Below are positions 1-64,000 of a stretch of 64,000 nt of DNA, piece after piece (the first letter of the stretch is position 1; every line of letters starts with the position of its first letter). The translations under genes and the position numbers were made by a program. The notes under the pieces were generated by a model. The model made no database searches, had not been told where the DNA came from, and saw only the letters and a program-made list of their open reading frames with translations. Source of the DNA: an uncultured virus (IMG/VR IMGVR_UViG_3300032321_001470) (taxonomy: Duplodnaviria > Heunggongvirae > Uroviricota > Caudoviricetes). Location: the IMG/VR virus record IMGVR_UViG_3300032321_001470; one strand, written 5' to 3'.

Positions 1-72
1 GAACCTAGGGTTAGTTAGTTAGTTATATTACGGACTGTCGGGATCGAACGAAGTGAGAGAGTCTCGATAGAC

Positions 73-108
73 CTCTCCCCTCACCGCGCTTGCTCGGTGA
101 GGGGAGAA
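73..108. terminator. GC-rich hairpin downstream of cassette gene A (putative terminator without a clear U-tract)
   Basis: TCTCCCCTCACCG...CGGTGAGGGGAGA inverted repeat; equivalent hairpins at ~597-632, ~1124-1158, ~1645-1680, ~2150-2186, ~2704-2739. Confidence 0.55.
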
Positions 109-160
109 GAGGAACCGCTCGCCTAGCAGCGACGAGCGGTTCGGAGAATCCAGACGGACG

Positions 161-403
161 CTACGCCTTCTGAATCGTCTCTAGATCAGCAGCCGCCTTG
201 GCGTACTGATCCTCAACGTTCCAGAGGACGCGTTGTGCTGTCTGAACGCTCGGATGCGAAGCAGGGCGGTTTCCCAAATAGGAAACACCCTGCTCAGCGA
301 TACGACGCGTCGCAGCAACAACATCCGCCTTCGCGCTTACAAGCAACGCGAGAGCATTGTCTCGGCGCTTGATCGCGACGGCAAGATTGTCATTCTTAGA
401 CAT
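161..403 (-). CDS. Cassette gene A, hypothetical helical protein (80 aa)
   Basis: ORF with AAAGGTAGGT RBS before the ATG at 403; fills the cassette slot. Confidence 0.8.
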   Translation of the reverse strand: MSKNDNLAVAIKRRDNALALLVSAKADVVAATRRIAEQGVSYLGNRPASHPSVQTAQRVLWNVEDQYAKAAADLETIQKA

Positions 404-456
404 CGTGAACACCTACCTTTCTGCGAGCACCGCTGCTATACGGGTGCCATCGCTCG

Positions 457-526
457 CAAGAAGAGAATGCCACGAGCAGCAGATTCATTTAGGTGCGCAT
501 GTTAAGCGCGGAGCGCTGACTAGAAC
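457..526 (-). promoter_or_regulatory. Cassette core element copy 1
   Basis: Minus strand CTAAAT-N17-CATTCT with TG extension; AGCGC-GGA-GCGCT hairpin at 505-517. Confidence 0.75.
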
Positions 527-660
527 CTAGGGTTAGTTAGTTAGTTATATTAGGGGTGTTTGGTCTCGAACGAAGTGAGAGAGACTAGGGATCTACCACC
601 CCCCTCACCGCATCGCTGCGGCAAGGGGGGTGATGACCGCCGAGAGATGGCGGTCAGGAT

Positions 661-933
661 CTAGAACGTGTGCTCGTCACCGTCCGTGTCGGTGAACCTA
701 TAGAGGCGGCGCTGATCCTCATCAGCAGCCGTGACGTCAACGTTCTCGTCCTGAATGTCGCACTCAGAAGAGAATTCGTCAGCGTGACCGTCCATGACCA
801 TCTGCTCGGCGATGTCCTTCGCATCAGCCGCTGTAGCCGCTGCTACAGGGATATAGAATTCAACGAGTCGTGCAACCACGACCACAAAAGGAAGCAACGA
901 GACCGGAGCTTCCTTCTTTTCTGTATCGTTCAT
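661..933 (-). CDS. Cassette gene B, small acidic hypothetical protein (90 aa)
   Basis: ORF with AGGAGG RBS; its V-A-A-T-A-A-D-A-K-D-I-A segment resembles DpnD/PcfM-type small phage proteins (weak). Confidence 0.8.
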   Translation of the reverse strand: MNDTEKKEAPVSLLPFVVVVARLVEFYIPVAAATAADAKDIAEQMVMDGHADEFSSECDIQDENVDVTAADEDQRRLYRFTDTDGDEHTF

Positions 934-980
934 AGAGCCTCCTATTTACTTCTACCACATGGGCGGCGTCTCTCTCGCCG

Positions 981-1050
981 CAAATGAATATTCTCACGAA
1001 CGTCGGATTCATTTAGGTTGGCTCGTTAGGCGCGGAGCGCCGAGTCGAAC
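981..1050 (-). promoter_or_regulatory. Cassette core element copy 2
   Basis: CTAAAT-N17-GAATAT; GGCGC-GGA-GCGCC hairpin at 1029-1041. Confidence 0.75.
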
Positions 1051-1163
1051 TTAGTTAGGACGTTAGTTATATTATGGGATCTCGAGTTAGAACTTGGCCA
1101 CAGAACGGGGTGCGACGAACTAACCCCCCTCCCACCGCGCGTCCGCGATGAGAGGGGGATGTT

Positions 1164-1460
1164 TTACGCGTCTACGCGTTCAATGATCCACGCGCCAGAA
1201 TCGTCCTGACGATTCGTGCGGCATTGGATCGGCGCGAGCGCATCGTTGATGATGCGCATGCCGCCCTGATCCAGACTATCGAGCCAGCCGTTCGGATTGG
1301 AATGACGGAGCGCCGTGATTGCGGCGGTGATCCGATCATTCACACGATCCTGAAGCTCGGTGAACTCGATGCTATTCTCCGTATCGGATAGCGACCTATC
1401 CTCTACGAACCAAACAATCCACTCGATTGGATTGTAGTGCTTGACGGTTGCGTCTACCAT
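1164..1460 (-). CDS. Cassette gene C, hypothetical protein (98 aa)
   Basis: ORF; GGAGG RBS precedes the ATG at 1460 (alternative start 1472). Confidence 0.8.
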   Translation of the reverse strand: MVDATVKHYNPIEWIVWFVEDRSLSDTENSIEFTELQDRVNDRITAAITALRHSNPNGWLDSLDQGGMRIINDALAPIQCRTNRQDDSGAWIIERVDA

Positions 1461-1504
1461 AACTACCTCCATACTGCTATACGATTATGCGGCGCGTCCG
1501 CCGC

Positions 1505-1574
1505 TGACCAGAGAGTGCCACACGCCAGAGTATTGTTTAGGTGGGCATGTTAGGCGCGGAGCGCCGCGTCGAAC
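1505..1574 (-). promoter_or_regulatory. Cassette core element copy 3
   Basis: CTAAAC-N17-CACTCT; GGCGC-GGA-GCGCC hairpin at 1553-1565. Confidence 0.75.
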
Positions 1575-1698
1575 TTAGTTACCCACTTACTTATATTACA
1601 TAGCTTCGAGATAGAACTCTGGCCTGTGTGTGGTAGCGAACGAACCACCCGCGAGCCGCATCGTTGCGACCCGCGGGTGGATTCTGTTGCGCTCGGGA

Positions 1699-1971
1699 CT
1701 AGTAGCGGTGGAGGTCCTCTGGACCGCCGAAGTGCTGGCACTTCCCTTTGAGGTACCCAGCCTTCATCGTGTTCTTGAACGTTGCGTATACGAGCATCAT
1801 GAACTTCTCACGATTGAGCGGTGAAAGATTCCACGCCGTTGCGCACTTGTGGGCTAGACCCAACGCTAGGTCTGCCGATGGATTCGTGAGGTCTATCGCG
1901 ATGTTGACGACCTCAGTAGCCTTGTGCTGAAACCAATCAGCGCTCTTGCGATTCCATGCCGTTGATGCCAT
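1699..1971 (-). CDS. Cassette gene D, hypothetical protein (90 aa)
   Basis: ORF with GGAAGG RBS; fills the cassette slot. Confidence 0.8.
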   Translation of the reverse strand: MASTAWNRKSADWFQHKATEVVNIAIDLTNPSADLALGLAHKCATAWNLSPLNREKFMMLVYATFKNTMKAGYLKGKCQHFGGPEDLHRY

Positions 1972-2008
1972 CTCATTACCTCCATACTATTGCGGTGCTG
2001 TTGCCCCG

Positions 2009-2078
2009 CACAGAGAGAATGCCACGAGCAGCAGATTCGTTTAGGTGGTGTTGTTAGACGCGGAGCGTCGCTTCGAAC
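2009..2078 (-). promoter_or_regulatory. Cassette core element copy 4
   Basis: CTAAAC-N17-CATTCT; GACGC-GGA-GCGTC hairpin at 2057-2069. Confidence 0.75.
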
Positions 2079-2195
2079 TTAGTTAGGTTGTTAGTTATAT
2101 TATAGGACTTCGATATCGAACCATGGCCATGGGGGGCGAGCCAACGAACCACCACCGCCCACCGCCGAAGCGGTGAACGATGGGGGTCGCGCGGA

Positions 2196-2519
2196 CTAGA
2201 CGACGCTACGGCGGACGCTCACGCCGATGAGCGTGCTCTCGTCAACGATCATCTGCCAGCGCAGGTAGGCGGGTAGATCCACCCACACACCCGTAGCGCG
2301 CAGAATCTTGGCAACGGGCGTGTATTCGCTCACGCGCCCAGCCTCATAGCCGCCGAGGCCCCACGAGAGCCGCGGAAGATCTTCCGTGCGCAGGTCTAGC
2401 GTGTACCACGCAGGAAGTTTCCCTTCCAACGATGGATACGTCAGCGTGAGAGAATCCACGCGGCAGTCGCGATAGCCGCCATAGACTACGGATACTACTG
2501 GTTCACCATACTCGCTCAT
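2196..2519 (-). CDS. Cassette gene E, hypothetical protein (107 aa)
   Basis: ORF with GGAGG RBS; fills the cassette slot. Confidence 0.8.
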   Translation of the reverse strand: MSEYGEPVVSVVYGGYRDCRVDSLTLTYPSLEGKLPAWYTLDLRTEDLPRLSWGLGGYEAGRVSEYTPVAKILRATGVWVDLPAYLRWQMIVDESTLIGVSVRRSVV

Positions 2520-2551
2520 AGACCCTCCAATAAACTACACGGCAAGTGCCG

Positions 2552-2621
2552 CACCAAGAGAATGCCACGGACGGGGTCAGTCATTATGTGGCCTCGATAG
2601 GCGCGGAGCGCCGTCTCGAAC
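2552..2621 (-). promoter_or_regulatory. Cassette core element copy 5
   Basis: CGTGG-CATTCT; GGCGC-GGA-GCGCC hairpin at 2600-2612; -35-like box diverged. Confidence 0.7.
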
Positions 2622-2746
2622 CAGTTAGGTTATTCGGGTTAGTTAGTTACTTATGTCGTGTGTGTGTGAGATCGAACGCGGCCGCAGGTGGGCGCGAACG
2701 AACCACCCGCCGCACCGCACGTCTGCGGTACAGCGGGTGAATCCGA

Positions 2747-3043
2747 CTAGCGCTGATTGCGCGTGACTGACCACGAGCGATGGGCGCGCTCAATGCGCTC
2801 GCGCTCTTGGCGTGCTGCTCGCCGCGCCCAGTAGACCCTATCCACAACAGGAACGATGACGAACTCCATGAGCGCGAAGAAAGCTGCCGTGGCAATGACG
2901 CCCATCGTGAGCGACATCACCGCGTAGGCGAACGCGTGCTGATCTAGCACGCTGAACGGCACGCTGCCGAAGATGAGAGCGGCAACGGTGCCTGCGCCTA
3001 CTGCGAAGATCGTTGCGCCGATTGCGTCTACTCGATCGTTCAT
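2747..3043 (-). CDS. Cassette gene F, small membrane protein (98 aa)
   Basis: GAAGGAG RBS; two hydrophobic segments followed by an Arg-rich tail. Confidence 0.8.
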   Translation of the reverse strand: MNDRVDAIGATIFAVGAGTVAALIFGSVPFSVLDQHAFAYAVMSLTMGVIATAAFFALMEFVIVPVVDRVYWARRAARQERERIERAHRSWSVTRNQR

Positions 3044-3100
3044 GATTGACTCCTTCTCGCATCGCGTCCGATGCGCCTATGGGCGGGAACGTCCCGCCGC

Positions 3101-3170
3101 TGAGGAGAGAGTGCCACGGGCGCGCCGTGTGTATCTGGTCGACTGATAGACCCGGAGGGTCGGGTCTAAC
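3101..3170 (-). promoter_or_regulatory. Cassette core element copy 6 (most diverged, right end of array)
   Basis: CGTGG-CACTCT; GACCC-GGA-GGGTC hairpin at 3149-3161; no TTAG repeats follow. Confidence 0.65.
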
Positions 3171-3296
3171 CCCTCTCGTGCGCCCTCGAGGCCCCCCCTC
3201 CCCCCTGCGCTAGGGACACCGGTAGTTTTTTCACAGTGTGGGCCCTGGCGGTTCGATAATCAGTCTCTCAGCGCCTTCCAAACCCCACAGAAAGGC

Positions 3297-3548
3297 CTAT
3301 TTGCGGCCCGTAGAGCCCTCTTTACCATCCAACCGCACCCGGAGCTCCCACGCAAGCTTGCAGACCGCTTCTAGCGGGTTTCTGCCCTTGGCGGTGATTC
3401 TGCGGCCCTTCTTGTCGTAGGCGACAGACATCCAGTCCCCATCCACAAACGCACGGTGGATTGCGGCAAGCATGTAGCCGTTCTGGTTGATCTCGCTCTC
3501 TGCCTCTTCGTGCGAGAGGGTGGCGTAGTCTAACCAGCGTGGGCTCAC
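3297..3548 (-). CDS. Hypothetical protein
   Basis: ORF coupled (GTGA overlap) to the upstream gene. Confidence 0.6.
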   Translation of the reverse strand: MSPRWLDYATLSHEEAESEINQNGYMLAAIHRAFVDGDWMSVAYDKKGRRITAKGRNPLEAVCKLAWELRVRLDGKEGSTGRK

Positions 3549-3853
3549 TTTGCACGGTCCTCGACAAGGTTCTTGATTGCTTCGCCGATGCTTGCGCCCG
3601 TTGCCCTACCAACCGTTACCCATGCGCCGCTTGGGGCAAGTGGCTCACCCTCTGGTCGGAGGTAATTCAGCATGGACAGCGGGGACATCTCTTCTTCGTT
3701 CCATCGGGATGATGCCGCAATCCACTCGGCCTGATCGTGGTTGTATTCAATTGACGACAGGCGCTCACCGCTCGGAAGCGTAGAGATGAGTTTCTTTAAG
3801 TTGCTGCTGATCTCGCTGGCAATAATGCCAAGATCTTTATTCTGCTCAACCAT
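3545..3853 (-). CDS. Hypothetical protein
   Basis: GGAGGG RBS before the ATG at 3853; tiles with neighbours. Confidence 0.65.
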   Translation of the reverse strand: MVEQNKDLGIIASEISSNLKKLISTLPSGERLSSIEYNHDQAEWIAASSRWNEEEMSPLSMLNYLRPEGEPLAPSGAWVTVGRATGASIGEAIKNLVEDRAK

Positions 3854-4649
3854 TTTTTCCCTCCAAGTCTTTAATATAATGGACTGCAAGCTTTGAGAAA
3901 TCCGCCTCATAGCCAAACGACCCGTAATGCGTCGTTTTTGCGTCGATCAGCACGTGGACGTCGACACCAGCGTTCCGCATATCTACGCAGAACCCGTAAT
4001 CTTCCCCCCACTGCTCTTTCGTCTCTTCGTTGGTCCAGAATCGGAAGAACTCCTTCAGGTCCTTTCCAAGGATGGTGTTCGTGTACCAGCGTTCCGGATA
4101 GGCGACGACAAATTTTTCGAGCGCCTTTCTGCTGATGACGATTGCGCCAGTACCGACGTGCGTGACTTTGAGGGTCATGTCTGGTTCTGGCTGCGTCTCC
4201 GAGTTGAGCGGGAGGAAGTTCATTCCGCCGATATAGGCAGGCAGGTTTGTGCCTGGGATCTCTGGGTACTTACGCAGGACCTCTGCGGCAAGCTCGAAAT
4301 TCGGCTGTCGCTTTGCGCATGGCAGGCCGACAATGTCCTTGCCGGTGACGATGGCGCGAAGGACGTCAATCCCTTGGAACTCGATGTCCGCATCAACCAT
4401 GAAGAGGTGCGTTGCGTCCGACTCAAGGAACTGCGCGCACACAATGTTGCGTGCGTCTGGTAGGACGGACGAGCCGTGGACAATCTTCCACTTAAACGGG
4501 ATATTTGCCTTGCCGCACTCTCGCTGTAGGGTCATCAGCCCCATGGTGTTGCGCGGGTGCATCTCGTGGGCGATTGGGCCACCAGCGTAGAGCGAAATCG
4601 GCGTCTGTTCCGGCTTTGCGTTCGGTGCGTACTTATTTGGCTTCGGCAT
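3846..4649 (-). CDS. GT-A fold glycosyltransferase-like protein
   Basis: ARN...THLFMVDADI (DxD), VGTGAIVISR and GEDYGFC motifs. Confidence 0.75.
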   Translation of the reverse strand: MPKPNKYAPNAKPEQTPISLYAGGPIAHEMHPRNTMGLMTLQRECGKANIPFKWKIVHGSSVLPDARNIVCAQFLESDATHLFMVDADIEFQGIDVLRAIVTGKDIVGLPCAKRQPNFELAAEVLRKYPEIPGTNLPAYIGGMNFLPLNSETQPEPDMTLKVTHVGTGAIVISRKALEKFVVAYPERWYTNTILGKDLKEFFRFWTNEETKEQWGEDYGFCVDMRNAGVDVHVLIDAKTTHYGSFGYEADFSKLAVHYIKDLEGKNG

Positions 4650-5343
4650 CGGTTGGTCCTTTCTTGGCCACAAAGAACGGCTCAAGATCTTGCGCCGTAA
4701 AATTGAGCGGGTTGTTTACCACGCCGTAGTTGTACAGGTCGTCGTCGGACGTGATCCACTTTGCCGCATCCTCAACATCCCACTTGCGCGTATTGACCTT
4801 ACGCTGGATCAGGTTTTCGTTCGGCTTCGTAGAGAACGATGGGTCATAGAGGTGGATACGGTTGTTTGGCTGAATGGCAAAGTTACCATCGTCGCGCAAA
4901 ATCATGTGACCGCACTTGTGCTGCCCTGGGTTCTGGCTATACCCGACATCCAGCGTGTTGTAGTCCGGAGCGCTCCAGTCCAGAGTGAACAGATACTTTC
5001 CGCCAATGTTGTTCTTGTGGCGATCAATGTACGAGACGCGCATGCCATCCAGCGCGTAAAACTTTGTCACGCTGATGTTGTGTGAAAATGAATTCCACAG
5101 CACAAGATCGTGGATGTCCACTTCTGGAACGCCTGGCTTTGCGCAGAAGGCACTAAGCGGGGCCCTCCACCAGATCCCACCATCTTCCATCATAAAGTGA
5201 AAGAGTGGGCTTCTTCCGGCAATAGAAGCGACGCCGAAGACGACAACTGGGAAGTATTTGTCGTGGCTGTCCTGCTGATCGCGCAAATAGTTGCCACGAA
5301 CGTAGCACTCAATCGATGGGATATTGGCGTTCAGTTCAGGCAT
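4633..5343 (-). CDS. Conserved phage protein of unknown function (LNANIP type)
   Basis: 236-aa ORF tiling the operon; LNANIP, YLFTLDW, HKCGH and GNFAIQPNNR motifs recalled from aquatic phages. Confidence 0.7.
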   Translation of the reverse strand: MPELNANIPSIECYVRGNYLRDQQDSHDKYFPVVVFGVASIAGRSPLFHFMMEDGGIWWRAPLSAFCAKPGVPEVDIHDLVLWNSFSHNISVTKFYALDGMRVSYIDRHKNNIGGKYLFTLDWSAPDYNTLDVGYSQNPGQHKCGHMILRDDGNFAIQPNNRIHLYDPSFSTKPNENLIQRKVNTRKWDVEDAAKWITSDDDLYNYGVVNNPLNFTAQDLEPFFVAKKGPTDAEAK

Positions 5344-5756
5344 TAGTCTCTCCTGTTAACGCTTCGGTCCACAGAGAACCCCTGCGGGTAGCGAATTCGT
5401 AGTTTCTTCTCGTTGGCAACTGCGACATCGCCAAGGTCTATCCCAGACACGGTGGCAATTTCGGCCACGTACCAGAGTATATCACCAAGCTCCTTGGTCA
5501 GATAGTCCTTGTCCACGGCGTGCCCGTGCCCAATAACCTTCTTGAGGTGGTCGATCAACTCGCCGGACTCACCCGCAAGCCCCATGGCTGCGATAGCGAT
5601 GCGTCCGTACTCTGGGGTGAGGTAGACCTCGCCGCGAGCAGTAATTGCCGCACCGCGCTGGTAATCAGAGAATCCCTGCACCCACGCCTTGTGGTCGCAG
5701 CAGTTGCCCTCAGAGCAACCGACACATCCGCAATTGCACTGTACTTCGCTAATCAT
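5343..5756 (-). CDS. mazG: MazG-like nucleoside triphosphate pyrophosphohydrolase with Cys-rich N-terminus
   Basis: GLAGESGELIDHLKK, KELGDILWY and NEKKLRIRYPQGF motifs. Confidence 0.88.
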   Translation of the reverse strand: MISEVQCNCGCVGCSEGNCCDHKAWVQGFSDYQRGAAITARGEVYLTPEYGRIAIAAMGLAGESGELIDHLKKVIGHGHAVDKDYLTKELGDILWYVAEIATVSGIDLGDVAVANEKKLRIRYPQGFSVDRSVNRRD

Positions 5757-6178
5757 TTCTTCTCCCTTTTTAGCGTCTTCGCTAACGCCTTGATTGGGTC
5801 CGGGTTAATGGGCCGAAGGAACTTCCTTTCGGCATCCTCGTCCTCTGACGGGGCGGAAATGAGGTTACCACGATTTGCGTAACCGTCCGCGATCTTCTTG
5901 TACTCGTCCAGCGTTGTCTTGCCCTCGTGCCAGCCGGAAATGAATCCGTCAAGCTTTGTAAGCAACACATCTGGATGCTGATAGCCCTGAATGACCGCAC
6001 GCACACCACCCGTGTACGTAATCACCCTAACAAGTTTCATGCCACCGTAGTCGCTCAGGGTTCGGAAGAATCCTGGCGCAGAAGCGTCTCTAAAGCCTTC
6101 GGGGAATCCCGCAAGGCGGTTAAGGAGATCAACCTTTCGATTGATCTCCATGACCACTAGGTCGTCGTGCTCGTACAT
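5753..6178 (-). CDS. Hypothetical protein
   Basis: Translationally coupled ORF. Confidence 0.65.
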   Translation of the reverse strand: MYEHDDLVVMEINRKVDLLNRLAGFPEGFRDASAPGFFRTLSDYGGMKLVRVITYTGGVRAVIQGYQHPDVLLTKLDGFISGWHEGKTTLDEYKKIADGYANRGNLISAPSEDEDAERKFLRPINPDPIKALAKTLKREKK

Positions 6179-6756
6179 CAGAACGGCAGGTCGCTGAGGC
6201 TGGCGGACTTATGTCCACAGCATGGCTTGTTCGGAATGAATTCCATCCCAAGTTTTTCGCGATCGGTCTTTACGAGTGCGTCAAGGCACTTCTGGCATGA
6301 GCACGCGCTGCACAGGTACGTCTTTCGCGCAAAAATTCTGTCCGTTTCCGCGGGGTCGCTCTTCAGAGAAGAACTCAGCGTCAGTAAGAGCGCTGCCTCC
6401 TTCGAAATGTAGTTATGCGACTTCGAGTAGTCGTCCCCCTCTAACGAGGAGTCAATGGCACGAACAGAGACGCGTCGCTGCTGGTCGAGCTTGGCGATGA
6501 TCTTCTCCAGAATCTTGATATGGTGCACAAGATCATCGATCTGGTAGCGAGCAGGCTTTCCCGACTCCGAAGTCCAGTAGGCAAGGTGCTCACAGCACTT
6601 GTCGCTGAGGCATCCGGCGCAGGCGCAGAGTTCGCACGCTGAAAGCGGCTCCTTCTTCACCTGTACTGGATAGGTGTCATCAACCATCTCGTCGTACTTC
6701 ATTACGGTAATAAACTCTCCGTCTGTCTGATCGACAACGGTCTTCTTCTTTGTCAT
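6178..6756 (-). CDS. Cys-rich hypothetical protein (two CxCxxC...CCxH clusters)
   Basis: Coupled ORF with Cys/His clusters. Confidence 0.7.
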   Translation of the reverse strand: MTKKKTVVDQTDGEFITVMKYDEMVDDTYPVQVKKEPLSACELCACAGCLSDKCCEHLAYWTSESGKPARYQIDDLVHHIKILEKIIAKLDQQRRVSVRAIDSSLEGDDYSKSHNYISKEAALLLTLSSSLKSDPAETDRIFARKTYLCSACSCQKCLDALVKTDREKLGMEFIPNKPCCGHKSASLSDLPF

Positions 6757-7130
6757 TACATCTCCTCTACATTCACTGTGGTTGCCTGAAAGGACGCGTA
6801 TACGGGCATCCCTGGCTTATAGAACGCACCTTCGACGTTATAGGAGACGTACTCGTCTGCCTCGCCGACATGGTCGCAATCCTCATGGGGGAGGCCGTTG
6901 TTGCACGCGCAGGTCCCCGAAAAGTCCTTAGCAAGACGCTCAACCATTTTGGTTCTGTCGTAGATTGCAACAACCAGTGGACCATCGCTCCCATGGAAGA
7001 TGTTCCCATGGCCAACCAGGCAGTCTTCCCAGCCGTCAGCGTAGATCACGCCTTCAATCTGCTCAATTGCAGGCTTATAGACCGTGGTCTCCATGATGGA
7101 GTCCACGATCTCATCGAGATTCTCTCTCAC
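6756..7130 (-). CDS. Conserved phage hypothetical protein
   Basis: ADGWEDCLVG...AIYDRTKM...EYVSYNVEGA pattern; coupled ORF. Confidence 0.7.
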   Translation of the reverse strand: MRENLDEIVDSIMETTVYKPAIEQIEGVIYADGWEDCLVGHGNIFHGSDGPLVVAIYDRTKMVERLAKDFSGTCACNNGLPHEDCDHVGEADEYVSYNVEGAFYKPGMPVYASFQATTVNVEEM

Positions 7131-7423
7131 TTGATTCTCCTTATCTTTCCGATGGAGTTCTCACTCATCGGGCTACTTACATGCCAGGCATCTAAGATCC
7201 AGGCCTTGTAGAACTGAGGGTAGTACATGGGGACGAACTTTGTCAAACGGAGTTGCTGGTAGCGGCGGTTGGGTAGCAAGCGTATGTGGTGTACAGCATC
7301 ACTAGCCGCTACCTCAATTTTCCCGCAAAAAATTTTTCCCGAGTGATCTGAATACAATGCAGAAAACGGGAGTATCTGGACAAGATCGTCTTTGATGGCG
7401 ATAACCATGCGATTCTGCTTCAT
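7127..7423 (-). CDS. Hypothetical protein
   Basis: ORF overlapping the next gene by 4 nt; start uncertain. Confidence 0.5.
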   Translation of the reverse strand: MKQNRMVIAIKDDLVQILPFSALYSDHSGKIFCGKIEVAASDAVHHIRLLPNRRYQQLRLTKFVPMYYPQFYKAWILDAWHVSSPMSENSIGKIRRIK

Positions 7424-7451
7424 CTTGGGCCCCCGCGCAGGTTTACTGGTT

Positions 7452-7490
7452 CCCGTACCCAAGAGCCACTAGGCAACTCTTGGGTACGGG
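7452..7490. terminator. 14-bp perfect hairpin (terminator or processing site)
   Basis: CCCGTACCCAAGAG-N11-CTCTTGGGTACGGG. Confidence 0.55.
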
Positions 7491-7512
7491 TCTCATAAAG
7501 AGAGGTAAACCG

Positions 7513-7614
7513 TTATCGATTAACGATCCTGAACCAGATTGTCCACAGGGCCAGCGTGAGCGTTGATCCAACCACAACGGCGCCCACGTAACTCAGGAAC
7601 GTCCCGAGGTCCAC
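7513..7614 (-). CDS. 33-aa single-pass membrane peptide (not in ORF track)
   Basis: MDLGTFLSYVGAVVVGSTLTLALWTIWFRIVNR; GTG start 2 nt after the ssb stop. Confidence 0.5.
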   Translation of the reverse strand: MDLGTFLSYVGAVVVGSTLTLALWTIWFRIVNR

Positions 7615-7616
7615 GA

Positions 7617-7994
7617 TTAGAATGGGATGTCGGAGAAGTCTGGCTCCTCCGCGGCTGCGGCCGTCGTTCCGCCAGCGCCCTTGCCCTTTGCGAGCAAATC
7701 AAACGTCTGCGCGGTGATCTGAATCGAAGCCTTCTGCTCACCGTTGCGGGTGGTGAAGGTCTTGACGCTTGGTGAGCCAGCAACGCAGACAAGGTCGCCC
7801 TTGTCGAGAAGGCGAACCGCCAACTCTGCCTGCTTCTCCCACACGGAAACGTCGTACCAGTTGGTGGTCTCTTCGCCTCCGCGCTTATTCTTTACGGCAA
7901 CGCTGAATGAGCTTACCTGCTTGCCGTTCTTGGTTGCGCGCAACTCTGGCTTCGCACCAAGTCGCCCTGTGATTTCTAGTCGCTCCTTAGCCAT
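7617..7994 (-). CDS. ssb: Single-stranded DNA-binding protein
   Basis: GRLGAKPELR, FSVAV, TNWYDVSVW, LDKGDLVCVAG; acidic DIPF C-terminus. Confidence 0.95.
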   Translation of the reverse strand: MAKERLEITGRLGAKPELRATKNGKQVSSFSVAVKNKRGGEETTNWYDVSVWEKQAELAVRLLDKGDLVCVAGSPSVKTFTTRNGEQKASIQITAQTFDLLAKGKGAGGTTAAAAEEPDFSDIPF

Positions 7995-8372
7995 TTACAA
8001 CTCCTGACTGAGAACAAGTAGGACACTTTCCTCTTTATTCCCAAACTCTAGTTCCCACACACGTGGAATGAACCAGCGATCGTTCACATGAAGCCCCGTC
8101 GCGACCGCATCGAGCGTGAGCTTCAGCAAATTGTCTGCGTCCATCGGGCGATTGAGATGCGCCCAGATGTCAATGACAATCCGCTTCTTATCCACCGGAA
8201 TGAAATCCGGCCTGCCAAGTATAGCAGCCTCTGTCCTTTTTGTCACTTCCTCCTTCCACGCTTTTGCTTCCCTTGTCATGTAGATGATTCTGTTGGCTAC
8301 GCGATATGCGCGGTTCCAAGACGGGGGCCTCCCTGGGAGGTAAATCTCAAGAGGGCTGGTCCAGCCTTCCAA
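7995..8372 (-). CDS. rusA: RusA-like Holliday junction resolvase
   Basis: PPSWNRAYR, DADNLLKLTLDA and NDRW motifs; start uncertain. Confidence 0.82.
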   Translation of the reverse strand: MEGWTSPLEIYLPGRPPSWNRAYRVANRIIYMTREAKAWKEEVTKRTEAAILGRPDFIPVDKKRIVIDIWAHLNRPMDADNLLKLTLDAVATGLHVNDRWFIPRVWELEFGNKEESVLLVLSQEL

Positions 8373-8988
8373 GCCTGATACGCTGGTCTTCCCCTCCCAC
8401 TTTGACAGCGCGACAGGTTTGCTGTAGTCGGGAGACAAGAGCCCCATACCCAAGGGCGTCGAGTTCGTCAAGCCCACGATTCGTCGTGGCGATCGTCGCA
8501 CGGCACGCACTATATCGACTCTCCACCATCACATACAGCCGCTCGGCTGCCCAGTCAGTTGCTTTCTCTTTCCCGAGATCATCGAGAACGACGACTGGCG
8601 CCTTCTCGAGACAGTACTCAAACAACTTGATTACTTCTGCGTCAGTATACTTCATCGACATCCGAATTCTGTCCAAAAACAGCGGAACATTGATAAATTT
8701 TATTCCCGAGATGCCAGTGGCGATCTTCTCGCGAATGGCGGCAACGGCAAGGTGTGTTTTGCCCGTTCCTGGGGGGCCAACAAAAAGAAGGCCACGATCC
8801 GTGATCGGCGACTGCGCCCATAAAACTGAAGCCTCCAGGGCGGTCTTTGATTCCTTTTGTGTCTGGAACTTCTTGAATGTGCTGTCCAGATATCGCGGCG
8901 GGACCCCGGCCTTAAGAAGCGCCGCGTTCAGGTCGCTAGGCGGAGTGACTCGGTTCTCTACATCCTTGAGGTACATCGTCTCTTGCAT
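8347..8988 (-). CDS. DnaC/IstB-like AAA+ helicase loader
   Basis: Walker A GPPGTGKTHLA, VVLDDLGKE, RY...TIATTN. Confidence 0.9.
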   Translation of the reverse strand: MQETMYLKDVENRVTPPSDLNAALLKAGVPPRYLDSTFKKFQTQKESKTALEASVLWAQSPITDRGLLFVGPPGTGKTHLAVAAIREKIATGISGIKFINVPLFLDRIRMSMKYTDAEVIKLFEYCLEKAPVVVLDDLGKEKATDWAAERLYVMVESRYSACRATIATTNRGLDELDALGYGALVSRLQQTCRAVKVGGEDQRIRLGRLDQPS

Positions 8989-9674
8989 TAACCCTCCAAA
9001 TGCGCATCGCGCGTGCTTGCCGTTTGGCGCGCTGGGGTCATCTTACGCTTCTGCCCAACCGCTGTCAAATAGGAGATCGGGTCGCCCTTGAGGTCACGAA
9101 GCGCCGCGTCGCATACTGCCGCCATGAGCGCAGGGATGCCGCCAGGAAAATCTTTCATCAGCTTTGAAATTCTGCTGTAGTCATTCCTTTGCGGAACAAC
9201 ACCAAGCATTGCCCCGAAGAACTCACCAAGCCGACCCTGCGTGTTGGGTCCGGCAACAACATACGAAAGCCATTCCTTCAGACTACGAGTTACAGGCGTT
9301 TCGTGATTATCCCTAAGGCCGAGTCGCTCTAATCTAGACCTTCCTGCTTCGGCAAGTTTTTCGCGCGCCGCCGACATCCCGTCGGACGGCTCCTGCCACT
9401 CGTCCCAGTCATGGACAACGAGCCCGTCAAGGAGCCCAACTCTTCGGAAGTGCGGAAGGTACTTTGCATTCTGGGTTCCGATAAGTGCCTCAACGTGCTG
9501 ATCGGACTCGAACACGCCGTTGGTCTCGGACGCCGCGCACAGAAGTGTAATCCACGCCCAGCGAGCGTTGTTATCTGGTAGCCGCCAAAGCTTTGCGTGG
9601 CGCGGAAGGTCGCTGTAGCAGCGCCAATAGACGCGCACATCGACCATCTCCTCGATAGGGATGATCTTCTCCAT
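8988..9674 (-). CDS. Putative replication initiator protein
   Basis: Directly upstream of the DnaC-like loader; N-terminal HAKL...WITLLCAA...VHDWDEWQ pattern typical of phage replisome organisers. Confidence 0.65.
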   Translation of the reverse strand: MEKIIPIEEMVDVRVYWRCYSDLPRHAKLWRLPDNNARWAWITLLCAASETNGVFESDQHVEALIGTQNAKYLPHFRRVGLLDGLVVHDWDEWQEPSDGMSAAREKLAEAGRSRLERLGLRDNHETPVTRSLKEWLSYVVAGPNTQGRLGEFFGAMLGVVPQRNDYSRISKLMKDFPGGIPALMAAVCDAALRDLKGDPISYLTAVGQKRKMTPARQTASTRDAHLEG

Positions 9675-9686
9675 TTTTACTCCTCT

Positions 9687-10559
9687 TTACCAATCGTGGT
9701 CTGGCCAGAGATCCTTCTTTAGGGTTGGAACCTTATCATAAAGTTTCTTGCGCGTGTCTGGAAGCTTCTGCGGGTGACTCTCCCAGTCGTTGCAGAGCAC
9801 TTTGAATTCGCAGGTTGCGTGAGCGAATGCCGTCGGGTTTGGATAGATCGCACCCTTCTCAATCGCATCCACAAAGGCTCGGGCGCCAATGTACATCTTA
9901 TCGATATCGCTCTGCGTTCTTGTTGTCATTCTTCGGTCAACGTTAGGCCCCTTTGCGGAGTTGCTAATGATATTAAACGTAACCGTCGGGTCGTGGGAGT
10001 AATTCTCACGAACAGCAAGGGCATAGGCAGTCGCCTGAATGTCTCCGTGCTCTCGCTCAGCCTCCCATTTCCTTTGGGCGGTCTTGTGCTCAACAACATC
10101 AAGAGTCTTTGTGAGCATGTCAACTTGCGTCTTCAGTTTGATTGGGAGCTTGCCGAGCTTGGAATGCTTAATCTCAGAGAACATTGTGTGCTCAACGGCC
10201 TTAGCCTCCCAGTCATCCCCGGCATAGATTGCGGCGCGGAGCATCTCTTCGCCGTTAAACCCCTCACTAAGGAGGTCTCGATCCTTCTCCCCCGTCCAGT
10301 CAACCTTTGACGACTCAAGCGCCCAGGTCTTTCGGTAGTAATCAAAAACCTTCGTAAGGTCTCCGTGTTTCTTGCCTCCAGTAAGTGGCTCGTACCACTT
10401 CTGGAGCCCAGCATGAACGGAGGTACCCAAAGCAAAGTACGGCGTTGTTCTTTCTGTCCACATGCCCATGCGGTATTTGTACCACCACCTGAGCGGGCAG
10501 GAAAGAAACTCGCGCAACTCGCTTACGCTAACGTGCTCTGGATGCCTCTCTGGGATCAT
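9687..10559 (-). CDS. PD-(D/E)xK (RecB/Cas4-like) exonuclease
   Basis: SVS...CPLRWWY, GTSVH, VD...EHKT, QATAY, C-terminal Cys. Confidence 0.85.
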   Translation of the reverse strand: MIPERHPEHVSVSELREFLSCPLRWWYKYRMGMWTERTTPYFALGTSVHAGLQKWYEPLTGGKKHGDLTKVFDYYRKTWALESSKVDWTGEKDRDLLSEGFNGEEMLRAAIYAGDDWEAKAVEHTMFSEIKHSKLGKLPIKLKTQVDMLTKTLDVVEHKTAQRKWEAEREHGDIQATAYALAVRENYSHDPTVTFNIISNSAKGPNVDRRMTTRTQSDIDKMYIGARAFVDAIEKGAIYPNPTAFAHATCEFKVLCNDWESHPQKLPDTRKKLYDKVPTLKKDLWPDHDW

Positions 10560-11158
10560 CCAGCGATCTCAGCGCGACGGGTCTTGAACTTATTCACAAG
10601 GTACTGGCGAGAAACATCGTCAATCTCAACGCCGTCGGCTGAAGAGTTGTTGATCTTCTGCCCGATTGCATTGAGTTGCTCCACGGTGGTTGCCGCGTCA
10701 AAATCATCAACGTACTTCTGGACGTGCGGCGGGAAAACGGCATCCTCAAAAATCTCTGCCGCCGCCTTGGCGATCGTCTTAGAGGTGCCGCCCTTCGACT
10801 TGATTTCATCATCTGAAGCGATTCGCTTCGATGGGAGCCCAGCCATCACAAGGGCTCGCCCTACTGCCGAAGTCTCGCAGTTCTCAATCTCTGAGCCGCG
10901 AGTGTATGGAGTCGCCCCTGGGATCTGCATGGCGCTATGGCCAATGCCTGCTGGACGATCGTCCACGAAGCCAAGCCTTTCGTCAAGCCCGTTGTCTTCC
11001 TTGACGCCGCGATATGCACGCGCCTCAATAACTACGCGCTTTTCGTTATGCTCAATAATGCGCGTCTCAATGCGGGCGTTTGGATATGCCTCGTACCACG
11101 CGCGGATGCGCTCTGCGACATCTACGTAATCCTTAAGTGCGCTCTTATCAAATGCCAT
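10556..11158 (-). CDS. Single-strand annealing recombinase (Rad52/Sak-like)
   Basis: DYVDVAERI and ENCETSAVGRAL motifs; paired with the exonuclease. Confidence 0.7.
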   Translation of the reverse strand: MAFDKSALKDYVDVAERIRAWYEAYPNARIETRIIEHNEKRVVIEARAYRGVKEDNGLDERLGFVDDRPAGIGHSAMQIPGATPYTRGSEIENCETSAVGRALVMAGLPSKRIASDDEIKSKGGTSKTIAKAAAEIFEDAVFPPHVQKYVDDFDAATTVEQLNAIGQKINNSSADGVEIDDVSRQYLVNKFKTRRAEIAG

Positions 11159-11429
11159 TTTCGCTCTCCTTATTGCGTGTGAACTGATCGAGATCTTCGA
11201 ACAGTCTCTTTTCCTCTACACCAAGAAATTCAGCAATGCGCTTTCGCATTGGCCCGCTGATTGGGGCCTGCCCATACTGAACTTGGTTGAGATAACCATA
11301 CGACACTCCAAGGTGTCGTGCAAGAAACCGGCGCTTAATTCCGGTCTCTTCTAGCAGTCGCCAAACCTGAGCCGTCTTCTTTCGCTGTATTAGGCGCTGC
11401 TCTGCAAAATTGGGACCAGTTTGCTTCAT
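11148..11429 (-). CDS. XRE/Cro-type HTH regulator
   Basis: LARHLGVSYGYLNQV...IAEFLGV. Confidence 0.85.
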   Translation of the reverse strand: MKQTGPNFAEQRLIQRKKTAQVWRLLEETGIKRRFLARHLGVSYGYLNQVQYGQAPISGPMRKRIAEFLGVEEKRLFEDLDQFTRNKESENGI

Positions 11430-11435
11430 CTGATA

Positions 11436-11678
11436 CTAATCCTTTACTAGGTCACTAGGGGCAGTTAGCCATGCTTCAAGAGCGTAGTTTATGCCCATGT
11501 GATATGCAGAACGGTCTTCATATGAGAGACTATTCTCCATAGCCGCTGCGGCGTTTGCCGCCTCAAACCCGAGAAGAACTTTTGGTCTTGCGCCCAGGTC
11601 GTCGCTTAGGATTCTTTCCAGTTGAAGGCTGAACCTCGATCTCCCAAGGTCTGCCATTTCCACTTCCGTCATCTGCAT
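11436..11678 (-). CDS. Hypothetical protein
   Basis: GGAAGG RBS; overlaps the upstream ORF. Confidence 0.5.
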   Translation of the reverse strand: MQMTEVEMADLGRSRFSLQLERILSDDLGARPKVLLGFEAANAAAAMENSLSYEDRSAYHMGINYALEAWLTAPSDLVKD

Positions 11679-11883
11679 ACCTTCCCTTTCTGTGCATTAG
11701 GCAATCTTCAAGGATGCATGTCGACTGGACTTGACCAGCCTTGTCTGCCGTCTCCTCAAATGACATTACCCTACCGCCACGCTTACAGTGCTCGTTAGAG
11801 CAAAATAGCAAACCATCAGATAGCTCGTAAAGTTTTCCGCTACATGCGTAGCAGGATCTCCACCAGATTCCCTTGTCTGCCAT
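11563..11883 (-). CDS. Zn-finger hypothetical protein
   Basis: AGGAGG RBS; CYAC...CSNEHC. Confidence 0.6.
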   Translation of the reverse strand: MADKGIWWRSCYACSGKLYELSDGLLFCSNEHCKRGGRVMSFEETADKAGQVQSTCILEDCLMHRKGRYADDGSGNGRPWEIEVQPSTGKNPKRRPGRKTKSSSRV

Positions 11884-11898
11884 GATTCCCTCCTTCTG

Positions 11899-11933
11899 GT
11901 ATCACCTTACTTGATTGTATCACCCTTTGTCAA
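11899..11933 (-). promoter_or_regulatory. Sigma70-type promoter of the replication operon with a GTATCACC direct repeat
   Basis: TTGACA(11933-11928)-N18-TAAGGT; GTATCACC at 11899 and 11917. Confidence 0.6.
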
Positions 11934-12054
11934 GCCGCGCTCGGGAAGGCAGCACAGGTGGTACTTTTGATTTCCTCTTTTTACCATAGGGCCAAGGCCC
12001 TTGGAAATCAGGCTCGCCTGCTTAGATGGGCAGATCCGGCTTGAGCATGGCTGG

Positions 12055-12369
12055 TTACGGTAGATACTGTTCTCTGTCATATTGAAATCCCTCCAAGTAT
12101 TCGTACAATACCTCGCGCCACTTCTTGGACGACTCGGTCTTAATCCGGTGATGCCAGCCGCAAAGGGTTACAAGGTTCCACATTTCCGAAGGGCCGCGCT
12201 TTCCCATTCCAGAATTGAATACGTGATCGAGCTCCAATACGATCTGCGCCCCGGAGCCAAACTGACTGCCGCACTGATCGTGCATGCCGACCCTTGGCCC
12301 AACGCATCCGCGGTCTCGGTCCAGGATAGCTTTTCTTAGGGCCGGCGTCACCGGATCTTTGTGTGCCAT
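12055..12369 (-). CDS. HNH endonuclease (packaging-associated type)
   Basis: RDRGC...LELDHV...NLVTLCGWHHRIKT. Confidence 0.88.
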   Translation of the reverse strand: MAHKDPVTPALRKAILDRDRGCVGPRVGMHDQCGSQFGSGAQIVLELDHVFNSGMGKRGPSEMWNLVTLCGWHHRIKTESSKKWREVLYEYLEGFQYDREQYLP

Positions 12370-12518
12370 TAGACCTTCTTTGCGCCACGTGCCTTCTTAG
12401 GCTTTTTCTCTGGCGCTGGGTTGTTGATCTTTAGCGGCAGGCGCTCTTTCTTGTCCTGCTTAAGAACCCGACAGGGTAGGCAGAAGCAGGGCTGGTCGTG
12501 AAAGTATTTATCCGACAT
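12369..12518 (-). CDS. 49-aa basic Cys-containing protein (not in ORF track)
   Basis: MSDKYFHDQPCFCLPCRVLK...KKARGAKKV; tiles between the portal and the HNH gene. Confidence 0.55.
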   Translation of the reverse strand: MSDKYFHDQPCFCLPCRVLKQDKKERLPLKINNPAPEKKPKKARGAKKV

Positions 12519-12523
12519 TCGCC

Positions 12524-14698
12524 CTACCCGTTTCTCTCTTTGGACTCAACGGATCGCATGACCTTATTGGCCCAAGCCTGGCCGGCATCGCCACCCCAGA
12601 GGGCCCAGGCAATTCTTCCAGCAGATGGGAAACCCTTCTGCCCCGGCGAGAATCCTTCACCCTGCTTATCAACTTCGTGTCGAGCAAGGAACGCTCGCAT
12701 TTTTCTCACACGAGCAATAGTCATCTTGTTTCCAATAAGCATTCTTGCGGTTTGCTGACCAGGGCCAATGCCGCCACGCCCGTACTCTCGTCGCCAGTCA
12801 AGGCCACGCTTCGCCTCTGCGCGAACACCGGCCGGGACGTTCAGGTTTATTCCGTCCGCCTTCTCTGACTCGACGAGGGAAATGTCTGCTGCTGCTGGAT
12901 AGGAGGATCGGTATGCGGCAACAATGGTGGAGTCGGTGTCATAGAAAGCAACAACCTCTTCACCGCGTCGCCCAATCTTCTGAGCCTCATATCGTTTGAA
13001 TTGCAAAACTGAATCTTCTGGGAAGGAGTTACAAAGAACATCCGCAACATCAATGCCGCAGTCTTCGAGGCCAGCCCGAATTGACTCAGTGTCTCCCTTT
13101 GACCTAGTAATCGCAATTACCTCGGCGCCGGAGTCAACATGTGCCTCAATTGCGTCGATAACACTTGGCGGGCAATCCTCTGAAAGAATTGCTTCTGGCT
13201 CAATAACAACAATCCTCTTCTTGTTTTCCTGCTGTCTTGGATTCATGTCTGGGTTCGGCTTTGAGTCAAGCTGATCCTTACCCTGCTGTGGCTTCTGGCT
13301 TGGGGTGCCGCTCTCTGGGGCGCCAGGCGACGTATCTACCGCGCCCTCTGGGGCGTCTGGGACGGTCGGCGGCGGTGGCATATCGGGATCGCCGACCTTG
13401 CCCTTCAGGTAAAGCTCGTAGAATCTAAGAGGCATGTAGCCAAGTGGGCTTGGCATCCAGATCTCGTTTCCAAGGTCGCCAACAGCATCTTGACCGCGCT
13501 CTTTTAGTGCGTCGTTGAGGCGGAGCCATGGGAGGCCAGCAAGTGCAGCCTTGTAGTAATCGGCAACTGCGGCTGCTGATTCCCTGCCCACATCGGTGTA
13601 AACAAATCTAAGGTTTCTGTCATACAACCAGACGATTTCGCGGGTAATGTAATCCGCGATCAGCTCGCATAGCGGTGCGATACCGTTGTCCGCAGTGAAT
13701 GCGGCTCCATACTCTGAACTACTCTTGTTAACATCAAAGTTCAAACCGATGTCTTGCGGCTGAACGCCGAACACCGCGCAGATCTTCCGTGCCAGATAAA
13801 TCTGCCACTCCATAAATTGCATGTCCCTGTTTGACTGGGCCATTGGAATCCACTTCACACCCTTGCCACCACCCGTGATGGCGGTCTGGCTCTTTCCTGC
13901 GATTTCGCCCTCCCAGTACGTCTTAAACGCATCAACCTGGTCAGGACGAACGCCCTCCCCAAGGTCAATGATGCCTGGAGGAGTTGCCTGCTCGACAATG
14001 TTGTTGTTGTATTTTGCGGCGCGAAGGTCGGCCTCAATAGTTTCGGCAAGGACCTCCAGTGGCGACAGGCCAAGCGGCGAGTAGGTCACCTTGTTGGCAA
14101 CGATCACGACCATTTCGTCGTTCTTGTACTCGGCAATTACCTTCCCCGTGTCGTCGTACTCAAAATACCTAGCCTTTTTAAGGTTGCTGCCATCCCAACT
14201 TGGATCAAACGCTATTCTGGAGGCATCTTTTGGCCAGAGGTTTTTAATTGGGTCTGTCGAGCGCCCAGCCTTCGCACCAACAGTTAGCTCTTTTTCTATT
14301 GCGCCCTGATCAAGAACCAAAATGTCTTCAACAATAGGCTCAATAAACGATCTCCACGAATCCATTCGGGTGTTTGGGTCCCTGAGTAGATGCTTAATCT
14401 TGTGGACCACTGCAACATCGGCCTGGCTCTCGCCATCAACCGTGACAATGTCCCATCGTGCGCGGCTGATTTGCTGACGGCGCAAGTTGATCGCGGCTCT
14501 AATCCATGGATTGTTTCTAGACCACTTCCTAAGCATATTGACGGATCGCTTTTGAACCGTGCTCTGACCAGCGCCGCGTGCATACGGCTGCGAATCGTAG
14601 TTGGGGATAAGGATTGCGTCCTTAATCGCATCAACTGTTGCCTGCGCTTGCGAAGTAGCTTCGGAGCGCTTTAGTCGCTCCCACGGCATCATTACCAC
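12524..14698 (-). CDS. HK97-family portal protein with C-terminal extra domains
   Basis: GLSPLEVL, PPGII, DMQFMEW...ICAVFGVQPQDIG; ~250-aa extension after a Pro-rich linker. Confidence 0.9.
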   Translation of the reverse strand: MVMMPWERLKRSEATSQAQATVDAIKDAILIPNYDSQPYARGAGQSTVQKRSVNMLRKWSRNNPWIRAAINLRRQQISRARWDIVTVDGESQADVAVVHKIKHLLRDPNTRMDSWRSFIEPIVEDILVLDQGAIEKELTVGAKAGRSTDPIKNLWPKDASRIAFDPSWDGSNLKKARYFEYDDTGKVIAEYKNDEMVVIVANKVTYSPLGLSPLEVLAETIEADLRAAKYNNNIVEQATPPGIIDLGEGVRPDQVDAFKTYWEGEIAGKSQTAITGGGKGVKWIPMAQSNRDMQFMEWQIYLARKICAVFGVQPQDIGLNFDVNKSSSEYGAAFTADNGIAPLCELIADYITREIVWLYDRNLRFVYTDVGRESAAAVADYYKAALAGLPWLRLNDALKERGQDAVGDLGNEIWMPSPLGYMPLRFYELYLKGKVGDPDMPPPPTVPDAPEGAVDTSPGAPESGTPSQKPQQGKDQLDSKPNPDMNPRQQENKKRIVVIEPEAILSEDCPPSVIDAIEAHVDSGAEVIAITRSKGDTESIRAGLEDCGIDVADVLCNSFPEDSVLQFKRYEAQKIGRRGEEVVAFYDTDSTIVAAYRSSYPAAADISLVESEKADGINLNVPAGVRAEAKRGLDWRREYGRGGIGPGQQTARMLIGNKMTIARVRKMRAFLARHEVDKQGEGFSPGQKGFPSAGRIAWALWGGDAGQAWANKVMRSVESKERNG

Positions 14699-14928
14699 GG
14701 ATTTTCCTCTTTCGGCTTTCTTGTTCTCCAGGACCTGATCGCGCTAGTGATCGCTGTCTGGTCCAGGTCTTTATTCACAATTGCTCTTGCTTCCGTGTAC
14801 TTGAACGGAACCATTCTAATGCCATCGACCATTCCAATGCCACGAAAAGAAGGTAAGCGGCCCCACCACTTCGGCACGACGTATCTCCCGTCCTCAAAAT
14901 GAATTTCGACACTTTCGCTAAATTCCAA
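14692..14928 (-). CDS. Hypothetical protein
   Basis: GAGGAG RBS; tiles the operon. Confidence 0.6.
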   Translation of the reverse strand: MEFSESVEIHFEDGRYVVPKWWGRLPSFRGIGMVDGIRMVPFKYTEARAIVNKDLDQTAITSAIRSWRTRKPKEENPW

Positions 14929-14929
14929 T

Positions 14930-15418
14930 TTACTCCTCGTCCTCTTCTTCGGCGTTAGCCCCAGAACCTTCTGTGCCTAACCCAAGAATGGCGTCTGTGT
15001 CTACAATATTCTCATCTCGGAACTTTCTCCAGAAACCATCATACTCAATTTTATCATCTTCGTCCAGCCTAACCAATTCTTCCTCAACATGGCGAGAATA
15101 CTTAATCTGCTGGGGGACGCTCCTCTTAACGGACTTGAGCGTATCGTAGCAAGTTGGGCAGACGGAGTATCTCTTCTGCCCCTTTGCCCTAGGGACCATG
15201 GGCTCTGGCGCCAGCTTGGTCTCTAGATGCTCTGGCCCGACCATGATGGTGCAAAGCGCGCACCTGGGGTGGGCTCGGTGTATCTCCTCGTAGCGCTTCA
15301 TGATCGGGGAAAGGGTCTTTTGGAGGCGTCTCATAGTTAATACTATGTCAATAAGGGCAGTCTCCGACGCGTTCAATTCCCTACACAAATGGCAGTTAAC
15401 TGCCCCTCTCTCACACAT
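14930..15418 (-). CDS. Zn-binding hypothetical protein (three CxxC)
   Basis: CHLC, CALC and CPTC; TATACT 7 nt before the ATG. Confidence 0.65.
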   Translation of the reverse strand: MCERGAVNCHLCRELNASETALIDIVLTMRRLQKTLSPIMKRYEEIHRAHPRCALCTIMVGPEHLETKLAPEPMVPRAKGQKRYSVCPTCYDTLKSVKRSVPQQIKYSRHVEEELVRLDEDDKIEYDGFWRKFRDENIVDTDAILGLGTEGSGANAEEEDEE

Positions 15419-15622
15419 GTCTGTCAGTATACACTTTTCTAAACAATTTGTATAAAAAACCTGTATATTACAGGCATGTGTAGGAATGAATATCCTTGCG
15501 AAAAGAGCCTTATTGGTGGATTATCTACGGGTGATGATACGGGACTATCTACTGACACAGCCGTTTACCACGTTGGTGGCGGCAGCGCCCCGTGCGCCTT
15601 TGAAGCATAGTAGCCGGAGGAA

Positions 15623-17452
15623 ATGAACTTGGACTTCAAGATTTACACAAATGCCCTAAAGGCATATGAGAACGAGATCGGCGAGAAGTTTGTCGCCGGC
15701 ACCACATCCTCCTCCATCAGGGACCTTCATGGCGACGAGATGTCCCTTAATGCGCTAAAGTCCATGGCTGACACCGCCCGCCAGAATATGACTGTATTCT
15801 TGAATCATAATTACAATGTCCCAGAGGATCTCTTTGGTTCGGCTACTGACGCCGAGATCATCAAGCGATGGGATTCAGAGACAAACCAAGAGGTTTATGA
15901 CCTTGATGTGAATATCCGTGTCGTAAACGAGGATGAAAACCCAGAGGCGCTTAGGGCATATCGCGCAATCAAGCGCGGCGTTAAGTTGGGACTTTCTATT
16001 GGCGCCCGAGTTGAGAAGGCCAGCCGAAAGGCTGCGCAGGGCGATCAGCCAGAGTCAATTGTGATTGAACAAGTCAGACTCCTTGAAGCAAGCGTGGTCG
16101 GCATTCCGGCCAACCAGCGCTCGTACCTCCACAACGCCATTAAGAGCATTAAGTCCGCCGGTGTTGACCTTGATCTTCTTGAGGAAGATTATTTTGAAAC
16201 AAGCGCCAAAGAGGCCGCCGATATCATCGATAGCGTCAAGGCAGTTGAGATTGAAGGTCAGCCAGCGGCAGACAAGTCGCCGCTTATTGGCTCGCTATAC
16301 ACCCTGCTTTCAGAGGCAACTGCCTTCTATCTTAAGGCGCATGGCGCCCATTGGAACGTCGTTGGTGACGACTTTCCTTCATATCACAAGCTTTTCAAGA
16401 AGATCTATGAGGATTCCCAGGAATCCCTTGATCCTATTGCGGAAAGCCTCCGCAAGCTAAACTCTCCAGCTCCTGCGGAGTTGAAGGATTTGGCCAGTAT
16501 GACCTCCGGTCGTACTGAGGCAGAAAGCTATGAGGCAACTGATCTTGCAAAAGATCTCTATGCCGCAAATGAGAAGTTGATTGAGCATATTATGGTTGCC
16601 TTCAAGGCTGCCACTGATCTCAATCAGCAGAGTATTGCCAACTTCCTGGCGGAGCGCCAGGGTAAGCACCTTGAGTGGTCTTGGCAGCTTCGCGCTTCGC
16701 TTGCACCAGAGGAGGAAGAGTCAATGGACAACGAAAAGCCGGAAATGCCGGGCGATGCTCCGGAATCAGCAGAAAGTAGTGTGGAGAATAGTATGGATAG
16801 CGAACTTGAGAAGAAGACCCGTGTGACCGTTACGGTCAGCACGGACAATGAAGATAAGCAGCCAGTAGCGGCCCCTGCGGTCTCGGAAGACGAGACTAAC
16901 CCAGTGGAGAAGGAAGAGGTAAAGGCCTCTGCTTCGCCAGATGGTGAGGAAGACGCTCCGGTGGAAGAGCCTGAGGAGGCCGAAGAGCCTGCTAAGGACC
17001 CATCCGTTGCTGCGCTTGAGGCGCTTGGCGCCAAGCTCGTCGAGGAGGAGAAGTCCCTCGACGGCGATGAATCATCCGTACAGCCGGAAGCGGCAGAGGC
17101 GGAAGTTGTTGTCGAGGCCCCCGTTGAGGAGGCTCCGGCGGCGGAAGTTGTTGAGGCTGATGTGACCCCCCTTGAGGAGGTCAAGTCAATCGCAAAGTCC
17201 GCTCTTGATGCAGCCAACGCTGCTCACGAGGAGGTCGCCGCCCTTCGGGCAAAGGTGACCGAACTTGAGGAGGCGAAGGCCAAGGTCGAAGAGGACATGT
17301 CGAAGACTCTCGATCTCATTGAGCGCATTAGTGCTCTTGGGGTTGGGCGAAAGTCTATTGATGTTCCGCAAGGAATTCAGGTTAAGGCCGCGGAGAATGC
17401 TCCGTGGTTGAGCCCATATGTACAGCGCGTCCTTGAGGCGCAGAAGGATTAA
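15623..17452 (+). CDS. HK97-type prohead protease fused to a Dps/ferritin-like domain and an acidic scaffold-like tail
   Basis: RDLHGD, FLNH, GLSIG, EASVVGIPAN (protease); HWNVVG..F..YHKLF..IY...DPIAE (Dps); Glu/Ala-rich coiled-coil C-terminus; directly precedes the capsid gene. Confidence 0.9.
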   Translation: MNLDFKIYTNALKAYENEIGEKFVAGTTSSSIRDLHGDEMSLNALKSMADTARQNMTVFLNHNYNVPEDLFGSATDAEIIKRWDSETNQEVYDLDVNIRVVNEDENPEALRAYRAIKRGVKLGLSIGARVEKASRKAAQGDQPESIVIEQVRLLEASVVGIPANQRSYLHNAIKSIKSAGVDLDLLEEDYFETSAKEAADIIDSVKAVEIEGQPAADKSPLIGSLYTLLSEATAFYLKAHGAHWNVVGDDFPSYHKLFKKIYEDSQESLDPIAESLRKLNSPAPAELKDLASMTSGRTEAESYEATDLAKDLYAANEKLIEHIMVAFKAATDLNQQSIANFLAERQGKHLEWSWQLRASLAPEEEESMDNEKPEMPGDAPESAESSVENSMDSELEKKTRVTVTVSTDNEDKQPVAAPAVSEDETNPVEKEEVKASASPDGEEDAPVEEPEEAEEPAKDPSVAALEALGAKLVEEEKSLDGDESSVQPEAAEAEVVVEAPVEEAPAAEVVEADVTPLEEVKSIAKSALDAANAAHEEVAALRAKVTELEEAKAKVEEDMSKTLDLIERISALGVGRKSIDVPQGIQVKAAENAPWLSPYVQRVLEAQKD

Positions 17453-17458
17453 TAGATC

Positions 17459-18694
17459 ATGAGTGAGATTCGTGAGAAGCTCCAGGACGTCGAGCGAGGC
17501 CTTGCCTCGTTGAACGACGGCCACGTTGGTCGCGAGATTGACGTCGACAAGAAGAACACGTTTGACCCAGCAGAGGCCTATGCCGTTCAGCGCGAGCTTC
17601 GCAAGAAGTTCTCAAAGATGTCGGCCACCGAGCTCAACGAGATGCTCGATGTTCAGGCTTCAGCTCAGGTTGGCAAGCAGGCCGATTCGGCAGTGCTTAA
17701 CCAGCTTGCAATGTCAAACCCAGCAATCGCAAAGGCCCTCGATAGCTCGGCCGGCACGGCGCTCATCCGCCAGGACCTCGAGCCTATTCTTTACAGCCTT
17801 TTCGTAAAGAAGTTCCCATTCTTTGAGCGCATCCGCAAGGAGCCGGCAAACGGCCTCGTGCACGCGTTCAACCAGCAGACCGCCTACGGCGATGCAGTCT
17901 TCCAGACGGAGACCGGCACCGTGACGGATGACACCGCGACCTATGCGCGCCAGACGACTAACGTCGCCGTGCTTGCTACCCGCCGTGGTATCACCCTGAA
18001 GAACCAGTTTGCGCTTGGCGCCGGTGGTTCACCGTTCAACGGCCTTTCCCAGGAGCTTGGCAGCGGCGTCACCGCCATTGCGCACAAGCTTCAGAAGACC
18101 CTGTTCCAGGGCAACGCAACCGTAACCACGGGTGCGAGCTCCTCAACCGAGCTTGGTGCTTATGATGCCAACTCGTTTGACGGACTTCGCAAGCTCCTTG
18201 GCACGGCCGCTGCTGCCGGTAATGGTATCGTTGGCAAGGGTACGGCTTCGTACCTCTCCACGATTAACACTGCCGTCGCTGGTGTCCTTGACAACGGTGG
18301 TAACCCATCGGCAATCGTTTGCACCCCGACGGACTACGCCGGTCTTGTAAACGAACTTACAAACCTTGTTCGCTTTAACGCCCCTTCGCAGGTTGACCAG
18401 CTCGCTGGCGCAACCTTCGGCTCGGTCGTTACGGCAGCTGGCTCGCTTCCGATCCTTGCGGTCCCAGGCGATGCCATTGGCGCGTATGCAATTTCCGGAA
18501 CCAGCTACCGCGATATGTACGTGGTAGATGAGTCCGGCTGGTCGATGCCGTACCTTGGTTCGGACTCGATCACGACGCTTGAGATCCCGATTGGCGTAAA
18601 CGGCGCCCTAACGCGTCTCTACATCATGTATGTGATGCAGGGCTTTGCGAACAAGGCTCCTCAGTTCCAGTCGAAGATTCGCGTAACCGTCTAA
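17459..18694 (+). CDS. Major capsid protein
   Basis: 411 aa directly after the protease; ALIRQDLEP, LFQGN and FDGLRK motifs; followed by a strong hairpin. Confidence 0.85.
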   Translation: MSEIREKLQDVERGLASLNDGHVGREIDVDKKNTFDPAEAYAVQRELRKKFSKMSATELNEMLDVQASAQVGKQADSAVLNQLAMSNPAIAKALDSSAGTALIRQDLEPILYSLFVKKFPFFERIRKEPANGLVHAFNQQTAYGDAVFQTETGTVTDDTATYARQTTNVAVLATRRGITLKNQFALGAGGSPFNGLSQELGSGVTAIAHKLQKTLFQGNATVTTGASSSTELGAYDANSFDGLRKLLGTAAAAGNGIVGKGTASYLSTINTAVAGVLDNGGNPSAIVCTPTDYAGLVNELTNLVRFNAPSQVDQLAGATFGSVVTAAGSLPILAVPGDAIGAYAISGTSYRDMYVVDESGWSMPYLGSDSITTLEIPIGVNGALTRLYIMYVMQGFANKAPQFQSKIRVTV

Positions 18695-18712
18695 TCTAGA
18701 CAATTTGCTGAA

Positions 18713-18738
18713 GGGACCCCGGAGAAATCCGGGGTCCC
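18713..18738 (+). terminator. Hairpin after the capsid gene
   Basis: GGGACCCCGGA-GAAA-TCCGGGGTCCC; no U-tract. Confidence 0.6.
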
Positions 18739-18758
18739 AGAAGCGTTAGGAGCAGAAA

Positions 18759-19079
18759 ATGTTTGATGATAAGAAGGAAGCTCCTGCGGTAGACTCCGCA
18801 GCAGTAGCCAAGAAGGCCGTTGCGGCTGCAAAGGTTGCTGTTGCTGACGACCAAATTGTTGTAGTTCGCAATCACAGCGGCCTATCCTCGTTGGTCATAA
18901 GCGACGGCACCGTCGTTCGTTTCCATCTTGGTGTTGGAAAAGTGAAGGCAAAGCATCTTATTGAGGCGATTGCCCAGGGTTGCACCGTTGAGGCGGAATC
19001 CGCAATTGCACCAGCAAAGAATGAGCTTACCGATGCCCAAAAGGCTGAGCTGGAGAAGGTTTTCGGCAAGGCCGAGTAA
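18759..19079 (+). CDS. Hypothetical head-associated protein
   Basis: AGGAG RBS; position after the capsid gene. Confidence 0.65.
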   Translation: MFDDKKEAPAVDSAAVAKKAVAAAKVAVADDQIVVVRNHSGLSSLVISDGTVVRFHLGVGKVKAKHLIEAIAQGCTVEAESAIAPAKNELTDAQKAELEKVFGKAE

Positions 19080-19157
19080 TTAACTCCGTAGTTTGCACTG
19101 GGGCTCGCAGGACACTTATTAGGTGCCATGCGGGCCCCATTGCTTTAGGATGGACAC

Positions 19158-20078
19158 ATGATAAAAGTTACCGTAAACATCGCTGACCCTTCGGCATCGG
19201 CCGCCGCATACACCAGCATCCAAATCGGCAGGGCCTCAACTGAGGCGTATGCCAACGCCCAGAACGGAACATTCACTAACATTGGATCAGTTATTACCCT
19301 CGACTCAAAGGTTGGGGTTTACAACTACACTGACTCAGGCCAGCCAACCAACTACTGGTACACCTATAGGCTATTTAACACGGGGACATCCGCAGCAGGA
19401 GCATGGGCAACCGCATTCCAAGGCAAGGAGATGGGCTATCTTACGGTCTCCGAGTTTAGGGAATATGAGCTTGGCGCCCTCTCTCTCCCAGATGGCACGG
19501 AGTCTACCGACAACAGGCTTGAGAGGCTCATCGCTGTGGCGTCTTCAATGGTAGACAGCTACTGCGGCTTTTCCTTCCAGCACCTTGAAAGCACCGAGCA
19601 GCACACCTGGAACCACCAGACGCGCAGAGTATTCCCATATAACTCCCCGATCATATCTGTTGGCTCCCTTGAAGTATTTGTTAGCAACACCCAGAGGGCC
19701 ACGTTTGACAATAACGATCTTTTCATTAACACTACGCAGAACTATGTTGAGGTCACAAGCCTAGCAAACGTCACCTACTCGCTTTTCCCGGCCATTGTTG
19801 CGCTTGGGTTGATTAACCCGGTGGCAAAGATTGTCTATACTCACGGGTATAAGGTGACCCCGCACGAGATCAAGGATGCGACTGCTTTGATTGCAATCGA
19901 CCTCGCTGCTAGGGACTCCCTGTATCAGAGCGGGATGGGACTGCTGACAAGGCTTACGGTTGGAGACACCACGATGGAAAGACTCCCACAGGTCTCTGCC
20001 GGAAGGTATTCCTCCTTGTCCATACCGCCAACCGCAGCGGCAATCCTTGATCAGTACATCTCGGTATCCCTGAGATGA
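19158..20078 (+). CDS. Head-tail adaptor/connector with an N-terminal beta-rich domain
   Basis: YLTVSEF...LIAVASSMVDSYCG...YTHGY...P.EIKDAT...ILDQY pattern. Confidence 0.75.
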   Translation: MIKVTVNIADPSASAAAYTSIQIGRASTEAYANAQNGTFTNIGSVITLDSKVGVYNYTDSGQPTNYWYTYRLFNTGTSAAGAWATAFQGKEMGYLTVSEFREYELGALSLPDGTESTDNRLERLIAVASSMVDSYCGFSFQHLESTEQHTWNHQTRRVFPYNSPIISVGSLEVFVSNTQRATFDNNDLFINTTQNYVEVTSLANVTYSLFPAIVALGLINPVAKIVYTHGYKVTPHEIKDATALIAIDLAARDSLYQSGMGLLTRLTVGDTTMERLPQVSAGRYSSLSIPPTAAAILDQYISVSLR

Positions 20079-20410
20079 TTCCGGGGGCTATGGCAACGGT
20101 CACGCTTAAGAGAAGAGGGATGTCCAGCCAAGCCGCCGATGGAACGCCAATCACAACCGACGAAACAATATGGATAAAGAAGTGCCACTACCAATCTCTC
20201 AGACAAGACGGAAGCAGGGACTACGCCAACCCAACGGGAATGACCTCTAGGCAGGTCTACCGATTCTGGACCCCGTACCTAGAAGGTAGGGATAAGCCGG
20301 TACTCAATGACCGACTAGAGACCGATGGCCTCGAGTTCCGCGTTATCGCGGTAGACTTCGAGGCCATCCGTCACCATTTGCTACTCCGCGCGGAGCGCGT
20401 TGATCGCTAG
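20075..20410 (+). CDS. Head closure/stopper protein
   Basis: Size, position and TVTLKR...NDRLETDGLEFRVIAVD pattern. Confidence 0.65.
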   Translation: MIPGAMATVTLKRRGMSSQAADGTPITTDETIWIKKCHYQSLRQDGSRDYANPTGMTSRQVYRFWTPYLEGRDKPVLNDRLETDGLEFRVIAVDFEAIRHHLLLRAERVDR

Positions 20411-21621
20411 TCGATACGGCAGGCCATAACCTTCAGGTCATCCCAGCCGTCCTTATTAACCGCCAAAGTCAAGATCCCTGCGGGCGCGTCTACGCCCGCA
20501 ACCTCTCGGTACCACTGCGAGCCACCATCAAGCGACGGCGCCTGAATGTGTGTTCTGGCTCCGTGCTGGGCAAGGGCCAGGTGGTGGTAGTGGCCGGTCA
20601 AGAGTAGCGTCGCGTCAGAGACAGGAGCCATTCCTAAGGCCTGACGAGCCCACCAGTTCTCAATCTTGCCAATAGCGTTGCCACCGCCCCTTCGGGCCTG
20701 GTGACCGTGCGCAAGGGCGACAATCGTCCCGTAGACATCAATTACCATGGCCAGATCATTCTTTGGGATGACAAACTTCACGTGACCGTATGCTTCCTCG
20801 TTAGCGGCAAGGATCTCCGCGACCTGCTCAAATACGGCAACGTCGTCGTTATCACCGAAGGTGGTAAAGGCTTTGCCGTTCTTGCGGTTTTCACCATGGT
20901 TGCCAGGGATGCAGGCAACCAGCATCTCTGGGGCAAACTTAGACCATTGCGTCAGCGCCTTGGTAATCAGTCGACGAGCGACTGTGACCTGCTCACGGCG
21001 GTCCAGGTCTGTCTGGAATGCTTGCATGTCATAGTGCCCGTCGCAGGATTCGATGATGTCACCGAGGCCAACAACGACCATCTTGGACAGGGGCCTGCCA
21101 GCCTTGCGAAGCTCCTTCCAGCGGGTCTCAACCTCGTTGATGCCAGCAAGGAAGCGCTCTACGATCTTGGCACTGCCGCCGTTCTCGCCTTTGCCGAGCT
21201 GGAGGTCGGAGATGGCGACAACCATAGCCGTTCCGCTATCGGCGACAACTGGTCGAACAAAACGATGCTTCTTAATCTCGTCAATGATCTCGTGTACGTC
21301 GTTGTTCATTGACGCGGTCTTGCGTACAACCTTGCCCTTCCACTGCCTGTTCAGCACGCCAAGCGTGTCGCCCCAGACGTTAAAAAGAACTGGCTCTACA
21401 ACGTCAAAATGCTCTGGATCAAGCCCCCAAACCTTGAGCACGGTGGCCCAATCGGGGGCGTTTTCTGCCGGCATTCCGGTCGTGGTAATGGTTCCCTCAT
21501 TGCCGTTCCAAGACACCCCAGGCTCCCAGCCCTCTGGGTGCTGGCGCTTTGGCCGCCTCTCGGCCTGCATTTCCGTCTGGATTGCCTTGATTTCGTCTAA
21601 TGGGTTTCCCACTATTCGCAC
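20407..21621 (-). CDS. Calcineurin-like metallophosphoesterase
   Basis: SDLQLGK, GDIIE, GNHGE, HGHQ and GHYHH motifs. Confidence 0.88.
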   Translation of the reverse strand: MRIVGNPLDEIKAIQTEMQAERRPKRQHPEGWEPGVSWNGNEGTITTTGMPAENAPDWATVLKVWGLDPEHFDVVEPVLFNVWGDTLGVLNRQWKGKVVRKTASMNNDVHEIIDEIKKHRFVRPVVADSGTAMVVAISDLQLGKGENGGSAKIVERFLAGINEVETRWKELRKAGRPLSKMVVVGLGDIIESCDGHYDMQAFQTDLDRREQVTVARRLITKALTQWSKFAPEMLVACIPGNHGENRKNGKAFTTFGDNDDVAVFEQVAEILAANEEAYGHVKFVIPKNDLAMVIDVYGTIVALAHGHQARRGGGNAIGKIENWWARQALGMAPVSDATLLLTGHYHHLALAQHGARTHIQAPSLDGGSQWYREVAGVDAPAGILTLAVNKDGWDDLKVMACRID

Positions 21622-21851
21622 CTACACTCTTTCCGGCGATGTCGGGCAAGCGTATGAGGCTTGGCGTCATGGCCATTCTTTAGCAGCCATCTGGAGATGG
21701 CGCTAGAGTCAATAGAGGGGTCACCAAGCGCCGCGACCATTGCATCCCGCTTTTCCCCATCAACAGAGGACAGGATTGCTTTAACGCTGCACTGCGGACC
21801 CTTCTTTGTGGATGTTCCACGGATCTCGTCCAGAATGTTTTCCACAGACAT
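21612..21851 (-). CDS. Small DNA-binding-like protein (HRRKECRC)
   Basis: GAAGGAG RBS; type commonly found next to phage metallophosphoesterases. Confidence 0.65.
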   Translation of the reverse strand: MSVENILDEIRGTSTKKGPQCSVKAILSSVDGEKRDAMVAALGDPSIDSSAISRWLLKNGHDAKPHTLARHRRKECRCE

Positions 21852-21950
21852 ATACGCTCCTTCTTTTACGGTAGGACATTCACCTACCGAGACAGCATAA
21901 CAGGTATACGGATACTTTTCCACATGTGCACACAAATGTGTACGGGAAAG

Positions 21951-21984
21951 AGGAAGCCCCGGTGGGGCGTCACCGGGGCTTCCT
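21951..21984 (-). terminator. Terminator hairpin at the end of the lysis/tail transcript
   Basis: AGGAAGCCCCGGTG-N6-CACCGGGGCTTCCT. Confidence 0.65.
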
Positions 21985-22012
21985 GAAAGGAGGGGTTCGG
22001 GACCCCTCGCTG

Positions 22013-22162
22013 TTACTTGCCGAGAAGGCGGCCTAGGAGGCCCTTCTTCTTAGGAGCCGCACTCTTTTTCGCGGGGCTCTTCTTGGCTGCTGGCTTTGCT
22101 GCCGGCTTGCCTGCCTTCTTGGCTGGTGCTGGCTTTGGAGCGACCTTCTTCTTGTCTGCCAT
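22013..22162 (-). CDS. 49-aa Lys/Ala/Pro-rich histone H1-like peptide
   Basis: AGGAG RBS; PAKK repeats; amphipathic GLLGRLLGK end. Confidence 0.7.
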   Translation of the reverse strand: MADKKKVAPKPAPAKKAGKPAAKPAAKKSPAKKSAAPKKKGLLGRLLGK

Positions 22163-22222
22163 TTCTGATTGTTCTCCTACTATACGACTTGCGGCTAACT
22201 GCCGCAATGCCACTATAGCACA

Positions 22223-22609
22223 TTACTTGGCAGGCTCTTCTTCGTCCCAGGACTCGCCAGCAAGGCTTCCAGCAAGCTGGTCGGCAACTCCATCGCCGTC
22301 GGTATCGATTGCGGAGCCGGCAATGTGGGAGGTATCCGCCAGGGCGGCCTTCTCCTCAGCCTTTACGGCCTTCGCCTTGCCAACGCCAAACTTCGTATCC
22401 TCTGGGTTGAGGGCACGAACGATGACCTGGAGGGTTGCCGCAATGGCGCCAGACGCCACGGTTCGGAAGTCGTCGTTGCTCATATCCAGGATTGGAGCCC
22501 CGGTCGCAAGCATAACGGCAATACCGGTTGCAAGTCCAACGCGGAACGCCTCGAGAAGCGCCTCGTCAACACCCGTGTTGTCCATAATCCACTTAATCTT
22601 TGTAAACAT
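22223..22609 (-). CDS. Putative holin
   Basis: Two hydrophobic segments followed by RALNPEDTKFG; directly after the putative lysin. Confidence 0.6.
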   Translation of the reverse strand: MFTKIKWIMDNTGVDEALLEAFRVGLATGIAVMLATGAPILDMSNDDFRTVASGAIAATLQVIVRALNPEDTKFGVGKAKAVKAEEKAALADTSHIAGSAIDTDGDGVADQLAGSLAGESWDEEEPAK

Positions 22610-22618
22610 TCTACTCTC

Positions 22619-23395
22619 CTATCGCTTTACTTTTCCGGTGCCACCACAACTTGGGCACGGGATTTCTGCTGCCGGTGCCGCCGGCTGCGGTGCTGGAGCA
22701 ACCGGGGCCGCAGCAACTGGTGCTGGGGCCACTGCCGCTACTGGCTGAGCCACTGGTGCTGGTGCGACCCAACCCTTTGGCGCTGTGATAATGATGATGT
22801 GCTTAAACGCTGGGGCAACGTGCTTCTTAGACACGCGCTTCGAGTCGGCAAGAGTGAGGAGGATCTTCTCGTCAATCTTTACGCCAAACTGCTCGGCACC
22901 CTTACCGGAACGCGTTGGGCATGCCCACTGCCAACCATCAATTGGGTCATAGACCGCAGAGGTCATATGGCCATATGTTCTGGTTGGCTGCTTCTGCTTG
23001 ACCCACCACCAGCGCTCCCACTTTGCATGCCATGCGGAAACCTCCAGGCCCTTAGGGTAGCCAGCTGGCTGCTCAACCCAAACACCTAGGGCTGCACCCG
23101 CCTTTGCGGAGTTAATAACGTCGTTCCAGTCCTTTGCCCAGCGAGCATCGGCACCGAGAACCTTTGCAGTCTTAATTAGGTCAGCAAGCGTTGAGCCATT
23201 GTCGCTCACGCCCTGCTTTTCCACAAAGCCAGTAGCCTTTGCCTTTGCGGCGATACCATCGCCGGCAGAGAAATCCTTCCCTGGGGCGTACTTAAACACC
23301 CACGCTACGCAGGCGGCTACAGATGAGGGACCGCAGTCGTCTAGAATTCCACCCTTTTCCTCGTGGTCGAGCTGAGACTTAACCTTATACTTCAT
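22619..23395 (-). CDS. Papain-like (C39-related) cysteine peptidase, putative endolysin
   Basis: SQ...DCGPSS (Gln/Cys), YGHM (His), Pro/Ala linker; lysis-cassette position. Confidence 0.65.
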   Translation of the reverse strand: MKYKVKSQLDHEEKGGILDDCGPSSVAACVAWVFKYAPGKDFSAGDGIAAKAKATGFVEKQGVSDNGSTLADLIKTAKVLGADARWAKDWNDVINSAKAGAALGVWVEQPAGYPKGLEVSAWHAKWERWWWVKQKQPTRTYGHMTSAVYDPIDGWQWACPTRSGKGAEQFGVKIDEKILLTLADSKRVSKKHVAPAFKHIIIITAPKGWVAPAPVAQPVAAVAPAPVAAAPVAPAPQPAAPAAEIPCPSCGGTGKVKR

Positions 23396-23459
23396 AGCCC
23401 ACTCCTAACTTAGCCCCTAGTTGAGGCTTAGTCATTATAAGCTATATAGGGCCCCTAAA

Positions 23460-26400
23460 CTAGGCTTCTAGTTCTGCGATTCGGGCTTCAAGGGCGCTGT
23501 TCTTCTGGGCCAACTCCTTAATTGCGCCAATAAGGAAGACTGGTAGTTGGGAATATTGAACACTTTCAATCTCCCCAGTCTCTTCGTTGTATCTGCAAAT
23601 ACGCTTCATGTCATCGCTAATTGCCTCAACCTCTTCAGCAATCAGTCCGGTCATTGAGCCAGTCTCCTCGCTCTTAGTTGTTTCTGGGTTCCATTTAAAT
23701 GTTACTGGGCGCAATTGCAAAACATCACTTAGCGGAACAGTGAAATCTTCAATATCCTGCTTGTACCTTCTTGCGGAACTAAATCTCGAAATCGTTCCAG
23801 CCCCCGAAGTGGTACTAATGTAAAGATCAGATGAGCTTGAAGTGATGGAAACGCTGACACGTAGATCCTCAGTCACATAAAATAGGCCTGAGGTATACCA
23901 AATTTGCCCATCCGTTGTACTGTCAAAAACAATACCGCCTGCGATAGTGTCATCTACGGTTACTTTTGTTGTCGAGGTTATACTGCCTACAACATTAAGG
24001 TCGTTATTCATGTTAAACCGCCCATTTGCTCCGTCAAATGATAGCGTTGCTCCGTTTGTGGTTCCTGGGGTTCCGCCGTAAATCCTAATCGCCCCATCGC
24101 TACCGGCGCTTCCGTTACCGTAAACCCTAAGATCGCCAGCAACGCTTGTTCCGTTGCCGACGGTAACAAGCCCGCTGTAGTTAACCTTAAATATGTCTGA
24201 AGATCGGCCTACTGCGAAATACCCATCGTAGAGTCTAAGCTGGCCGGAGGCATCAAGTCTCATTCTCTCCGTGAATGTTGCTGGGCTTTGCGTGTAGTGC
24301 CCAACGCTGAGGACCTCTCCGGTAAGGACGGCAAGGTCGCCAATGTTTGAATTCTTGCTAATTAGGACTCCTGGTTTTGAGCTTGAACCAGATGCAGTCA
24401 CTGTTGAAAGGAATGCATCCGTTGCCTCAACTGCCCCGTTTGAGCCAACTTTAAAGTTTGGTGAGGTTATGGAGTAGTAGTCGTTCTTCTCATTTCCGGT
24501 TCCGAATGGCGAGAGCGTTGTGGCCGCAACAGTGCCGGTAACAAGGGAGGTGTACTTTAGCGTCGACCCAGTTGTCCCAGATATCGCTGTAAAGACACCG
24601 TCAAACCCCTGGCCAACTGTTGCGTCTGCGTTTGCGATTCTGACCCTTTCGCCTACCGCAACGTTGTGGGAAACAAGGGTTCCCTCAGCGTTAGAGGTTG
24701 TCAGGGTTACCGTGTATCCAGTTCTTTGCTTTGTCTTAATGTAAAAAGTCGCCCCCTCGGAGCCCCATCGGTCGTCTAGATAAAGCTGCCCACCCTTGAT
24801 AACTCCAGCGTCAATTCCAGCTGTGCTAATAAGACCAGCGGTAATAGAGTTGGCGACAATGTCATTGCTTCCAACTGCGTTTTCCCAGGCCGCGCCGCCA
24901 GCGGCAACCTTCCTGAGTCTCGCAGGAGTCCCGCCAAGGTGGTAGACAATGGTCCCCTCTGGGTAGCTTGAAGACGGTACTGTGGGCAGGGTTGCTTCGG
25001 ATATGATCTCTATTGCCTTAAGTGTTGACGCCAACTTGCTGGCCGTAATGGCATTATTGCTTAGGTCCTCGCTCTTGATTTGAACCGGGCTGACAATCTC
25101 TGAGTCATCGCTCATTTCGCTTGCGGTGTTATCTGTACTCATTGCCCGAACTTGATATCTATAGTTTAGGGCGTATGAAAGCCCGTTGTCGTTGATGTAA
25201 TTTGCCTTAGTGTTCTGTATTGTTCTGAACTCAGTAAAGTTGTAGATTGCCCATCCAGTTGCCGCAACGGAGGTAATGAGACCGCTCTCGACGGACGTGT
25301 AGGTAAAGGTGGTTGTTGTGGTCCCGGTAACGGTCCACTCTCCCTCAATCTTGTTTGCCGCCTGACCGTAGATGTCGTTGTCCATCTCAATGCGGACCTT
25401 GTCACCATTGACCATTCCATGGGCGCCAGAGGTTGTGATTGTTACGGTAGTAAGCGCCCTTGCCACATTTGTAATTGCTTTAAATATCCCGTCCTGGCGC
25501 TGAACCTCAAACGACGAGAGGTTCTTGTTGCGCTCAATATCCTCATTAAATCCCCAGCTGACAGTGGCGGACTGGATGCTTGCGACCGCGTGAATCTCTG
25601 ATGGGGGCGCAGGCGTCGGTGGTACAGGGTTAATTTTATCAAGCTCCCTGAGCCGCTCGCTAACAAGAATAAACGAGTTTCTTTGCAGCCTTATATCTCC
25701 ACCAACCGTAATGCTGTAAACAACGTCCATGCCAAGCATCTTTGCCTTAACGGACTTGACGATAAGTGGCTTTGCAACGTCCATCGTATCCCAGATAAAT
25801 GGGATGATGTCGCCAACGTTTGGTACTGGATATACCGCGTCGTATGCATCTCTTGGCCGGATATCAAACTCATACGACTCAATTGGTAGGCCGTTCTCTT
25901 TCCAGAAACCCTGAGCAGCAAGTTGCGCGTCAGCAAGCGTTTCCACCTTGTCGTCTGTTTTTGCGGTCTCAATAATCTTTCCATTTGTCGCCCAAATACC
26001 AGGGACAAAGTCGTAATCAACATACTGAACTGGATTACCGCTTTCGTCAGTTAGGGCGACTTTATTTCCGTCTGCGTCCCTAGTGCGGAAGACTGCGTAC
26101 AGATGCAGTCTATTTGCCGAGTTTCCCGACTCCACAGGGCTGCTTGGGATTTCCATCTCATAAACAGGCACGGCATGCGTTGCGGAGTCCTCTACGTCGC
26201 CGTAGCCCATGGCTCCGGTGATCTGTACGGCGCTCCAATCGGTGAATGAGGCAGATCCGCTTTGTAGGTTTGTGCAAAGGCCCCTCAGGCCAAAGTACGC
26301 GGCAGAGGCTGGCGCCGTTGCCGTTTTCCATACCCTATGCCAGGTTCCTACTGGGGAGCCAGGAAGGCTCCCCATGGAAACAGTAGACAGCTCTGCACCT

Positions 26401-28139
26401 CCAGAGTTGTACCAAACAATATTGGCTCCCCACCTTGCCTGGTGGGCGCTAACCTTTCCCCTCACAGAGAAGAAGTATTTTCTTCCGGGAACAGTTGCAA
26501 CCCTGCTCGCAGAGGCTGTTTCTATTTTCGTGTTGCTAGTGCTTGAAACAACGCTGTATCCAGCCCCGTATGGGCCGCTGCTTGCGGAGCCAATGGCAAA
26601 TCCGCTTGCCGTTGTCCAGCCGTCAATATTCCCGTCGTAGATGCCATTTGCGGTGAGCTCCTTCGGGGTCTTGGCGCCATAGTGCAGATACGCCTTGTAG
26701 TTTCCCGAACCGTCAATGGTCCCCTTGTCTACCCAGAATTCGCCGCCAGTCTTCTGGGAGATATAGTCAAGAACGTTTCTTGCGCTTCTGCCACCATACT
26801 GCTCGTAATTTGCGGTGTCGCTTTCTGGGAGATATGGGCTAAAGCGATACTGCGTGTCTACGGCATTGACGTATGTCTCCACGTCAAGGGTTCCGGCTGT
26901 AATCATGCTCTTGTCAAACAACGAGTCAAAAATGGATATTGGGTATTGCCACCCACGAATGTTGTCGTCTCCAACTCCAAGTCTGTACGTGTTTCCGGCA
27001 ACGACATAAAACTCACCGTCAATCCAGCCACGAGCAGAGGAGGATGTCAGCGTTGTGGGAGATTCTGCCGTTACAAGACTAGAAACATAAGCAGATGAGC
27101 CAGACGTTAGCTTTGCGCCAGTAATGGTTGCAGATCCATCGCTGCCAACGCTTGCATACGAAATAGTGTTTGTTGTTGTTGCGGTTGCCATAACATAGTC
27201 TTCCAGCGTTACTGAGAACCCGGCAGTTTGCGGAATTGAAACAATAATTGGATCACCTGCCGCAAGCCCATGTGGAGAAGCCGTTGTGACAGTAACAACG
27301 TTAGATGCTCTGTTAGCGGCGGTGATATCTATTGCGGATAGAAGCGTTGTTGCAGTGTCGCCAAGGTAAGATGATCCGCTGTCTTTTGTAACATATACCC
27401 TGTGCTGATTGGCAAGAGAGGCGTTCTTCCATTTTACTTTCAGTCTTTGGGTAAGTGTTCCGGCGCTCAAGGTTATGCTGATAGCAGAGGTTACCTGCGA
27501 GTATTGTGGGGCGGCGGCGTCTCTGCCCAGGAGCGTCGTGCTTCTTGCCTGAATTCTTACGCTGTATACCCCATCAGAAAGGCTCCCGCCAACGGCCTCA
27601 GAGGATACTTGCAGCCCGTCAACCTGGCCAACAATCGACGGAAGAGATGCCGCGCTGGTCGAGATCCCGTCGCCACCGTTGATGATGTCGATATCCCTAG
27701 AATCCCTTGCCCCGTAGAAGTCAGCAATGATCAGCTCTTCCAGGAGTGCAGTGTTGTCTGCGCACTCAACTTCCTGGGTAATTGCTCCGCCGTCTTTTCT
27801 TGTTGAGACTCGTGTTACGTATCCTGCAAACAGCACAGTATCCGGGCTTGTCGCGATGTCAAGAATCCGAATCTCGGTCTTGCTTGGGATCTCAATAACA
27901 AAAGATTCGTCGGCTATCGCCGCATTGATCTTGCTTGCCTCAGTGGCGCCAGCATAGTCCTGTACCGCAGTCTGTGACTTTGGCAGGATTGTCCATAGGT
28001 CAATTGTGGCGTTGGCGCTAGTCCCCTCGCTGTTGCTCTCCCAGTTCAGGTTTTCGTAGTTGACCCTTTTGCTGATGTCATAGAAGGCCTCAGTCGTACC
28101 TTCGTATTTAAGCTTTACGTATACTCGTACATCAGCCAT
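23460..28139 (-). CDS. Large tail tip/fibre protein with FN3- and CBM-like domains and a C-terminal S74 intramolecular chaperone
   Basis: Follows the tape measure gene; PAPPSEI...YRYQVRA (FN3); SSARRYKQDI...LRPVTFKW...GLIAEEV plus coiled coil. Confidence 0.85.
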   Translation of the reverse strand: MADVRVYVKLKYEGTTEAFYDISKRVNYENLNWESNSEGTSANATIDLWTILPKSQTAVQDYAGATEASKINAAIADESFVIEIPSKTEIRILDIATSPDTVLFAGYVTRVSTRKDGGAITQEVECADNTALLEELIIADFYGARDSRDIDIINGGDGISTSAASLPSIVGQVDGLQVSSEAVGGSLSDGVYSVRIQARSTTLLGRDAAAPQYSQVTSAISITLSAGTLTQRLKVKWKNASLANQHRVYVTKDSGSSYLGDTATTLLSAIDITAANRASNVVTVTTASPHGLAAGDPIIVSIPQTAGFSVTLEDYVMATATTTNTISYASVGSDGSATITGAKLTSGSSAYVSSLVTAESPTTLTSSSARGWIDGEFYVVAGNTYRLGVGDDNIRGWQYPISIFDSLFDKSMITAGTLDVETYVNAVDTQYRFSPYLPESDTANYEQYGGRSARNVLDYISQKTGGEFWVDKGTIDGSGNYKAYLHYGAKTPKELTANGIYDGNIDGWTTASGFAIGSASSGPYGAGYSVVSSTSNTKIETASASRVATVPGRKYFFSVRGKVSAHQARWGANIVWYNSGGAELSTVSMGSLPGSPVGTWHRVWKTATAPASAAYFGLRGLCTNLQSGSASFTDWSAVQITGAMGYGDVEDSATHAVPVYEMEIPSSPVESGNSANRLHLYAVFRTRDADGNKVALTDESGNPVQYVDYDFVPGIWATNGKIIETAKTDDKVETLADAQLAAQGFWKENGLPIESYEFDIRPRDAYDAVYPVPNVGDIIPFIWDTMDVAKPLIVKSVKAKMLGMDVVYSITVGGDIRLQRNSFILVSERLRELDKINPVPPTPAPPSEIHAVASIQSATVSWGFNEDIERNKNLSSFEVQRQDGIFKAITNVARALTTVTITTSGAHGMVNGDKVRIEMDNDIYGQAANKIEGEWTVTGTTTTTFTYTSVESGLITSVAATGWAIYNFTEFRTIQNTKANYINDNGLSYALNYRYQVRAMSTDNTASEMSDDSEIVSPVQIKSEDLSNNAITASKLASTLKAIEIISEATLPTVPSSSYPEGTIVYHLGGTPARLRKVAAGGAAWENAVGSNDIVANSITAGLISTAGIDAGVIKGGQLYLDDRWGSEGATFYIKTKQRTGYTVTLTTSNAEGTLVSHNVAVGERVRIANADATVGQGFDGVFTAISGTTGSTLKYTSLVTGTVAATTLSPFGTGNEKNDYYSITSPNFKVGSNGAVEATDAFLSTVTASGSSSKPGVLISKNSNIGDLAVLTGEVLSVGHYTQSPATFTERMRLDASGQLRLYDGYFAVGRSSDIFKVNYSGLVTVGNGTSVAGDLRVYGNGSAGSDGAIRIYGGTPGTTNGATLSFDGANGRFNMNNDLNVVGSITSTTKVTVDDTIAGGIVFDSTTDGQIWYTSGLFYVTEDLRVSVSITSSSSDLYISTTSGAGTISRFSSARRYKQDIEDFTVPLSDVLQLRPVTFKWNPETTKSEETGSMTGLIAEEVEAISDDMKRICRYNEETGEIESVQYSQLPVFLIGAIKELAQKNSALEARIAELEA

Positions 28140-31100
28140 TTATATTCTCCCGATGCCCGCGGACCTCAACAACGACGACTGCGCCTTACCAACGGCATCA
28201 GCCAGCTTGCGGATGTCCTGATCGCTCCTGACCGTTGGGTTGTTGATTATAACACTTGCGTTGATGCCACCGCCACTGCCGCCAGCCATGCCAATCTGGT
28301 TGATTGGTCGGATTCTTCTTGGGAAGATCCTTGCAACGCCGCCAGGAACCACCTGAAGGGTCTCTCGGCCAGTCTCGCCAACCTGGAACATGCCACCGAC
28401 ACCCATAACCTCACCGCCGCTTGCAAGCCTTGCAAGATGATCTTGCTTTAGCGGCAAAACTTTTCCTGAGTAAGTGTCCATATATGTAAAGGTCCTCTTA
28501 ATCCAGCTCTTCCAGTTGGAAGTAAAGGAATCCTGCCCGTTTCCGCTTGATTTTGCCGCAACGGTCATTTTGTACAGCTCTCCACCCGTTGATGTAAGTG
28601 AGTTTAATGTTTTATTGATCGCAGTTGCGTACCCCAACTGCCTATCTGGGTCGGTATATACTTGCCCAGCCATGTTCTTATCCCTCTCAAGGTTTAGAAC
28701 CTGAATGATTGCCTTCATTCTGCCTTCAATTAATCTTGACATTAAGGTTTTGTCAAAATTAATTCCAAAGCCCAGGTAGTTGTCTTTTGCTTTTCCGCCA
28801 AGAACGCTTTCGCTATTTGGCAGGCCGGCAGTATCAAGCCCATCATCTGTCGAAATCCCGGGAGGATTTGCGGGCGGCTTATAGTTTGCAACTGCCGCTA
28901 TTGCCGCCTTAAGCTTTGTAACAATAGCGGTAAACTTCTTGAGGATTGTATCCCATGTGTTAAGGAATGAGTCCCCAAAGTTCTTGGCATCAACATCAAG
29001 GTTTGCATCAAGAACACCAACTTCACCAAGAGTTGTTGTGTAAAGCTCCTTAATCTTTGCAGCAGCTTGCGTACCAGTAAGCTTGCCCTGCTCGACAAGA
29101 TCAAGGATGTCTTCCATGCCCTCTTGGAACTTCATTCTTGCAGCCTCAAATCTTTCGTCGACATCTTCAAGTCCAGCGACCACAGGATCGCTGGCCATGG
29201 CCTCTTCAAGGGCGATCTTCTTCCTTTCGAGAGCAGCCTCCTTAACGGCTTCCGTTTGAGCCTCTTGGGCGTCTCTCATTCTTGCCGCTGCCTCAAGCGG
29301 GTCCATAGACGCGTCATACTGACCAAGCTTTGCCATCTCAACGCTTCTGGCGGCTTCTCGAAGTCGCTTTTCAATGGCAAGAAGCTTGTTTCTCTTTTCG
29401 GTTGCCTCAATCTCTTCCCGCAAGGCAAGGATATTTGTTTCTGCCCCGTCAACCATAACCATTTGAGTCGCGAGGAACGCGTCTTTTGCCTTTTCCAGAG
29501 CTTTAGCCATTTGCTGCTCAAATACCGCGTTGATTCTTGACTGCAATCTTCCCGCAAGTTTCTGGAACTCGCTTCTAACTTTCTCTAGGTTAGATTGCAA
29601 TTTTTCAAGGCCAGAGTTTAGGTTTCCGATAAATAGCCCATACCCATCTACTGCTTCTGGGTTGATTCCCTCACCTCTTGCTAGTTGGGCAAACGCGGAC
29701 ATCGCATCCTCTAGTGTTTTAAATTGACCCATATCTGCAATCTTCATTGCAAGTTCTGCCTGGGCCAAAATGAGTGCTTCCATTGGCGACTTGCCCTGAT
29801 TCTGGTAGAACTTGGCCATTTTCCCTCTGATTTGATCAGTCAAATCAGTTAGGTAAGCCATAAATGTTGTTCCCTTTTTGTCCCTTGGCTTGAAAACCTC
29901 ATTGCCAAGACCCTGAAGCGCAAAGTCCAAAGACTCTCCCATTGTTGGAATAATCGTATTGGTCCCTGACTTTATTAGATCAAAGAAATTTTCTACTGAC
30001 CTGTGGTATTCCGGCATTTTTCCAATGTCAAGAAGTTCTATTGGGGTAAAATCAAAATCTTGCAACAGCTGGAAAAATTCTTGCCCCTGCATTCTTTGGT
30101 CAGAGTAGTATTCATCAATTGCCCCTAGCTTGCCCTCTCGATCTTGCTCTGCCGGAGTAACTTCTCTATTCGGGAAAATAAAGCTTGCAACAATAGAGGC
30201 TATGGCGCCACCAATCATCATTCCCAACATGGTACCAATTGACCCACCAAGGAATGTCCCAATTCCGCCGCCAACCCTTGCGCCCAATGCCTTGGCTCCA
30301 AAGAATCCGCCAACAGAACCAGCAAAACCGGCACCCTCTTGGGCAATAATCGCGCCCTCATTGTTTTTCTCTGATTTCATTCTTTCTTGAATTGTCATCG
30401 CAGTAGTAAATCCCTGGAATCCAAGTGTAAGAAGGCCAATCTTACCAACAAGTGACTTAATCCCAGAGCTGGCAGTCTTAAGTCCCGCAGTCAGGGCCTG
30501 CACTCCTCTTGATCCCTTAAATGCTGCCGCTAGGCCAAGTGCGCCTCCGCCAACTGACGCAGCAGCCCTGCCAACTACGCCTCCAATTCCACCCCCGGCA
30601 GCGGCAAGGGCCGTTCTTATTGCGCCAACAAAGGAGCCAAATCTTGTAATTGCCCCCTTAAAGAACGCTACTGCCCGGTCAAAGATGCTTATTGGCTGTG
30701 TGAATTTATCTGGAATTACAATTCTTGCAATTGCGTCTTTCAGCCCCGCAAACAATTCCTTGGGGGCTCGGACCGTTCCTCCGGCAAGGAACTTCTCTAT
30801 CGGGACAGTCTTTGGGGCAAAGCCCCTGACCATCATCTCCGCAAAGCGCTCAGAAACCTTTGCAAGCTTGTCTGCCCCAGCAAATATCTTGTCTGTAAAG
30901 GTTGGCCCAGGAGCACCAACAAGAGTGTTTGGTATTACCCTTCTGGCAATAGCATCCTTTAGCCCGGCAAACAGCTCTGTAGGAGCCTTTTTGGTGCCGC
31001 CAGCAAGGAACCCCGCCATAGGGACAGTCTTTGGGGTAAAGGCTTTAACCATCATCTCTGCGTATCTTGTAATAATTTTGTCAAAGTTCTGCATGGTAAA

Positions 31101-34100
31101 GATTCTTGCTGGGGCGCCCGCTAGGCGGATCATCATCCTGTGGAATGCCATAAATGACTTCTCAAACGCCGTTGTTATTCTTGCAGCGTAAAGACCAGCC
31201 GTATCAGCAACCTTCCCAGTCAGATATTTAATTCTTTCCTGGATTACCTTAAAGATTGAAACCCCGTACATCGAAGGAGATCCGCCAAGAACCTGCGCCC
31301 TTGGTAGGCCCTGCGCCGTTGGCGCTGCCCCGCCCGAGAACCGCAGGAACACCTTCTCAATCGCCCCGGCAATAGCGCCAAATCCAGAACGACCGCCGGG
31401 GGCGCCAAGAGTTCCAACCGGTACTTGCGTTGCCGTTCTTTGGACAACAGCTTCTATTATTCGATTAATTGGACCAACTCTTTGGCCCACGGAAGCCGCC
31501 GCCTTACCGGGAGCCTCAAACGGAAGTCTGTTTGGACGAAGCCCACGAATTGCCCGAACAAGATACCCAATAGGCCCGCCAGTAACCCCCTGTTTTGGCA
31601 TTGCAAATGGAACCTGGGCGCCAGCCAGCGAAAGCCTGCCCGCCCTATTCATCCCGGCGGCAGCGGCTCTCCTTACGCTTCCGACAATATCTCCACCAGT
31701 TCCGCTTACTCCAGTTGCCTTGACTGCATCCATAAACGGCACAAATACTTTTGGAACAATACTAAAGATAGTAGAGTTAAACTTTAGTGCAGAGGCAAGA
31801 ACAAATGACTTCATCAACTTGCTGATTGCGCTTACTGCGGACCTTGGAATAGCCCTTGCCCCAGCCGAAATTGCCTTAAAGAGCGATTTGATTGCATCTG
31901 ATGAGGCCTTTATCTTGCTTACCCCAAACGTAAGTGCTTTTAGGTTTCTAAGCACCAAAAGAAGGCGATTAAATGCATCGCGAAGTCCCTCTGACTTCAT
32001 TATGGCCCCAAGCGGAGATTCCGTAAATCCGCCACCGAGCGCCTTAAGCGCAGCGGATCTGCCACCACCAGTTTGCGCAAGTCTCCTTAGCCCACTAATG
32101 CCGCCAGGTCCGGTACCGGAATTTGCAGCTGCCTCCATTGCGGCCCTGCGAGCTTCCATGGCCAATTTATACTCATCAAATCTAATAGCCCCACTTGCAA
32201 GGAGTTGCTTCAGCATCTGACTTGAAAGCATCTTCTTCTCTGCTGCTGGAACAACTACTTTTTGCAGATTACCCGCAACTGCACCAAAACCAGTTGGGGC
32301 ACCCGGCCTTCCAAGAGTGCCAACTGGAACCTGAGGCATTCCCCTCTGCGTAACAATTGACGGGGCTCTCTCAACAAGCGTTGAGTATGGAAGAAGTTTT
32401 GCCGTAATCTTGTTAATTCCGGACTCTAGCGTCCCAATGAGTCCCTTTGTTGCTGCAATTGGATTTCCCCTAGCGTCAAGGGAGGCCGGCTTTCCTAGCA
32501 TCATTTGCCCAAGCGGGCCAAGCATTTTCTTCATAAGCAGGAATCCAGCAACAAGCCCGAGCACGTCTGGTACAAACGGCAGAGAATTAATCAATTCTAA
32601 GAGGGTGTTAACAAGAGCAAGGAGTTTTTGGAGAATTGGAATCATTAGACCAAACGTGGCAAGTAGCGACACAAAGAACTGCGAGCCAATTCCTTCCATA
32701 ATTTTTGAAAGAAGTGGCATAATTTTCTGCTTAAAGCTTCTTGCAAGATCCGTTAGAGATGCAGCAATTCCAGATATCCCCTTCGCAAATCCAGAACCCT
32801 CATCGCTTGAGAGGATATCCTTAAGATAAGATAGTGATATTGTTATGGCGGTTAGGCCAAGAAGCAAAGGATTCATATTCCATGCAACAGATAGCACCTT
32901 AAACCCAATTGCCGCTGCGGCTAGGCCTTTTGCAAGTGGGAATTGCAATAGGTCCGCGACAACCTTAATGCCACTGCCAATTCTTGCAATGAACTCCTGC
33001 CCTGCCCCTGTTGTCTTTTCAAAAGTTCTTCTTATCTCTGCAATTCCATTGACAAATCTAATGACTCCGTTGTCCATCAGGTTAAACGCGCCGCTAAACT
33101 CACCGAACAGCTGAATGATTCCAGTAAGGACAGCAGTGATGGCCTGGTATATTGAGCCAATAACTTCCTGTACTGGACCTACAATCTTCTCAAAACCAGC
33201 AGCAACATTTTTAACTATTCTTCCAACAAACATAGATTGAAGGAAGGTTCCAAGGTCAATCATTTCATCTCTAATAGAGTTGAATACCGGTCTTGTAATG
33301 TCCGAAACAAATGCCTGCGTAACGTCTGCAAGCGTGGAGAATGCTCCCTCAAACGTCTTTGAGAGCTTTTTCATGCCTCCGCCGTATTCTTGTCCAAGGC
33401 CCTCAATGATCGCGCTTGATGCCGCACCACCAGCAATCTGCCCACTTTGTGTCAGGTCTCGGATTGCTTCAATTGGATCTTCTGCCACCCTTTTAAATAT
33501 TGCGGCAATTTCACTGCTTGAAGATTTTGCGATTGTAACCTGGCTTCTTGTTGCGTCTTGGGTTGCGGCATTTATCGCGGTGACAAGCTCGTTGTATCCC
33601 TTTTCCGTTTGAATTGTTGAATCATCAATCACTTTTCCGTTATGGTTAATGCTTAGATCACCCATTTTCACAAAGTCTTGGAGAAGAGCCTTAGATAGAA
33701 TGTCGTAACCAGCAATACCCGCGTTTGCCAGCTGCATCATGTCGTTTTGATAGACGCGACCAGCTTGGCGCATTTGACCAAGTGCGTAGGTAATTCTAAA
33801 GATCTTGTCGTCTTCGCCGCCGAGCGCTGCTACCGCGTCTCCGATTGCCTGCATGTTTGGCATGATTTCGGCGGTCTCAAATCCGAACGCACGCATTCTT
33901 CTTGCAGATTCTGCAAGCTGTGGGAATCTAAACGGAGTTACGTTAGCAAACTTTTTAATTGCCTCAACAAGGCCCTCAGCTTCAACCTTCGCCTTTTCAA
34001 AGTTAACTTCCATACCTTGAGCTTTTTGCTCGTTTTCAAAGAGCGTTTGGAAGGCAACCGTTGCCGTCTCAAGGGTAGAGTTGAACTTGATAATACCGTC

Positions 34101-37100
34101 CTTGAGGTGAGCAAGAATGCGACCAAAGGACTGCGCAATTTCCCGTGTTATTTCCTGAGTGAATCCGAATCTGATTTGTTGCGCAAGGTTCCCAAGGATT
34201 CCCATTGAATCATTTGCAAACTTCTGAACGCCTCCAGTCGAGATCTGTGGGCCCATCGGACCACCAATTTGTCGCGGAACGCCAAACTGACCAGCCGGCG
34301 CGTTGTAGCCCCTGTCTCTACCACCAAATCTATTGCCACCACCGCCGCCACCCGTTCTGACAGGTCGCTCGCGTGGTGGTCGCCGTCCACCTCCCGCCGC
34401 AGCCTCTTCGCGGATCTGATCGTAGTAATTCAGCCTTTGCTGGAGTGGCATTGCGCGAACCGCGTCAATAGATCTTGACCCAAATCTATCGTTTCTTCCA
34501 TAGCGACCAAACCCAGGGCCCTGAACTCTTTGCGCGAGTGCCTCTTGCCGCGCGTAAACTCGACTCCTTACCCTACCAAGGGCTCCGCCACCGCCAACCA
34601 TGCCCCCACCAGTGATGGTTGGCATTCTCCCGCCCTTCATGCCATTGGCGGTCTCCAGGATCTGCTTGATCATTAGCAGGGCTTCGTTAATACCCGCTAG
34701 TCGCTGCTGGCTTGGGAACTTAGTCGAGGCAATCGTTGCGCCAACATTGCTGATGGCGGCAAAGTCCATGTTCCCAAGCGCACTGAACATTTTTGGAATA
34801 AACGAAAGCGACTTCTTGAATTCTTGCATGTTGGCAAGAAGGGTCTTGGCAGGCGTCTTTGTGTTGATGGCTGAAAGCGCGTCTAGGATCTTATTGACGG
34901 ATTTTAGGGCGGCAATAATGTTTCCAACGTTCTTTGTGTTTGGCGCCTTACCGCCAAACGAAGCAGCAAGACTGTTAAGGTCCTGAATCAGCTTCTTGAA
35001 CGCAGAAACGTTTGCACCCTTTGGTGGCGTCTTGACTGTTGCAAGCACCTGCATCAGGCTGGCGATTTCCTTTAGGGAAGCGGACATCCCCTTTGGAATA
35101 GTCGCCTTTGGAATAAGCGCAAGCATCTTCCCGACTTCGGACATCTGTGAAGCAAGTTCCTTAAGTGGGCCAATGTCCACTTGCGGGATGGCAATAGTCG
35201 CGCCCGGAACAAACTGCATGCCCTGCCCCGTGAAAGCCTGTCCTTGTGGCGCACCACCAGCCGCCCGAGCCGGAGCGCCGCCAAGTCCCATTTGCGCGTA
35301 GGCTGCGCGTCTCTCGTGAAGCGGCATTGAGCGGACACGCTGCATTGCAAGCTTGGACCGAATTGCAGCGGTTGTGGCTACGCCTGGCTGATCTTTTGCA
35401 AGCTCGCCACCGACTTTGGTTTGATCGGCAAGAGCCCCCTGGCGGAAACGAACCTCTCTCCTAAGAGCCCTTATTCTTTTGGCAACCTCTTTAGCCTGAT
35501 TTTTTTCTTGCGCGGCCTGTTCCTTTGATGCTTTTCCTGCGGCAAGGTTTTCAGCGATTGCCTTCGCCGGATCAACGCCAGGGGCCACATCAACACCAAG
35601 GCGAGCAGCCACGGCAGTTGCCGCCGTCCCCTTGAAGTCCTTAAGAAAGCGCTTTCTTAGCGCCGCGGGGGTAAGCTTTTTCCCCTTTTCAGCAGCGATA
35701 TCCTGTCGCTCTTTTACAAATTCAGGAGCCGTCTGTTCCATCTTGACTCCGCCCCTTGTAAACGTGCGCTTAACGGTCGGATCTGCCATTGCTTCATCGA
35801 TGGCGGATGCAAGTGCTTTTCCTATTGGGCCGCTAGATCCAACCCCACCCTTTGACGGACCCTTGAGAAGCCCAGCAAGAGAGTCTGCAACTTGACTCGT
35901 AACCTTCGCCCCAGTGGCTGGGTCAATCTTCATTGCCTTTGCGCGAACGTCCTGAACGATACGGGCAATTTCCTTGGCGGCTTCGCTTACAAACTTGGTC
36001 TTCTCAAGGTCAATAATCGGCTTAGAGCCACGGCCCTCGCCGGGCTTCATCACAAGGTCTCCTGGCTTTGCAGTAAGTCCTTGATTGACTAGGTATTCAC
36101 CCAAAGCCTTTTCACCTTGTTTTGGTGTACCTTGATTTGCAAATCCCTTACCCTTAAAGCCAAGGGGTCGTCCTTTTGCATCTACAAATTCTCCGGCTTC
36201 ATTTTTTGTCAGCTCACCAAGCTTTCCACGAGCTGACGTAGTTCTTGGGCCAGCAGCCGCACGCTCTTCTCTCTTTGCCCTTGCCGCCTGTGCCGCTTCA
36301 AGCTTTTTACCTGTCTCGTCAGCGGCTTTTGTAAGATCTTTTTCTAGACCCTTAGTTGCAACCTTTTTAAATAGTTCCCCACCCTTTAGGAAAGATGTTC
36401 TAAGTGTCTCGCCAAGGGCCTTTCCAATGTCTGACGTATCGCCAGCCTTGGGGTCAAGTGCCTTTCTAAGATCGTCTGCAAGTTTCGCAAGCGGAAGCCC
36501 GCCAGCACCCACAAGCGCCTTTGTTCCAGGGCCAACAATTTGGCCATCTGCGCCCATCTTGAATAGACCAGCAAGCTTGGAAAGATCAGCCTTAGATGCG
36601 TTGAGATTTCCCTGGTCAGATGCTTTCTGGAGCAGCGACTGAATAAAGTTAGTTGCAGTAAGCTTTCCGCCCCTTGCGCTTGAGATATACGAAACAAGCT
36701 TGAGCATTTCTGCCGGATCGGTAAATGCAGCCCTGTCGCCAGCTAGAATCTTTCTAATTGCTTCAAGCGCCTCTTTTTCCCGCGAAGTTTTTTCTTCAGC
36801 CTTTTTTGTTTTTCCAGCCTCCAAGGCGGCAGCTGCTTGATTTGTAAGTTTTCTTACTTCATCTTCCTGCTCAGCAATGTCAGCAAGACCAACAACAGTT
36901 CTAAAAAAATCCGCCTTGCCTGAAAGCGAAACATCCTTAATTGTTCCAGACAAAAGCTGTGAAAGGAAAGAAAATTCAGTGTAAGCTTGACCACTGTGAG
37001 CATCCGGAACGCCCGTAATTCTTCCCCTGAGCGTTATCATTTTTTCCTTTTTCAAAGACCCTGTTTTTGAGTCCATAAAAGGGGCAGAAATTAACAATAT

Positions 37101-39266
37101 GCGTGAGTATCTTTCAAACGTATTTGGCCTTAGTGCCGACGGGTCCACGCCCAAGTGTTTTGCAATAAGGAATCTTTCTACTTCTTGAAACTGATGCATT
37201 GAAGCAGCAAAGGGAACAATCATTTCGCCTCGGGTCCTTGGGTCTGCGGAGGCGTAGGTTTTCTGGGCATGGGCAATGTAGCCCATAACTAGTTTTACAA
37301 AACTATCATGGGCCGGACTTACTCCCTTGGCCCCCTTTTCATTTAGCACCCCTTGGATTGAGGATTTTAGCTCCTTTTTTGCTGCTGCTAATAGCCCCCT
37401 TGTTCCACCGAAGAGAGCCTTAAGCTGATCCTTTGTTTCTTTTTCAAGCTTTGCGGAAAGATCTGCCCCCGTAAGTAAGGCGGTAAAATCATCTTTTTTT
37501 ACTTCATAAATTGATCCGGGCTCATAAAGCTTAGCTACTAATGTGTTAAAAACCTGGTTGCCAACTTTTCCTTCTCTTACTATCTTTCTGGCTTCCTCTT
37601 CTATGGCGCTCAATGCCTGCGTAGACAGCTGCGTAGAGCCCGTCTGCCGATTGGTCGCCAAAGAAACTTTAGATTCTATTTTTTTCGAAAGAGTTTTAGA
37701 AACGCCAACAATTAATCCAAGGTTTTTAAGCTCCTTCTTTTGCTTTTGCGTAAGGCCATCAATCTCAGATAGCCTTGTAAAAACACCAGTAATTCGATTA
37801 ATTTCTGACTGAATTCTTAATGAATCAGCAACAAGCTCTTCTCTTTTTTCTCCTTTGTATATATTAAATCCGCTGGCGGGATCTGTTTGCTTTAATTTTG
37901 CAATAATATCGTCAAGTCTTCTAAGAAGGTTTTTTTCTAGGTGATCTTTCAGTGTTGTTTTTCCAAGCTTAAGTTCTTTACGAAGATCTTTTGCAACAAC
38001 CACTTCAACAGCCGCGAGTTCTTGCGCCCTTGCAACTTTAGCCTGCTTATCAGCACGATTTCTTTGTGCGGTGACCTTCTTTAACTGCCTTGCCGCTTTT
38101 GCGTCATCTTTTTGCTGAAGATCTCCTTGCGTTTCCTTGGCAATTTTTTTAATTTCTGAAACCTTAATGCCGGTCATTGTCGAGAATAGGCGCTCAAAGA
38201 GTCCTGTCGAATCGCTATAAGTTTCTAGCAGCGCAGAAAGATCAAATCCTCCGTCTTTTCCGGGCTTAACAACGATTTGATTTGTAGCCCCAGAAAGATT
38301 TCTGCTAAGAACTCTTAGAATCCCTTTATCTATTTCTCCCGCATCTATTGCCGACTGAAGTCTTTCAAGTGGAGTTCCCCTTGGGGTGTCTCGAATTGCC
38401 CTAACAACAGATGACCAGTCCCCAGTAAAGCCTGCAATATCTTTTCTTGGTCTACCTTTATCATCATAAAAAAGCAAGCCCATCAAAAACGATGCGGTTT
38501 GCGGATCTTTAAGACTGATTTCTTGAATATACCTTGCGGTACCGGTTACTCTTCCGCCGCTTTTTTCCTTCTTAGTCGGAAAACCTAGCTTGCCAAGTGC
38601 CGATTGAATTTCTTTTATTTTTTCAGTTTCTTCAGCATACCTTGTTGGGTTTTCTCTTTTATTAACCGTTCTTGTGATGACGCTTTTTCTTGCTTGAGAT
38701 GCAACAAACTGCATAACAAGGTCTTTGACAACAACTTTATATGGTTCCCCGCCTTTGACCTTGCTCTCTTCTAGCGTAAGTTGCCCGCGAAGTGTTCCCT
38801 TTTTTGCTTGTCCCTTAATGAAACGATCAATTGCTGCGGAGCTCTTTCTGTAACCCATTGCGCTTAGGGTTTTAATAAACTCGTCTCTAAGCCCCTTAAC
38901 CTCATCATCGCTAAGTTTTGTTGGGGAAGCAGTTACCCTACGCGCAGAGCCGCTAACGACCCTGAGCATCTGATCAACTGTGCCTTTTGAATAAACATCG
39001 CCCTGTTCTTTGATTGCGGCGGAAAGATGTGGCTGGATTCTTGCGTCTTGATAGATTCTCTTAATGGCTGCTTCTATGCCGGAGACATCTACCCTTTTGC
39101 CCTCGTCAATATCGTTCTCAATTGCAAATGTATCAACGCCAAATTTTGATTTTATGTATGCCCGAGCGGACTCTGGGTTTCTTGCAAGGCCAGCGTCTTC
39201 TACCGCAATAACGACAGATTCGACTAATCCGAGAAGGACGTTTTCTTCAACAAAACCTTTGGCCAT
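28140..39266 (-). CDS. Giant tape measure protein (3708 aa)
   Basis: FANVTPF...AIGDAVAALG...YALGQMRQAGRV...QLANAGI tape-measure domain; C-terminal ASGG...VGETGRE; lies after the tail chaperones. Confidence 0.9.
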   Translation of the reverse strand: MAKGFVEENVLLGLVESVVIAVEDAGLARNPESARAYIKSKFGVDTFAIENDIDEGKRVDVSGIEAAIKRIYQDARIQPHLSAAIKEQGDVYSKGTVDQMLRVVSGSARRVTASPTKLSDDEVKGLRDEFIKTLSAMGYRKSSAAIDRFIKGQAKKGTLRGQLTLEESKVKGGEPYKVVVKDLVMQFVASQARKSVITRTVNKRENPTRYAEETEKIKEIQSALGKLGFPTKKEKSGGRVTGTARYIQEISLKDPQTASFLMGLLFYDDKGRPRKDIAGFTGDWSSVVRAIRDTPRGTPLERLQSAIDAGEIDKGILRVLSRNLSGATNQIVVKPGKDGGFDLSALLETYSDSTGLFERLFSTMTGIKVSEIKKIAKETQGDLQQKDDAKAARQLKKVTAQRNRADKQAKVARAQELAAVEVVVAKDLRKELKLGKTTLKDHLEKNLLRRLDDIIAKLKQTDPASGFNIYKGEKREELVADSLRIQSEINRITGVFTRLSEIDGLTQKQKKELKNLGLIVGVSKTLSKKIESKVSLATNRQTGSTQLSTQALSAIEEEARKIVREGKVGNQVFNTLVAKLYEPGSIYEVKKDDFTALLTGADLSAKLEKETKDQLKALFGGTRGLLAAAKKELKSSIQGVLNEKGAKGVSPAHDSFVKLVMGYIAHAQKTYASADPRTRGEMIVPFAASMHQFQEVERFLIAKHLGVDPSALRPNTFERYSRILLISAPFMDSKTGSLKKEKMITLRGRITGVPDAHSGQAYTEFSFLSQLLSGTIKDVSLSGKADFFRTVVGLADIAEQEDEVRKLTNQAAAALEAGKTKKAEEKTSREKEALEAIRKILAGDRAAFTDPAEMLKLVSYISSARGGKLTATNFIQSLLQKASDQGNLNASKADLSKLAGLFKMGADGQIVGPGTKALVGAGGLPLAKLADDLRKALDPKAGDTSDIGKALGETLRTSFLKGGELFKKVATKGLEKDLTKAADETGKKLEAAQAARAKREERAAAGPRTTSARGKLGELTKNEAGEFVDAKGRPLGFKGKGFANQGTPKQGEKALGEYLVNQGLTAKPGDLVMKPGEGRGSKPIIDLEKTKFVSEAAKEIARIVQDVRAKAMKIDPATGAKVTSQVADSLAGLLKGPSKGGVGSSGPIGKALASAIDEAMADPTVKRTFTRGGVKMEQTAPEFVKERQDIAAEKGKKLTPAALRKRFLKDFKGTAATAVAARLGVDVAPGVDPAKAIAENLAAGKASKEQAAQEKNQAKEVAKRIRALRREVRFRQGALADQTKVGGELAKDQPGVATTAAIRSKLAMQRVRSMPLHERRAAYAQMGLGGAPARAAGGAPQGQAFTGQGMQFVPGATIAIPQVDIGPLKELASQMSEVGKMLALIPKATIPKGMSASLKEIASLMQVLATVKTPPKGANVSAFKKLIQDLNSLAASFGGKAPNTKNVGNIIAALKSVNKILDALSAINTKTPAKTLLANMQEFKKSLSFIPKMFSALGNMDFAAISNVGATIASTKFPSQQRLAGINEALLMIKQILETANGMKGGRMPTITGGGMVGGGGALGRVRSRVYARQEALAQRVQGPGFGRYGRNDRFGSRSIDAVRAMPLQQRLNYYDQIREEAAAGGGRRPPRERPVRTGGGGGGNRFGGRDRGYNAPAGQFGVPRQIGGPMGPQISTGGVQKFANDSMGILGNLAQQIRFGFTQEITREIAQSFGRILAHLKDGIIKFNSTLETATVAFQTLFENEQKAQGMEVNFEKAKVEAEGLVEAIKKFANVTPFRFPQLAESARRMRAFGFETAEIMPNMQAIGDAVAALGGEDDKIFRITYALGQMRQAGRVYQNDMMQLANAGIAGYDILSKALLQDFVKMGDLSINHNGKVIDDSTIQTEKGYNELVTAINAATQDATRSQVTIAKSSSSEIAAIFKRVAEDPIEAIRDLTQSGQIAGGAASSAIIEGLGQEYGGGMKKLSKTFEGAFSTLADVTQAFVSDITRPVFNSIRDEMIDLGTFLQSMFVGRIVKNVAAGFEKIVGPVQEVIGSIYQAITAVLTGIIQLFGEFSGAFNLMDNGVIRFVNGIAEIRRTFEKTTGAGQEFIARIGSGIKVVADLLQFPLAKGLAAAAIGFKVLSVAWNMNPLLLGLTAITISLSYLKDILSSDEGSGFAKGISGIAASLTDLARSFKQKIMPLLSKIMEGIGSQFFVSLLATFGLMIPILQKLLALVNTLLELINSLPFVPDVLGLVAGFLLMKKMLGPLGQMMLGKPASLDARGNPIAATKGLIGTLESGINKITAKLLPYSTLVERAPSIVTQRGMPQVPVGTLGRPGAPTGFGAVAGNLQKVVVPAAEKKMLSSQMLKQLLASGAIRFDEYKLAMEARRAAMEAAANSGTGPGGISGLRRLAQTGGGRSAALKALGGGFTESPLGAIMKSEGLRDAFNRLLLVLRNLKALTFGVSKIKASSDAIKSLFKAISAGARAIPRSAVSAISKLMKSFVLASALKFNSTIFSIVPKVFVPFMDAVKATGVSGTGGDIVGSVRRAAAAGMNRAGRLSLAGAQVPFAMPKQGVTGGPIGYLVRAIRGLRPNRLPFEAPGKAAASVGQRVGPINRIIEAVVQRTATQVPVGTLGAPGGRSGFGAIAGAIEKVFLRFSGGAAPTAQGLPRAQVLGGSPSMYGVSIFKVIQERIKYLTGKVADTAGLYAARITTAFEKSFMAFHRMMIRLAGAPARIFTMQNFDKIITRYAEMMVKAFTPKTVPMAGFLAGGTKKAPTELFAGLKDAIARRVIPNTLVGAPGPTFTDKIFAGADKLAKVSERFAEMMVRGFAPKTVPIEKFLAGGTVRAPKELFAGLKDAIARIVIPDKFTQPISIFDRAVAFFKGAITRFGSFVGAIRTALAAAGGGIGGVVGRAAASVGGGALGLAAAFKGSRGVQALTAGLKTASSGIKSLVGKIGLLTLGFQGFTTAMTIQERMKSEKNNEGAIIAQEGAGFAGSVGGFFGAKALGARVGGGIGTFLGGSIGTMLGMMIGGAIASIVASFIFPNREVTPAEQDREGKLGAIDEYYSDQRMQGQEFFQLLQDFDFTPIELLDIGKMPEYHRSVENFFDLIKSGTNTIIPTMGESLDFALQGLGNEVFKPRDKKGTTFMAYLTDLTDQIRGKMAKFYQNQGKSPMEALILAQAELAMKIADMGQFKTLEDAMSAFAQLARGEGINPEAVDGYGLFIGNLNSGLEKLQSNLEKVRSEFQKLAGRLQSRINAVFEQQMAKALEKAKDAFLATQMVMVDGAETNILALREEIEATEKRNKLLAIEKRLREAARSVEMAKLGQYDASMDPLEAAARMRDAQEAQTEAVKEAALERKKIALEEAMASDPVVAGLEDVDERFEAARMKFQEGMEDILDLVEQGKLTGTQAAAKIKELYTTTLGEVGVLDANLDVDAKNFGDSFLNTWDTILKKFTAIVTKLKAAIAAVANYKPPANPPGISTDDGLDTAGLPNSESVLGGKAKDNYLGFGINFDKTLMSRLIEGRMKAIIQVLNLERDKNMAGQVYTDPDRQLGYATAINKTLNSLTSTGGELYKMTVAAKSSGNGQDSFTSNWKSWIKRTFTYMDTYSGKVLPLKQDHLARLASGGEVMGVGGMFQVGETGRETLQVVPGGVARIFPRRIRPINQIGMAGGSGGGINASVIINNPTVRSDQDIRKLADAVGKAQSSLLRSAGIGRI

Positions 39267-39551
39267 TTACTTCTTTTCCTCGGATCGCTTGCGGAGCGCT
39301 TCAATGCGCTCGTTCAGAAGCTTTTGCTTTGCTTCTGGGCTGCCAAACTGCATGACCAATGCTTCAAGAGAAGATTGCTTATCCGGTGCATCAAGGATCT
39401 TCTTTCCTGCGCCAGTCTTCGAGTGCGTTGAAGAAGACTTACTCTTCTTATCGCGCTCTTCCATGTAGCGCCCGAAAGAGGCGATCTGGGGAAGGGTCAT
39501 ATGCATGAAGTCCGTTGGCGTATATCCAAAGGCATCTGCATATGACCCCAT
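39267..39551 (-). CDS. Tail assembly chaperone, second ORF (gpT-like, reached by -1 frameshift)
   Basis: FGYTPTDFMHMTLPQI; open in the -1 frame from the slippery site at 39605. Confidence 0.8.
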   Translation of the reverse strand: MGSYADAFGYTPTDFMHMTLPQIASFGRYMEERDKKSKSSSTHSKTGAGKKILDAPDKQSSLEALVMQFGSPEAKQKLLNERIEALRKRSEEKK

Positions 39552-39580
39552 AATTACTCCCCAATCAATATCTGACCAAC

Positions 39581-39880
39581 TTACGCCGGATTTTGTGCTT
39601 TTCCCGCCTGTTCGCCCTCCTCAGGCTCTTCAGGCAAAAGTCCGCTGTCGCGAAGAACCTTCGTGACGGTGTCCTGCATGCTCTTGATGTCGAATCGATC
39701 GCCCACTTCCCGCTCGGAAACTTCTGGCTCGTTGCGCTTGATCGCAAGCCAAAGTACATAGCGGAGCACGTTAAACTTGTTAAAGTCGATCTTGTCGACC
39801 GAACCGTACTTCTCCTCAAGGTCCGCCAGGTCGTTGAGGTTAAGCGCCTTCTTAGGGCTAATTTCTACTAGATTTGCCAT
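39581..39880 (-). CDS. Tail assembly chaperone (gpG-like)
   Basis: Between the major tail gene and the tape measure gene; ends just after G-GGA-AAA. Confidence 0.8.
   Translation of the reverse strand: MANLVEISPKKALNLNDLADLEEKYGSVDKIDFNKFNVLRYVLWLAIKRNEPEVSEREVGDRFDIKSMQDTVTKVLRDSGLLPEEPEEGEQAGKAQNPA
39599..39605 (-). other. -1 ribosomal frameshift heptamer GGGAAAA
   Basis: X XXY YYZ in the correct phase; the -1 frame runs 16 codons into the ATG at 39551. Confidence 0.85.
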
Positions 39881-39964
39881 TTTTCCTTCTATCTCCCTAC
39901 ATTCCAATCACGGCAAGTCGCCGTGTGGATATCATAGCGCAACCAGCGCCATATGTATTTATAA

Positions 39965-39998
39965 AGCAGAAAACCCCCGAGGACAAGCCTCGGGGGTT
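39965..39998 (-). terminator. Intrinsic terminator after the major tail gene
   Basis: AACCCCCGAGG-N5-CCTCGGGGGTT followed by a U-rich tract on the minus strand. Confidence 0.75.
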
Positions 39999-40025
39999 CT
40001 GTGGACTCACTGGTCCAAAGCTGTT

Positions 40026-40583
40026 TTAGCTCTGGATTTCGACTCGAATGATCGCATCCGTGGTAAGGGTTGTGTCGACGATGGCATTGAAGTCAATGTC
40101 CGTCGTCGAGATGTCCTCACGCATGAACGGGAAGTTCAGAGCGGTTGAGAACGCCTTCCAAAGGTGAACGACAACCTTCTTATCTGGGTCGTCGGTTCGG
40201 GTGTGCACAAAGCGCACATACATGGCCGTTGGCTTGTCATCATACTCAGTCGTGAACACGTTATGTGTCGTGCTGATGATGTTGCTGTTGCCAGCGCCGG
40301 TGCTTACCGTTGTCTTCGCGACCGTGAAGAAGCGAGCAAGGTTCTCGAAGTTCAGCTCGACCGAACGGGCAGCTGCGGTGACGTTGCCACCGTAGTAGCC
40401 GCGGGCGATGACGAAGTTCGACTGGCCGCGGAATTCGGCTTCCTGGAACTCGATGTTCAGCTCAACATCGCCACCGACCTCACCAATGGTGTAAATCGTG
40501 GAATACGTTGCCGCGACATTTGCTGGGTCAACACCTGCGACCCATGGGGCGACCGAAAGGGTACCCGATCCTAGAGTTAGCAT
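40026..40583 (-). CDS. Major tail tube protein
   Basis: 185 aa; LGSG...IGEVGGDVEL; position before the chaperones. Confidence 0.8.
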   Translation of the reverse strand: MLTLGSGTLSVAPWVAGVDPANVAATYSTIYTIGEVGGDVELNIEFQEAEFRGQSNFVIARGYYGGNVTAAARSVELNFENLARFFTVAKTTVSTGAGNSNIISTTHNVFTTEYDDKPTAMYVRFVHTRTDDPDKKVVVHLWKAFSTALNFPFMREDISTTDIDFNAIVDTTLTTDAIIRVEIQS

Positions 40584-40595
40584 GCTATATACTCC

Positions 40596-40991
40596 TCAAA
40601 CTACTATCAATTTGTACCGAAGGCGCCTTCGATACTCCAATGTTGCCTCGTCGTATTCATCTCGTTCGGCAACTTTCTTAACGAAATGAACGGTTATACC
40701 CGACCCGAGAAAGTTCTTGGTGTTAATCAGAGCGTCAATGCGGTTTGAGATTTCGCTTAATTGCGGAGACCCAGTGGCCGAAACCACCAACAACTCCACC
40801 TCTGGGCGATTGATCCCAAAACCCGCGTCAGACGTTCCGCTCTCCACCGAAATCTTTATCGCTGGCAAGGCAGTCCGGACCGTTGCAGTGATCGGGTAAA
40901 TCTTCTTGTCGCCAGCAGTGCCGCTGAGCGAGGTCTGCAAGGTTGCATCCCCGCCAAGTTTACTGAATAGCGATTCATAGATTCCCTTCAC
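40596..40991 (-). CDS. Tail terminator/completion protein
   Basis: Size, KIYP...LPAI pattern and position. Confidence 0.7.
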   Translation of the reverse strand: MKGIYESLFSKLGGDATLQTSLSGTAGDKKIYPITATVRTALPAIKISVESGTSDAGFGINRPEVELLVVSATGSPQLSEISNRIDALINTKNFLGSGITVHFVKKVAERDEYDEATLEYRRRLRYKLIVV

Positions 40992-41041
40992 AAAGAGGAT
41001 AATACGCTATCTGACTCTATGGGCAAGGTGTGTAGATTCTA

Positions 41042-41479
41042 CTATTCGGCTTCTACCCTATTCCAGCCCATCGGATTTGCCTTCGGATGAAGCGGCTTAG
41101 GGCTAAATGGACGAAGCGGGCAGTCGCTAATTCGGCAAAAGCGGTCCCCCAGCGTACAGCCGTTGCACATCATTTCAATTGCTGACTGACGAGCCAGGAG
41201 CCCACTGTTGGACTCGGAAGAGATAATCTTTACCGCCCTAGCCTGAATGTCAACTTGAATCCCCGCCTTACGCACGGCGCTTGCTGGGATAGATCGCTCG
41301 CCGCGAAGCCAAGACCACACAGAGGACTTGCTGTACCCCAGCTCAGAGGACCAGAAATCAACAAATTCGCCAAGGCTCTTGCCCTCGCACTTTGTCTCGG
41401 TTAGGTACTGGAATTCCCTCCATGGACCACTTGGGGCTAGGCTCTTCCAGAACTTTGTCTCCCTTGCTACCTCGCTCAC
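41042..41479 (-). CDS. HTH protein with a C-terminal Cys cluster
   Basis: LGYSKSSVWSWLRGERSIP; CNGC...CRISDCPL. Confidence 0.65.
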   Translation of the reverse strand: MSEVARETKFWKSLAPSGPWREFQYLTETKCEGKSLGEFVDFWSSELGYSKSSVWSWLRGERSIPASAVRKAGIQVDIQARAVKIISSESNSGLLARQSAIEMMCNGCTLGDRFCRISDCPLRPFSPKPLHPKANPMGWNRVEAE

Positions 41480-41498
41480 TTTTTCTCCTTTTCCGGGG

Positions 41499-41951
41499 CT
41501 ATCTTTGGTTTAGCCCCCTAATCGCTGGGTCAAGCCTGCCGCCGTAATACTTACAGGTTCGGCATTCCCGATCACCATTCCTTCTCCAGTACGTGTTTTC
41601 CCACGTGTACTCGTGACCGTGCCTGCAATGGGTCGCCCGAAGCTTCCCGGCATCACCCCTGCGGGTGTTCATTCTCGGAGTCACGACCTCGAGATGTTCA
41701 AGGTTAACGCATTTGCGATTTCTACACAAGTGGTCCACCTGGAGGCCTTTTTGGATGGGGCCGTTTACGTGCTCGTAGTGCCACTTGTGGGCATTGATTT
41801 TCTTGCCGTGCTGGTCTTTGAACGCCCCATACCCAGACGGGTCCTTTGCGCCAGCCCACTCCCAGCAGCCATTTTCCGCCTTTGAGACATGGTTAATAAA
41901 CCGAACTAAAGGGTCGGTTTTAGGTCTGCCGCGCTTGGTAATCTGCTCCAT
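41499..41951 (-). CDS. HNH homing-type endonuclease
   Basis: GCWEWAG...GYG...VDHLCRNRKCVNLEHLE...N; THCRHGH...CRTC. Confidence 0.9.
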   Translation of the reverse strand: MEQITKRGRPKTDPLVRFINHVSKAENGCWEWAGAKDPSGYGAFKDQHGKKINAHKWHYEHVNGPIQKGLQVDHLCRNRKCVNLEHLEVVTPRMNTRRGDAGKLRATHCRHGHEYTWENTYWRRNGDRECRTCKYYGGRLDPAIRGLNQR

Positions 41952-41990
41952 ACAGGGAGCATACCATAACCTTAAAGAAAAGGTTCTTGA

Positions 41991-42188
41991 TTACTCTTCT
42001 TCGGCAGAGACGCGCAGGGGCATTGTGACAAACCAGGCAATAGTCAAGATAGCAAGGGTTGTTCCCACAAAGTTCCTTGTATCACCATCGGGCAGTACGA
42101 TCCACCCAACAAGAAGTCCAAATATTGTCCAAGATTGTCCAACTACGTCGTTGATTGCTTGAGTAAGAATGCTCTTCCACTTGCTCAC
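41991..42188 (-). CDS. Small two-TM membrane protein
   Basis: Hydrophobic 65-aa ORF coupled to the upstream gene. Confidence 0.65.
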
Positions 42189-43717
42189 TTCAGGTTTCTC
42201 CTCTGTCCACCTTTGGTGGACTTGCTATCTTGCGCCTTGGCCGGCGATGGCTTTGTTGCGTTTCGTGCCGACGACTTTCCACGCCCGCCTCCCGGGCGCT
42301 TCTTGGGACCATCACCGCCGCCGCTGAACCCACCGCCGCCGCTGCTTGATCTAATGGCAGCCGCAGATGCAGCGGCTTGAGCAATTACGGTCATGATGAC
42401 CGCTGGCCCAACAACCGTTCGTGCCTCTTTGCGCTCTTCCTCGGTAATCTCGTTACCAAGATTGGCAACAGCGTCAACAGCAGCGCTTACTGCCTCCCCA
42501 ACTGCTGCAACAGCCTCTCCCACGGCCTCCGTAACGGCCTCTACAGCAGCGCCCGGATCAATTGGTCCAGGTGTGTCAGTAGGTACAGGGCTGGGATCAA
42601 CAGAAGGGGCAGGAGAGTCCGTAGGGGTCTCTGTTGGCTCGGGCGACGGCTCGGGTGTGGCAGTCGGGTCCGGTGTCGGCTCATAGGTCACCTCTGGGCT
42701 TGGCGACGGCGTCGGAGTTGGTTCCGGCGTAGGCGTCGGGGTCGGCTCTATAGAAGGCTCTGGCGTAGGGGTAGGAGCCACGCTAGGGCTTGGTGTTGGC
42801 GGTTCTGGGGTTGGCTCTGGGGTCGGCGTTGGAGTTGGCTCAGGTGTAGGGCTTGGGGTTGGCGGTGGTGGGGCCGGAACAAACACGGAAACAGCTACTG
42901 AGGCTGGTGAGTAAACGCCTAGCGTGTCATTGTCAGCCCTGACCCAGAACGTATACGTCTGATCTAAGCCGCCAGTAATGATAAAGACGTCGTTGTTAAT
43001 GCCCATGTTGGTTTCGCCGGAAGCAGCGCCCCAGCCCACAAGATCCCCAGTGGTCCAGAACACCCCGTACCGCTCAATGTCGGTTCCGCTTGCCTCTGGG
43101 GCATTCCACGTGAGGTAGACGTTCCCATTGCTATAAACAGTAACCATTAAACCGGTTGGCGCGTTGAGGTATGGGTCTGGCACGGGCGTTGGGGTTGGCT
43201 CAGGAGTTGGCGTAGGTGTGAGGGTCGGTGTCGGCGTAGGCTCCGGGGTTGGAGTCCACGTAGCCGATGGAGTCCCTGGGGCCAATTCGGCCTCAAAGTT
43301 GCTAATCATGTAGTAATGATTGCCGTAAAACCTGTCAGCGGCAGGGTCACCGCAGCAAACTCCAGCTCGAATGCGATAATTTCCCGCTGGGACAGAAACA
43401 CGAATTGTTGAGGCCAAAGAATAGCCACCAGTATGGTCGGTGTAGGAATCGTCATTGGCCGCAACCAGGTTGCCATTGCTGTCATATAACCAGAGCATGG
43501 AGTCAACAATTCCGCCACACCAACCGCTATTGGTGTTGTCGCACAAATCAGTCCAAATGTGCAAAAGACTTTGCTCGGGAACAGTAATCCAAAAATCTTG
43601 TGTGCGGTCTACGTAATTGTTTTGCGACCCAAAAGCAGGCGAGGCAATAACGCTATAGGCAAACGTGGCGGCAATGAGCCAAATGGTTGCAAGAATTGCA
43701 ATAAGTTTTGTGCTCAT
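42185..43717 (-). CDS. Exported, membrane-anchored protein with beta-sandwich/FN3 domains and Pro-Thr linkers
   Basis: N-terminal signal-like segment, [11 protein letters not shown] domain, APTGL...LTWNAP...YTFWVRA (FN3), PT/PE repeats, hydrophobic then basic C-terminus. Confidence 0.8.
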
Positions 43718-43899
43718 TTTCCTTGCCCCGATAGCCACGCCATAAGGCCGCTAATTCCAGTCAAGCCAAGAATGCCAATAACAAACTTTGCCAGGCGATA
43801 TGCCCCGCGTGTTTCTGCCATCTCCACACGCATTGCGGAGATTTCTTCGTCAATCTTATCTAGTCGGGCAAGAATCTGGTTGATGTTGTTCGCAGTCAT
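43714..43899 (-). CDS. Small coiled-coil plus TM protein
   Basis: 61 aa with a C-terminal hydrophobic helix. Confidence 0.65.
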
Positions 43900-43954
43900 A
43901 CCTCAACCTATGGTGTGGGTTTGGTTTTACACCCACACTATAAGTTGTGTGCAA

Positions 43955-44119
43955 CTACTTAGCAATGCCCTTTGTGTCTGCTTTTTGTTCGCCAAGAGAG
44001 CGAAGTTTTTCAAGTTCTTCTTGCAGCAATTTAACATTACCTTCGGCAATATCAAGCTGCACTGTCATTGCGCCAATCTTCCGCAGAAGATCGTCCATCG
44101 TTATTTGTCTGCTTTCCAT
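43955..44119 (-). CDS. 54-aa coiled-coil protein (not in ORF track)
   Basis: MESRQITMDDLLRKIGAMTVQLDIAEGNVKLLQEELEKL...; AGGAG RBS. Confidence 0.6.
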   Translation of the reverse strand: MESRQITMDDLLRKIGAMTVQLDIAEGNVKLLQEELEKLRSLGEQKADTKGIAK

Positions 44120-44124
44120 TTTAT

Positions 44125-44340
44125 TTATTCTCCTATTGTTGGGATTGGATCGGTAAAGACTCCGTCAATCAAAACCCAGCCAATTTGAGCCGGGTCTTCA
44201 GGCCCAATCTTATACCGGGCGGTTGATTGAAACAAGATAGCGTAGTCTCTGTCAAAGACTGCCAACTGCTCCTCAGTCAAATCTCCAACGATAATTTGTT
44301 TGCAAACATTATCTGCGTCTGTAAATGCGTATCGTGCCAT
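44125..44340 (-). CDS. Small tail-fibre-associated protein
   Basis: YAF...AQIGWVLIDGVFTDP pattern following the Gly-rich fibre genes. Confidence 0.65.
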   Translation of the reverse strand: MARYAFTDADNVCKQIIVGDLTEEQLAVFDRDYAILFQSTARYKIGPEDPAQIGWVLIDGVFTDPIPTIGE

Positions 44341-44349
44341 GTCTCTCTC

Positions 44350-45462
44350 CTATCCTTGATATGCAATGATTATAAGACCATCAGACCCTGCCCCACCTGC
44401 GCCAGCCTGAATGTTTAGCGTTGAGTTTGCAGACGTGGTCGTTGAGGCAAACCGCACTGCCATATTACCACCGCCACCGCCGCCTCCGCCATTTTTCCCT
44501 GCCCCACCGCTCCCCGCGTTGGCAGTAATGACAGCGTTGGCGCTTGCCGCAAAGGAAACAGATCCCCCAGCAGCACCGCCTCCGCCATTTCCGCCATTTC
44601 CAGCATTTCCAACGGCTGGTGGAGTAGCGCTGCCAGAACTTCCTCCGCCGCCGCCAAGGCCCCCAGCAAGGCCGCCAGTCCCTGCGGCGCCAGAAATACT
44701 TGATGCATTTGTTGAGGTTGTTATTACGCAGGATGCTCCGTCCCCACCAGCAACTGGCGTGTCATTATGCACAGGAAAATAAACCGATGCGCCAGTTACG
44801 GAACCAAGACCCTGAACCCCAGCAGCGCCACCAGTTGCTGCGGATGCAAGTCCTGCAACTCCGTTCACCACAGTTGCACCGTGCACAGTTGCTGATGCAG
44901 TTCCGCCAGAACCGGCAGAGCCTGATACTGCATTGGTGGTTCCAGCCCCTGCCGATAGATATGAGCCAAACGTTGTCGCGGATGTAGACCCTGCGACACC
45001 GCCGAAAATTGTTTGTGCCGCAAGGGCAGATCCTGAAGATTTTACCAAGGTTCCGGCAGTTCCCCCAGTGCCGCCAGGTGAAACATTTACAGAAACAGAG
45101 GATACTCCGCCCACATAAATGCCAACTGCATAGGCAACAGCACCAGATCCACCACTTCCTCCACCTTTAGCGTTAGGCGTTCCGTTTGCAGTATCAATCA
45201 CTATTTGCCCACATTGACCACCACCGCCTGCGCCGCGTGCAAACGCAAATTCAAGAACGGTAACCGTTTCTGGTCGTATCCACGTACTAGAGTTTAGAGG
45301 AAAAGATACAACGGTTAATTTACTATTCAGCGCAAACCAGTTTGTTCCGTCGTAAACATTAATGCTATCCGTGCCTGTATCAAAATACGTGTCACCAGCA
45401 ACAGCGCTTCCTGGTGCGCTGGAATAATTAGGAATGTTATATTGAGTAAGGATTTTAGGCAT
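44350..45462 (-). CDS. Gly-rich tail fibre/adhesin, paralog 3
   Basis: GDTYFDT...VYDGTNW N-module; polyGly motifs; DGLIIIAYQG end. Confidence 0.78.
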   Translation of the reverse strand: MPKILTQYNIPNYSSAPGSAVAGDTYFDTGTDSINVYDGTNWFALNSKLTVVSFPLNSSTWIRPETVTVLEFAFARGAGGGGQCGQIVIDTANGTPNAKGGGSGGSGAVAYAVGIYVGGVSSVSVNVSPGGTGGTAGTLVKSSGSALAAQTIFGGVAGSTSATTFGSYLSAGAGTTNAVSGSAGSGGTASATVHGATVVNGVAGLASAATGGAAGVQGLGSVTGASVYFPVHNDTPVAGGDGASCVITTSTNASSISGAAGTGGLAGGLGGGGGSSGSATPPAVGNAGNGGNGGGGAAGGSVSFAASANAVITANAGSGGAGKNGGGGGGGGNMAVRFASTTTSANSTLNIQAGAGGAGSDGLIIIAYQG

Positions 45463-45464
45463 GA

Positions 45465-46604
45465 TTACGCCACATAGGCAATATAGATGCGACCGTCGCC
45501 ACCATTGCCCCCCGCTGGAACTGTCATGCTAATTGTGAGCCCAGTATACTGCGCAGTTGGTGCCGCAAGGCAGGCAGAGCCAGATGCGCCACCGCCACAA
45601 CCAATATTTCCATCTGAACCTTTGCCAGCGGTAATGTTTAAAGATACGCCACTTGTTGCGCCAGTGGCGCCAATAGCAATTCCTCCGCCACTTCCACCAG
45701 TACCGCCGCCGCCAGAGCCTCCCTGCCCGCCCTCATAGCAAGCAACACCAGCACTAACACCAGCGGCACTTTGAGAAGAACCGCCACCACTACCTGCTGG
45801 AATGCCGCTAGCGGATGCTGGAGCAGTTGATGCACTAGATAAAGTGATTCCTGTAGAAGATCCAGAAACTATGCTGACAATTGGCGCTGTTTGATTAAAT
45901 CCGCTTTGCGCTAAAGATGCAGCATCTCTGTTGCCGCCAATATTTGTATAGCCCGGGTCTCCTGGTATGTAATCAATAGTTCCACCATAACCTCCGCCAA
46001 TAGCCCCATCTTTTTTCCCCGCTCCAACATAAGGTGTAACTGCTGTACCACCTTCGTAATCGTTTCCCGACCCAGCGGAGACGTATGATCCAAACGTTGT
46101 TGCACTATATGGTGCTGTGCTTGCAGAATACCCCTGCGTGCTTATCGTTGTTGATCCTGGAGATTTGCTAAACGTTTTTGCGGTTGCCCCAGTTTGACCA
46201 GTTGCAACTGAGACAGAAATTGTAGAATTTTGTCCAATGTATAAATTATCAACACGAACAACTGCACCAGCCCCACCACCGCTAGCGCCATTGGCAGAAA
46301 CAACTACTGAACTTCCAAAATTAGTTTGCAGTTCTCCGTTTTGTCCTCCACCGCCCGCACCAATAGCATAGACAAATTTTAGATGCGTTACGTTGCTTGG
46401 TCTGGTCCATGTATAAGAACCCGCCGTAAATGTTTCCACCTGATAACCGGCAAGGTCAATCCAACGAGAAGCCGATAAAGCGGTTGAATTTACGTAGATT
46501 CGCACAGAGTTTGTGGTTGTATTAAAGTATGCATCTCCGTCTGCGGGCGAAGAAGGATCTGATGCATAGTTTGGAAGATTTTGACTAGTTAAAAATGCTG
46601 GCAT
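45465..46604 (-). CDS. Gly-rich tail fibre/adhesin, paralog 2
   Basis: GDAYFNT N-module; YTWTRPSNVT; GGNGGDGRIYIAY end. Confidence 0.78.
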   Translation of the reverse strand: MPAFLTSQNLPNYASDPSSPADGDAYFNTTTNSVRIYVNSTALSASRWIDLAGYQVETFTAGSYTWTRPSNVTHLKFVYAIGAGGGGQNGELQTNFGSSVVVSANGASGGGAGAVVRVDNLYIGQNSTISVSVATGQTGATAKTFSKSPGSTTISTQGYSASTAPYSATTFGSYVSAGSGNDYEGGTAVTPYVGAGKKDGAIGGGYGGTIDYIPGDPGYTNIGGNRDAASLAQSGFNQTAPIVSIVSGSSTGITLSSASTAPASASGIPAGSGGGSSQSAAGVSAGVACYEGGQGGSGGGGTGGSGGGIAIGATGATSGVSLNITAGKGSDGNIGCGGGASGSACLAAPTAQYTGLTISMTVPAGGNGGDGRIYIAYVA

Positions 46605-46607
46605 CTT

Positions 46608-47747
46608 TTATCCTTGATACGCAATAATAATAAGTCCGCCGCCGCCGGAACCGCCAGCGCCAGAGGTAAGCGATATTGTTGATGCATCATACACTGCCGT
46701 GCTGCCGCTCGTAAGAGAGATTGACCCACCGGCTCCGCCGCCTCCTCCCTGCACGCCAGCAGATCCTGCACCAGCAGCGCGGGAAACAGTAGATGTTGAT
46801 GCAACATGAATGTGCAAGCAAGAACCAGCAGCACCGCCGCCCCCAGCGCCACCCGCGCCACCCGCTCGTGAAGTCGCGCCAGATGCTCCAGCAATCCCGC
46901 CACCACCACCACCGCCGCCACCTAAAACAGAATTTCCAGCGCCTGCGGCTGCGCCTGCCGTTCCAGTTGCCGTAGACCCGCCAGTGCCCGACGCGGACCC
47001 CCCGGCAGTGGCAGTAGCGTTTGTTTGATTGTAATACAAAAAATTAGGAAGTTGTATGCTAGAAGCACCGCCAGCAAAACCAGTTGTAGTGGATGTTCCG
47101 CCAGTTCCACCGGTTGCGCCGTAGGTATTGTTGGGATTATTTATTTCATAACTTGCACCAGAAGATCCACCGCCGCCATTCCCAGCACTACCGGCATTAT
47201 TGTTAAACCCACCGCCAGTGCCACCCAATGCCGTTACTAGGGTTCCAAATGATGTTGAGGCGCCGCTCGTTCCAGCCCCACCACCCTGAAGGGATGTCGT
47301 TGATGATGCGGCTGCTTTTGAAAACGTTCTTGCAGTACCGCCAGCACCACCTGCGCCAACAACCATGTCAATACTTGTTTTATCAGCAATGTAGACATTT
47401 GTAAAATAAACTAAATGTCCCGCCCCACCACCACCGTTTCCTCCAGTGGAAGAGGTGGTAGCACGAACGCAATTAAGTTTTCCGCTGGCTCCTCCTCCTC
47501 CGCCACTTCGCAAAAAAAGAAAATCTAAATATGTGACATTTGCTGGTCGAGTCCATGTATATGATCCTGGTGTGTATGCTTGAACGACAGTTTTTTGCCC
47601 AAGCCCAAGCCATTTAGGCGTCCCGTCAATGTTGACGTACACCTTTGGTTCTTTGTCAGTCGTGTCAAAATAAATATCGCCCACAGATGGACTAGATGGT
47701 GCTGAGGAGTATTGGGGCAACTGTGCTGATGTTGGAATGTCTGGCAC
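46608..47747 (-). CDS. Gly-rich tail fibre/adhesin, paralog 1
   Basis: GDIYFDT N-module; YTWTRPANVT; GGLIIIAYQG end. Confidence 0.78.
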   Translation of the reverse strand: MPDIPTSAQLPQYSSAPSSPSVGDIYFDTTDKEPKVYVNIDGTPKWLGLGQKTVVQAYTPGSYTWTRPANVTYLDFLFLRSGGGGGASGKLNCVRATTSSTGGNGGGGAGHLVYFTNVYIADKTSIDMVVGAGGAGGTARTFSKAAASSTTSLQGGGAGTSGASTSFGTLVTALGGTGGGFNNNAGSAGNGGGGSSGASYEINNPNNTYGATGGTGGTSTTTGFAGGASSIQLPNFLYYNQTNATATAGGSASGTGGSTATGTAGAAAGAGNSVLGGGGGGGGGIAGASGATSRAGGAGGAGGGGAAGSCLHIHVASTSTVSRAAGAGSAGVQGGGGGAGGSISLTSGSTAVYDASTISLTSGAGGSGGGGLIIIAYQG

Positions 47748-47756
47748 GTTACCTCC

Positions 47757-48884
47757 TTATCCTGTGATAACAACCCTGTAGTTGCTCCCTGTGACGGAAG
47801 CGGGGAAAGTGATGGTAACGGTTCCAGTTGGGGTTCCAGATGACAAGTTAATTGTGTGGTCTGGGATAAGATATTTGCCTGTAGTTGTATCGTAAACCAT
47901 GGCGGTAACCCACACTGCGCCAAGCCCGTGGGTGACAGTAAACGATGTTCCCGTCCCTGTGAGTGCGGCGCTATATAGCCTAACAACCGTAACACCTTCA
48001 ACCGCGACTATTCCTGCGGCGGAACGAGCCAATGTTGTGTCTGTAGCGTGACCAAGTTCAATGGTCCCCACGCCAATGGCGGCAGATGTTGAGGTAGCAA
48101 ATGCGCCGAGGTTGTCAGATTTTAGCGGTACGGTTGCGGTGTCAATTGCAATGCTAGGAGTTGAGGCATTACCAGTCCCGCCAGTTACCGTAACCCCTGT
48201 CCCTCCAGATACGGTTGCTGCGAAGTTTCCGCTGGTGACGTTTGCTGTTGAGTGGGAGTGGCCAGAAAGACTTACTGCTGTGCCACCCTGTGAGAGTGTT
48301 CCAGATGTTACGTTAAGACCGGTTGTAGCAACAGTTGCTCTCTCTGTTCCTCCAATATCAAATGACAACGTGTCGTCAGAGGTAATGTAGTTTTTTCCTG
48401 CTTGCCCAACAAGTTCTAGCTCAGCAAATCCCGCCCCGCCAGCACTAACCCCAACTGTTACGCTCGCTGGACCAACTACCTCAAGTTGATGGGCTGGTGA
48501 GTTAGTTCCAATGCCAAACTTACCAGCAGGAGTAATGCGCGCTCGTTCTGCACCACCTGTGCCAAACACAAGAGCACCGTTGGTCTCTGCGTTCCACAAA
48601 TATCCGACATCGCTATCTGCCATAAGCAGGTACATACCGTCTTCGGTTCCAGATCCAGATGTGGTGTTCAGAAGCTGAACTTTGGAATCTGCCTTATTGA
48701 TTTGGAGGTTATTTGCAAACGATGTGTGCGTGTGCCCTGATGCCCCAAGGGCAACCCAGGACGTGCCGTTATACACATAAGCGGTATTGGCAACCGTGTC
48801 GTAGTAGGCGTCCCCTGCCGCTGGCGACGACGGGGCTGTAGCCAGATTTGGCAGGGTAAGGCGGGTACCAATGAATTTACTCAT
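47757..48884 (-). CDS. Tail fibre protein
   Basis: GDAYYDT...VYNGTSW; ERARITPAGKFGIGTNSP repeat; THGLG C-terminal domain. Confidence 0.78.
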   Translation of the reverse strand: MSKFIGTRLTLPNLATAPSSPAAGDAYYDTVANTAYVYNGTSWVALGASGHTHTSFANNLQINKADSKVQLLNTTSGSGTEDGMYLLMADSDVGYLWNAETNGALVFGTGGAERARITPAGKFGIGTNSPAHQLEVVGPASVTVGVSAGGAGFAELELVGQAGKNYITSDDTLSFDIGGTERATVATTGLNVTSGTLSQGGTAVSLSGHSHSTANVTSGNFAATVSGGTGVTVTGGTGNASTPSIAIDTATVPLKSDNLGAFATSTSAAIGVGTIELGHATDTTLARSAAGIVAVEGVTVVRLYSAALTGTGTSFTVTHGLGAVWVTAMVYDTTTGKYLIPDHTINLSSGTPTGTVTITFPASVTGSNYRVVITG

Positions 48885-48920
48885 AGACCTATTCTAACAG
48901 CCCCTAGGCTGCGCCGCTAG

Positions 48921-50564
48921 TTATCCTACGATTGCGTAGCGGTACGTCCCGGCAAGGCTAATTGTGATCGTTGCAACGGTTGTGCTTGTGGCGACAACCT
49001 CTGCGTAGACGAGCTCGTCGGCTGAGTCATAGATTCCAACTGTAATGTCCTTTGAGCCAAGGCTGTGGGTGATTGCCTTTGCCTCGCCGGCTGTCCAGGT
49101 GGCGCTTCCTGCCTTCTTGCGGGCGATGGTAAAGCCGGACTCGGCAAGCGCGTCTCGAGCGCCAGATGCGCTCGTAGCACCAGTACCACCGTTTGCAAGG
49201 GCGATTGCGGTGCCGTTCCAAGTGCCAGAAGTGATTGTTCCAACCGAGGTAAGGCTTGAAGCAGTAACTCCGCTTCCAAGGGTTGTCCCGCTAAGAACTT
49301 CCGTGCCATTAATTCTGTATACCTTGCCATTGGCAATATTGACATGCTCAGAAAGAGTCCACGCGTCAGTTGCATCAACCCAGTTGATGGTCTTGTCCGT
49401 AGCGCCCTTGAGTGTAATGCCGCCGCCGTCAGCAGTTGCATCGCTTGGCGTGGCGACCGAGCCAAGCTCAATGTTCTTGTCGTCTACGGTTAGCGTGGTT
49501 GAGTTAAGCGTGGTAGTTGTTCCGTTGACCGTAAGGTCGCCAGAAAGCACAAGGCTTGTACCAGTTGCTGCGCCAATGTTTGGCGTGACCAGGGTTGGTG
49601 TATTGGCAAAGACCAGCGCACCAGTGCCCGTCTCGTCAGAGATTACGCCAGCAAGTTCGCTGGACGATGTTGCAGCAAACGCGCTAAGCTTGTTATTAGT
49701 AAGCGCAATCGTACCGCTTGCATCAGGTAGGGCAATGGTGCGATCCGCTGTTGGATCTGTTGCTTCAAGTCGTGTTTCGTTGACGTCATCGGTTGCGCCC
49801 TCAAACGAAATCCCGTGCGTTGCAGGAAGCTGAATTCCGTGAATAACTGGCGTGCTGGCAGTAGCGGTAAGCGTTACTCCGTCAAGAGTTGCGCTTGTCC
49901 CAAATACCAATGCCCCAGTTCCGGTTTCTCCAGTGACTGCGCTTGCAAGGTTTGCCGAAGATGGCGTGGCAAGGAACGTGGCAACGCCAGTTCCAAGGCC
50001 AGAAACACCCGTGCTGATTGGCAAGCCAGTTGCATTGGTGAGCGTTGCGCTTGACGGCGTGCCAAGAACAGGCGTAACCAACGTTGGGCTGGTGGCAAAT
50101 ACCAGCGCTCCAGATCCGGTCTCATCGGAGATGGTGTTCTTAAGTTCAAGGGAGGTCGTTGCCGCAAAATCGCTCAGCTTGTTGGCAGTGCTTGCCTTGC
50201 TGGCAGCAAGGTCGTAAGCGGCCTTGACCGCAGTTGGCGTGGCAGCAAGAATGCTGCTGGTTGTGCTGGTGGAGTCGCTGAGCTGAACGGCACCGACAAC
50301 GGACGTTGTGGCGGCGGCAATGGTGATGTTTGGCGTGGTACCACCGGACGAAGAAATCGCGCCAGAGCCAGTGACGGCAGTAACGGTTCCGCTTCCGGTT
50401 CCGATTACCTGCCAGGCGGAACCGTCATAAACCTTAAGGACATCAGTGCTGCTGTTGTAGTAAACCTGCCCCTGAGCTGGAGAGGCTGGGTCGGAGGGAA
50501 GGTTTTGAATAACAGCATTCTGTAGTTCATTTTTCTGGAGGTCAAGAACTGTTAGGAATTTCAT
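48921..50564 (-). CDS. Tail fibre protein
   Basis: GQVYYNS...VYDGSAW; DETGSGALVFA repeats; GGTGATSA; THSLG C-terminal domain. Confidence 0.8.
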   Translation of the reverse strand: MKFLTVLDLQKNELQNAVIQNLPSDPASPAQGQVYYNSSTDVLKVYDGSAWQVIGTGSGTVTAVTGSGAISSSGGTTPNITIAAATTSVVGAVQLSDSTSTTSSILAATPTAVKAAYDLAASKASTANKLSDFAATTSLELKNTISDETGSGALVFATSPTLVTPVLGTPSSATLTNATGLPISTGVSGLGTGVATFLATPSSANLASAVTGETGTGALVFGTSATLDGVTLTATASTPVIHGIQLPATHGISFEGATDDVNETRLEATDPTADRTIALPDASGTIALTNNKLSAFAATSSSELAGVISDETGTGALVFANTPTLVTPNIGAATGTSLVLSGDLTVNGTTTTLNSTTLTVDDKNIELGSVATPSDATADGGGITLKGATDKTINWVDATDAWTLSEHVNIANGKVYRINGTEVLSGTTLGSGVTASSLTSVGTITSGTWNGTAIALANGGTGATSASGARDALAESGFTIARKKAGSATWTAGEAKAITHSLGSKDITVGIYDSADELVYAEVVATSTTVATITISLAGTYRYAIVG

Positions 50565-50573
50565 TTTTGATCC

Positions 50574-50873
50574 TTAATTTAGATATGCCTTGCCGCCAAA
50601 GGGACTCGAGAAGCTCACTATAACTTGATTGCTCGACGCATAGAAGACTTCGCCAATCTGAACAGCTCCGGCGCTGTCAACAATTGTTACACTTGGGAAC
50701 CTTCCAAGGTTGTGGGTAATAGTCCAGGTTGACGAAGAGGAGAGCTGATTGTGCGTGTATGTTGCGCCACCAATAATTGCGACAGAGGACGTAGTTGTGA
50801 TGAGGTTGCTTGTGTCGGTAACTGTAATTGAGCCGCTAGACTCGGCGATAATTGCATTAAAGTCGTCAATCAT
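50574..50873 (-). CDS. Small structural protein (THNLG domain)
   Basis: TWTITHNLGRFPSVTIVD...GKAYLN. Confidence 0.7.
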   Translation of the reverse strand: MIDDFNAIIAESSGSITVTDTSNLITTTSSVAIIGGATYTHNQLSSSSTWTITHNLGRFPSVTIVDSAGAVQIGEVFYASSNQVIVSFSSPFGGKAYLN

Positions 50874-51217
50874 CTGGTAATTTCTCCGCTTACAAGAAAC
50901 TCGCCTTCAACAACCCTGCTGACAATGCCGCTCGAAGAAACAACCTCAAGGTCGTATCGATACTTTCCCGCGGGGATAATTGCCGTGGTTGCGGCCGGCA
51001 CAGTAATCTCTATTTCCCCAGAAGCATTGAGCGTAATTCCAGCACCGCTGGTTGCAAGGGTCAATTGAACCCCCGGGGCGCCCCGAGAAGAGCGCACCTT
51101 CATTCTGGCAGTGTACGTAGAAAGATTCACCACGACGCCGCTTGAGTCTTTGTACGTAATCTCCCGGACAAGCGTTGCACCCTGTTCGCAGATGATGTCA
51201 TAAATACTTGCAGGCAT
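50870..51217 (-). CDS. BppU-N-like baseplate/fibre attachment protein
   Basis: EQGAT...VNLSTYTARMKVR...YRYDLEV...RVVEG. Confidence 0.7.
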   Translation of the reverse strand: MPASIYDIICEQGATLVREITYKDSSGVVVNLSTYTARMKVRSSRGAPGVQLTLATSGAGITLNASGEIEITVPAATTAIIPAGKYRYDLEVVSSSGIVSRVVEGEFLVSGEITR

Positions 51218-51293
51218 GCCGCCATTTTCTGTTAGTTTTTCAGTAAAGTCAATGCTTTGTGGTTTTACGTTGGGTATAGTGTAATATACAAGT

Positions 51294-51833
51294 ATGGGTA
51301 AGCCGGGGCGAAAGCCACAAGCACAGATTGACGCGTTGCGGGAGCAGATTACGCAACTGCTCCTTAACGGCGTGCCTACGGCACAAATCTCCAAGGCTAC
51401 CGACCTCTCTGTCCACACTGTTAGGGAGCACATTCGGGCGATTAGAAAGAAGTGGGCAGAGGACCAACCCGACCAAATCCTTACAAGGGCAGAACTTGTC
51501 CAGCGCGCCAGAATGATTGGCCAGCAAGCTGCGGTTGGCGCCTCTAAGGCTCGTGGCTCGGCAATGGAGATCCAGTACCTAAAGATTCAAATTGAAATAT
51601 TAGATAAGGTTGCAAAGTTGACTGGGGCCTACGCGCCAGTTCGCCAAGAGGTTAGCGGTGTTGATGGTGGGGCAATTGAGATTTCCAAAACCCCCCACGA
51701 GATTGACACGCTTACCGCTGGGGAGCTTTCCGGCAGGCTTGCAATATGGGCAAGGCAGTTAGAGGAGGCGTCAAAGATTGCAGAACACGAAGCAGAAGCA
51801 AAGCAAATCAAAGATACCAGCGCCGCCGAGTAA
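51294..51833 (+). CDS. terS: Terminase small subunit (HTH)
   Basis: N-terminal HTH; KLTGAYAP...EVSGVDGGAIE; directly upstream of TerL. Confidence 0.72.
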   Translation: MGKPGRKPQAQIDALREQITQLLLNGVPTAQISKATDLSVHTVREHIRAIRKKWAEDQPDQILTRAELVQRARMIGQQAAVGASKARGSAMEIQYLKIQIEILDKVAKLTGAYAPVRQEVSGVDGGAIEISKTPHEIDTLTAGELSGRLAIWARQLEEASKIAEHEAEAKQIKDTSAAE

Positions 51834-53241
51834 CGAGCAGTACCGCTCATGGCTTCGGGATAGGGCTGCCTCAGACGATGCCGCATTTGCGGAATATGTA
51901 AGCGGCCTAGTCTTCCCAAAGCACCTTAGGGAGATGGAGCACTTCCTCTCGGAAAACCCAAGGGCGCTTGTTCTAATGCCCAGAGGTCACGCAAAAACCA
52001 CGCAGTTAATCCATCGCGCGGCCAGATTAGTTGGCGTAACCCAGGGGAAGATTCGAATCGGAATTGTTACATCGGTTCTTTCTGACGCGCTTGCGCGATC
52101 AAGGGCAATCAAGACAATTGTTGAGTCTGCAAGTTTTGCAGAAATCTTCCCCTGGGCAAGGGGCGGGGTTGCGGGCGGGAAGTGGACCGACGAAGTCTGG
52201 ACCATTAAGGGCGTTAACCTTGGCAAGGACGCAACGTGCTTTGCAGATGGATTGACCTCGATTAAGCCTGGTCCGCGCCTTGACCTCCTAATTGCAGACG
52301 ACATTGTTGGACTTAGGGAAAACGCCACCCCAACCCAGCGACAAAAGGCAAGCGAGACCTACTGGCAGGTTATCGATCCGATGCTTGTTCCTGGCGCCAC
52401 AAGGTGGTACATCGGGACAAGATGGCACGAAGACGACTTCTATGCGGAGCTCACCAGCAAGGGAATTCCAACATATCTAAGAAAATCCCTTGAGGACGCT
52501 GGTCCGCTCTGGCCGGAAATGTATACCACCAACGATCTTGAGGTTAAGCGCGAAGAACTCGGCACGCCAATCTTCAACTTACAATACCAAAACGACGTTA
52601 CCTCCATGGGCGGAAACATCTTCCGCTATGAATTCTTTCAGTATGTTGATCAGGTGCCACCGGGGGCAAGGAGGGTAGGTGTAGACCTTGCCGCATCCGA
52701 AAGGGAGAGGTCAGACTACACCGCTGCGGTCGAAGTCGTGGAGGATGACGACCATAATCTTTACGTCGTTGGAGCGTACAGAACAAGAATTCAGCAGGGT
52801 CATCAAAAGTGGCTAACGGGAGTTGACCGAGAGGGGTCAATCGTTGATGACTCGTCTAGCCCAAAGCTTCTTTGGCCAGCAAAGTTTGTTGGCCTGCGCG
52901 GGCAACGAGATACCTGGGGTGACGAGCCAAGAAAGTTCACCGAGGTTAACATTGAGGCCGTCCAGTACCAGTCAACCTTTGTTCGCGAGTTGGTTAACGA
53001 GACTAGGCTTCCGGCCCGAGCCGTAAGGCCGGAAAGAGACAAAGTCTTTAGGTCCAGGTCCCTTGCCGCACGATACGAAGCGGGTAAGGTGTTTCACCTA
53101 AAGAATGGACCAGGGATTAGACAGCTTGAGTCTGAAATGATGTCTTTCCCAAACAGCGAACACGACGACCTTATTGACGCCCTTGTGTATGCCGCAGACG
53201 TTGGGACAATTGGATTCTACTTTACTGCCGCAAAGCGCTAG
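51778..53241 (+). CDS. terL: Terminase large subunit
   Basis: MPRGHAKT, LLIADD, GTRWHEDD, GVDLAAS...DYTA, HDDLIDA. Confidence 0.95.
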   Translation: MQNTKQKQSKSKIPAPPSNEQYRSWLRDRAASDDAAFAEYVSGLVFPKHLREMEHFLSENPRALVLMPRGHAKTTQLIHRAARLVGVTQGKIRIGIVTSVLSDALARSRAIKTIVESASFAEIFPWARGGVAGGKWTDEVWTIKGVNLGKDATCFADGLTSIKPGPRLDLLIADDIVGLRENATPTQRQKASETYWQVIDPMLVPGATRWYIGTRWHEDDFYAELTSKGIPTYLRKSLEDAGPLWPEMYTTNDLEVKREELGTPIFNLQYQNDVTSMGGNIFRYEFFQYVDQVPPGARRVGVDLAASERERSDYTAAVEVVEDDDHNLYVVGAYRTRIQQGHQKWLTGVDREGSIVDDSSSPKLLWPAKFVGLRGQRDTWGDEPRKFTEVNIEAVQYQSTFVRELVNETRLPARAVRPERDKVFRSRSLAARYEAGKVFHLKNGPGIRQLESEMMSFPNSEHDDLIDALVYAADVGTIGFYFTAAKR

Positions 53242-53615
53242 GACTTCCTAAACTGCCAAATTGTTGATTGCTTCTTGCACTTCCAGCAAGAGGCGGTGAT
53301 GATCGTTTCCACAATACTCGTCTTAAAGCCTTCGGTTGGCTTTTCTTGAGACCTAGTCCCACACGCAGAGCACTCCCAGAACCCCGACTGAGCAGCCTTA
53401 GCGCAGATTCGATACTGCCAAATATCTCGCTTTGGGTCTGGGTGCGCCCTTGCCTCGATCTCGTACCCGTCCTTCCTGAGCTCCTCAATTCTTGCGCCAA
53501 ATCGACCGCCACCGCAATCCGGCTGCATGATCACGCTCCCATCAATCCATACATTGAGGTTTCTTTGGAGGACCTCGAGCACTAGTTGCTTCCTGGTCTT
53601 CTTACTGGTATTCAC
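53238..53615 (-). CDS. Winged-HTH protein with Zn ribbon
   Basis: RFGARIEELRKDGYEI; CSAC...CWKC; AAAGGAG RBS before the GTG at 53615. Confidence 0.7.
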   Translation of the reverse strand: MNTSKKTRKQLVLEVLQRNLNVWIDGSVIMQPDCGGGRFGARIEELRKDGYEIEARAHPDPKRDIWQYRICAKAAQSGFWECSACGTRSQEKPTEGFKTSIVETIITASCWKCKKQSTIWQFRKS

Positions 53616-53658
53616 GCTCAAACTCCTTTCAGGATGATATGTTTGTTTACCTGCCAAG

Positions 53659-53688
53659 ATGATACATCTGTCGCAAGTGTTTTGTCAA
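53659..53688 (-). promoter_or_regulatory. Sigma70-type promoter
   Basis: TTGACA-N18-TATCAT. Confidence 0.65.
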
Positions 53689-53759
53689 TGCTAGGGGAAT
53701 GCCTAGTTTATGCCTAAAAACGTACCTTGGAATTCAAAGAATATCAAAGAAAACCAGGG

Positions 53760-53981
53760 CTAATCTTGATTTTTTGGCTTGGAATCGTTTGTATTAATTT
53801 CTTCCATAACGATCTCAAGCGCCCTGCGTAACCCAAGCACGTAGGAAAGCCTAGAAACAGAGTCAACCTTTCCCGGGAGGTTTGACTTGGACTGCTCGCT
53901 AAACGCTGCGGATATGGCTCCGGACAACCTTGAGACAATGCGCTTAGCGGCCAATTTCTGGGTCTGATCTGAGGATGACAT
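53760..53981 (-). CDS. Hypothetical protein
   Basis: AAGGAG RBS. Confidence 0.55.
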   Translation of the reverse strand: MSSSDQTQKLAAKRIVSRLSGAISAAFSEQSKSNLPGKVDSVSRLSYVLGLRRALEIVMEEINTNDSKPKNQD

Positions 53982-54336
53982 TGATCTCCTTGTTGAGGCT
54001 CTCGGCTATTTCCTTGATGTCCCTTGCGGCAGCCAAAACTTGCGAGCTTTTTCCGTTGATAGAAAACCTTACATCAAAAGTCCAAATTCCGCCTGTCTCC
54101 CTTGGCGGCTGGCACTTTACGGCAATGTTGTCCTGCTCGCCGTCTATCCCATAGACCGAGATGATGCCGCTAAGGACGCGGAAGATATGGGCAACAATTT
54201 CACTTGCCTGCTCCTCTTCCGTCTCGCTAAAAAACTTCTTTGCAAAGACCTTAAGGGAGGACGCGTAGAGGTCGCCTACCGAATCTCGGCTTGGCTTTGA
54301 CCAGGCAAGGTATCTTTCAAAATCGTCCATTGCCAC
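53944..54336 (-). CDS. Hypothetical protein
   Basis: ORF tiling the region. Confidence 0.55.
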   Translation of the reverse strand: MAMDDFERYLAWSKPSRDSVGDLYASSLKVFAKKFFSETEEEQASEIVAHIFRVLSGIISVYGIDGEQDNIAVKCQPPRETGGIWTFDVRFSINGKSSQVLAAARDIKEIAESLNKEINVILRSDPEIGR

Positions 54337-54367
54337 ATGGTAGCAAGCGCCTTGGTTTTTTCCAGGG

Positions 54368-55009
54368 TCAACCGTGCTGCGGACGCCGGGAGAGGATGAT
54401 ATTTTCAGTGTTTTTTAGCACGGGCAGGAAGCCAAACTCTAGATATCTCTCAGTAATTTCCCTGTCCCTCCCGTCGTGCTCAATGCAGATCACACTAGTG
54501 CGGAACCGATCTGGGTCAAATTGCAGGGAAAGGTCTGAAGACGTGCCCTCGACATCAATTGATACAAAGTCTATGACTGGGTTGATTGAATATGAAAGAT
54601 CAAGCACTTCTTTCATCGTAACCACGGGGACATAAATCTCAGAAAATTCTGTCCCTGGGATTGGGATGTTTTTAACATAATCTTTCCATTTTTCGTAGTT
54701 TTCCACTTCCATGGTTGAGACGCCAGAATTTGGAGACTCCCACATGAGCCGAATTCTCTCTTTTGCCTGATGATCGCCTGTGATCATTGCGTTGATAAGG
54801 GTCATTTTTTTGTCGCCCCGATAGAGATTAAAAAGCTTTTGGAAGGAAAAAGAAGATCCGTCGACTAAAACCCCCGACCAGCCAAGTTCCGCCAGCCTTC
54901 TCGTGTTGCTCATATTGACCCCGTCGTATGCGCCAATGTCAAGGAACGAGCCGACAGTGCCCTCAAATAATTGAAGGATTATCTCTTCTTCGTTATTTTG
55001 AGAATACAC
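54368..55009 (-). CDS. FkbM-family SAM-dependent methyltransferase
   Basis: YSQNNEE, FLDIGAYDG..SNT, GWSGVLVD, IDFVSIDVEG, ICIEH. Confidence 0.9.
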   Translation of the reverse strand: MYSQNNEEEIILQLFEGTVGSFLDIGAYDGVNMSNTRRLAELGWSGVLVDGSSFSFQKLFNLYRGDKKMTLINAMITGDHQAKERIRLMWESPNSGVSTMEVENYEKWKDYVKNIPIPGTEFSEIYVPVVTMKEVLDLSYSINPVIDFVSIDVEGTSSDLSLQFDPDRFRTSVICIEHDGRDREITERYLEFGFLPVLKNTENIILSRRPQHG

Positions 55010-55174
55010 CTAAAGGGCGGCAATAAGGTCAACTGCGGCGGCAACGACCTCATCCAGACTCTTGCTGACGGCGCTGCCAACCACACGCTTGTCCCTGCGG
55101 TCCCAAATAATGGCAATCCACTCTGCGCCGTGTAGGCCAATGTGAATAACCTCGTAGCGGTCTTTCTTGCTCAT
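55010..55174 (-). CDS. 54-aa hypothetical protein (not in ORF track)
   Basis: MSKKDRYEVIHIG...; ATGA overlap upstream, abuts the FkbM gene. Confidence 0.55.
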   Translation of the reverse strand: MSKKDRYEVIHIGLHGAEWIAIIWDRRDKRVVGSAVSKSLDEVVAAAVDLIAAL

Positions 55175-55527
55175 GACTTCACCAGCTTTGTGTCTTTTGC
55201 GTCAAATTTCTTACCCCAGACGCCACGCTTTAGGGCAATGGCAATGAGGGCATAGTTGGCGATATCAAGAAGGGCATCTTCAAGAAACTCGTCAACGTGC
55301 TCCTCTTTTATTGGGTCAAGTAAGACTTTACCATCGACAATCTTGCCATTCAAACTCTTCATGACTCGAGACATCTTGTCGTTGGCAACCCTACTAAGGA
55401 CCCCGTACAATCCTAACTGCTCAATGTTCAAGTTGCCATACTTTGCCTGTCTTTCAACAAGCAGGGAAAACGCCTCCCCGTAAATCTCTCGAAATGCCTC
55501 TTGGAACGTCGGCTCTGCTTTTGTCAT
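55171..55527 (-). CDS. Nucleotide modification associated domain 1 (DUF1599/Nmad1)-like protein
   Basis: RQAKYG..NI...G...R..DKMSR...EDALLDIANYALIA...W. Confidence 0.78.
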   Translation of the reverse strand: MTKAEPTFQEAFREIYGEAFSLLVERQAKYGNLNIEQLGLYGVLSRVANDKMSRVMKSLNGKIVDGKVLLDPIKEEHVDEFLEDALLDIANYALIAIALKRGVWGKKFDAKDTKLVKS

Positions 55528-55715
55528 CCGTTGTTCCTCACCATCCAAAGCATTGAGAGCACATTGCCAAATAAAACTGCCCCGGCAACAAAGAGCGCAA
55601 GCCCACCTCCGGGTTCATTTGATCTCCTGTAAACCTGAACAAACATCACCGAATGAAATATGGACAGCAGAAACAGCCAGCCCACAATGATGTTACCGAG
55701 TAGTACCTGATCCAT
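55524..55715 (-). CDS. Small two-TM membrane protein
   Basis: Hydrophobic 63-aa ORF. Confidence 0.6.
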   Translation of the reverse strand: MDQVLLGNIIVGWLFLLSIFHSVMFVQVYRRSNEPGGGLALFVAGAVLFGNVLSMLWMVRNNG

Positions 55716-55887
55716 CTTTCTTCCCCTTTTTGAAAATCATTGGAAAGCACTCTGAGCAAACAAGTTGATTGCCCCAACCGCTTCCATCGTCGTAGCCAAC
55801 ATTAATACAGGAACTTTTGCGCATGTGGCAAACGCCGCATCGCGGGTTCCTGGGGTTACTTTCTTCCTGCTTCTGTTCTCTTTGCAT
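55693..55887 (-). CDS. Small Zn-finger protein
   Basis: CGVC...CSEC. Confidence 0.5.
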   Translation of the reverse strand: MQREQKQEESNPRNPRCGVCHMRKSSCINVGYDDGSGWGNQLVCSECFPMIFKKGKKDGSGTTR

Positions 55888-56065
55888 GTTCCTTGCAAGT
55901 ATAGCGCATCCTTGAGGATGCTGATGCCCCAGTAAAGACAATCTCTTTGTAGCAAAAAATGCCGTTGGTCTTAAGTTGCGTACAGCACTCAATGCAGGCA
56001 CGTGAGGACAGGGCCACCTTTGGGGGTGGTCCAGATTGCTTCTTTGCCGCTATCTTTGCTGCCAT
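55856..56065 (-). CDS. Small Cys-containing protein
   Basis: CIEC...CKEH; TATGAT 6 nt before the ATG. Confidence 0.6.
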   Translation of the reverse strand: MAAKIAAKKQSGPPPKVALSSRACIECCTQLKTNGIFCYKEIVFTGASASSRMRYTCKEHAKRTEAGRK

Positions 56066-56207
56066 GAAAAAATCATAACACAGAAAAAGTAAATTTATGG
56101 CAAAAACGAAAACAATCTGGCATTATTACCAAACCGGCTTATGTCGGTAGGGTCTTTGGCCCTGGCCGCCTTGGGGTTTCCTCCTTTTCCCCTTGGCGGC
56201 CACTTCT

Positions 56208-56888
56208 TTACGCGGGGATATCCTTCCCCTCAACAAGCCAGAGGAAGAACCCCGTTGCGGTACCCTTCTTCTCAACGTATCTGCGATACGCCATGACCAA
56301 GGGTTCGGCTTCCTCTCTTGCAAGGCGAAGCTCGATACCGCCAATCTTCACCATCATTGCCATGTTTGGGTCAAGTGGCGGAGCGGTTCTTTGGGCGATG
56401 CTGCCATCAAGCCCGTCAACAAATTCTGTTCTCATTGCATTCGGGTCTGACATCTGTGGGATTTGCGGGATGCTTCCGTTTTGCGCATCACCAGAAAAAT
56501 CCAAATTTGGCTCGTCTTCGGAGTAGCCAGTTGCCAGAAACAGGTCCTGCTCTTGGATGCTATTGATCAACTCTTCGAGCAAGTCCTCATCGTAAAACCC
56601 AAGGTCCTGCGTCCGATTGTCAGCAAGGGCAAATGCGGTCGCGGTCTGGTCGTCATCCTGCACCCAAACAACAGCAATCTGCTTCCAGCCAAGTTGCTGG
56701 GCAGCCTGAAGTGTGTGGTTGCCGGCGATTACCTCGTTAGTGCTTTTGCGCACAACAATTGGTCGTCGCTGACCAAACTTTGCAAGCGAGCGCGCAATTG
56801 CCTCAACGTTTCCTCGGCGCGGATTCTTCCCCCACGGCTTTAGCCCCTCAATGGGTGTCGCAAGTGGAATAAGGTCATCAATAATCAC
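56208..56888 (-). CDS. ParB/Srx N-terminal domain protein
   Basis: NPRRGNV...FGQRRPIVV...IAGNHT...ALADNRT. Confidence 0.88.
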   Translation of the reverse strand: MIIDDLIPLATPIEGLKPWGKNPRRGNVEAIARSLAKFGQRRPIVVRKSTNEVIAGNHTLQAAQQLGWKQIAVVWVQDDDQTATAFALADNRTQDLGFYDEDLLEELINSIQEQDLFLATGYSEDEPNLDFSGDAQNGSIPQIPQMSDPNAMRTEFVDGLDGSIAQRTAPPLDPNMAMMVKIGGIELRLAREEAEPLVMAYRRYVEKKGTATGFFLWLVEGKDIPA

Positions 56889-57283
56889 TTTGAAACTCCA
56901 GTCTCTTCTGCAACAGTTTTTCTTAATGCGCGAAGCGTTTCTGCTGAAGATTCAAACGCATTCGTAATTTCTTCAATGGACTTCAAAAGGTTTTCCTTAC
57001 TGGCAGAAACCTTGACTACGGTTGACTGCTGGCTTGCCTCGACCTCAGAGAATTCCATCAAAATTCTCTTAGCAATTTTAGACTTTCCAGGAACGCCCTT
57101 GTGAGCATATGTTCTCATTGTCTCTGGCGTCACGCCGTAGTCTGCGGCCAACGCACGGCAAGCACCAGAAATGCTTGCCACCCCGATTGGGGATCGATGC
57201 ATTAACACTTGCTGAACAATAATCTGGTCAACAACTCCTTGTTTTGAGTTCATTCTTCCTCCACTTTTTGCAGGAATAATCAC
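56885..57283 (-). CDS. Hypothetical protein (possible HTH)
   Basis: LAADYGVTPETMRTY; coupled to the ParB-like gene. Confidence 0.55.
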   Translation of the reverse strand: MIIPAKSGGRMNSKQGVVDQIIVQQVLMHRSPIGVASISGACRALAADYGVTPETMRTYAHKGVPGKSKIAKRILMEFSEVEASQQSTVVKVSASKENLLKSIEEITNAFESSAETLRALRKTVAEETGVSK

Positions 57284-57326
57284 CTGCCTGTGGATAGCCT
57301 ACAGCATTGGCGCCCGTCGTGCAAAC

Positions 57327-57473
57327 TCAATAATAATCCGAGCACGACGCGTAGTAGCCACACTCGCAGATAAGTTTACATTTTCTTTCTTCCATCTTTT
57401 TGCCGCAATTTGCACAAGTTAATACAATATCTTCAGCCGACGGTTCTGTATTCTGTGTTTCCGGGCTTGACAA
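57327..57473 (-). CDS. 48-aa Zn-ribbon microprotein (not in ORF track)
   Basis: CANCGKKMEERKCKLICECGYYASCSDYY. Confidence 0.65.
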   Translation of the reverse strand: MSSPETQNTEPSAEDIVLTCANCGKKMEERKCKLICECGYYASCSDYY

Positions 57474-57485
57474 GTCAATTTCCAA

Positions 57486-57720
57486 GGGTACAATCCTCTC
57501 TATTGTTCTCAGGGAACAGAACCATATGGTTCTTAGGTATAACGGTACTCAGGTATTAGGTACTCTTAGAAATACCTTTATCTTCCGGGTACAGCTATCC
57601 CTCTAGTTCCTTCGGTACTACGTACCTCAGGAACTCTCGGGATACTGTACCCGATTACTACGGTATCTCAAGAACATTCGGTATTTCATACCTCATGTTC
57701 TCAAGATACCTTCGTAATCC
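57486..57720. repeat. Non-coding GGTAY/RTACC repeat cluster, candidate replication origin
   Basis: About 14 GGTAY pentamers on either strand in ~235 bp at a transcription divergence point. Confidence 0.55.
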
Positions 57721-57793
57721 TATTTCCCCCTTTATCCCTACCCTTTTTCCCCCGTTGACGCATTTTGAGTAAGGACTTACTTTGATAGCCCGC

Positions 57794-57823
57794 TTGACAA
57801 CCTCATTGTGGGTCGCCTATAGT
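57794..57823 (+). promoter_or_regulatory. Sigma70-type promoter
   Basis: TTGACA-N18-TATAGT. Confidence 0.7.
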
Positions 57824-57863
57824 GATTGTCCAAGCAAAGATGTCTTGGGGAAAGAAGGAGAAA

Positions 57864-58214
57864 ATGAAAACAGAGCAGGTCTCAATTCTTGAGGCAGCGC
57901 AGATCCTTGGAGTTTCCTACTCGGCGGCAGTGCAGGCTGCGCGACGATATGGCTGGAAGAAAATTAGCGCGGGTCAGGGGCCGAACGGCGGTCGTCCGCG
58001 AATTATGTATCTCCGCCCAGAAGTGGAGGCATACGGAAGTAATCGCAACCGACAAACCTTTAAGTCCAAAAAGGTTGATGAAAATCTTTTGCGAGAAGTA
58101 GAAAAAGCGGCAAGGAATAAAAAGCCTATCGGTCGTATTGCAAAAGAGTTGGGCGTAAGTCACTTCCTGATTGGAAGCGCCGCATACGAATTGGTTAGCA
58201 AGGGCAAGCGATAA
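57864..58214 (+). CDS. HTH DNA-binding protein (excisionase/MerR-like N-terminus plus second HTH)
   Basis: SILEAAQILGVSY...; IAKELGVS; AAGGAG RBS. Confidence 0.75.
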   Translation: MKTEQVSILEAAQILGVSYSAAVQAARRYGWKKISAGQGPNGGRPRIMYLRPEVEAYGSNRNRQTFKSKKVDENLLREVEKAARNKKPIGRIAKELGVSHFLIGSAAYELVSKGKR

Positions 58215-58219
58215 TCTTT

Positions 58220-58295
58220 GCCGCCGTAGCTCAGTGGATAGAGCGACTGCCTTCTAAGCAGTTGGCCGCAGGTTCGATTCCTGTCGGCGGCGCCA
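58220..58295 (+). tRNA. tRNA-Arg (anticodon TCT)
   Basis: GCCGCCG acceptor stem, TAGCTCAGTGGATAGAGC D-arm, CT-TCT-AA loop, GGTTCGATTCC T-arm, encoded CCA. Confidence 0.95.
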
Positions 58296-58317
58296 TGATT
58301 TCTGCTATACTGCACAC

Positions 58318-58656
58318 ATGACCAGGTCGGAAGCGTTGCAAATCATGAGAGAGACCAGTGCGCAACTAACTGTCGGCGATAACTGGCGAGAGGTTGTTGA
58401 CCCGTCTTTTTACATCAAGGGCGGATGGCCAAAAGAATTTGTTGACGCGCTTGTTCGCGAGCACACATCAGAGCCCGTCGTCTCATACGGCGTATGGCAC
58501 AAGGAATTTCTTCAGGCGCTTTGTGATGTTTTAGAAGTTGCCCCAGAGGAATACAATCAAAAGCAGGGAATCGCAGCGCAGTGCAAGGGCATGGCGATTT
58601 GCGTGTGGCTTGCTTTTTACGAAGAGGAGGAAAAGCGTGGCAAAGCACAGGCATAA
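58318..58656 (+). CDS. Hypothetical protein
   Basis: TGcTATACT 6 nt before the ATG. Confidence 0.65.
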   Translation: MTRSEALQIMRETSAQLTVGDNWREVVDPSFYIKGGWPKEFVDALVREHTSEPVVSYGVWHKEFLQALCDVLEVAPEEYNQKQGIAAQCKGMAICVWLAFYEEEEKRGKAQA

Positions 58657-58855
58657 GCCCCGAAAAGATTTTTCTAAGATGAGCAACCTAGATCTTCTTG
58701 CGGTATCGGAAAGAAGGTCGTTGATGTTTAGCTGGGTGGCGTATCTTGATGACAAGAGCGATGAAGATCGGCTTAGGTTTATCACCAGCGCAATGAAAAG
58801 CATTGCACTCGTAGACGAGGAGATGTCTCGTCGTGGTATTGGAACTTGCAGCTAA
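58637..58855 (+). CDS. Hypothetical protein
   Basis: GAGGAGG RBS before the GTG. Confidence 0.55.
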   Translation: MAKHRHKPRKDFSKMSNLDLLAVSERRSLMFSWVAYLDDKSDEDRLRFITSAMKSIALVDEEMSRRGIGTCS

Positions 58856-59577
58856 GGCTTTTTCGCCTCTTAGTTTCCGCAATTGTAATTGCTTCACTGG
58901 CCCTTCCGACAACTTTGTTGACGGAGCCTAAGAAGCAATTCGAGTGGATTACTGCCCCTCTTCCTTGCTCGGAAGAAATAGGGCAACCGTGCTGGTCCCA
59001 GTATTCCCCTGAAGTTTTTGATAAGTGGTCAACGGCAATTTTGGTCACCGGATATGCCACAACCTACGATGCTTTTTATACAAACAACAGGCAGTCGTGG
59101 TACTCGTTGGGCAAGTCTGGTAAGCCAGGAAAGAACGGATACCTTGTTGAAAACAAAGAGACATGCAAGAGAAACCCTGGTTGGAAATGTTTTGCTGTAG
59201 ATATGGGCACGTGGGTTCAGTATCGAAGAAAGTGGACTGCAACAACTGAAAACTTGTACGCAGCGCTTGGCCCTTATCTCAGAGGAATTATTGGAAAGCA
59301 GATGCCCCGATACCACAGCATTCCAATCCACAAGCTTAGGGTTACATCGCTTCAAACAAACATTTCCGTTGAGGTCTGGATTACCGACTACTGCCAGTGC
59401 AACGGCTATGTGGTGTCTGGTGGCAAAAAGATTAATCCTCTGGTAGACTTGAGCCCTCAGGCGTGGGCCGAGATGGGGCGAGAGGAATATTACGTAAACG
59501 GCAAGAGATACTACCGAAACGCTGCCACGGGCGGTAAGTGGAGCAGCAACTGGATTACGGTAGAATATCTTCCATAG
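58846..59577 (+). CDS. Exported protein with an RlpA/expansin-like double-psi beta-barrel
   Basis: Signal-like N-terminus; ATTY...YAAL...VWITDYCQC...VDLSPQAW. Confidence 0.65.
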   Translation: MQLRLFRLLVSAIVIASLALPTTLLTEPKKQFEWITAPLPCSEEIGQPCWSQYSPEVFDKWSTAILVTGYATTYDAFYTNNRQSWYSLGKSGKPGKNGYLVENKETCKRNPGWKCFAVDMGTWVQYRRKWTATTENLYAALGPYLRGIIGKQMPRYHSIPIHKLRVTSLQTNISVEVWITDYCQCNGYVVSGGKKINPLVDLSPQAWAEMGREEYYVNGKRYYRNAATGGKWSSNWITVEYLP

Positions 59578-59591
59578 GTGGGGTTCGGGAA

Positions 59592-59894
59592 GTGGCTTGG
59601 GTTGAAGTAAAGTCGTGCGGTCGGTGTGGTGAGGCGTGGCCAAACTCCGTTGACTTTTATCAAAACCCTAACGACAAAAATTGCAGGGCTTGCAAGTACG
59701 AGGTCAAAAAAGCACAGCACGATCGTGACCCAAGCAGGGCAAAGAGCCCAGAGCAACGGGCAAAGGCGGCGGAAAAGCAGCGCCGCCGCTGGAAGCGCCT
59801 AAAGGGAGACCCGGCGTGGAAGGCAAAAATGGCAGAGCGCCAAAGAAGAAAGCGCTATCAAAAAAAGGTTCAAAGTACGCTTGGCACAAGCTAA
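59592..59894 (+). CDS. Basic Zn-finger protein
   Basis: CGRC...DFY...CRAC followed by an Arg/Lys-rich helix. Confidence 0.6.
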   Translation: MAWVEVKSCGRCGEAWPNSVDFYQNPNDKNCRACKYEVKKAQHDRDPSRAKSPEQRAKAAEKQRRRWKRLKGDPAWKAKMAERQRRKRYQKKVQSTLGTS

Positions 59895-59941
59895 AATACA
59901 AAGAACCCTGGCAATATAAGAAGTTTGTGTATACTCCCCCC

Positions 59942-60934
59942 ATGAAGAGCATTCTGGTTACTGGCGCGGGTGGATTCATTGGCGGCTGGCTTGTTCGTGA
60001 GCTTGTCCGACGCGATGAGGGCCAAGTTTTTGCTGTGGACAAGAAGCCCCTTTCGGAGTGGGAGCAAATTTCCCCGATAGCAAAGTCGTATGGCGAGACA
60101 AATCTTGCCATCGCTGAGTACGCCAACATGTCGGCACTTGGCATGGATGAGGTGTACAACCTTGCGGCGGACATGGGCGGCATGGGCTTCATTGAGCACA
60201 ACAAGGCCGCGTGCATGCTCTCTGTTCTTACCAGTACCAATATGTTGGTTGCTGCGCGAAAATCAAACGTCAAGAGATTCTTTTATTCCTCTAGCGCTTG
60301 CGTCTATGCAGCAGACAAGCAAATGGACGCAGACGTCACTGCGCTGAAAGAGGCTGACGCATATCCAGCAATGGCAGAAGATGGCTACGGCTGGGAGAAG
60401 CTTTTTTCTGAGCGTATGGCACGACACTTCCGCGAGGACTTTGGGCTTGAGACCCGTGTCGCGCGATATCACAATGTGTATGGACCAAGTGGCACGTGGA
60501 CTGGCGGTCGAGAAAAAGCCCCCGCCGCTATTTGCAGAAAAGTTGCCGAAGCAGTTATTGGAAGAAAGCATGAGATTGAGATTTGGGGCGACGGAGAACA
60601 AACCCGGTCGTTCATGTACATTGACGATTGTGTTCAGGGGACAATTAAAATTATGCAGTCCGATGTCCATGAACCCCTCAACCTTGGGTCGTCTGAGCTT
60701 GTCTCAATCAACCAGCTGGTTTCTATTGTTGAGGACATCGCTGGTGTCAGCCTGGATCGCCGATACAACCTTGATGCCCCAAAGGGAGTGCGAGGGAGAA
60801 ACAGCGACAACACTATGATTCAAGATCGACTTGGTTGGCAGCCGTCAATCTCCCTGCGCAGTGGTCTTGAGAAAACTTATGAGTGGGTTTTTAAGCAAGT
60901 AGAAAAAAAGAAGCAAGAGGGCTCGCAATGGTAA
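59942..60934 (+). CDS. NAD-dependent epimerase, GDP-mannose 3,5-epimerase-like
   Basis: GAGGFIG, NLAADMGGMGFI, SSACVY, YGWEK, GGREKAPAAICRK, GVRGRNSDN. Confidence 0.9.
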   Translation: MKSILVTGAGGFIGGWLVRELVRRDEGQVFAVDKKPLSEWEQISPIAKSYGETNLAIAEYANMSALGMDEVYNLAADMGGMGFIEHNKAACMLSVLTSTNMLVAARKSNVKRFFYSSSACVYAADKQMDADVTALKEADAYPAMAEDGYGWEKLFSERMARHFREDFGLETRVARYHNVYGPSGTWTGGREKAPAAICRKVAEAVIGRKHEIEIWGDGEQTRSFMYIDDCVQGTIKIMQSDVHEPLNLGSSELVSINQLVSIVEDIAGVSLDRRYNLDAPKGVRGRNSDNTMIQDRLGWQPSISLRSGLEKTYEWVFKQVEKKKQEGSQW

Positions 60935-61515
60935 AGAAGCGCCTATCCCTGCTAATCCCGACCCTGAATGATCGCTCCGCTATTTGCGAGCAGGTTACTT
61001 CGGAAATTGTTAATCAATTAACTACCGAGGTTGAAATGTTGGTTCTTCCCGACGACGGAGAAAGTAGCATTGGCGCAAAGAGGAACATTTTGCTTGAGGG
61101 CGCAACGGGAGATTACGTTGCATTCATTGACGACGACGACATGATTAGCAAGGATTACATTGAAAAGGTTCTTGCTGCCCTTGAGGGTAATCCGGACTGC
61201 GCCTCGCTTGATGGGTATGCGTATTGGCGAGACGGAAGCAAACGCCTCTTTAGGCACTCTATTGAATACACAAGTTGGTACACCAGCGAGGGTGTTGACT
61301 ATCGAATGCCTAACCACGTCAATGCCGTTAGGCGGGAATACGCCTTGCGGGTGCGATTTCCTGAAATTAATCACGCAGAAGATCACCAATACTCAAAAGA
61401 CCTCCAGCAATACTTAAAGACAGAAGGAAAGATTGAGGGTGTGATTTACCACTACTATCAATCTACCGAGTTCCCAAAAGCGCTCCGATCAGAACTGCTA
61501 AAGAACATTAAATGA
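60928..61515 (+). CDS. GT2-family glycosyltransferase
   Basis: LSLLIPT, IGAKRN, GDYVAFIDDDD, AED. Confidence 0.88.
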   Translation: MVKKRLSLLIPTLNDRSAICEQVTSEIVNQLTTEVEMLVLPDDGESSIGAKRNILLEGATGDYVAFIDDDDMISKDYIEKVLAALEGNPDCASLDGYAYWRDGSKRLFRHSIEYTSWYTSEGVDYRMPNHVNAVRREYALRVRFPEINHAEDHQYSKDLQQYLKTEGKIEGVIYHYYQSTEFPKALRSELLKNIK

Positions 61516-62243
61516 AACTTCTGATTAAGTTCCCAACAAGGCAGCGCCCTGAGCTCTTCTTCAAGACGCTGGAGAAGTACATTGCTATGGCCTCCGGCAG
61601 GCATGAGATTGAGATTATTGTCTCCATGGACACCGACGATAAACTCATGAATAACGAGGTGGTCAGGGAGAAGCTTGAGCGAATTAAGGCCAATGGCAAT
61701 GACCTTAAGTATTTTTATGGAACCTCTTCTACCAAGATTGAGGCGATCAACGCGGACATGGATAAGGCAAGCAGCGACTGGGACATGGTCTTCAACGGGC
61801 AGGACGATATGATCCCGCTCTCGTTTGGATACGACGACATGATGCTTTCTCGACTTGTAGAGCACTACCCGGACACCGACGGCGCGCTCTGGCTTGATGA
61901 TCACGCTATGGGCGGATTGAATAACTGCACAATCGTTGCCGCTGGTAGAAAATACTATGAGCGCTTTAATTACATCTATTACCCAGGCTACAAGTCTCTG
62001 TATGCGGACAACGAATACACCGCAGTTGGAAAGGGTCTTGGAAGGTTAACCTACATCGCAGACGATATCGTCAAGCACGAATGGATTGGGACAAACGAGT
62101 TTCGGGACCCACTCCTGGAGAGAAATGAGCAGGAGTGGATGTACACGTATGACCGAATGGTGTTTGAGGCAAGGGGTAACAAGGGCTTCCCAATCGATGG
62201 AGGTGGGGCTTGGAAATCACACAAGAGCGACCCTCAACCCTAA
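61512..62243 (+). CDS. GT-A fold glycosyltransferase
   Basis: KFPTRQRP, KIEAIN, QDDMIP, YKSLYADNE. Confidence 0.75.
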   Translation: MKLLIKFPTRQRPELFFKTLEKYIAMASGRHEIEIIVSMDTDDKLMNNEVVREKLERIKANGNDLKYFYGTSSTKIEAINADMDKASSDWDMVFNGQDDMIPLSFGYDDMMLSRLVEHYPDTDGALWLDDHAMGGLNNCTIVAAGRKYYERFNYIYYPGYKSLYADNEYTAVGKGLGRLTYIADDIVKHEWIGTNEFRDPLLERNEQEWMYTYDRMVFEARGNKGFPIDGGGAWKSHKSDPQP

Positions 62244-62728
62244 AGCCTCACCCAGACAATCCTCGCTCTGGGGACGTTGGGGCAATAGTCGATTCGATTA
62301 AGAAAAACGGCTGGCACGGCGTGGTGGTCTGCCAAAAGTCCACTCGAAGAATCCTGGTAGGAAACCATCGCGTTAGGGCTGCGTTGATTCTTGACCTCAA
62401 AGAGATTCCGGTGCAGTGGGCTGACGTTGACGATCAGCGCGCACGAGCCATCCTTCTTGCGGATAACCGCGCCTCTGACCTTGGCGGGTACGACGACGAA
62501 ATCCTTGCGCGAGTCGTGTATGAGTCTGCGGTTGACGGGCTTCTTGACTCAACAGGCTACGACCTAGAGGATATGGATCGGTTAGTGCGGCAGGCGATGG
62601 AGCCAGCGCCAATGGACCTAGATGAGAAGAAGACCGAGTGCCCAATGTGCGGGCACAGGTTTTACGCTATCGCCTCTGGCGGCAGGCGGTCCAGGCGACC
62701 TTCCCATCCTGGCGGGTCAAAGTCCTGA
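62210..62728 (+). CDS. Second ParB/Srx N-terminal domain protein with C-terminal CxxC
   Basis: HPDNPRSGD...LVGNHR...LLADNR; CPMCG. Confidence 0.85.
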   Translation: MEITQERPSTLKPHPDNPRSGDVGAIVDSIKKNGWHGVVVCQKSTRRILVGNHRVRAALILDLKEIPVQWADVDDQRARAILLADNRASDLGGYDDEILARVVYESAVDGLLDSTGYDLEDMDRLVRQAMEPAPMDLDEKKTECPMCGHRFYAIASGGRRSRRPSHPGGSKS

Positions 62729-62892
62729 GGGACGCCAATCCAGTTCACGCTCACTGACCGACCCGTAGCAATCGAGAGCACCGCGTCAAGAGCTTCCTCT
62801 GGGGTAAGTGCCAAATGAATCTGACCGTCGGCGTCGACCCTCCACGAGTCAACGTTTCCCCGGAGCATGGTAATCGTCGCAACGATCTTCAA
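62662..62892 (-). CDS. Hypothetical protein
   Basis: 4-nt overlap with the thioredoxin stop. Confidence 0.5.
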   Translation of the reverse strand: MKIVATITMLRGNVDSWRVDADGQIHLALTPEEALDAVLSIATGRSVSVNWIGVPQDFDPPGWEGRLDRLPPEAIA

Positions 62893-63191
62893 CGATCGAC
62901 CTTCTTGATCATATCGTCTGCTCGCACGAGGCCAGTAGCAGACGTGGGTGACCCGCCATTGTGGATAAACAGCAGCGTCGGGACCGACTTGATGTGATAT
63001 TCTTGTACAAGATTAGGATGGTTGTCCACATTGATCTTAATGATCTTGATGTCTGGTCGTTTCTGATTGACCTTTTCAAGCTCGGCGTTAATTGCCTTGC
63101 ACGGGTTGCACCAAGGCGCCCAAAAGTCTACAATGGCACTACTGGTCCCAACGGCTTCTTGGAGGGTCGTTGACTCAAGGTTGGTAATCAT
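62889..63191 (-). CDS. Thioredoxin
   Basis: VDFWAPWCNPC, KINVD, SVPTL. Confidence 0.9.
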   Translation of the reverse strand: MITNLESTTLQEAVGTSSAIVDFWAPWCNPCKAINAELEKVNQKRPDIKIIKINVDNHPNLVQEYHIKSVPTLLFIHNGGSPTSATGLVRADDMIKKVDR

Positions 63192-63307
63192 GGGGGGCTC
63201 CTGTCTACAGTGGTTATGAGCAGCATTATGACAGATTGCGGCGGAATATGCACCACTGCTATGCTCTGCCACCACCCCATGTCGGTGCGTAGTATGGAGC
63301 GTGTCCT

Positions 63308-63709
63308 ATGAAGATTGATAAGTTTAAGGCGGTTGAAGAGTGGGTCGCTTCGGCTGCAATCGTCTTCGGTATCTCGCACTGGGAGATCGCAATCTCTAAA
63401 GACTTCGCTGACCCAGATGCCGATGCTGACATCGAAGTATCACCTCAGCGCAGCTACGCCGAGATGCGCTTGCAAAAAGATTTCTTCTCTTATGACCCAG
63501 AGAAGCAGCGTGTGACACTCTGCCACGAACTCGGACACATCGTCAACGCCGGAACGGATCGTGTCGTAGAGAACCTGGAGGAGACGTTGGGGAAGATTGG
63601 CTGGGCTACCTTCGAGCCAAACTATCTTGACGCTACTGAGCGCTCCACCGACCACTGGGCTCGTATCGTATCGCCACTGCTACCACTTCCCCAGTTCCCC
63701 AAGAGTTAA
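63308..63709 (+). CDS. Small HExxH zincin-like protein
   Basis: TLCHELGH...E. Confidence 0.7.
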   Translation: MKIDKFKAVEEWVASAAIVFGISHWEIAISKDFADPDADADIEVSPQRSYAEMRLQKDFFSYDPEKQRVTLCHELGHIVNAGTDRVVENLEETLGKIGWATFEPNYLDATERSTDHWARIVSPLLPLPQFPKS

Positions 63710-63712
63710 CTC

Positions 63713-64000
63713 GTGTCGTTCTCGGACCTCCCGTTCCTCCTCTCCTTTGGCGACGGTGTCGAATACGAACGCCTTGAGGATTGGGATGTGGTTGTCGCCA
63801 CTCTTAGCAGCGCCTGTACCGCCTATGACATTCCGCTCGCAGAGTTAGTGCTGCACTGCCATGGGGACGGGTACCCGCAGGCAGACCACCCGATTGGGGA
63901 GACGACATTCTCCGAGCGATCGATCCAGCTCTGCCGACCCGACATCCTGGTTGCGCTGCATGAGTTATCCCATGTGTGGCTTCAAGAGGCACACTCAAAG
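63713..64000 (+). CDS. Second HExxH zincin-like protein, truncated by the window edge (not in ORF track)
   Basis: GTG start; open to the end of the window; ...VALHELSHVWLQEAHSK. Confidence 0.6.
   Translation, partial: MSFSDLPFLLSFGDGVEYERLEDWDVVVATLSSACTAYDIPLAELVLHCHGDGYPQADHPIGETTFSERSIQLCRPDILVALHELSHVWLQEAHSK

What the first reader, a model, noticed from the sequence alone, without database searches (positions are those of the whole stretch)
501..3161. Covarying 5-bp-stem/GGA-triloop hairpin fixed 54 nt upstream of every predicted cassette start, resembling N4 virion-RNAP promoter hairpins
Seen: the plus-strand stems are AGCGC/GCGCT, GGCGC/GCGCC (three copies), GACGC/GCGTC and GACCC/GGGTC, all closed C-GGA-G and preceded by Y-G-W-T-A. 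Every substitution is compensated, which suggests selection on pairing rather than on sequence alone. Loop centres (511, 1035, 1559, 2063, 2606, 3155) are each exactly 54 nt from the predicted +1. Known: C-GNA-G triloops form unusually stable DNA mini-hairpins, and N4 vRNAP promoters are template-strand GC-GGA-GC hairpins. Here too the hairpin is on the template strand upstream of the gene, and the base at the N4-equivalent +1 is a pyrimidine in all six copies. Inference: an extruded DNA hairpin acting as an activator, polymerase or recombinase/nickase recognition site. No vRNAP or HUH enzyme is recognisable in this window.
Basis: partly seen in the sequence, partly recalled or inferred. Interest (0 to 1): 0.8.

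Follow-up and report, generated by a model that had tools for sequence, protein, structure and literature searches.

The report
Template-strand GGA mini-hairpin in phage promoter cassettes
Each small early gene in this uncultured long-tailed phage is preceded by the same tiny DNA hairpin that phage N4 uses as a promoter, yet no N4-type polymerase is found, so it probably helps an ordinary promoter in an unknown way.

Summary
Six 5-bp-stem/GGA-loop hairpins lie on the + strand at 511, 1035, 1559, 2063, 2606 and 3155. Each sits in a repeated regulatory module upstream of a small minus-strand ORF.

Relatives (83-85 kb IMG/VR phage contigs and a more distant clade) carry 4-14 such modules each. 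Across 52 distinct near-clade copies the stem covaries (three pair types, no G-U). The loop, the closing C-G and a GTTCNA box are fixed.

Not every change is compensated. 11 of 52 near-clade and 3 of 18 distant copies carry mismatches. All are purine-purine or G-T on the GGA strand, which is the template strand of the cassette gene. This favours a template-strand DNA hairpin over an RNA or a plain duplex operator.

The core heptamer GCGGAGC equals that of N4 promoter P2. However, the phage looks like a siphovirus. Its 3708-aa ORF is tape-measure-like, and no RNAP, HUH enzyme or integrase was detected in the window or in complete relatives.

A -10-like hexamer (xAxTxT) sits at a fixed +42..+47, followed by a 5' leader hairpin, an SD and the ORF. 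My best reading is an extruded hairpin serving as the upstream element of host-RNAP early promoters in shuffling PeSL-like cassettes. Direct N4-like initiation remains possible.

The parts
505..517 (+). mini-hairpin 1, AGCGC GGA GCGCT (GGA strand = template strand of the ORF at 161-412)
1029..1041 (+). mini-hairpin 2, GGCGC GGA GCGCC
1553..1565 (+). mini-hairpin 3, GGCGC GGA GCGCC
2057..2069 (+). mini-hairpin 4, GACGC GGA GCGTC
2600..2612 (+). mini-hairpin 5, GGCGC GGA GCGCC
3149..3161 (+). mini-hairpin 6, GACCC GGA GGGTC. This is the first module of the array in the direction of transcription. It lacks the AT-rich upstream half of the module.
413..660 (-). Regulatory module 1, read on the - strand from 660 down to 413. 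Order: long GC hairpin (terminator-like, no U run), TTCGA-type palindrome, TAATATAAC box, (TAAC)n, GTTCTA box (521-526), mini-hairpin, C/R at +10/+11 (501/500), CTAAAT box, -10-like CATTCT (464-469), inferred +1 near 457, leader hairpin, SD.
934..1163 (-). regulatory module 2 (same order of parts; -10-like hexamer at 988-993)
1473..1698 (-). regulatory module 3 (-10-like hexamer at 1512-1517)
1972..2195 (-). regulatory module 4 (-10-like hexamer at 2016-2021)
2520..2746 (-). regulatory module 5 (-10-like hexamer at 2559-2564)
3044..3296 (-). Regulatory module 6, first of the array. It keeps GTTAGA, the hairpin and the -10-like hexamer (3108-3113), but its upstream half is different and G-rich.
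1..50 (-). Upstream half of a seventh module, cut by the window edge. The array continues beyond position 1.
161..412 (-). cassette ORF (83 aa as listed; an SD-proximal ATG at about 403); no family hit
661..933 (-). cassette ORF, 90 aa, no family hit
1164..1472 (-). cassette ORF (102 aa as listed; SD-proximal ATG at about 1460), no family hit
1699..1971 (-). cassette ORF, 90 aa, no family hit
2196..2519 (-). cassette ORF, 107 aa, no family hit
2747..3043 (-). cassette ORF, 98 aa, hydrophobic, no family hit

Best explanation
Each ~520-bp unit is an autonomous early transcription cassette. Its parts, in order, are a promoter module, a leader hairpin at the 5' end, a strong SD, a 71-114-aa ORFan and a long GC hairpin.

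The mini-hairpin (GTTCNA box, 3-4 nt, a 5-6 bp covarying stem, an invariant C-GGA-G tip, then an invariant C and a purine at +10/+11) is the upstream element of that promoter. I read it as a DNA structure formed by the template strand. It would be extruded from negatively supercoiled phage DNA, helped by the adjacent easily melted (TAAC)n/TAATAT tract.

In this reading a protein recognises it by shape plus the GGA loop and switches on, or co-regulates, all cassette promoters together. The polymerase is the host holoenzyme. It would use the -10-like xAxTxT hexamer at +42..+47 and start about 54 nt from the loop.

Shown: the hairpin, its covariation, its strand bias, its fixed geometry and the absence of any detectable phage RNAP.
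Inferred: extrusion, the binding protein, the direction of the effect (activation) and the start site.

Because the modules are 70-90% alike, they also serve as sites of homologous exchange that shuffles the cassettes.
For: 1. Structure. Counts are on the 52 distinct near-clade copies of the 54 aligned; the five core pairs are numbered outward from the loop.
- Pair 5: GC 41, CG 7, AU 4, none unpaired.
- Pair 4: GC 26, CG 9, AU 6, other 11.
- Pair 3: CG 45, other 7.
- Pair 2: GC 48, CG 4.
- Pair 1: CG 52.
- There are no G-U pairs. The covariation score is 0.263 against 0.073 in shuffles (0 of 500 shuffles reach it). Slid controls score 0.104 or less.
- A more distant clade has 6-bp stems of quite different sequence but the same TCC/GGA loop in 18 of 18 modules.

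2. Strand.
- All 18 mismatched cells in 11 near-clade copies are Y.Y on the coding strand, which is G.A, A.G or G.G on the GGA strand. Seven of these copies carry a tandem GA/AG.
- The 3 mismatched distant copies are A.C or C.A on the coding strand, which is G.T on the GGA strand.
- DNA nearest-neighbour energies favour the GGA strand in 49 of 54 copies, with 4 equal and 1 reversed.
- In contrast, the flanking leader hairpin has 11.5% G-U in the coding sense and 4.7% on the other strand.

3. Position.
- The hairpin lies between the terminator-like hairpin of one cassette and the predicted start of the next, so it falls in untranscribed spacer.
- Insertions and deletions occur only upstream of the GTTCGA box. 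From -15 to about +58 the 54 copies align without gaps, except one copy shifted by 1 nt.

4. Sigma-type promoter.
- The A at +43 and the T at +47 carry at least 1.8 of 2 bits. As recalled, these are the two positions most conserved in -10 elements.
- A leader hairpin with G.U pairs begins at the predicted +1 in both clades.
- 53 of 53 modules examined are followed by an SD and an ORF.

5. No phage polymerase.
- PHROG and Pfam scans of the window ORFs and of the 17 kb seen only in the closest complete relative found none.
- PF00940 is not found in three complete relatives.
- N4 mini-vRNAP finds nothing at E <= 10 in five relatives.
- The giant ORF family against N4 vRNAP gives an hhalign probability of 2.6%.

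6. Physical plausibility. GCGNAGC DNA mini-hairpins are unusually stable, far more so than their RNA counterparts. N4 hairpins extrude at physiological supercoiling (passages read in PMC13037366 and PMC4496689).
Against: - No 5' ends are available, so the start site is unproven.
- The consensus promoter scan found no sigma-70-type site at any module. It found 1 site in 4 kb, elsewhere, against 1.7 expected.
- The -35-like box is weak: CTAAAY or CTGACT.
- In the distant clade the -10-like GATGAT lies 4 nt further from the loop. The CTAAA box keeps its distance to the loop, so the spacing between the box and the hexamer is not preserved.
- The block of high conservation ends exactly at +11 with a C then a purine. 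That is where an N4-type start would be.
- No candidate hairpin-binding protein was identified.
- The mismatch events are few, about 6-7 independent ones, so the strand bias has a chance probability of roughly 0.01-0.02, not less.
- The compensated changes could partly come from template-switch correction of quasi-palindromes rather than from selection.
Confidence: 0.45

Rival explanations
1. The hairpin is itself the promoter, as in N4. A polymerase that has not been recognised binds the template-strand hairpin and starts at the conserved purine 11 nt from the loop centre. That polymerase could be phage-encoded and possibly delivered with the DNA, or it could be a host enzyme recruited by a hairpin-binding factor. 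The transcript would carry an 80-100-nt leader.
For: - The strand, the loop, the closing pair and the heptamer GCGGAGC are the same as in N4 P2. All three N4 hairpins in the record have GC-GRA-GC.
- The stem rules match those described for N4: inner pairs fixed, outer pairs free if paired (PMC4496689 passages).
- The conserved block ends at C(+10) and purine(+11) in 54 of 54 near-clade and 18 of 18 distant copies, although the stems differ by one pair.
- LUZ7 shows that a small heterodimeric RNAP can also use hairpin promoters (PMC9163698 passages).
- The N-terminal 1700 residues of the 3708-aa ejected-type protein have no recognisable family.
Against: - No RNAP of any type was detected.
- The gene order around the giant ORF is a siphovirus tail module, and its C-terminal half is tape-measure-like.
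- The N-terminal 1200 residues fold as helices only, at low confidence (pLDDT 42.9).
- The near-invariant A and T of a -10-like hexamer, and a leader hairpin placed just after it, would have no role in this reading.
- The distance from loop to start codon is 66-144 nt here. In N4 it is 21-58 nt.
Confidence: 0.2
2. The 13-bp dyad is an ordinary duplex operator for a dimeric phage regulator, for example the HTH_3 protein at 11148-11429. This regulator would repress or activate all cassettes. The compensated changes would come from gene conversion between modules and from template-switch repair of quasi-palindromes.
For: - The dyad sits at a constant distance from a promoter-like site.
- Further TTCGA palindromes lie in each module.
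- HTH proteins and an ImmA/IrrE-like peptidase are encoded.
- Repeated operators upstream of many early promoters are known in other phages (recalled: phiC31 conserved inverted repeats, L5 stoperators).
Against: - A duplex site gives no reason for strict complementarity. At the outer pair, 0 of 52 copies are unpaired, where independent assortment would give about 18.
- It also gives no reason for all mismatches being benign on one strand only.
- The asymmetric loop is invariant while the half-sites vary.
Confidence: 0.12
3. The hairpin with its GTTCGA flank is a REP-like element taken from, or imitating, the host's repeats. It would serve DNA-level housekeeping or mobility rather than initiation. 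Possible roles are a site for gyrase or a nucleoid protein between strongly transcribed units, a target of a host REP-associated transposase, or a recombination hot spot that moves cassettes.
For: - Hyphomicrobiales genomes carry a repeat of the form GGTTCGAGAC, then a 5-6 bp covarying stem with a TNC loop (GNA on the other strand), then TCCTCACCATGAGG. There are 6, 19 and 14 exact-pattern copies in the three genomes searched, often in inverted pairs.
- One variant of this repeat is identical to the phage module over 24 nt.
- Cassette order differs between relatives: cassettes E and F are swapped between the window and G003, and the order differs again in G002.
- The phage encodes a RusA-like resolvase and a RecE-like exonuclease.
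Against: - My search pattern already fixed 19 of the 24 shared bases.
- The host is unknown, and no close relative of the phage portal was found in the 201 genomes of that order sampled.
- The phage loop is always GGA, whereas the bacterial repeat accepts any GNA.
- No RAYT, HUH enzyme or integrase is found in the phage.
- The fixed spacing to the promoter-like part points to a role in expression.
- 250-nt modules at 70-90% identity suffice for homologous exchange without a special site.
Confidence: 0.15
4. The element works as an RNA hairpin in read-through transcripts or in transcripts from an upstream promoter. It could be, for example, a boxB-like antitermination signal or a processing or stability signal.
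For: - A TAATAT box lies upstream of the hairpin in all modules except the first of each array.
- As recalled, 5-bp GC stems with small loops serve as boxB in lambdoid phages.
Against: - There is no G-U among 242 paired cells.
- In the coding sense all mismatches would be C.U, U.C, C.C or A.C.
- The first module of each array lacks the TAATAT box but keeps the hairpin.
- There is no Rfam match.
- The review read states that GNA mini-hairpins are much less stable as RNA (PMC13037366 passages).
Confidence: 0.04

Closest known systems
N4-type virion-RNAP early promoters (Schitoviridae: N4, LUZ7)
   Same: - Hairpin on the template strand, with a 5-7 bp stem and a 3-nt loop whose central base is a purine.
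- Identical GC-rich heptamer GCGGAGC.
- Outer stem bases are free provided they pair.
- A purine start position would lie 11 nt from the loop centre.
- The hairpin lies upstream of small early genes.
   Different: - No vRNAP or RNAPII gene. The phage is tape-measure-bearing and siphovirus-like.
- The portal is at most 27% identical to any isolate in the phage collection.
- 4-14 copies per genome or fetched locus, against 3 in N4 and 9 early starts in LUZ7.
- An extra GTTCNA box lies upstream.
- A -10-like hexamer and a leader hairpin lie downstream.
- The loop is 66-144 nt from the start codon, against 21-58 nt in N4.
PeSL cassettes (promoter-early stem-loop) of T4-like phages (PMC2839356, PMC4122927)
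   Same: - A repeated composite motif of promoter plus stem-loops flanks single ORFans in a plastic region.
- An AT-rich tract lies upstream.
- Relatives differ by shuffling, gain and loss of ORF-plus-motif units.
   Different: - This is not a T4-like phage.
- The module is about 250 nt and much more elaborate.
- Its small hairpin covaries, has a fixed loop and shows strand bias. The PeSL stem-loop is described as a terminator.
- Mini-circles were not tested.
REP/REPIN-type bacterial repeats, here the GGTTCGAGAC...TCACCATGAGG repeat seen in Bradyrhizobium, Rhodopseudomonas and Beijerinckiaceae genomes
   Same: - The tip is a C-GNA-G mini-hairpin with a covarying GC stem.
- The same TCGAAC flank lies on the same side.
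- The repeat is extragenic.
   Different: - The bacterial repeat is a longer imperfect palindrome that accepts any GNA loop. It is scattered over chromosomes, often in inverted pairs.
- The phage element is tied to a promoter-like module, always has GGA, and always has one orientation relative to the gene.
Mini-hairpin priming signals (G4-type origin, ssiA) as reviewed in PMC13037366
   Same: A GCGNAGC-type DNA mini-hairpin on single-stranded template serves as a landmark for an RNA-synthesising enzyme.
   Different: - Those act on single-stranded replicons, as single sites.
- Here 6-14 copies cluster in 3-8 kb of a double-stranded phage genome, one per gene.

Membership tests
N4-type vRNAP promoter | Hairpin on the template strand, 5-7 bp stem, 3-nt loop with a central purine | tested here: met
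   GGA is on the template strand in 54 of 54 near-clade and 18 of 18 distant copies.
N4-type vRNAP promoter | GC-rich heptamer GC-GRA-GC centred on the loop | tested here: met
   GCGGAGC is present in the five downstream window copies. Copy 6, the other first-of-array copies, one further near-clade copy (G003 34420) and all 18 distant copies have CCGGAGG. The N4 record has GC-GGA-GC twice and GC-GAA-GC once.
N4-type vRNAP promoter | Variable stem positions are free provided pairing is kept | tested here: met
   32 cells changed on both sides, none changed on one side only. 18 unpaired cells, all purine-purine on the GGA strand.
N4-type vRNAP promoter | Transcription starts 11 nt (N4) or 13-14 nt (LUZ7) from the loop centre | not testable with these tools
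Only a conserved C then purine at +10/+11 is seen.
N4-type vRNAP promoter | The genome encodes a giant virion RNAP with a T7-like polymerase domain | tested here: not met
   The 3708-aa ORF matches tape-measure families only. A fold model of residues 1-1200 was too poor to search.
N4-type vRNAP promoter | Promoters lie at the genome end that enters first | not testable with these tools
   One relative contig breaks inside the tape-measure gene, so the terminal repeats reported for it look like circular-assembly overlaps. The physical ends are unknown.
PeSL regulatory cassettes | Repeated intergenic motif made of a sigma-70-like early promoter plus stem-loop | tested here: inconclusive
   A -10-like hexamer with near-invariant A and T, and stem-loops, are present. 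The consensus scan does not call a promoter there.
PeSL regulatory cassettes | Motifs flank single small ORFans | tested here: met
   53 of 53 modules are followed by a 71-114-aa ORF. The six window ORFs have no PHROG hit. One has only a Pfam hit below the curated cut-off.
PeSL regulatory cassettes | Close relatives differ by shuffling, gain or loss of ORF-plus-motif units | tested here: met
   the order is D-E-F in the window, D-F-E in G003 and E-F-D in G002. There are 22 ORF families over five sources.
PeSL regulatory cassettes | Host phage is a T4-like myovirus | tested here: not met
   siphovirus-type tail module, and no close isolate.
REP/REPIN elements | Many dispersed extragenic copies in a bacterial chromosome, with a cognate RAYT | tested here: not met
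   In the phage the copies lie only in the array. No Y1 transposase was found. Likeness to a bacterial repeat is seen.
Integron attC cassettes | Integron integrase; promoterless cassettes; attC with R''/L''/L'/R' boxes | tested here: not met
   No integrase. Each cassette has its own promoter-like module and SD. GTTCGAC does not fit the GTTRRRY motif (recalled).
Sigma-54 promoter | GG and GC separated by exactly 10 bp (TGGCAC-N5-TTGC) | tested here: not met
   In the window copies TGGCAY...TGC has 12 bp between GG and GC. The G002 and G004 copies lack the GG.

The most novel reading that the evidence does not exclude
This would be a hairpin-promoter system outside the N4 family. The template-strand GGA mini-hairpin would be the true early promoter of a widespread uncultured siphovirus lineage, with initiation at the conserved purine 11 nt from the loop. 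The polymerase activity would be one that no profile recognises. One candidate is a domain hidden in the unassigned N-terminal ~1700 residues of the 3708-aa tape-measure-like ejected protein. Another is a host enzyme recruited by a hairpin-binding factor. The -10-like promoter would then serve a later phase.
Probability: 0.15. Interest if true: 0.9.

Novelty: new variant of a known kind. Interest (0 to 1): 0.62.

Why it matters
Among phage promoters, I know of functional DNA mini-hairpins only in N4-like phages, where a dedicated injected polymerase reads them. Here the same heptamer, on the same strand, recurs 4-14 times per genome or fetched locus in an unrelated phage lineage with no detectable polymerase of its own. 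It is tied at fixed distance to what looks like a host-type promoter.

There are two possibilities. Host transcription may be steered by a supercoil-extruded hairpin, which would give a testable case of DNA structure acting as a natural cis-regulator. Alternatively, a hairpin-reading polymerase exists that current profiles miss.

The arrays also show that PeSL-like shuffling of regulatory cassettes is not confined to T4-like phages. They also offer a set of natural stem variants, including strand-informative mismatches, ready for reporter tests.

Tried and rejected
- Sigma-54 reading of TGGCAY...TGC: the spacing is wrong, and the GG is missing in relatives.
- Known RNA families: none. Rfam at E <= 1 on positions 1-8000 gave two miRNA chance hits. 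The bacterial repeat also has no Rfam family.
- Consensus scans: no sigma-70 site and no intrinsic terminator at the modules.
- Giant ORF as vRNAP: BLASTP against N4 gp50 gave a best E of 0.45. The PDB sequence search gave 0 hits. The hhalign probability was 2.6%.
- ESM Atlas on the giant ORF: the C-terminal half resembles tape-measure clusters at 0.93, and the N-terminal half is unrecognised.
- AlphaFold on residues 1-1200 with 4 sequences: pLDDT 42.9, helices only. No fold search was made on so poor a model.
- DxDGD motif scan: no large ORF carries it.
- Phage collection: no DNA match to positions 1-3300. The portal is at most 27% identical to any isolate.
- Record G001, the nearest held record, lacks the region.
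- Gapped pattern scan of viral contigs returned only 6 loci, from contigs already known.
- Metagenome scan with a 16-mer returned mostly single chance hits in GC-rich DNA. Only two short loci held modules.
- Genome scan returned no phage arrays, but did reveal the bacterial repeat.
- Host inference from portal relatives in the order of G007: only weak partial hits, in 10 of 201 genomes.
- The hairpin at 20393 lies inside a CDS without module flanks and is treated as chance.

Full report
WHAT IS THERE. The window starts inside an array of ~520-bp units. All genes in positions 1-14.7 kb run on the minus strand. Each unit has a small ORF with a strong Shine-Dalgarno sequence and a ~230-250-nt intergenic module repeated from unit to unit.

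A direct search for perfect 5-bp stems around GGA finds seven sites on the + strand. The seventh is at 20393. One further site lies on the - strand. Simulated sequence gives about 2 such hairpins per 64 kb on both strands (mean 2.03, maximum 7 in 200 simulations). The site at 20393 lies in a coding sequence and has none of the module flanks, so it and the minus-strand site are the chance background. The six in the array are not.

WHAT KIND OF GENOME.
- The window holds a portal, a prohead protease fused to a ferritin-like domain and an SU10-type capsid protein.
- It also holds head-tail adaptors, a tail module, tail fibres and a large terminase.
- The replication and recombination set comprises an initiator, a DnaC-like loader, SSB, RusA and a RecE-like exonuclease.
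- Two ParB-like proteins are also encoded.
- The 3708-aa ORF (28140-39266, minus strand) sits where a tape measure sits. It matches tape-measure families (PF20155 E 8e-10; phrog_9959 E 1.6e-14). Its C-terminal half resembles tape-measure clusters in the ESM Atlas.
- No isolate is close. There is no DNA match in the phage collection, and the portal is at most 27% identical.
- Relatives are uncultured IMG/VR contigs of 82.9-85.2 kb (G002, G003, G004), rated complete. G003 is colinear with the window at 73-94% DNA identity. The window lacks about 17 kb of that genome.

THE FAMILY OF MODULES. A profile of the module finds 48 hits:
- 7 in the window, one of them cut by the window edge at 1-50;
- 15 in G002, one of them only the upstream half;
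- 12 in G003;
- 14 in G004.
A fragment (G005) adds 7 copies, and two short metagenome loci add one each.

Read in the direction of the gene, the module has this order:
1. a long GC-rich hairpin after the preceding ORF (stems of 12-18 pairs, with G.U pairs, no U run);
2. a TTCGA-type palindrome;
3. a TAATATAAC or TAAGATAAC box;
4. a (TAAC)n tract of variable length;
5. a GTTCGA box;
6. the mini-hairpin;
7. an invariant C and a purine at +10/+11 from the loop centre;
8. a CTAAAY or CTGACT box;
9. seventeen bases further on, a hexamer xAxTxT at +42..+47;
10. a small GC leader hairpin, then the SD and the start codon.

All 53 modules examined in five sources are followed by an ORF of 71-114 aa that starts 66-144 nt after the loop. 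The first module of each array keeps the part from GTTAGA onward but lacks the AT-rich upstream half. The hairpin therefore belongs to the promoter-proximal half of the module.

IS THE HAIRPIN A STRUCTURE? I aligned 54 copies, of which 52 are distinct. One truncated copy out of the 55 located was left out. Counting outward from the loop:
- pair 1: C-G in 52;
- pair 2: G-C in 48, C-G in 4;
- pair 3: C-G in 45, unpaired in 7;
- pair 4: G-C in 26, C-G in 9, A-T in 6, unpaired in 11;
- pair 5: G-C in 41, C-G in 7, A-T in 4, never unpaired.
There are 32 cells changed on both sides and none changed on one side only. The covariation score is 0.263 against 0.073 in shuffles (0 of 500 shuffles reach it) and at most 0.104 when partners are slid.

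A more distant clade was reached through the neighbouring 279-aa protein at 59-61% identity. It has arrays of the same kind with 6-bp stems of other sequences, such as GGCCCC, GACGCC, GGCACC, GGCTCC, CTCGCC, CACGCC, CGCGCC and GCACCC. The loop is again TCC on the coding strand, GGA on the template strand, in 18 of 18 modules. From the 23 sites that a loose definition returned, I dropped 5 that had neither a stem nor the module flanks.

The loop, the closing pair, the GTTCNA box and the C/purine at +10/+11 are what stay fixed across both clades.

UNCOMPENSATED CHANGES AND WHAT THEY SAY.
- Eleven of the 52 distinct near-clade copies have unpaired cells. Four carry one mismatch. Seven carry a tandem mismatch in the form GCGAGC GGA GCGAGC, written on the GGA strand.
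- All 18 unpaired cells are pyrimidine-pyrimidine on the coding strand. On the GGA strand they are therefore G.A, A.G or G.G.
- The three mismatched copies of the distant clade are A.C or C.A on the coding strand, that is G.T wobbles on the GGA strand.
- DNA nearest-neighbour energies make the GGA-strand hairpin the more stable one in 49 of 54 copies, most clearly in the mismatched ones: -7.2 against -3.1, and -4.5 against -2.2 kcal/mol.
- By contrast, the leader hairpin shows 11.5% G-U pairs in the coding sense against 4.7% on the other strand. The mini-hairpin shows none among 242 paired cells.

The mismatches trace to perhaps six or seven independent events, so the bias is suggestive (roughly p 0.01-0.02), not overwhelming. 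Taken together, the pattern is what a hairpin folding on the template strand as DNA would leave. It is not what an RNA hairpin in the mRNA sense, or a duplex operator, would leave.

The review of mini-hairpin DNA (passages read in PMC13037366) states that GCGNAGC forms an exceptionally stable DNA hairpin with a sheared G-A pair. It also says this hairpin is far less stable as RNA, and that N4 mini-vRNAP binds a GCGGAGC mini-hairpin.

COMPARISON WITH N4, FROM THE RECORD ITSELF. In EF056009 the template strand carries three such hairpins:
- GTTGC GAA GCAAC, centre 96;
- AAGAAGC GGA GCTTCTT, centre 565;
- AAGCTGC GGA GCAGCTT, centre 4554.
They lie 58, 21 and 49 nt before the starts of gp1, gp2 and RNAP1. 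The N4 review (passages read in PMC4496689) gives the following rules. The region -17 to +1 is conserved and contains a GC-rich heptamer centred at -11. Conserved stem bases are contacted by the enzyme, while variable ones need only pair. Extrusion is driven by gyrase and stabilised by SSB. The start lies at a fixed distance from the loop.

The present element shares the strand, the loop, the heptamer and the stem rule. Its block of high conservation ends exactly at the position that would be +1.

It differs in four ways. It has a further conserved box upstream. It lies much further from the start codon. It occurs in many more copies. Above all, it lacks the enzyme.

THE SEARCH FOR A POLYMERASE OR OTHER READER.
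- PHROG and Pfam scans covered essentially all ORFs of the window and of the 17 kb present only in G003. They show no RNAP, sigma factor, HUH or Y1 enzyme, or integrase.
- PF00940 gave nothing in six-frame searches of three complete relatives. The tool's control genomes do not contain this family either, so this search alone is weak.
- N4 mini-vRNAP gave no match at E <= 10 in five relatives.
- The giant ORF gave no PDB sequence hit and no significant BLASTP match to N4 gp50. Its seven-member family aligned to N4 gp50 with hhalign probability 2.6%.
- Its first 1700 residues remain unassigned. A four-sequence AlphaFold model of residues 1-1200 is almost entirely helical but of low confidence (pLDDT 42.9). 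It was not searched against structures, and this point stays open.
- Candidate regulators exist: an HTH_3 protein at 11148-11429, a further weak HTH hit, and an ImmA/IrrE-like peptidase. None can be tied to the hairpin.

WHERE DOES TRANSCRIPTION START? Two readings remain.

For a host-type promoter:
- The A at +43 and the T at +47 are the best-conserved positions downstream of +11, with at least 1.8 of 2 bits. As recalled, these correspond to the two key bases of a -10 element.
- Many window and G003 copies have TG one base upstream of the hexamer.
- A leader hairpin begins at the predicted +1 in both clades.
- Indels are tolerated upstream of the GTTCGA box but not between the hairpin and the hexamer.

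Against it:
- The consensus scanner calls no promoter at the modules.
- The -35-like box is weak.
- In the distant clade the hexamer (GATGAT) is 4 nt further from the loop, while the CTAAA box keeps its place.

For an N4-like start, the evidence is the conserved C/purine at +10/+11 and the end of the conserved block there.

I put the host-promoter reading first, with the hairpin as its upstream, structure-dependent element. I give the direct hairpin-promoter reading about one chance in five.

CASSETTE BEHAVIOUR. The 53 cassette ORFs fall into 22 families (BLASTP 1e-5). None of the six window ORFs has a PHROG hit or a Pfam hit above the curated cut-off. Order differs between relatives: D-E-F in the window, D-F-E in G003 and E-F-D in G002. 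The DNA alignments overlap within the module core around the hairpins.

This is the pattern described for the promoter-early stem-loop (PeSL) cassettes of T4-like phages (passages read in PMC2839356; listing only for PMC4122927). In those, recombination between repeated promoter-plus-stem-loop motifs shuffles ORFans. The present phage is not T4-like, and its modules are longer and more elaborate.

AN UNEXPECTED PARALLEL IN BACTERIA. About a quarter of the 80 loci fetched belong to one repeat of Bradyrhizobium, Rhodopseudomonas, Beijerinckiaceae and their kin.

In three such genomes the repeat has the form GGTTCGAGAC, then a 5-6 bp covarying stem with a TNC loop, then TCCTCACCATGAGG. It occurs in 6, 19 and 14 exact-pattern copies, often as inverted pairs. 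Its tip is a C-GNA-G mini-hairpin on the same strand relative to the TCGAAC flank as in the phage. One variant equals the phage module over 24 nt.

My pattern fixed 19 of those 24 bases, and the phage's host is unknown; one search gave no host clue. This is therefore a lead, not a finding. The repeat has no Rfam family, and its motifs were not found in any relevant paper in one full-text search.

VERDICT. The element is conserved across two clades, with extensive stem covariation and an invariant GGA loop.

The N4 analogy is apt for the DNA structure but fails as a membership claim, because the defining polymerase is not found. The most likely role is a supercoil-dependent, structure-specific upstream element of host-RNAP early promoters in a shuffling cassette array.

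This is a new variant of known kinds: the N4 hairpin and PeSL cassettes. It has a real but minority chance of being a second, unrecognised hairpin-promoter system.

Noticed in passing
window 28140-39266 (-): A 3708-aa tape-measure-like ORF, among the longest I know of for such a protein. Only residues ~1750-1900 match tape-measure profiles. The C-terminal half is tape-measure-like by language-model features, and the N-terminal ~1700 residues are unassigned. Seven homologues of 2360-3772 aa exist, all carrying PF20155 only.
   Followed up: partly
window 531-546, 1053-1074, 2081-2096, 2636-2653 and equivalents: A (TTAG)n / (TAAC)n tract of variable length upstream of each hairpin. It places stop codons in all three frames on both strands, and its copy number differs between modules (microsatellite-like). 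It may be an easily melted flank that aids extrusion.
   Followed up: partly
L117 (G002) and L129 (G004) modules, just upstream of the TAAGAT box: A second small covarying hairpin in the G002/G004 modules: ATCGAAC TTY GTTCGAT alternates with ATAGAAC TTC GTTCTAT (a C-G pair exchanged for A-T). The window and G003 copies instead carry TTCGA-N2-TCGAA-type palindromes or short GGCC-centred palindromes at that place.
   Followed up: no
L263, L292-L295, L301, L306, L309, L311, L314, L315, L325, L327, L328, L330, L331, L337; G007-G009: Hyphomicrobiales genomes carry a REP/REPIN-like repeat: GGTTCGAGAC, a covarying stem with a GNA-type triloop, then TCCTCACCATGAGG. It often occurs in inverted pairs about 80 bp apart. 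It has no Rfam family, and the one full-text search made turned up no relevant paper.
   Followed up: partly
window 1-3300 versus L123 (G003) 9100-15100: Cassette order differs between close relatives, and the arrays hold 12-14 full units in complete genomes. This looks like modular shuffling of the PeSL type.
   Followed up: partly
window 15623-17452 (+): A 609-aa ORF combines a prohead serine protease domain (PF04586) with a ferritin-like domain (PF00210), immediately before the capsid gene. It may be a capsid-targeted ferritin-like cargo.
   Followed up: no
window 44350-48884 (-): Four tandem paralogous ORFs of 370-379 aa, next to a 547-aa protein with a tail-fibre repeat. These look like a family of alternative fibre or receptor-binding proteins.
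   Followed up: no
L123 15400-20000 and L124 1-5000 (G003, the part not in the window): The region following the array in the closest relative encodes DUF932, a RadC-like JAB domain, DUF3846, DUF7249 and a DUF1281_C-like protein. The window adds two ParB-like nuclease-type proteins. As recalled, such a set is typical of plasmid leading regions and early anti-defence islands.
   Followed up: no
window 3190-3215 and the first module of each relative's array: A G-rich tract (GCAGGGGGGAGGGGGGGCC on the coding strand) replaces the AT-rich half of the module upstream of the first hairpin of each array.
   Followed up: no
window 597-632, 1126-1160, 1655-1680 and equivalents: After each cassette ORF there is a long GC-rich hairpin (12-18 pairs, with G.U pairs in the mRNA sense) not followed by a U run. 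The terminator scan does not call these hairpins, so if they terminate transcription they do so without a canonical U tract.
   Followed up: partly
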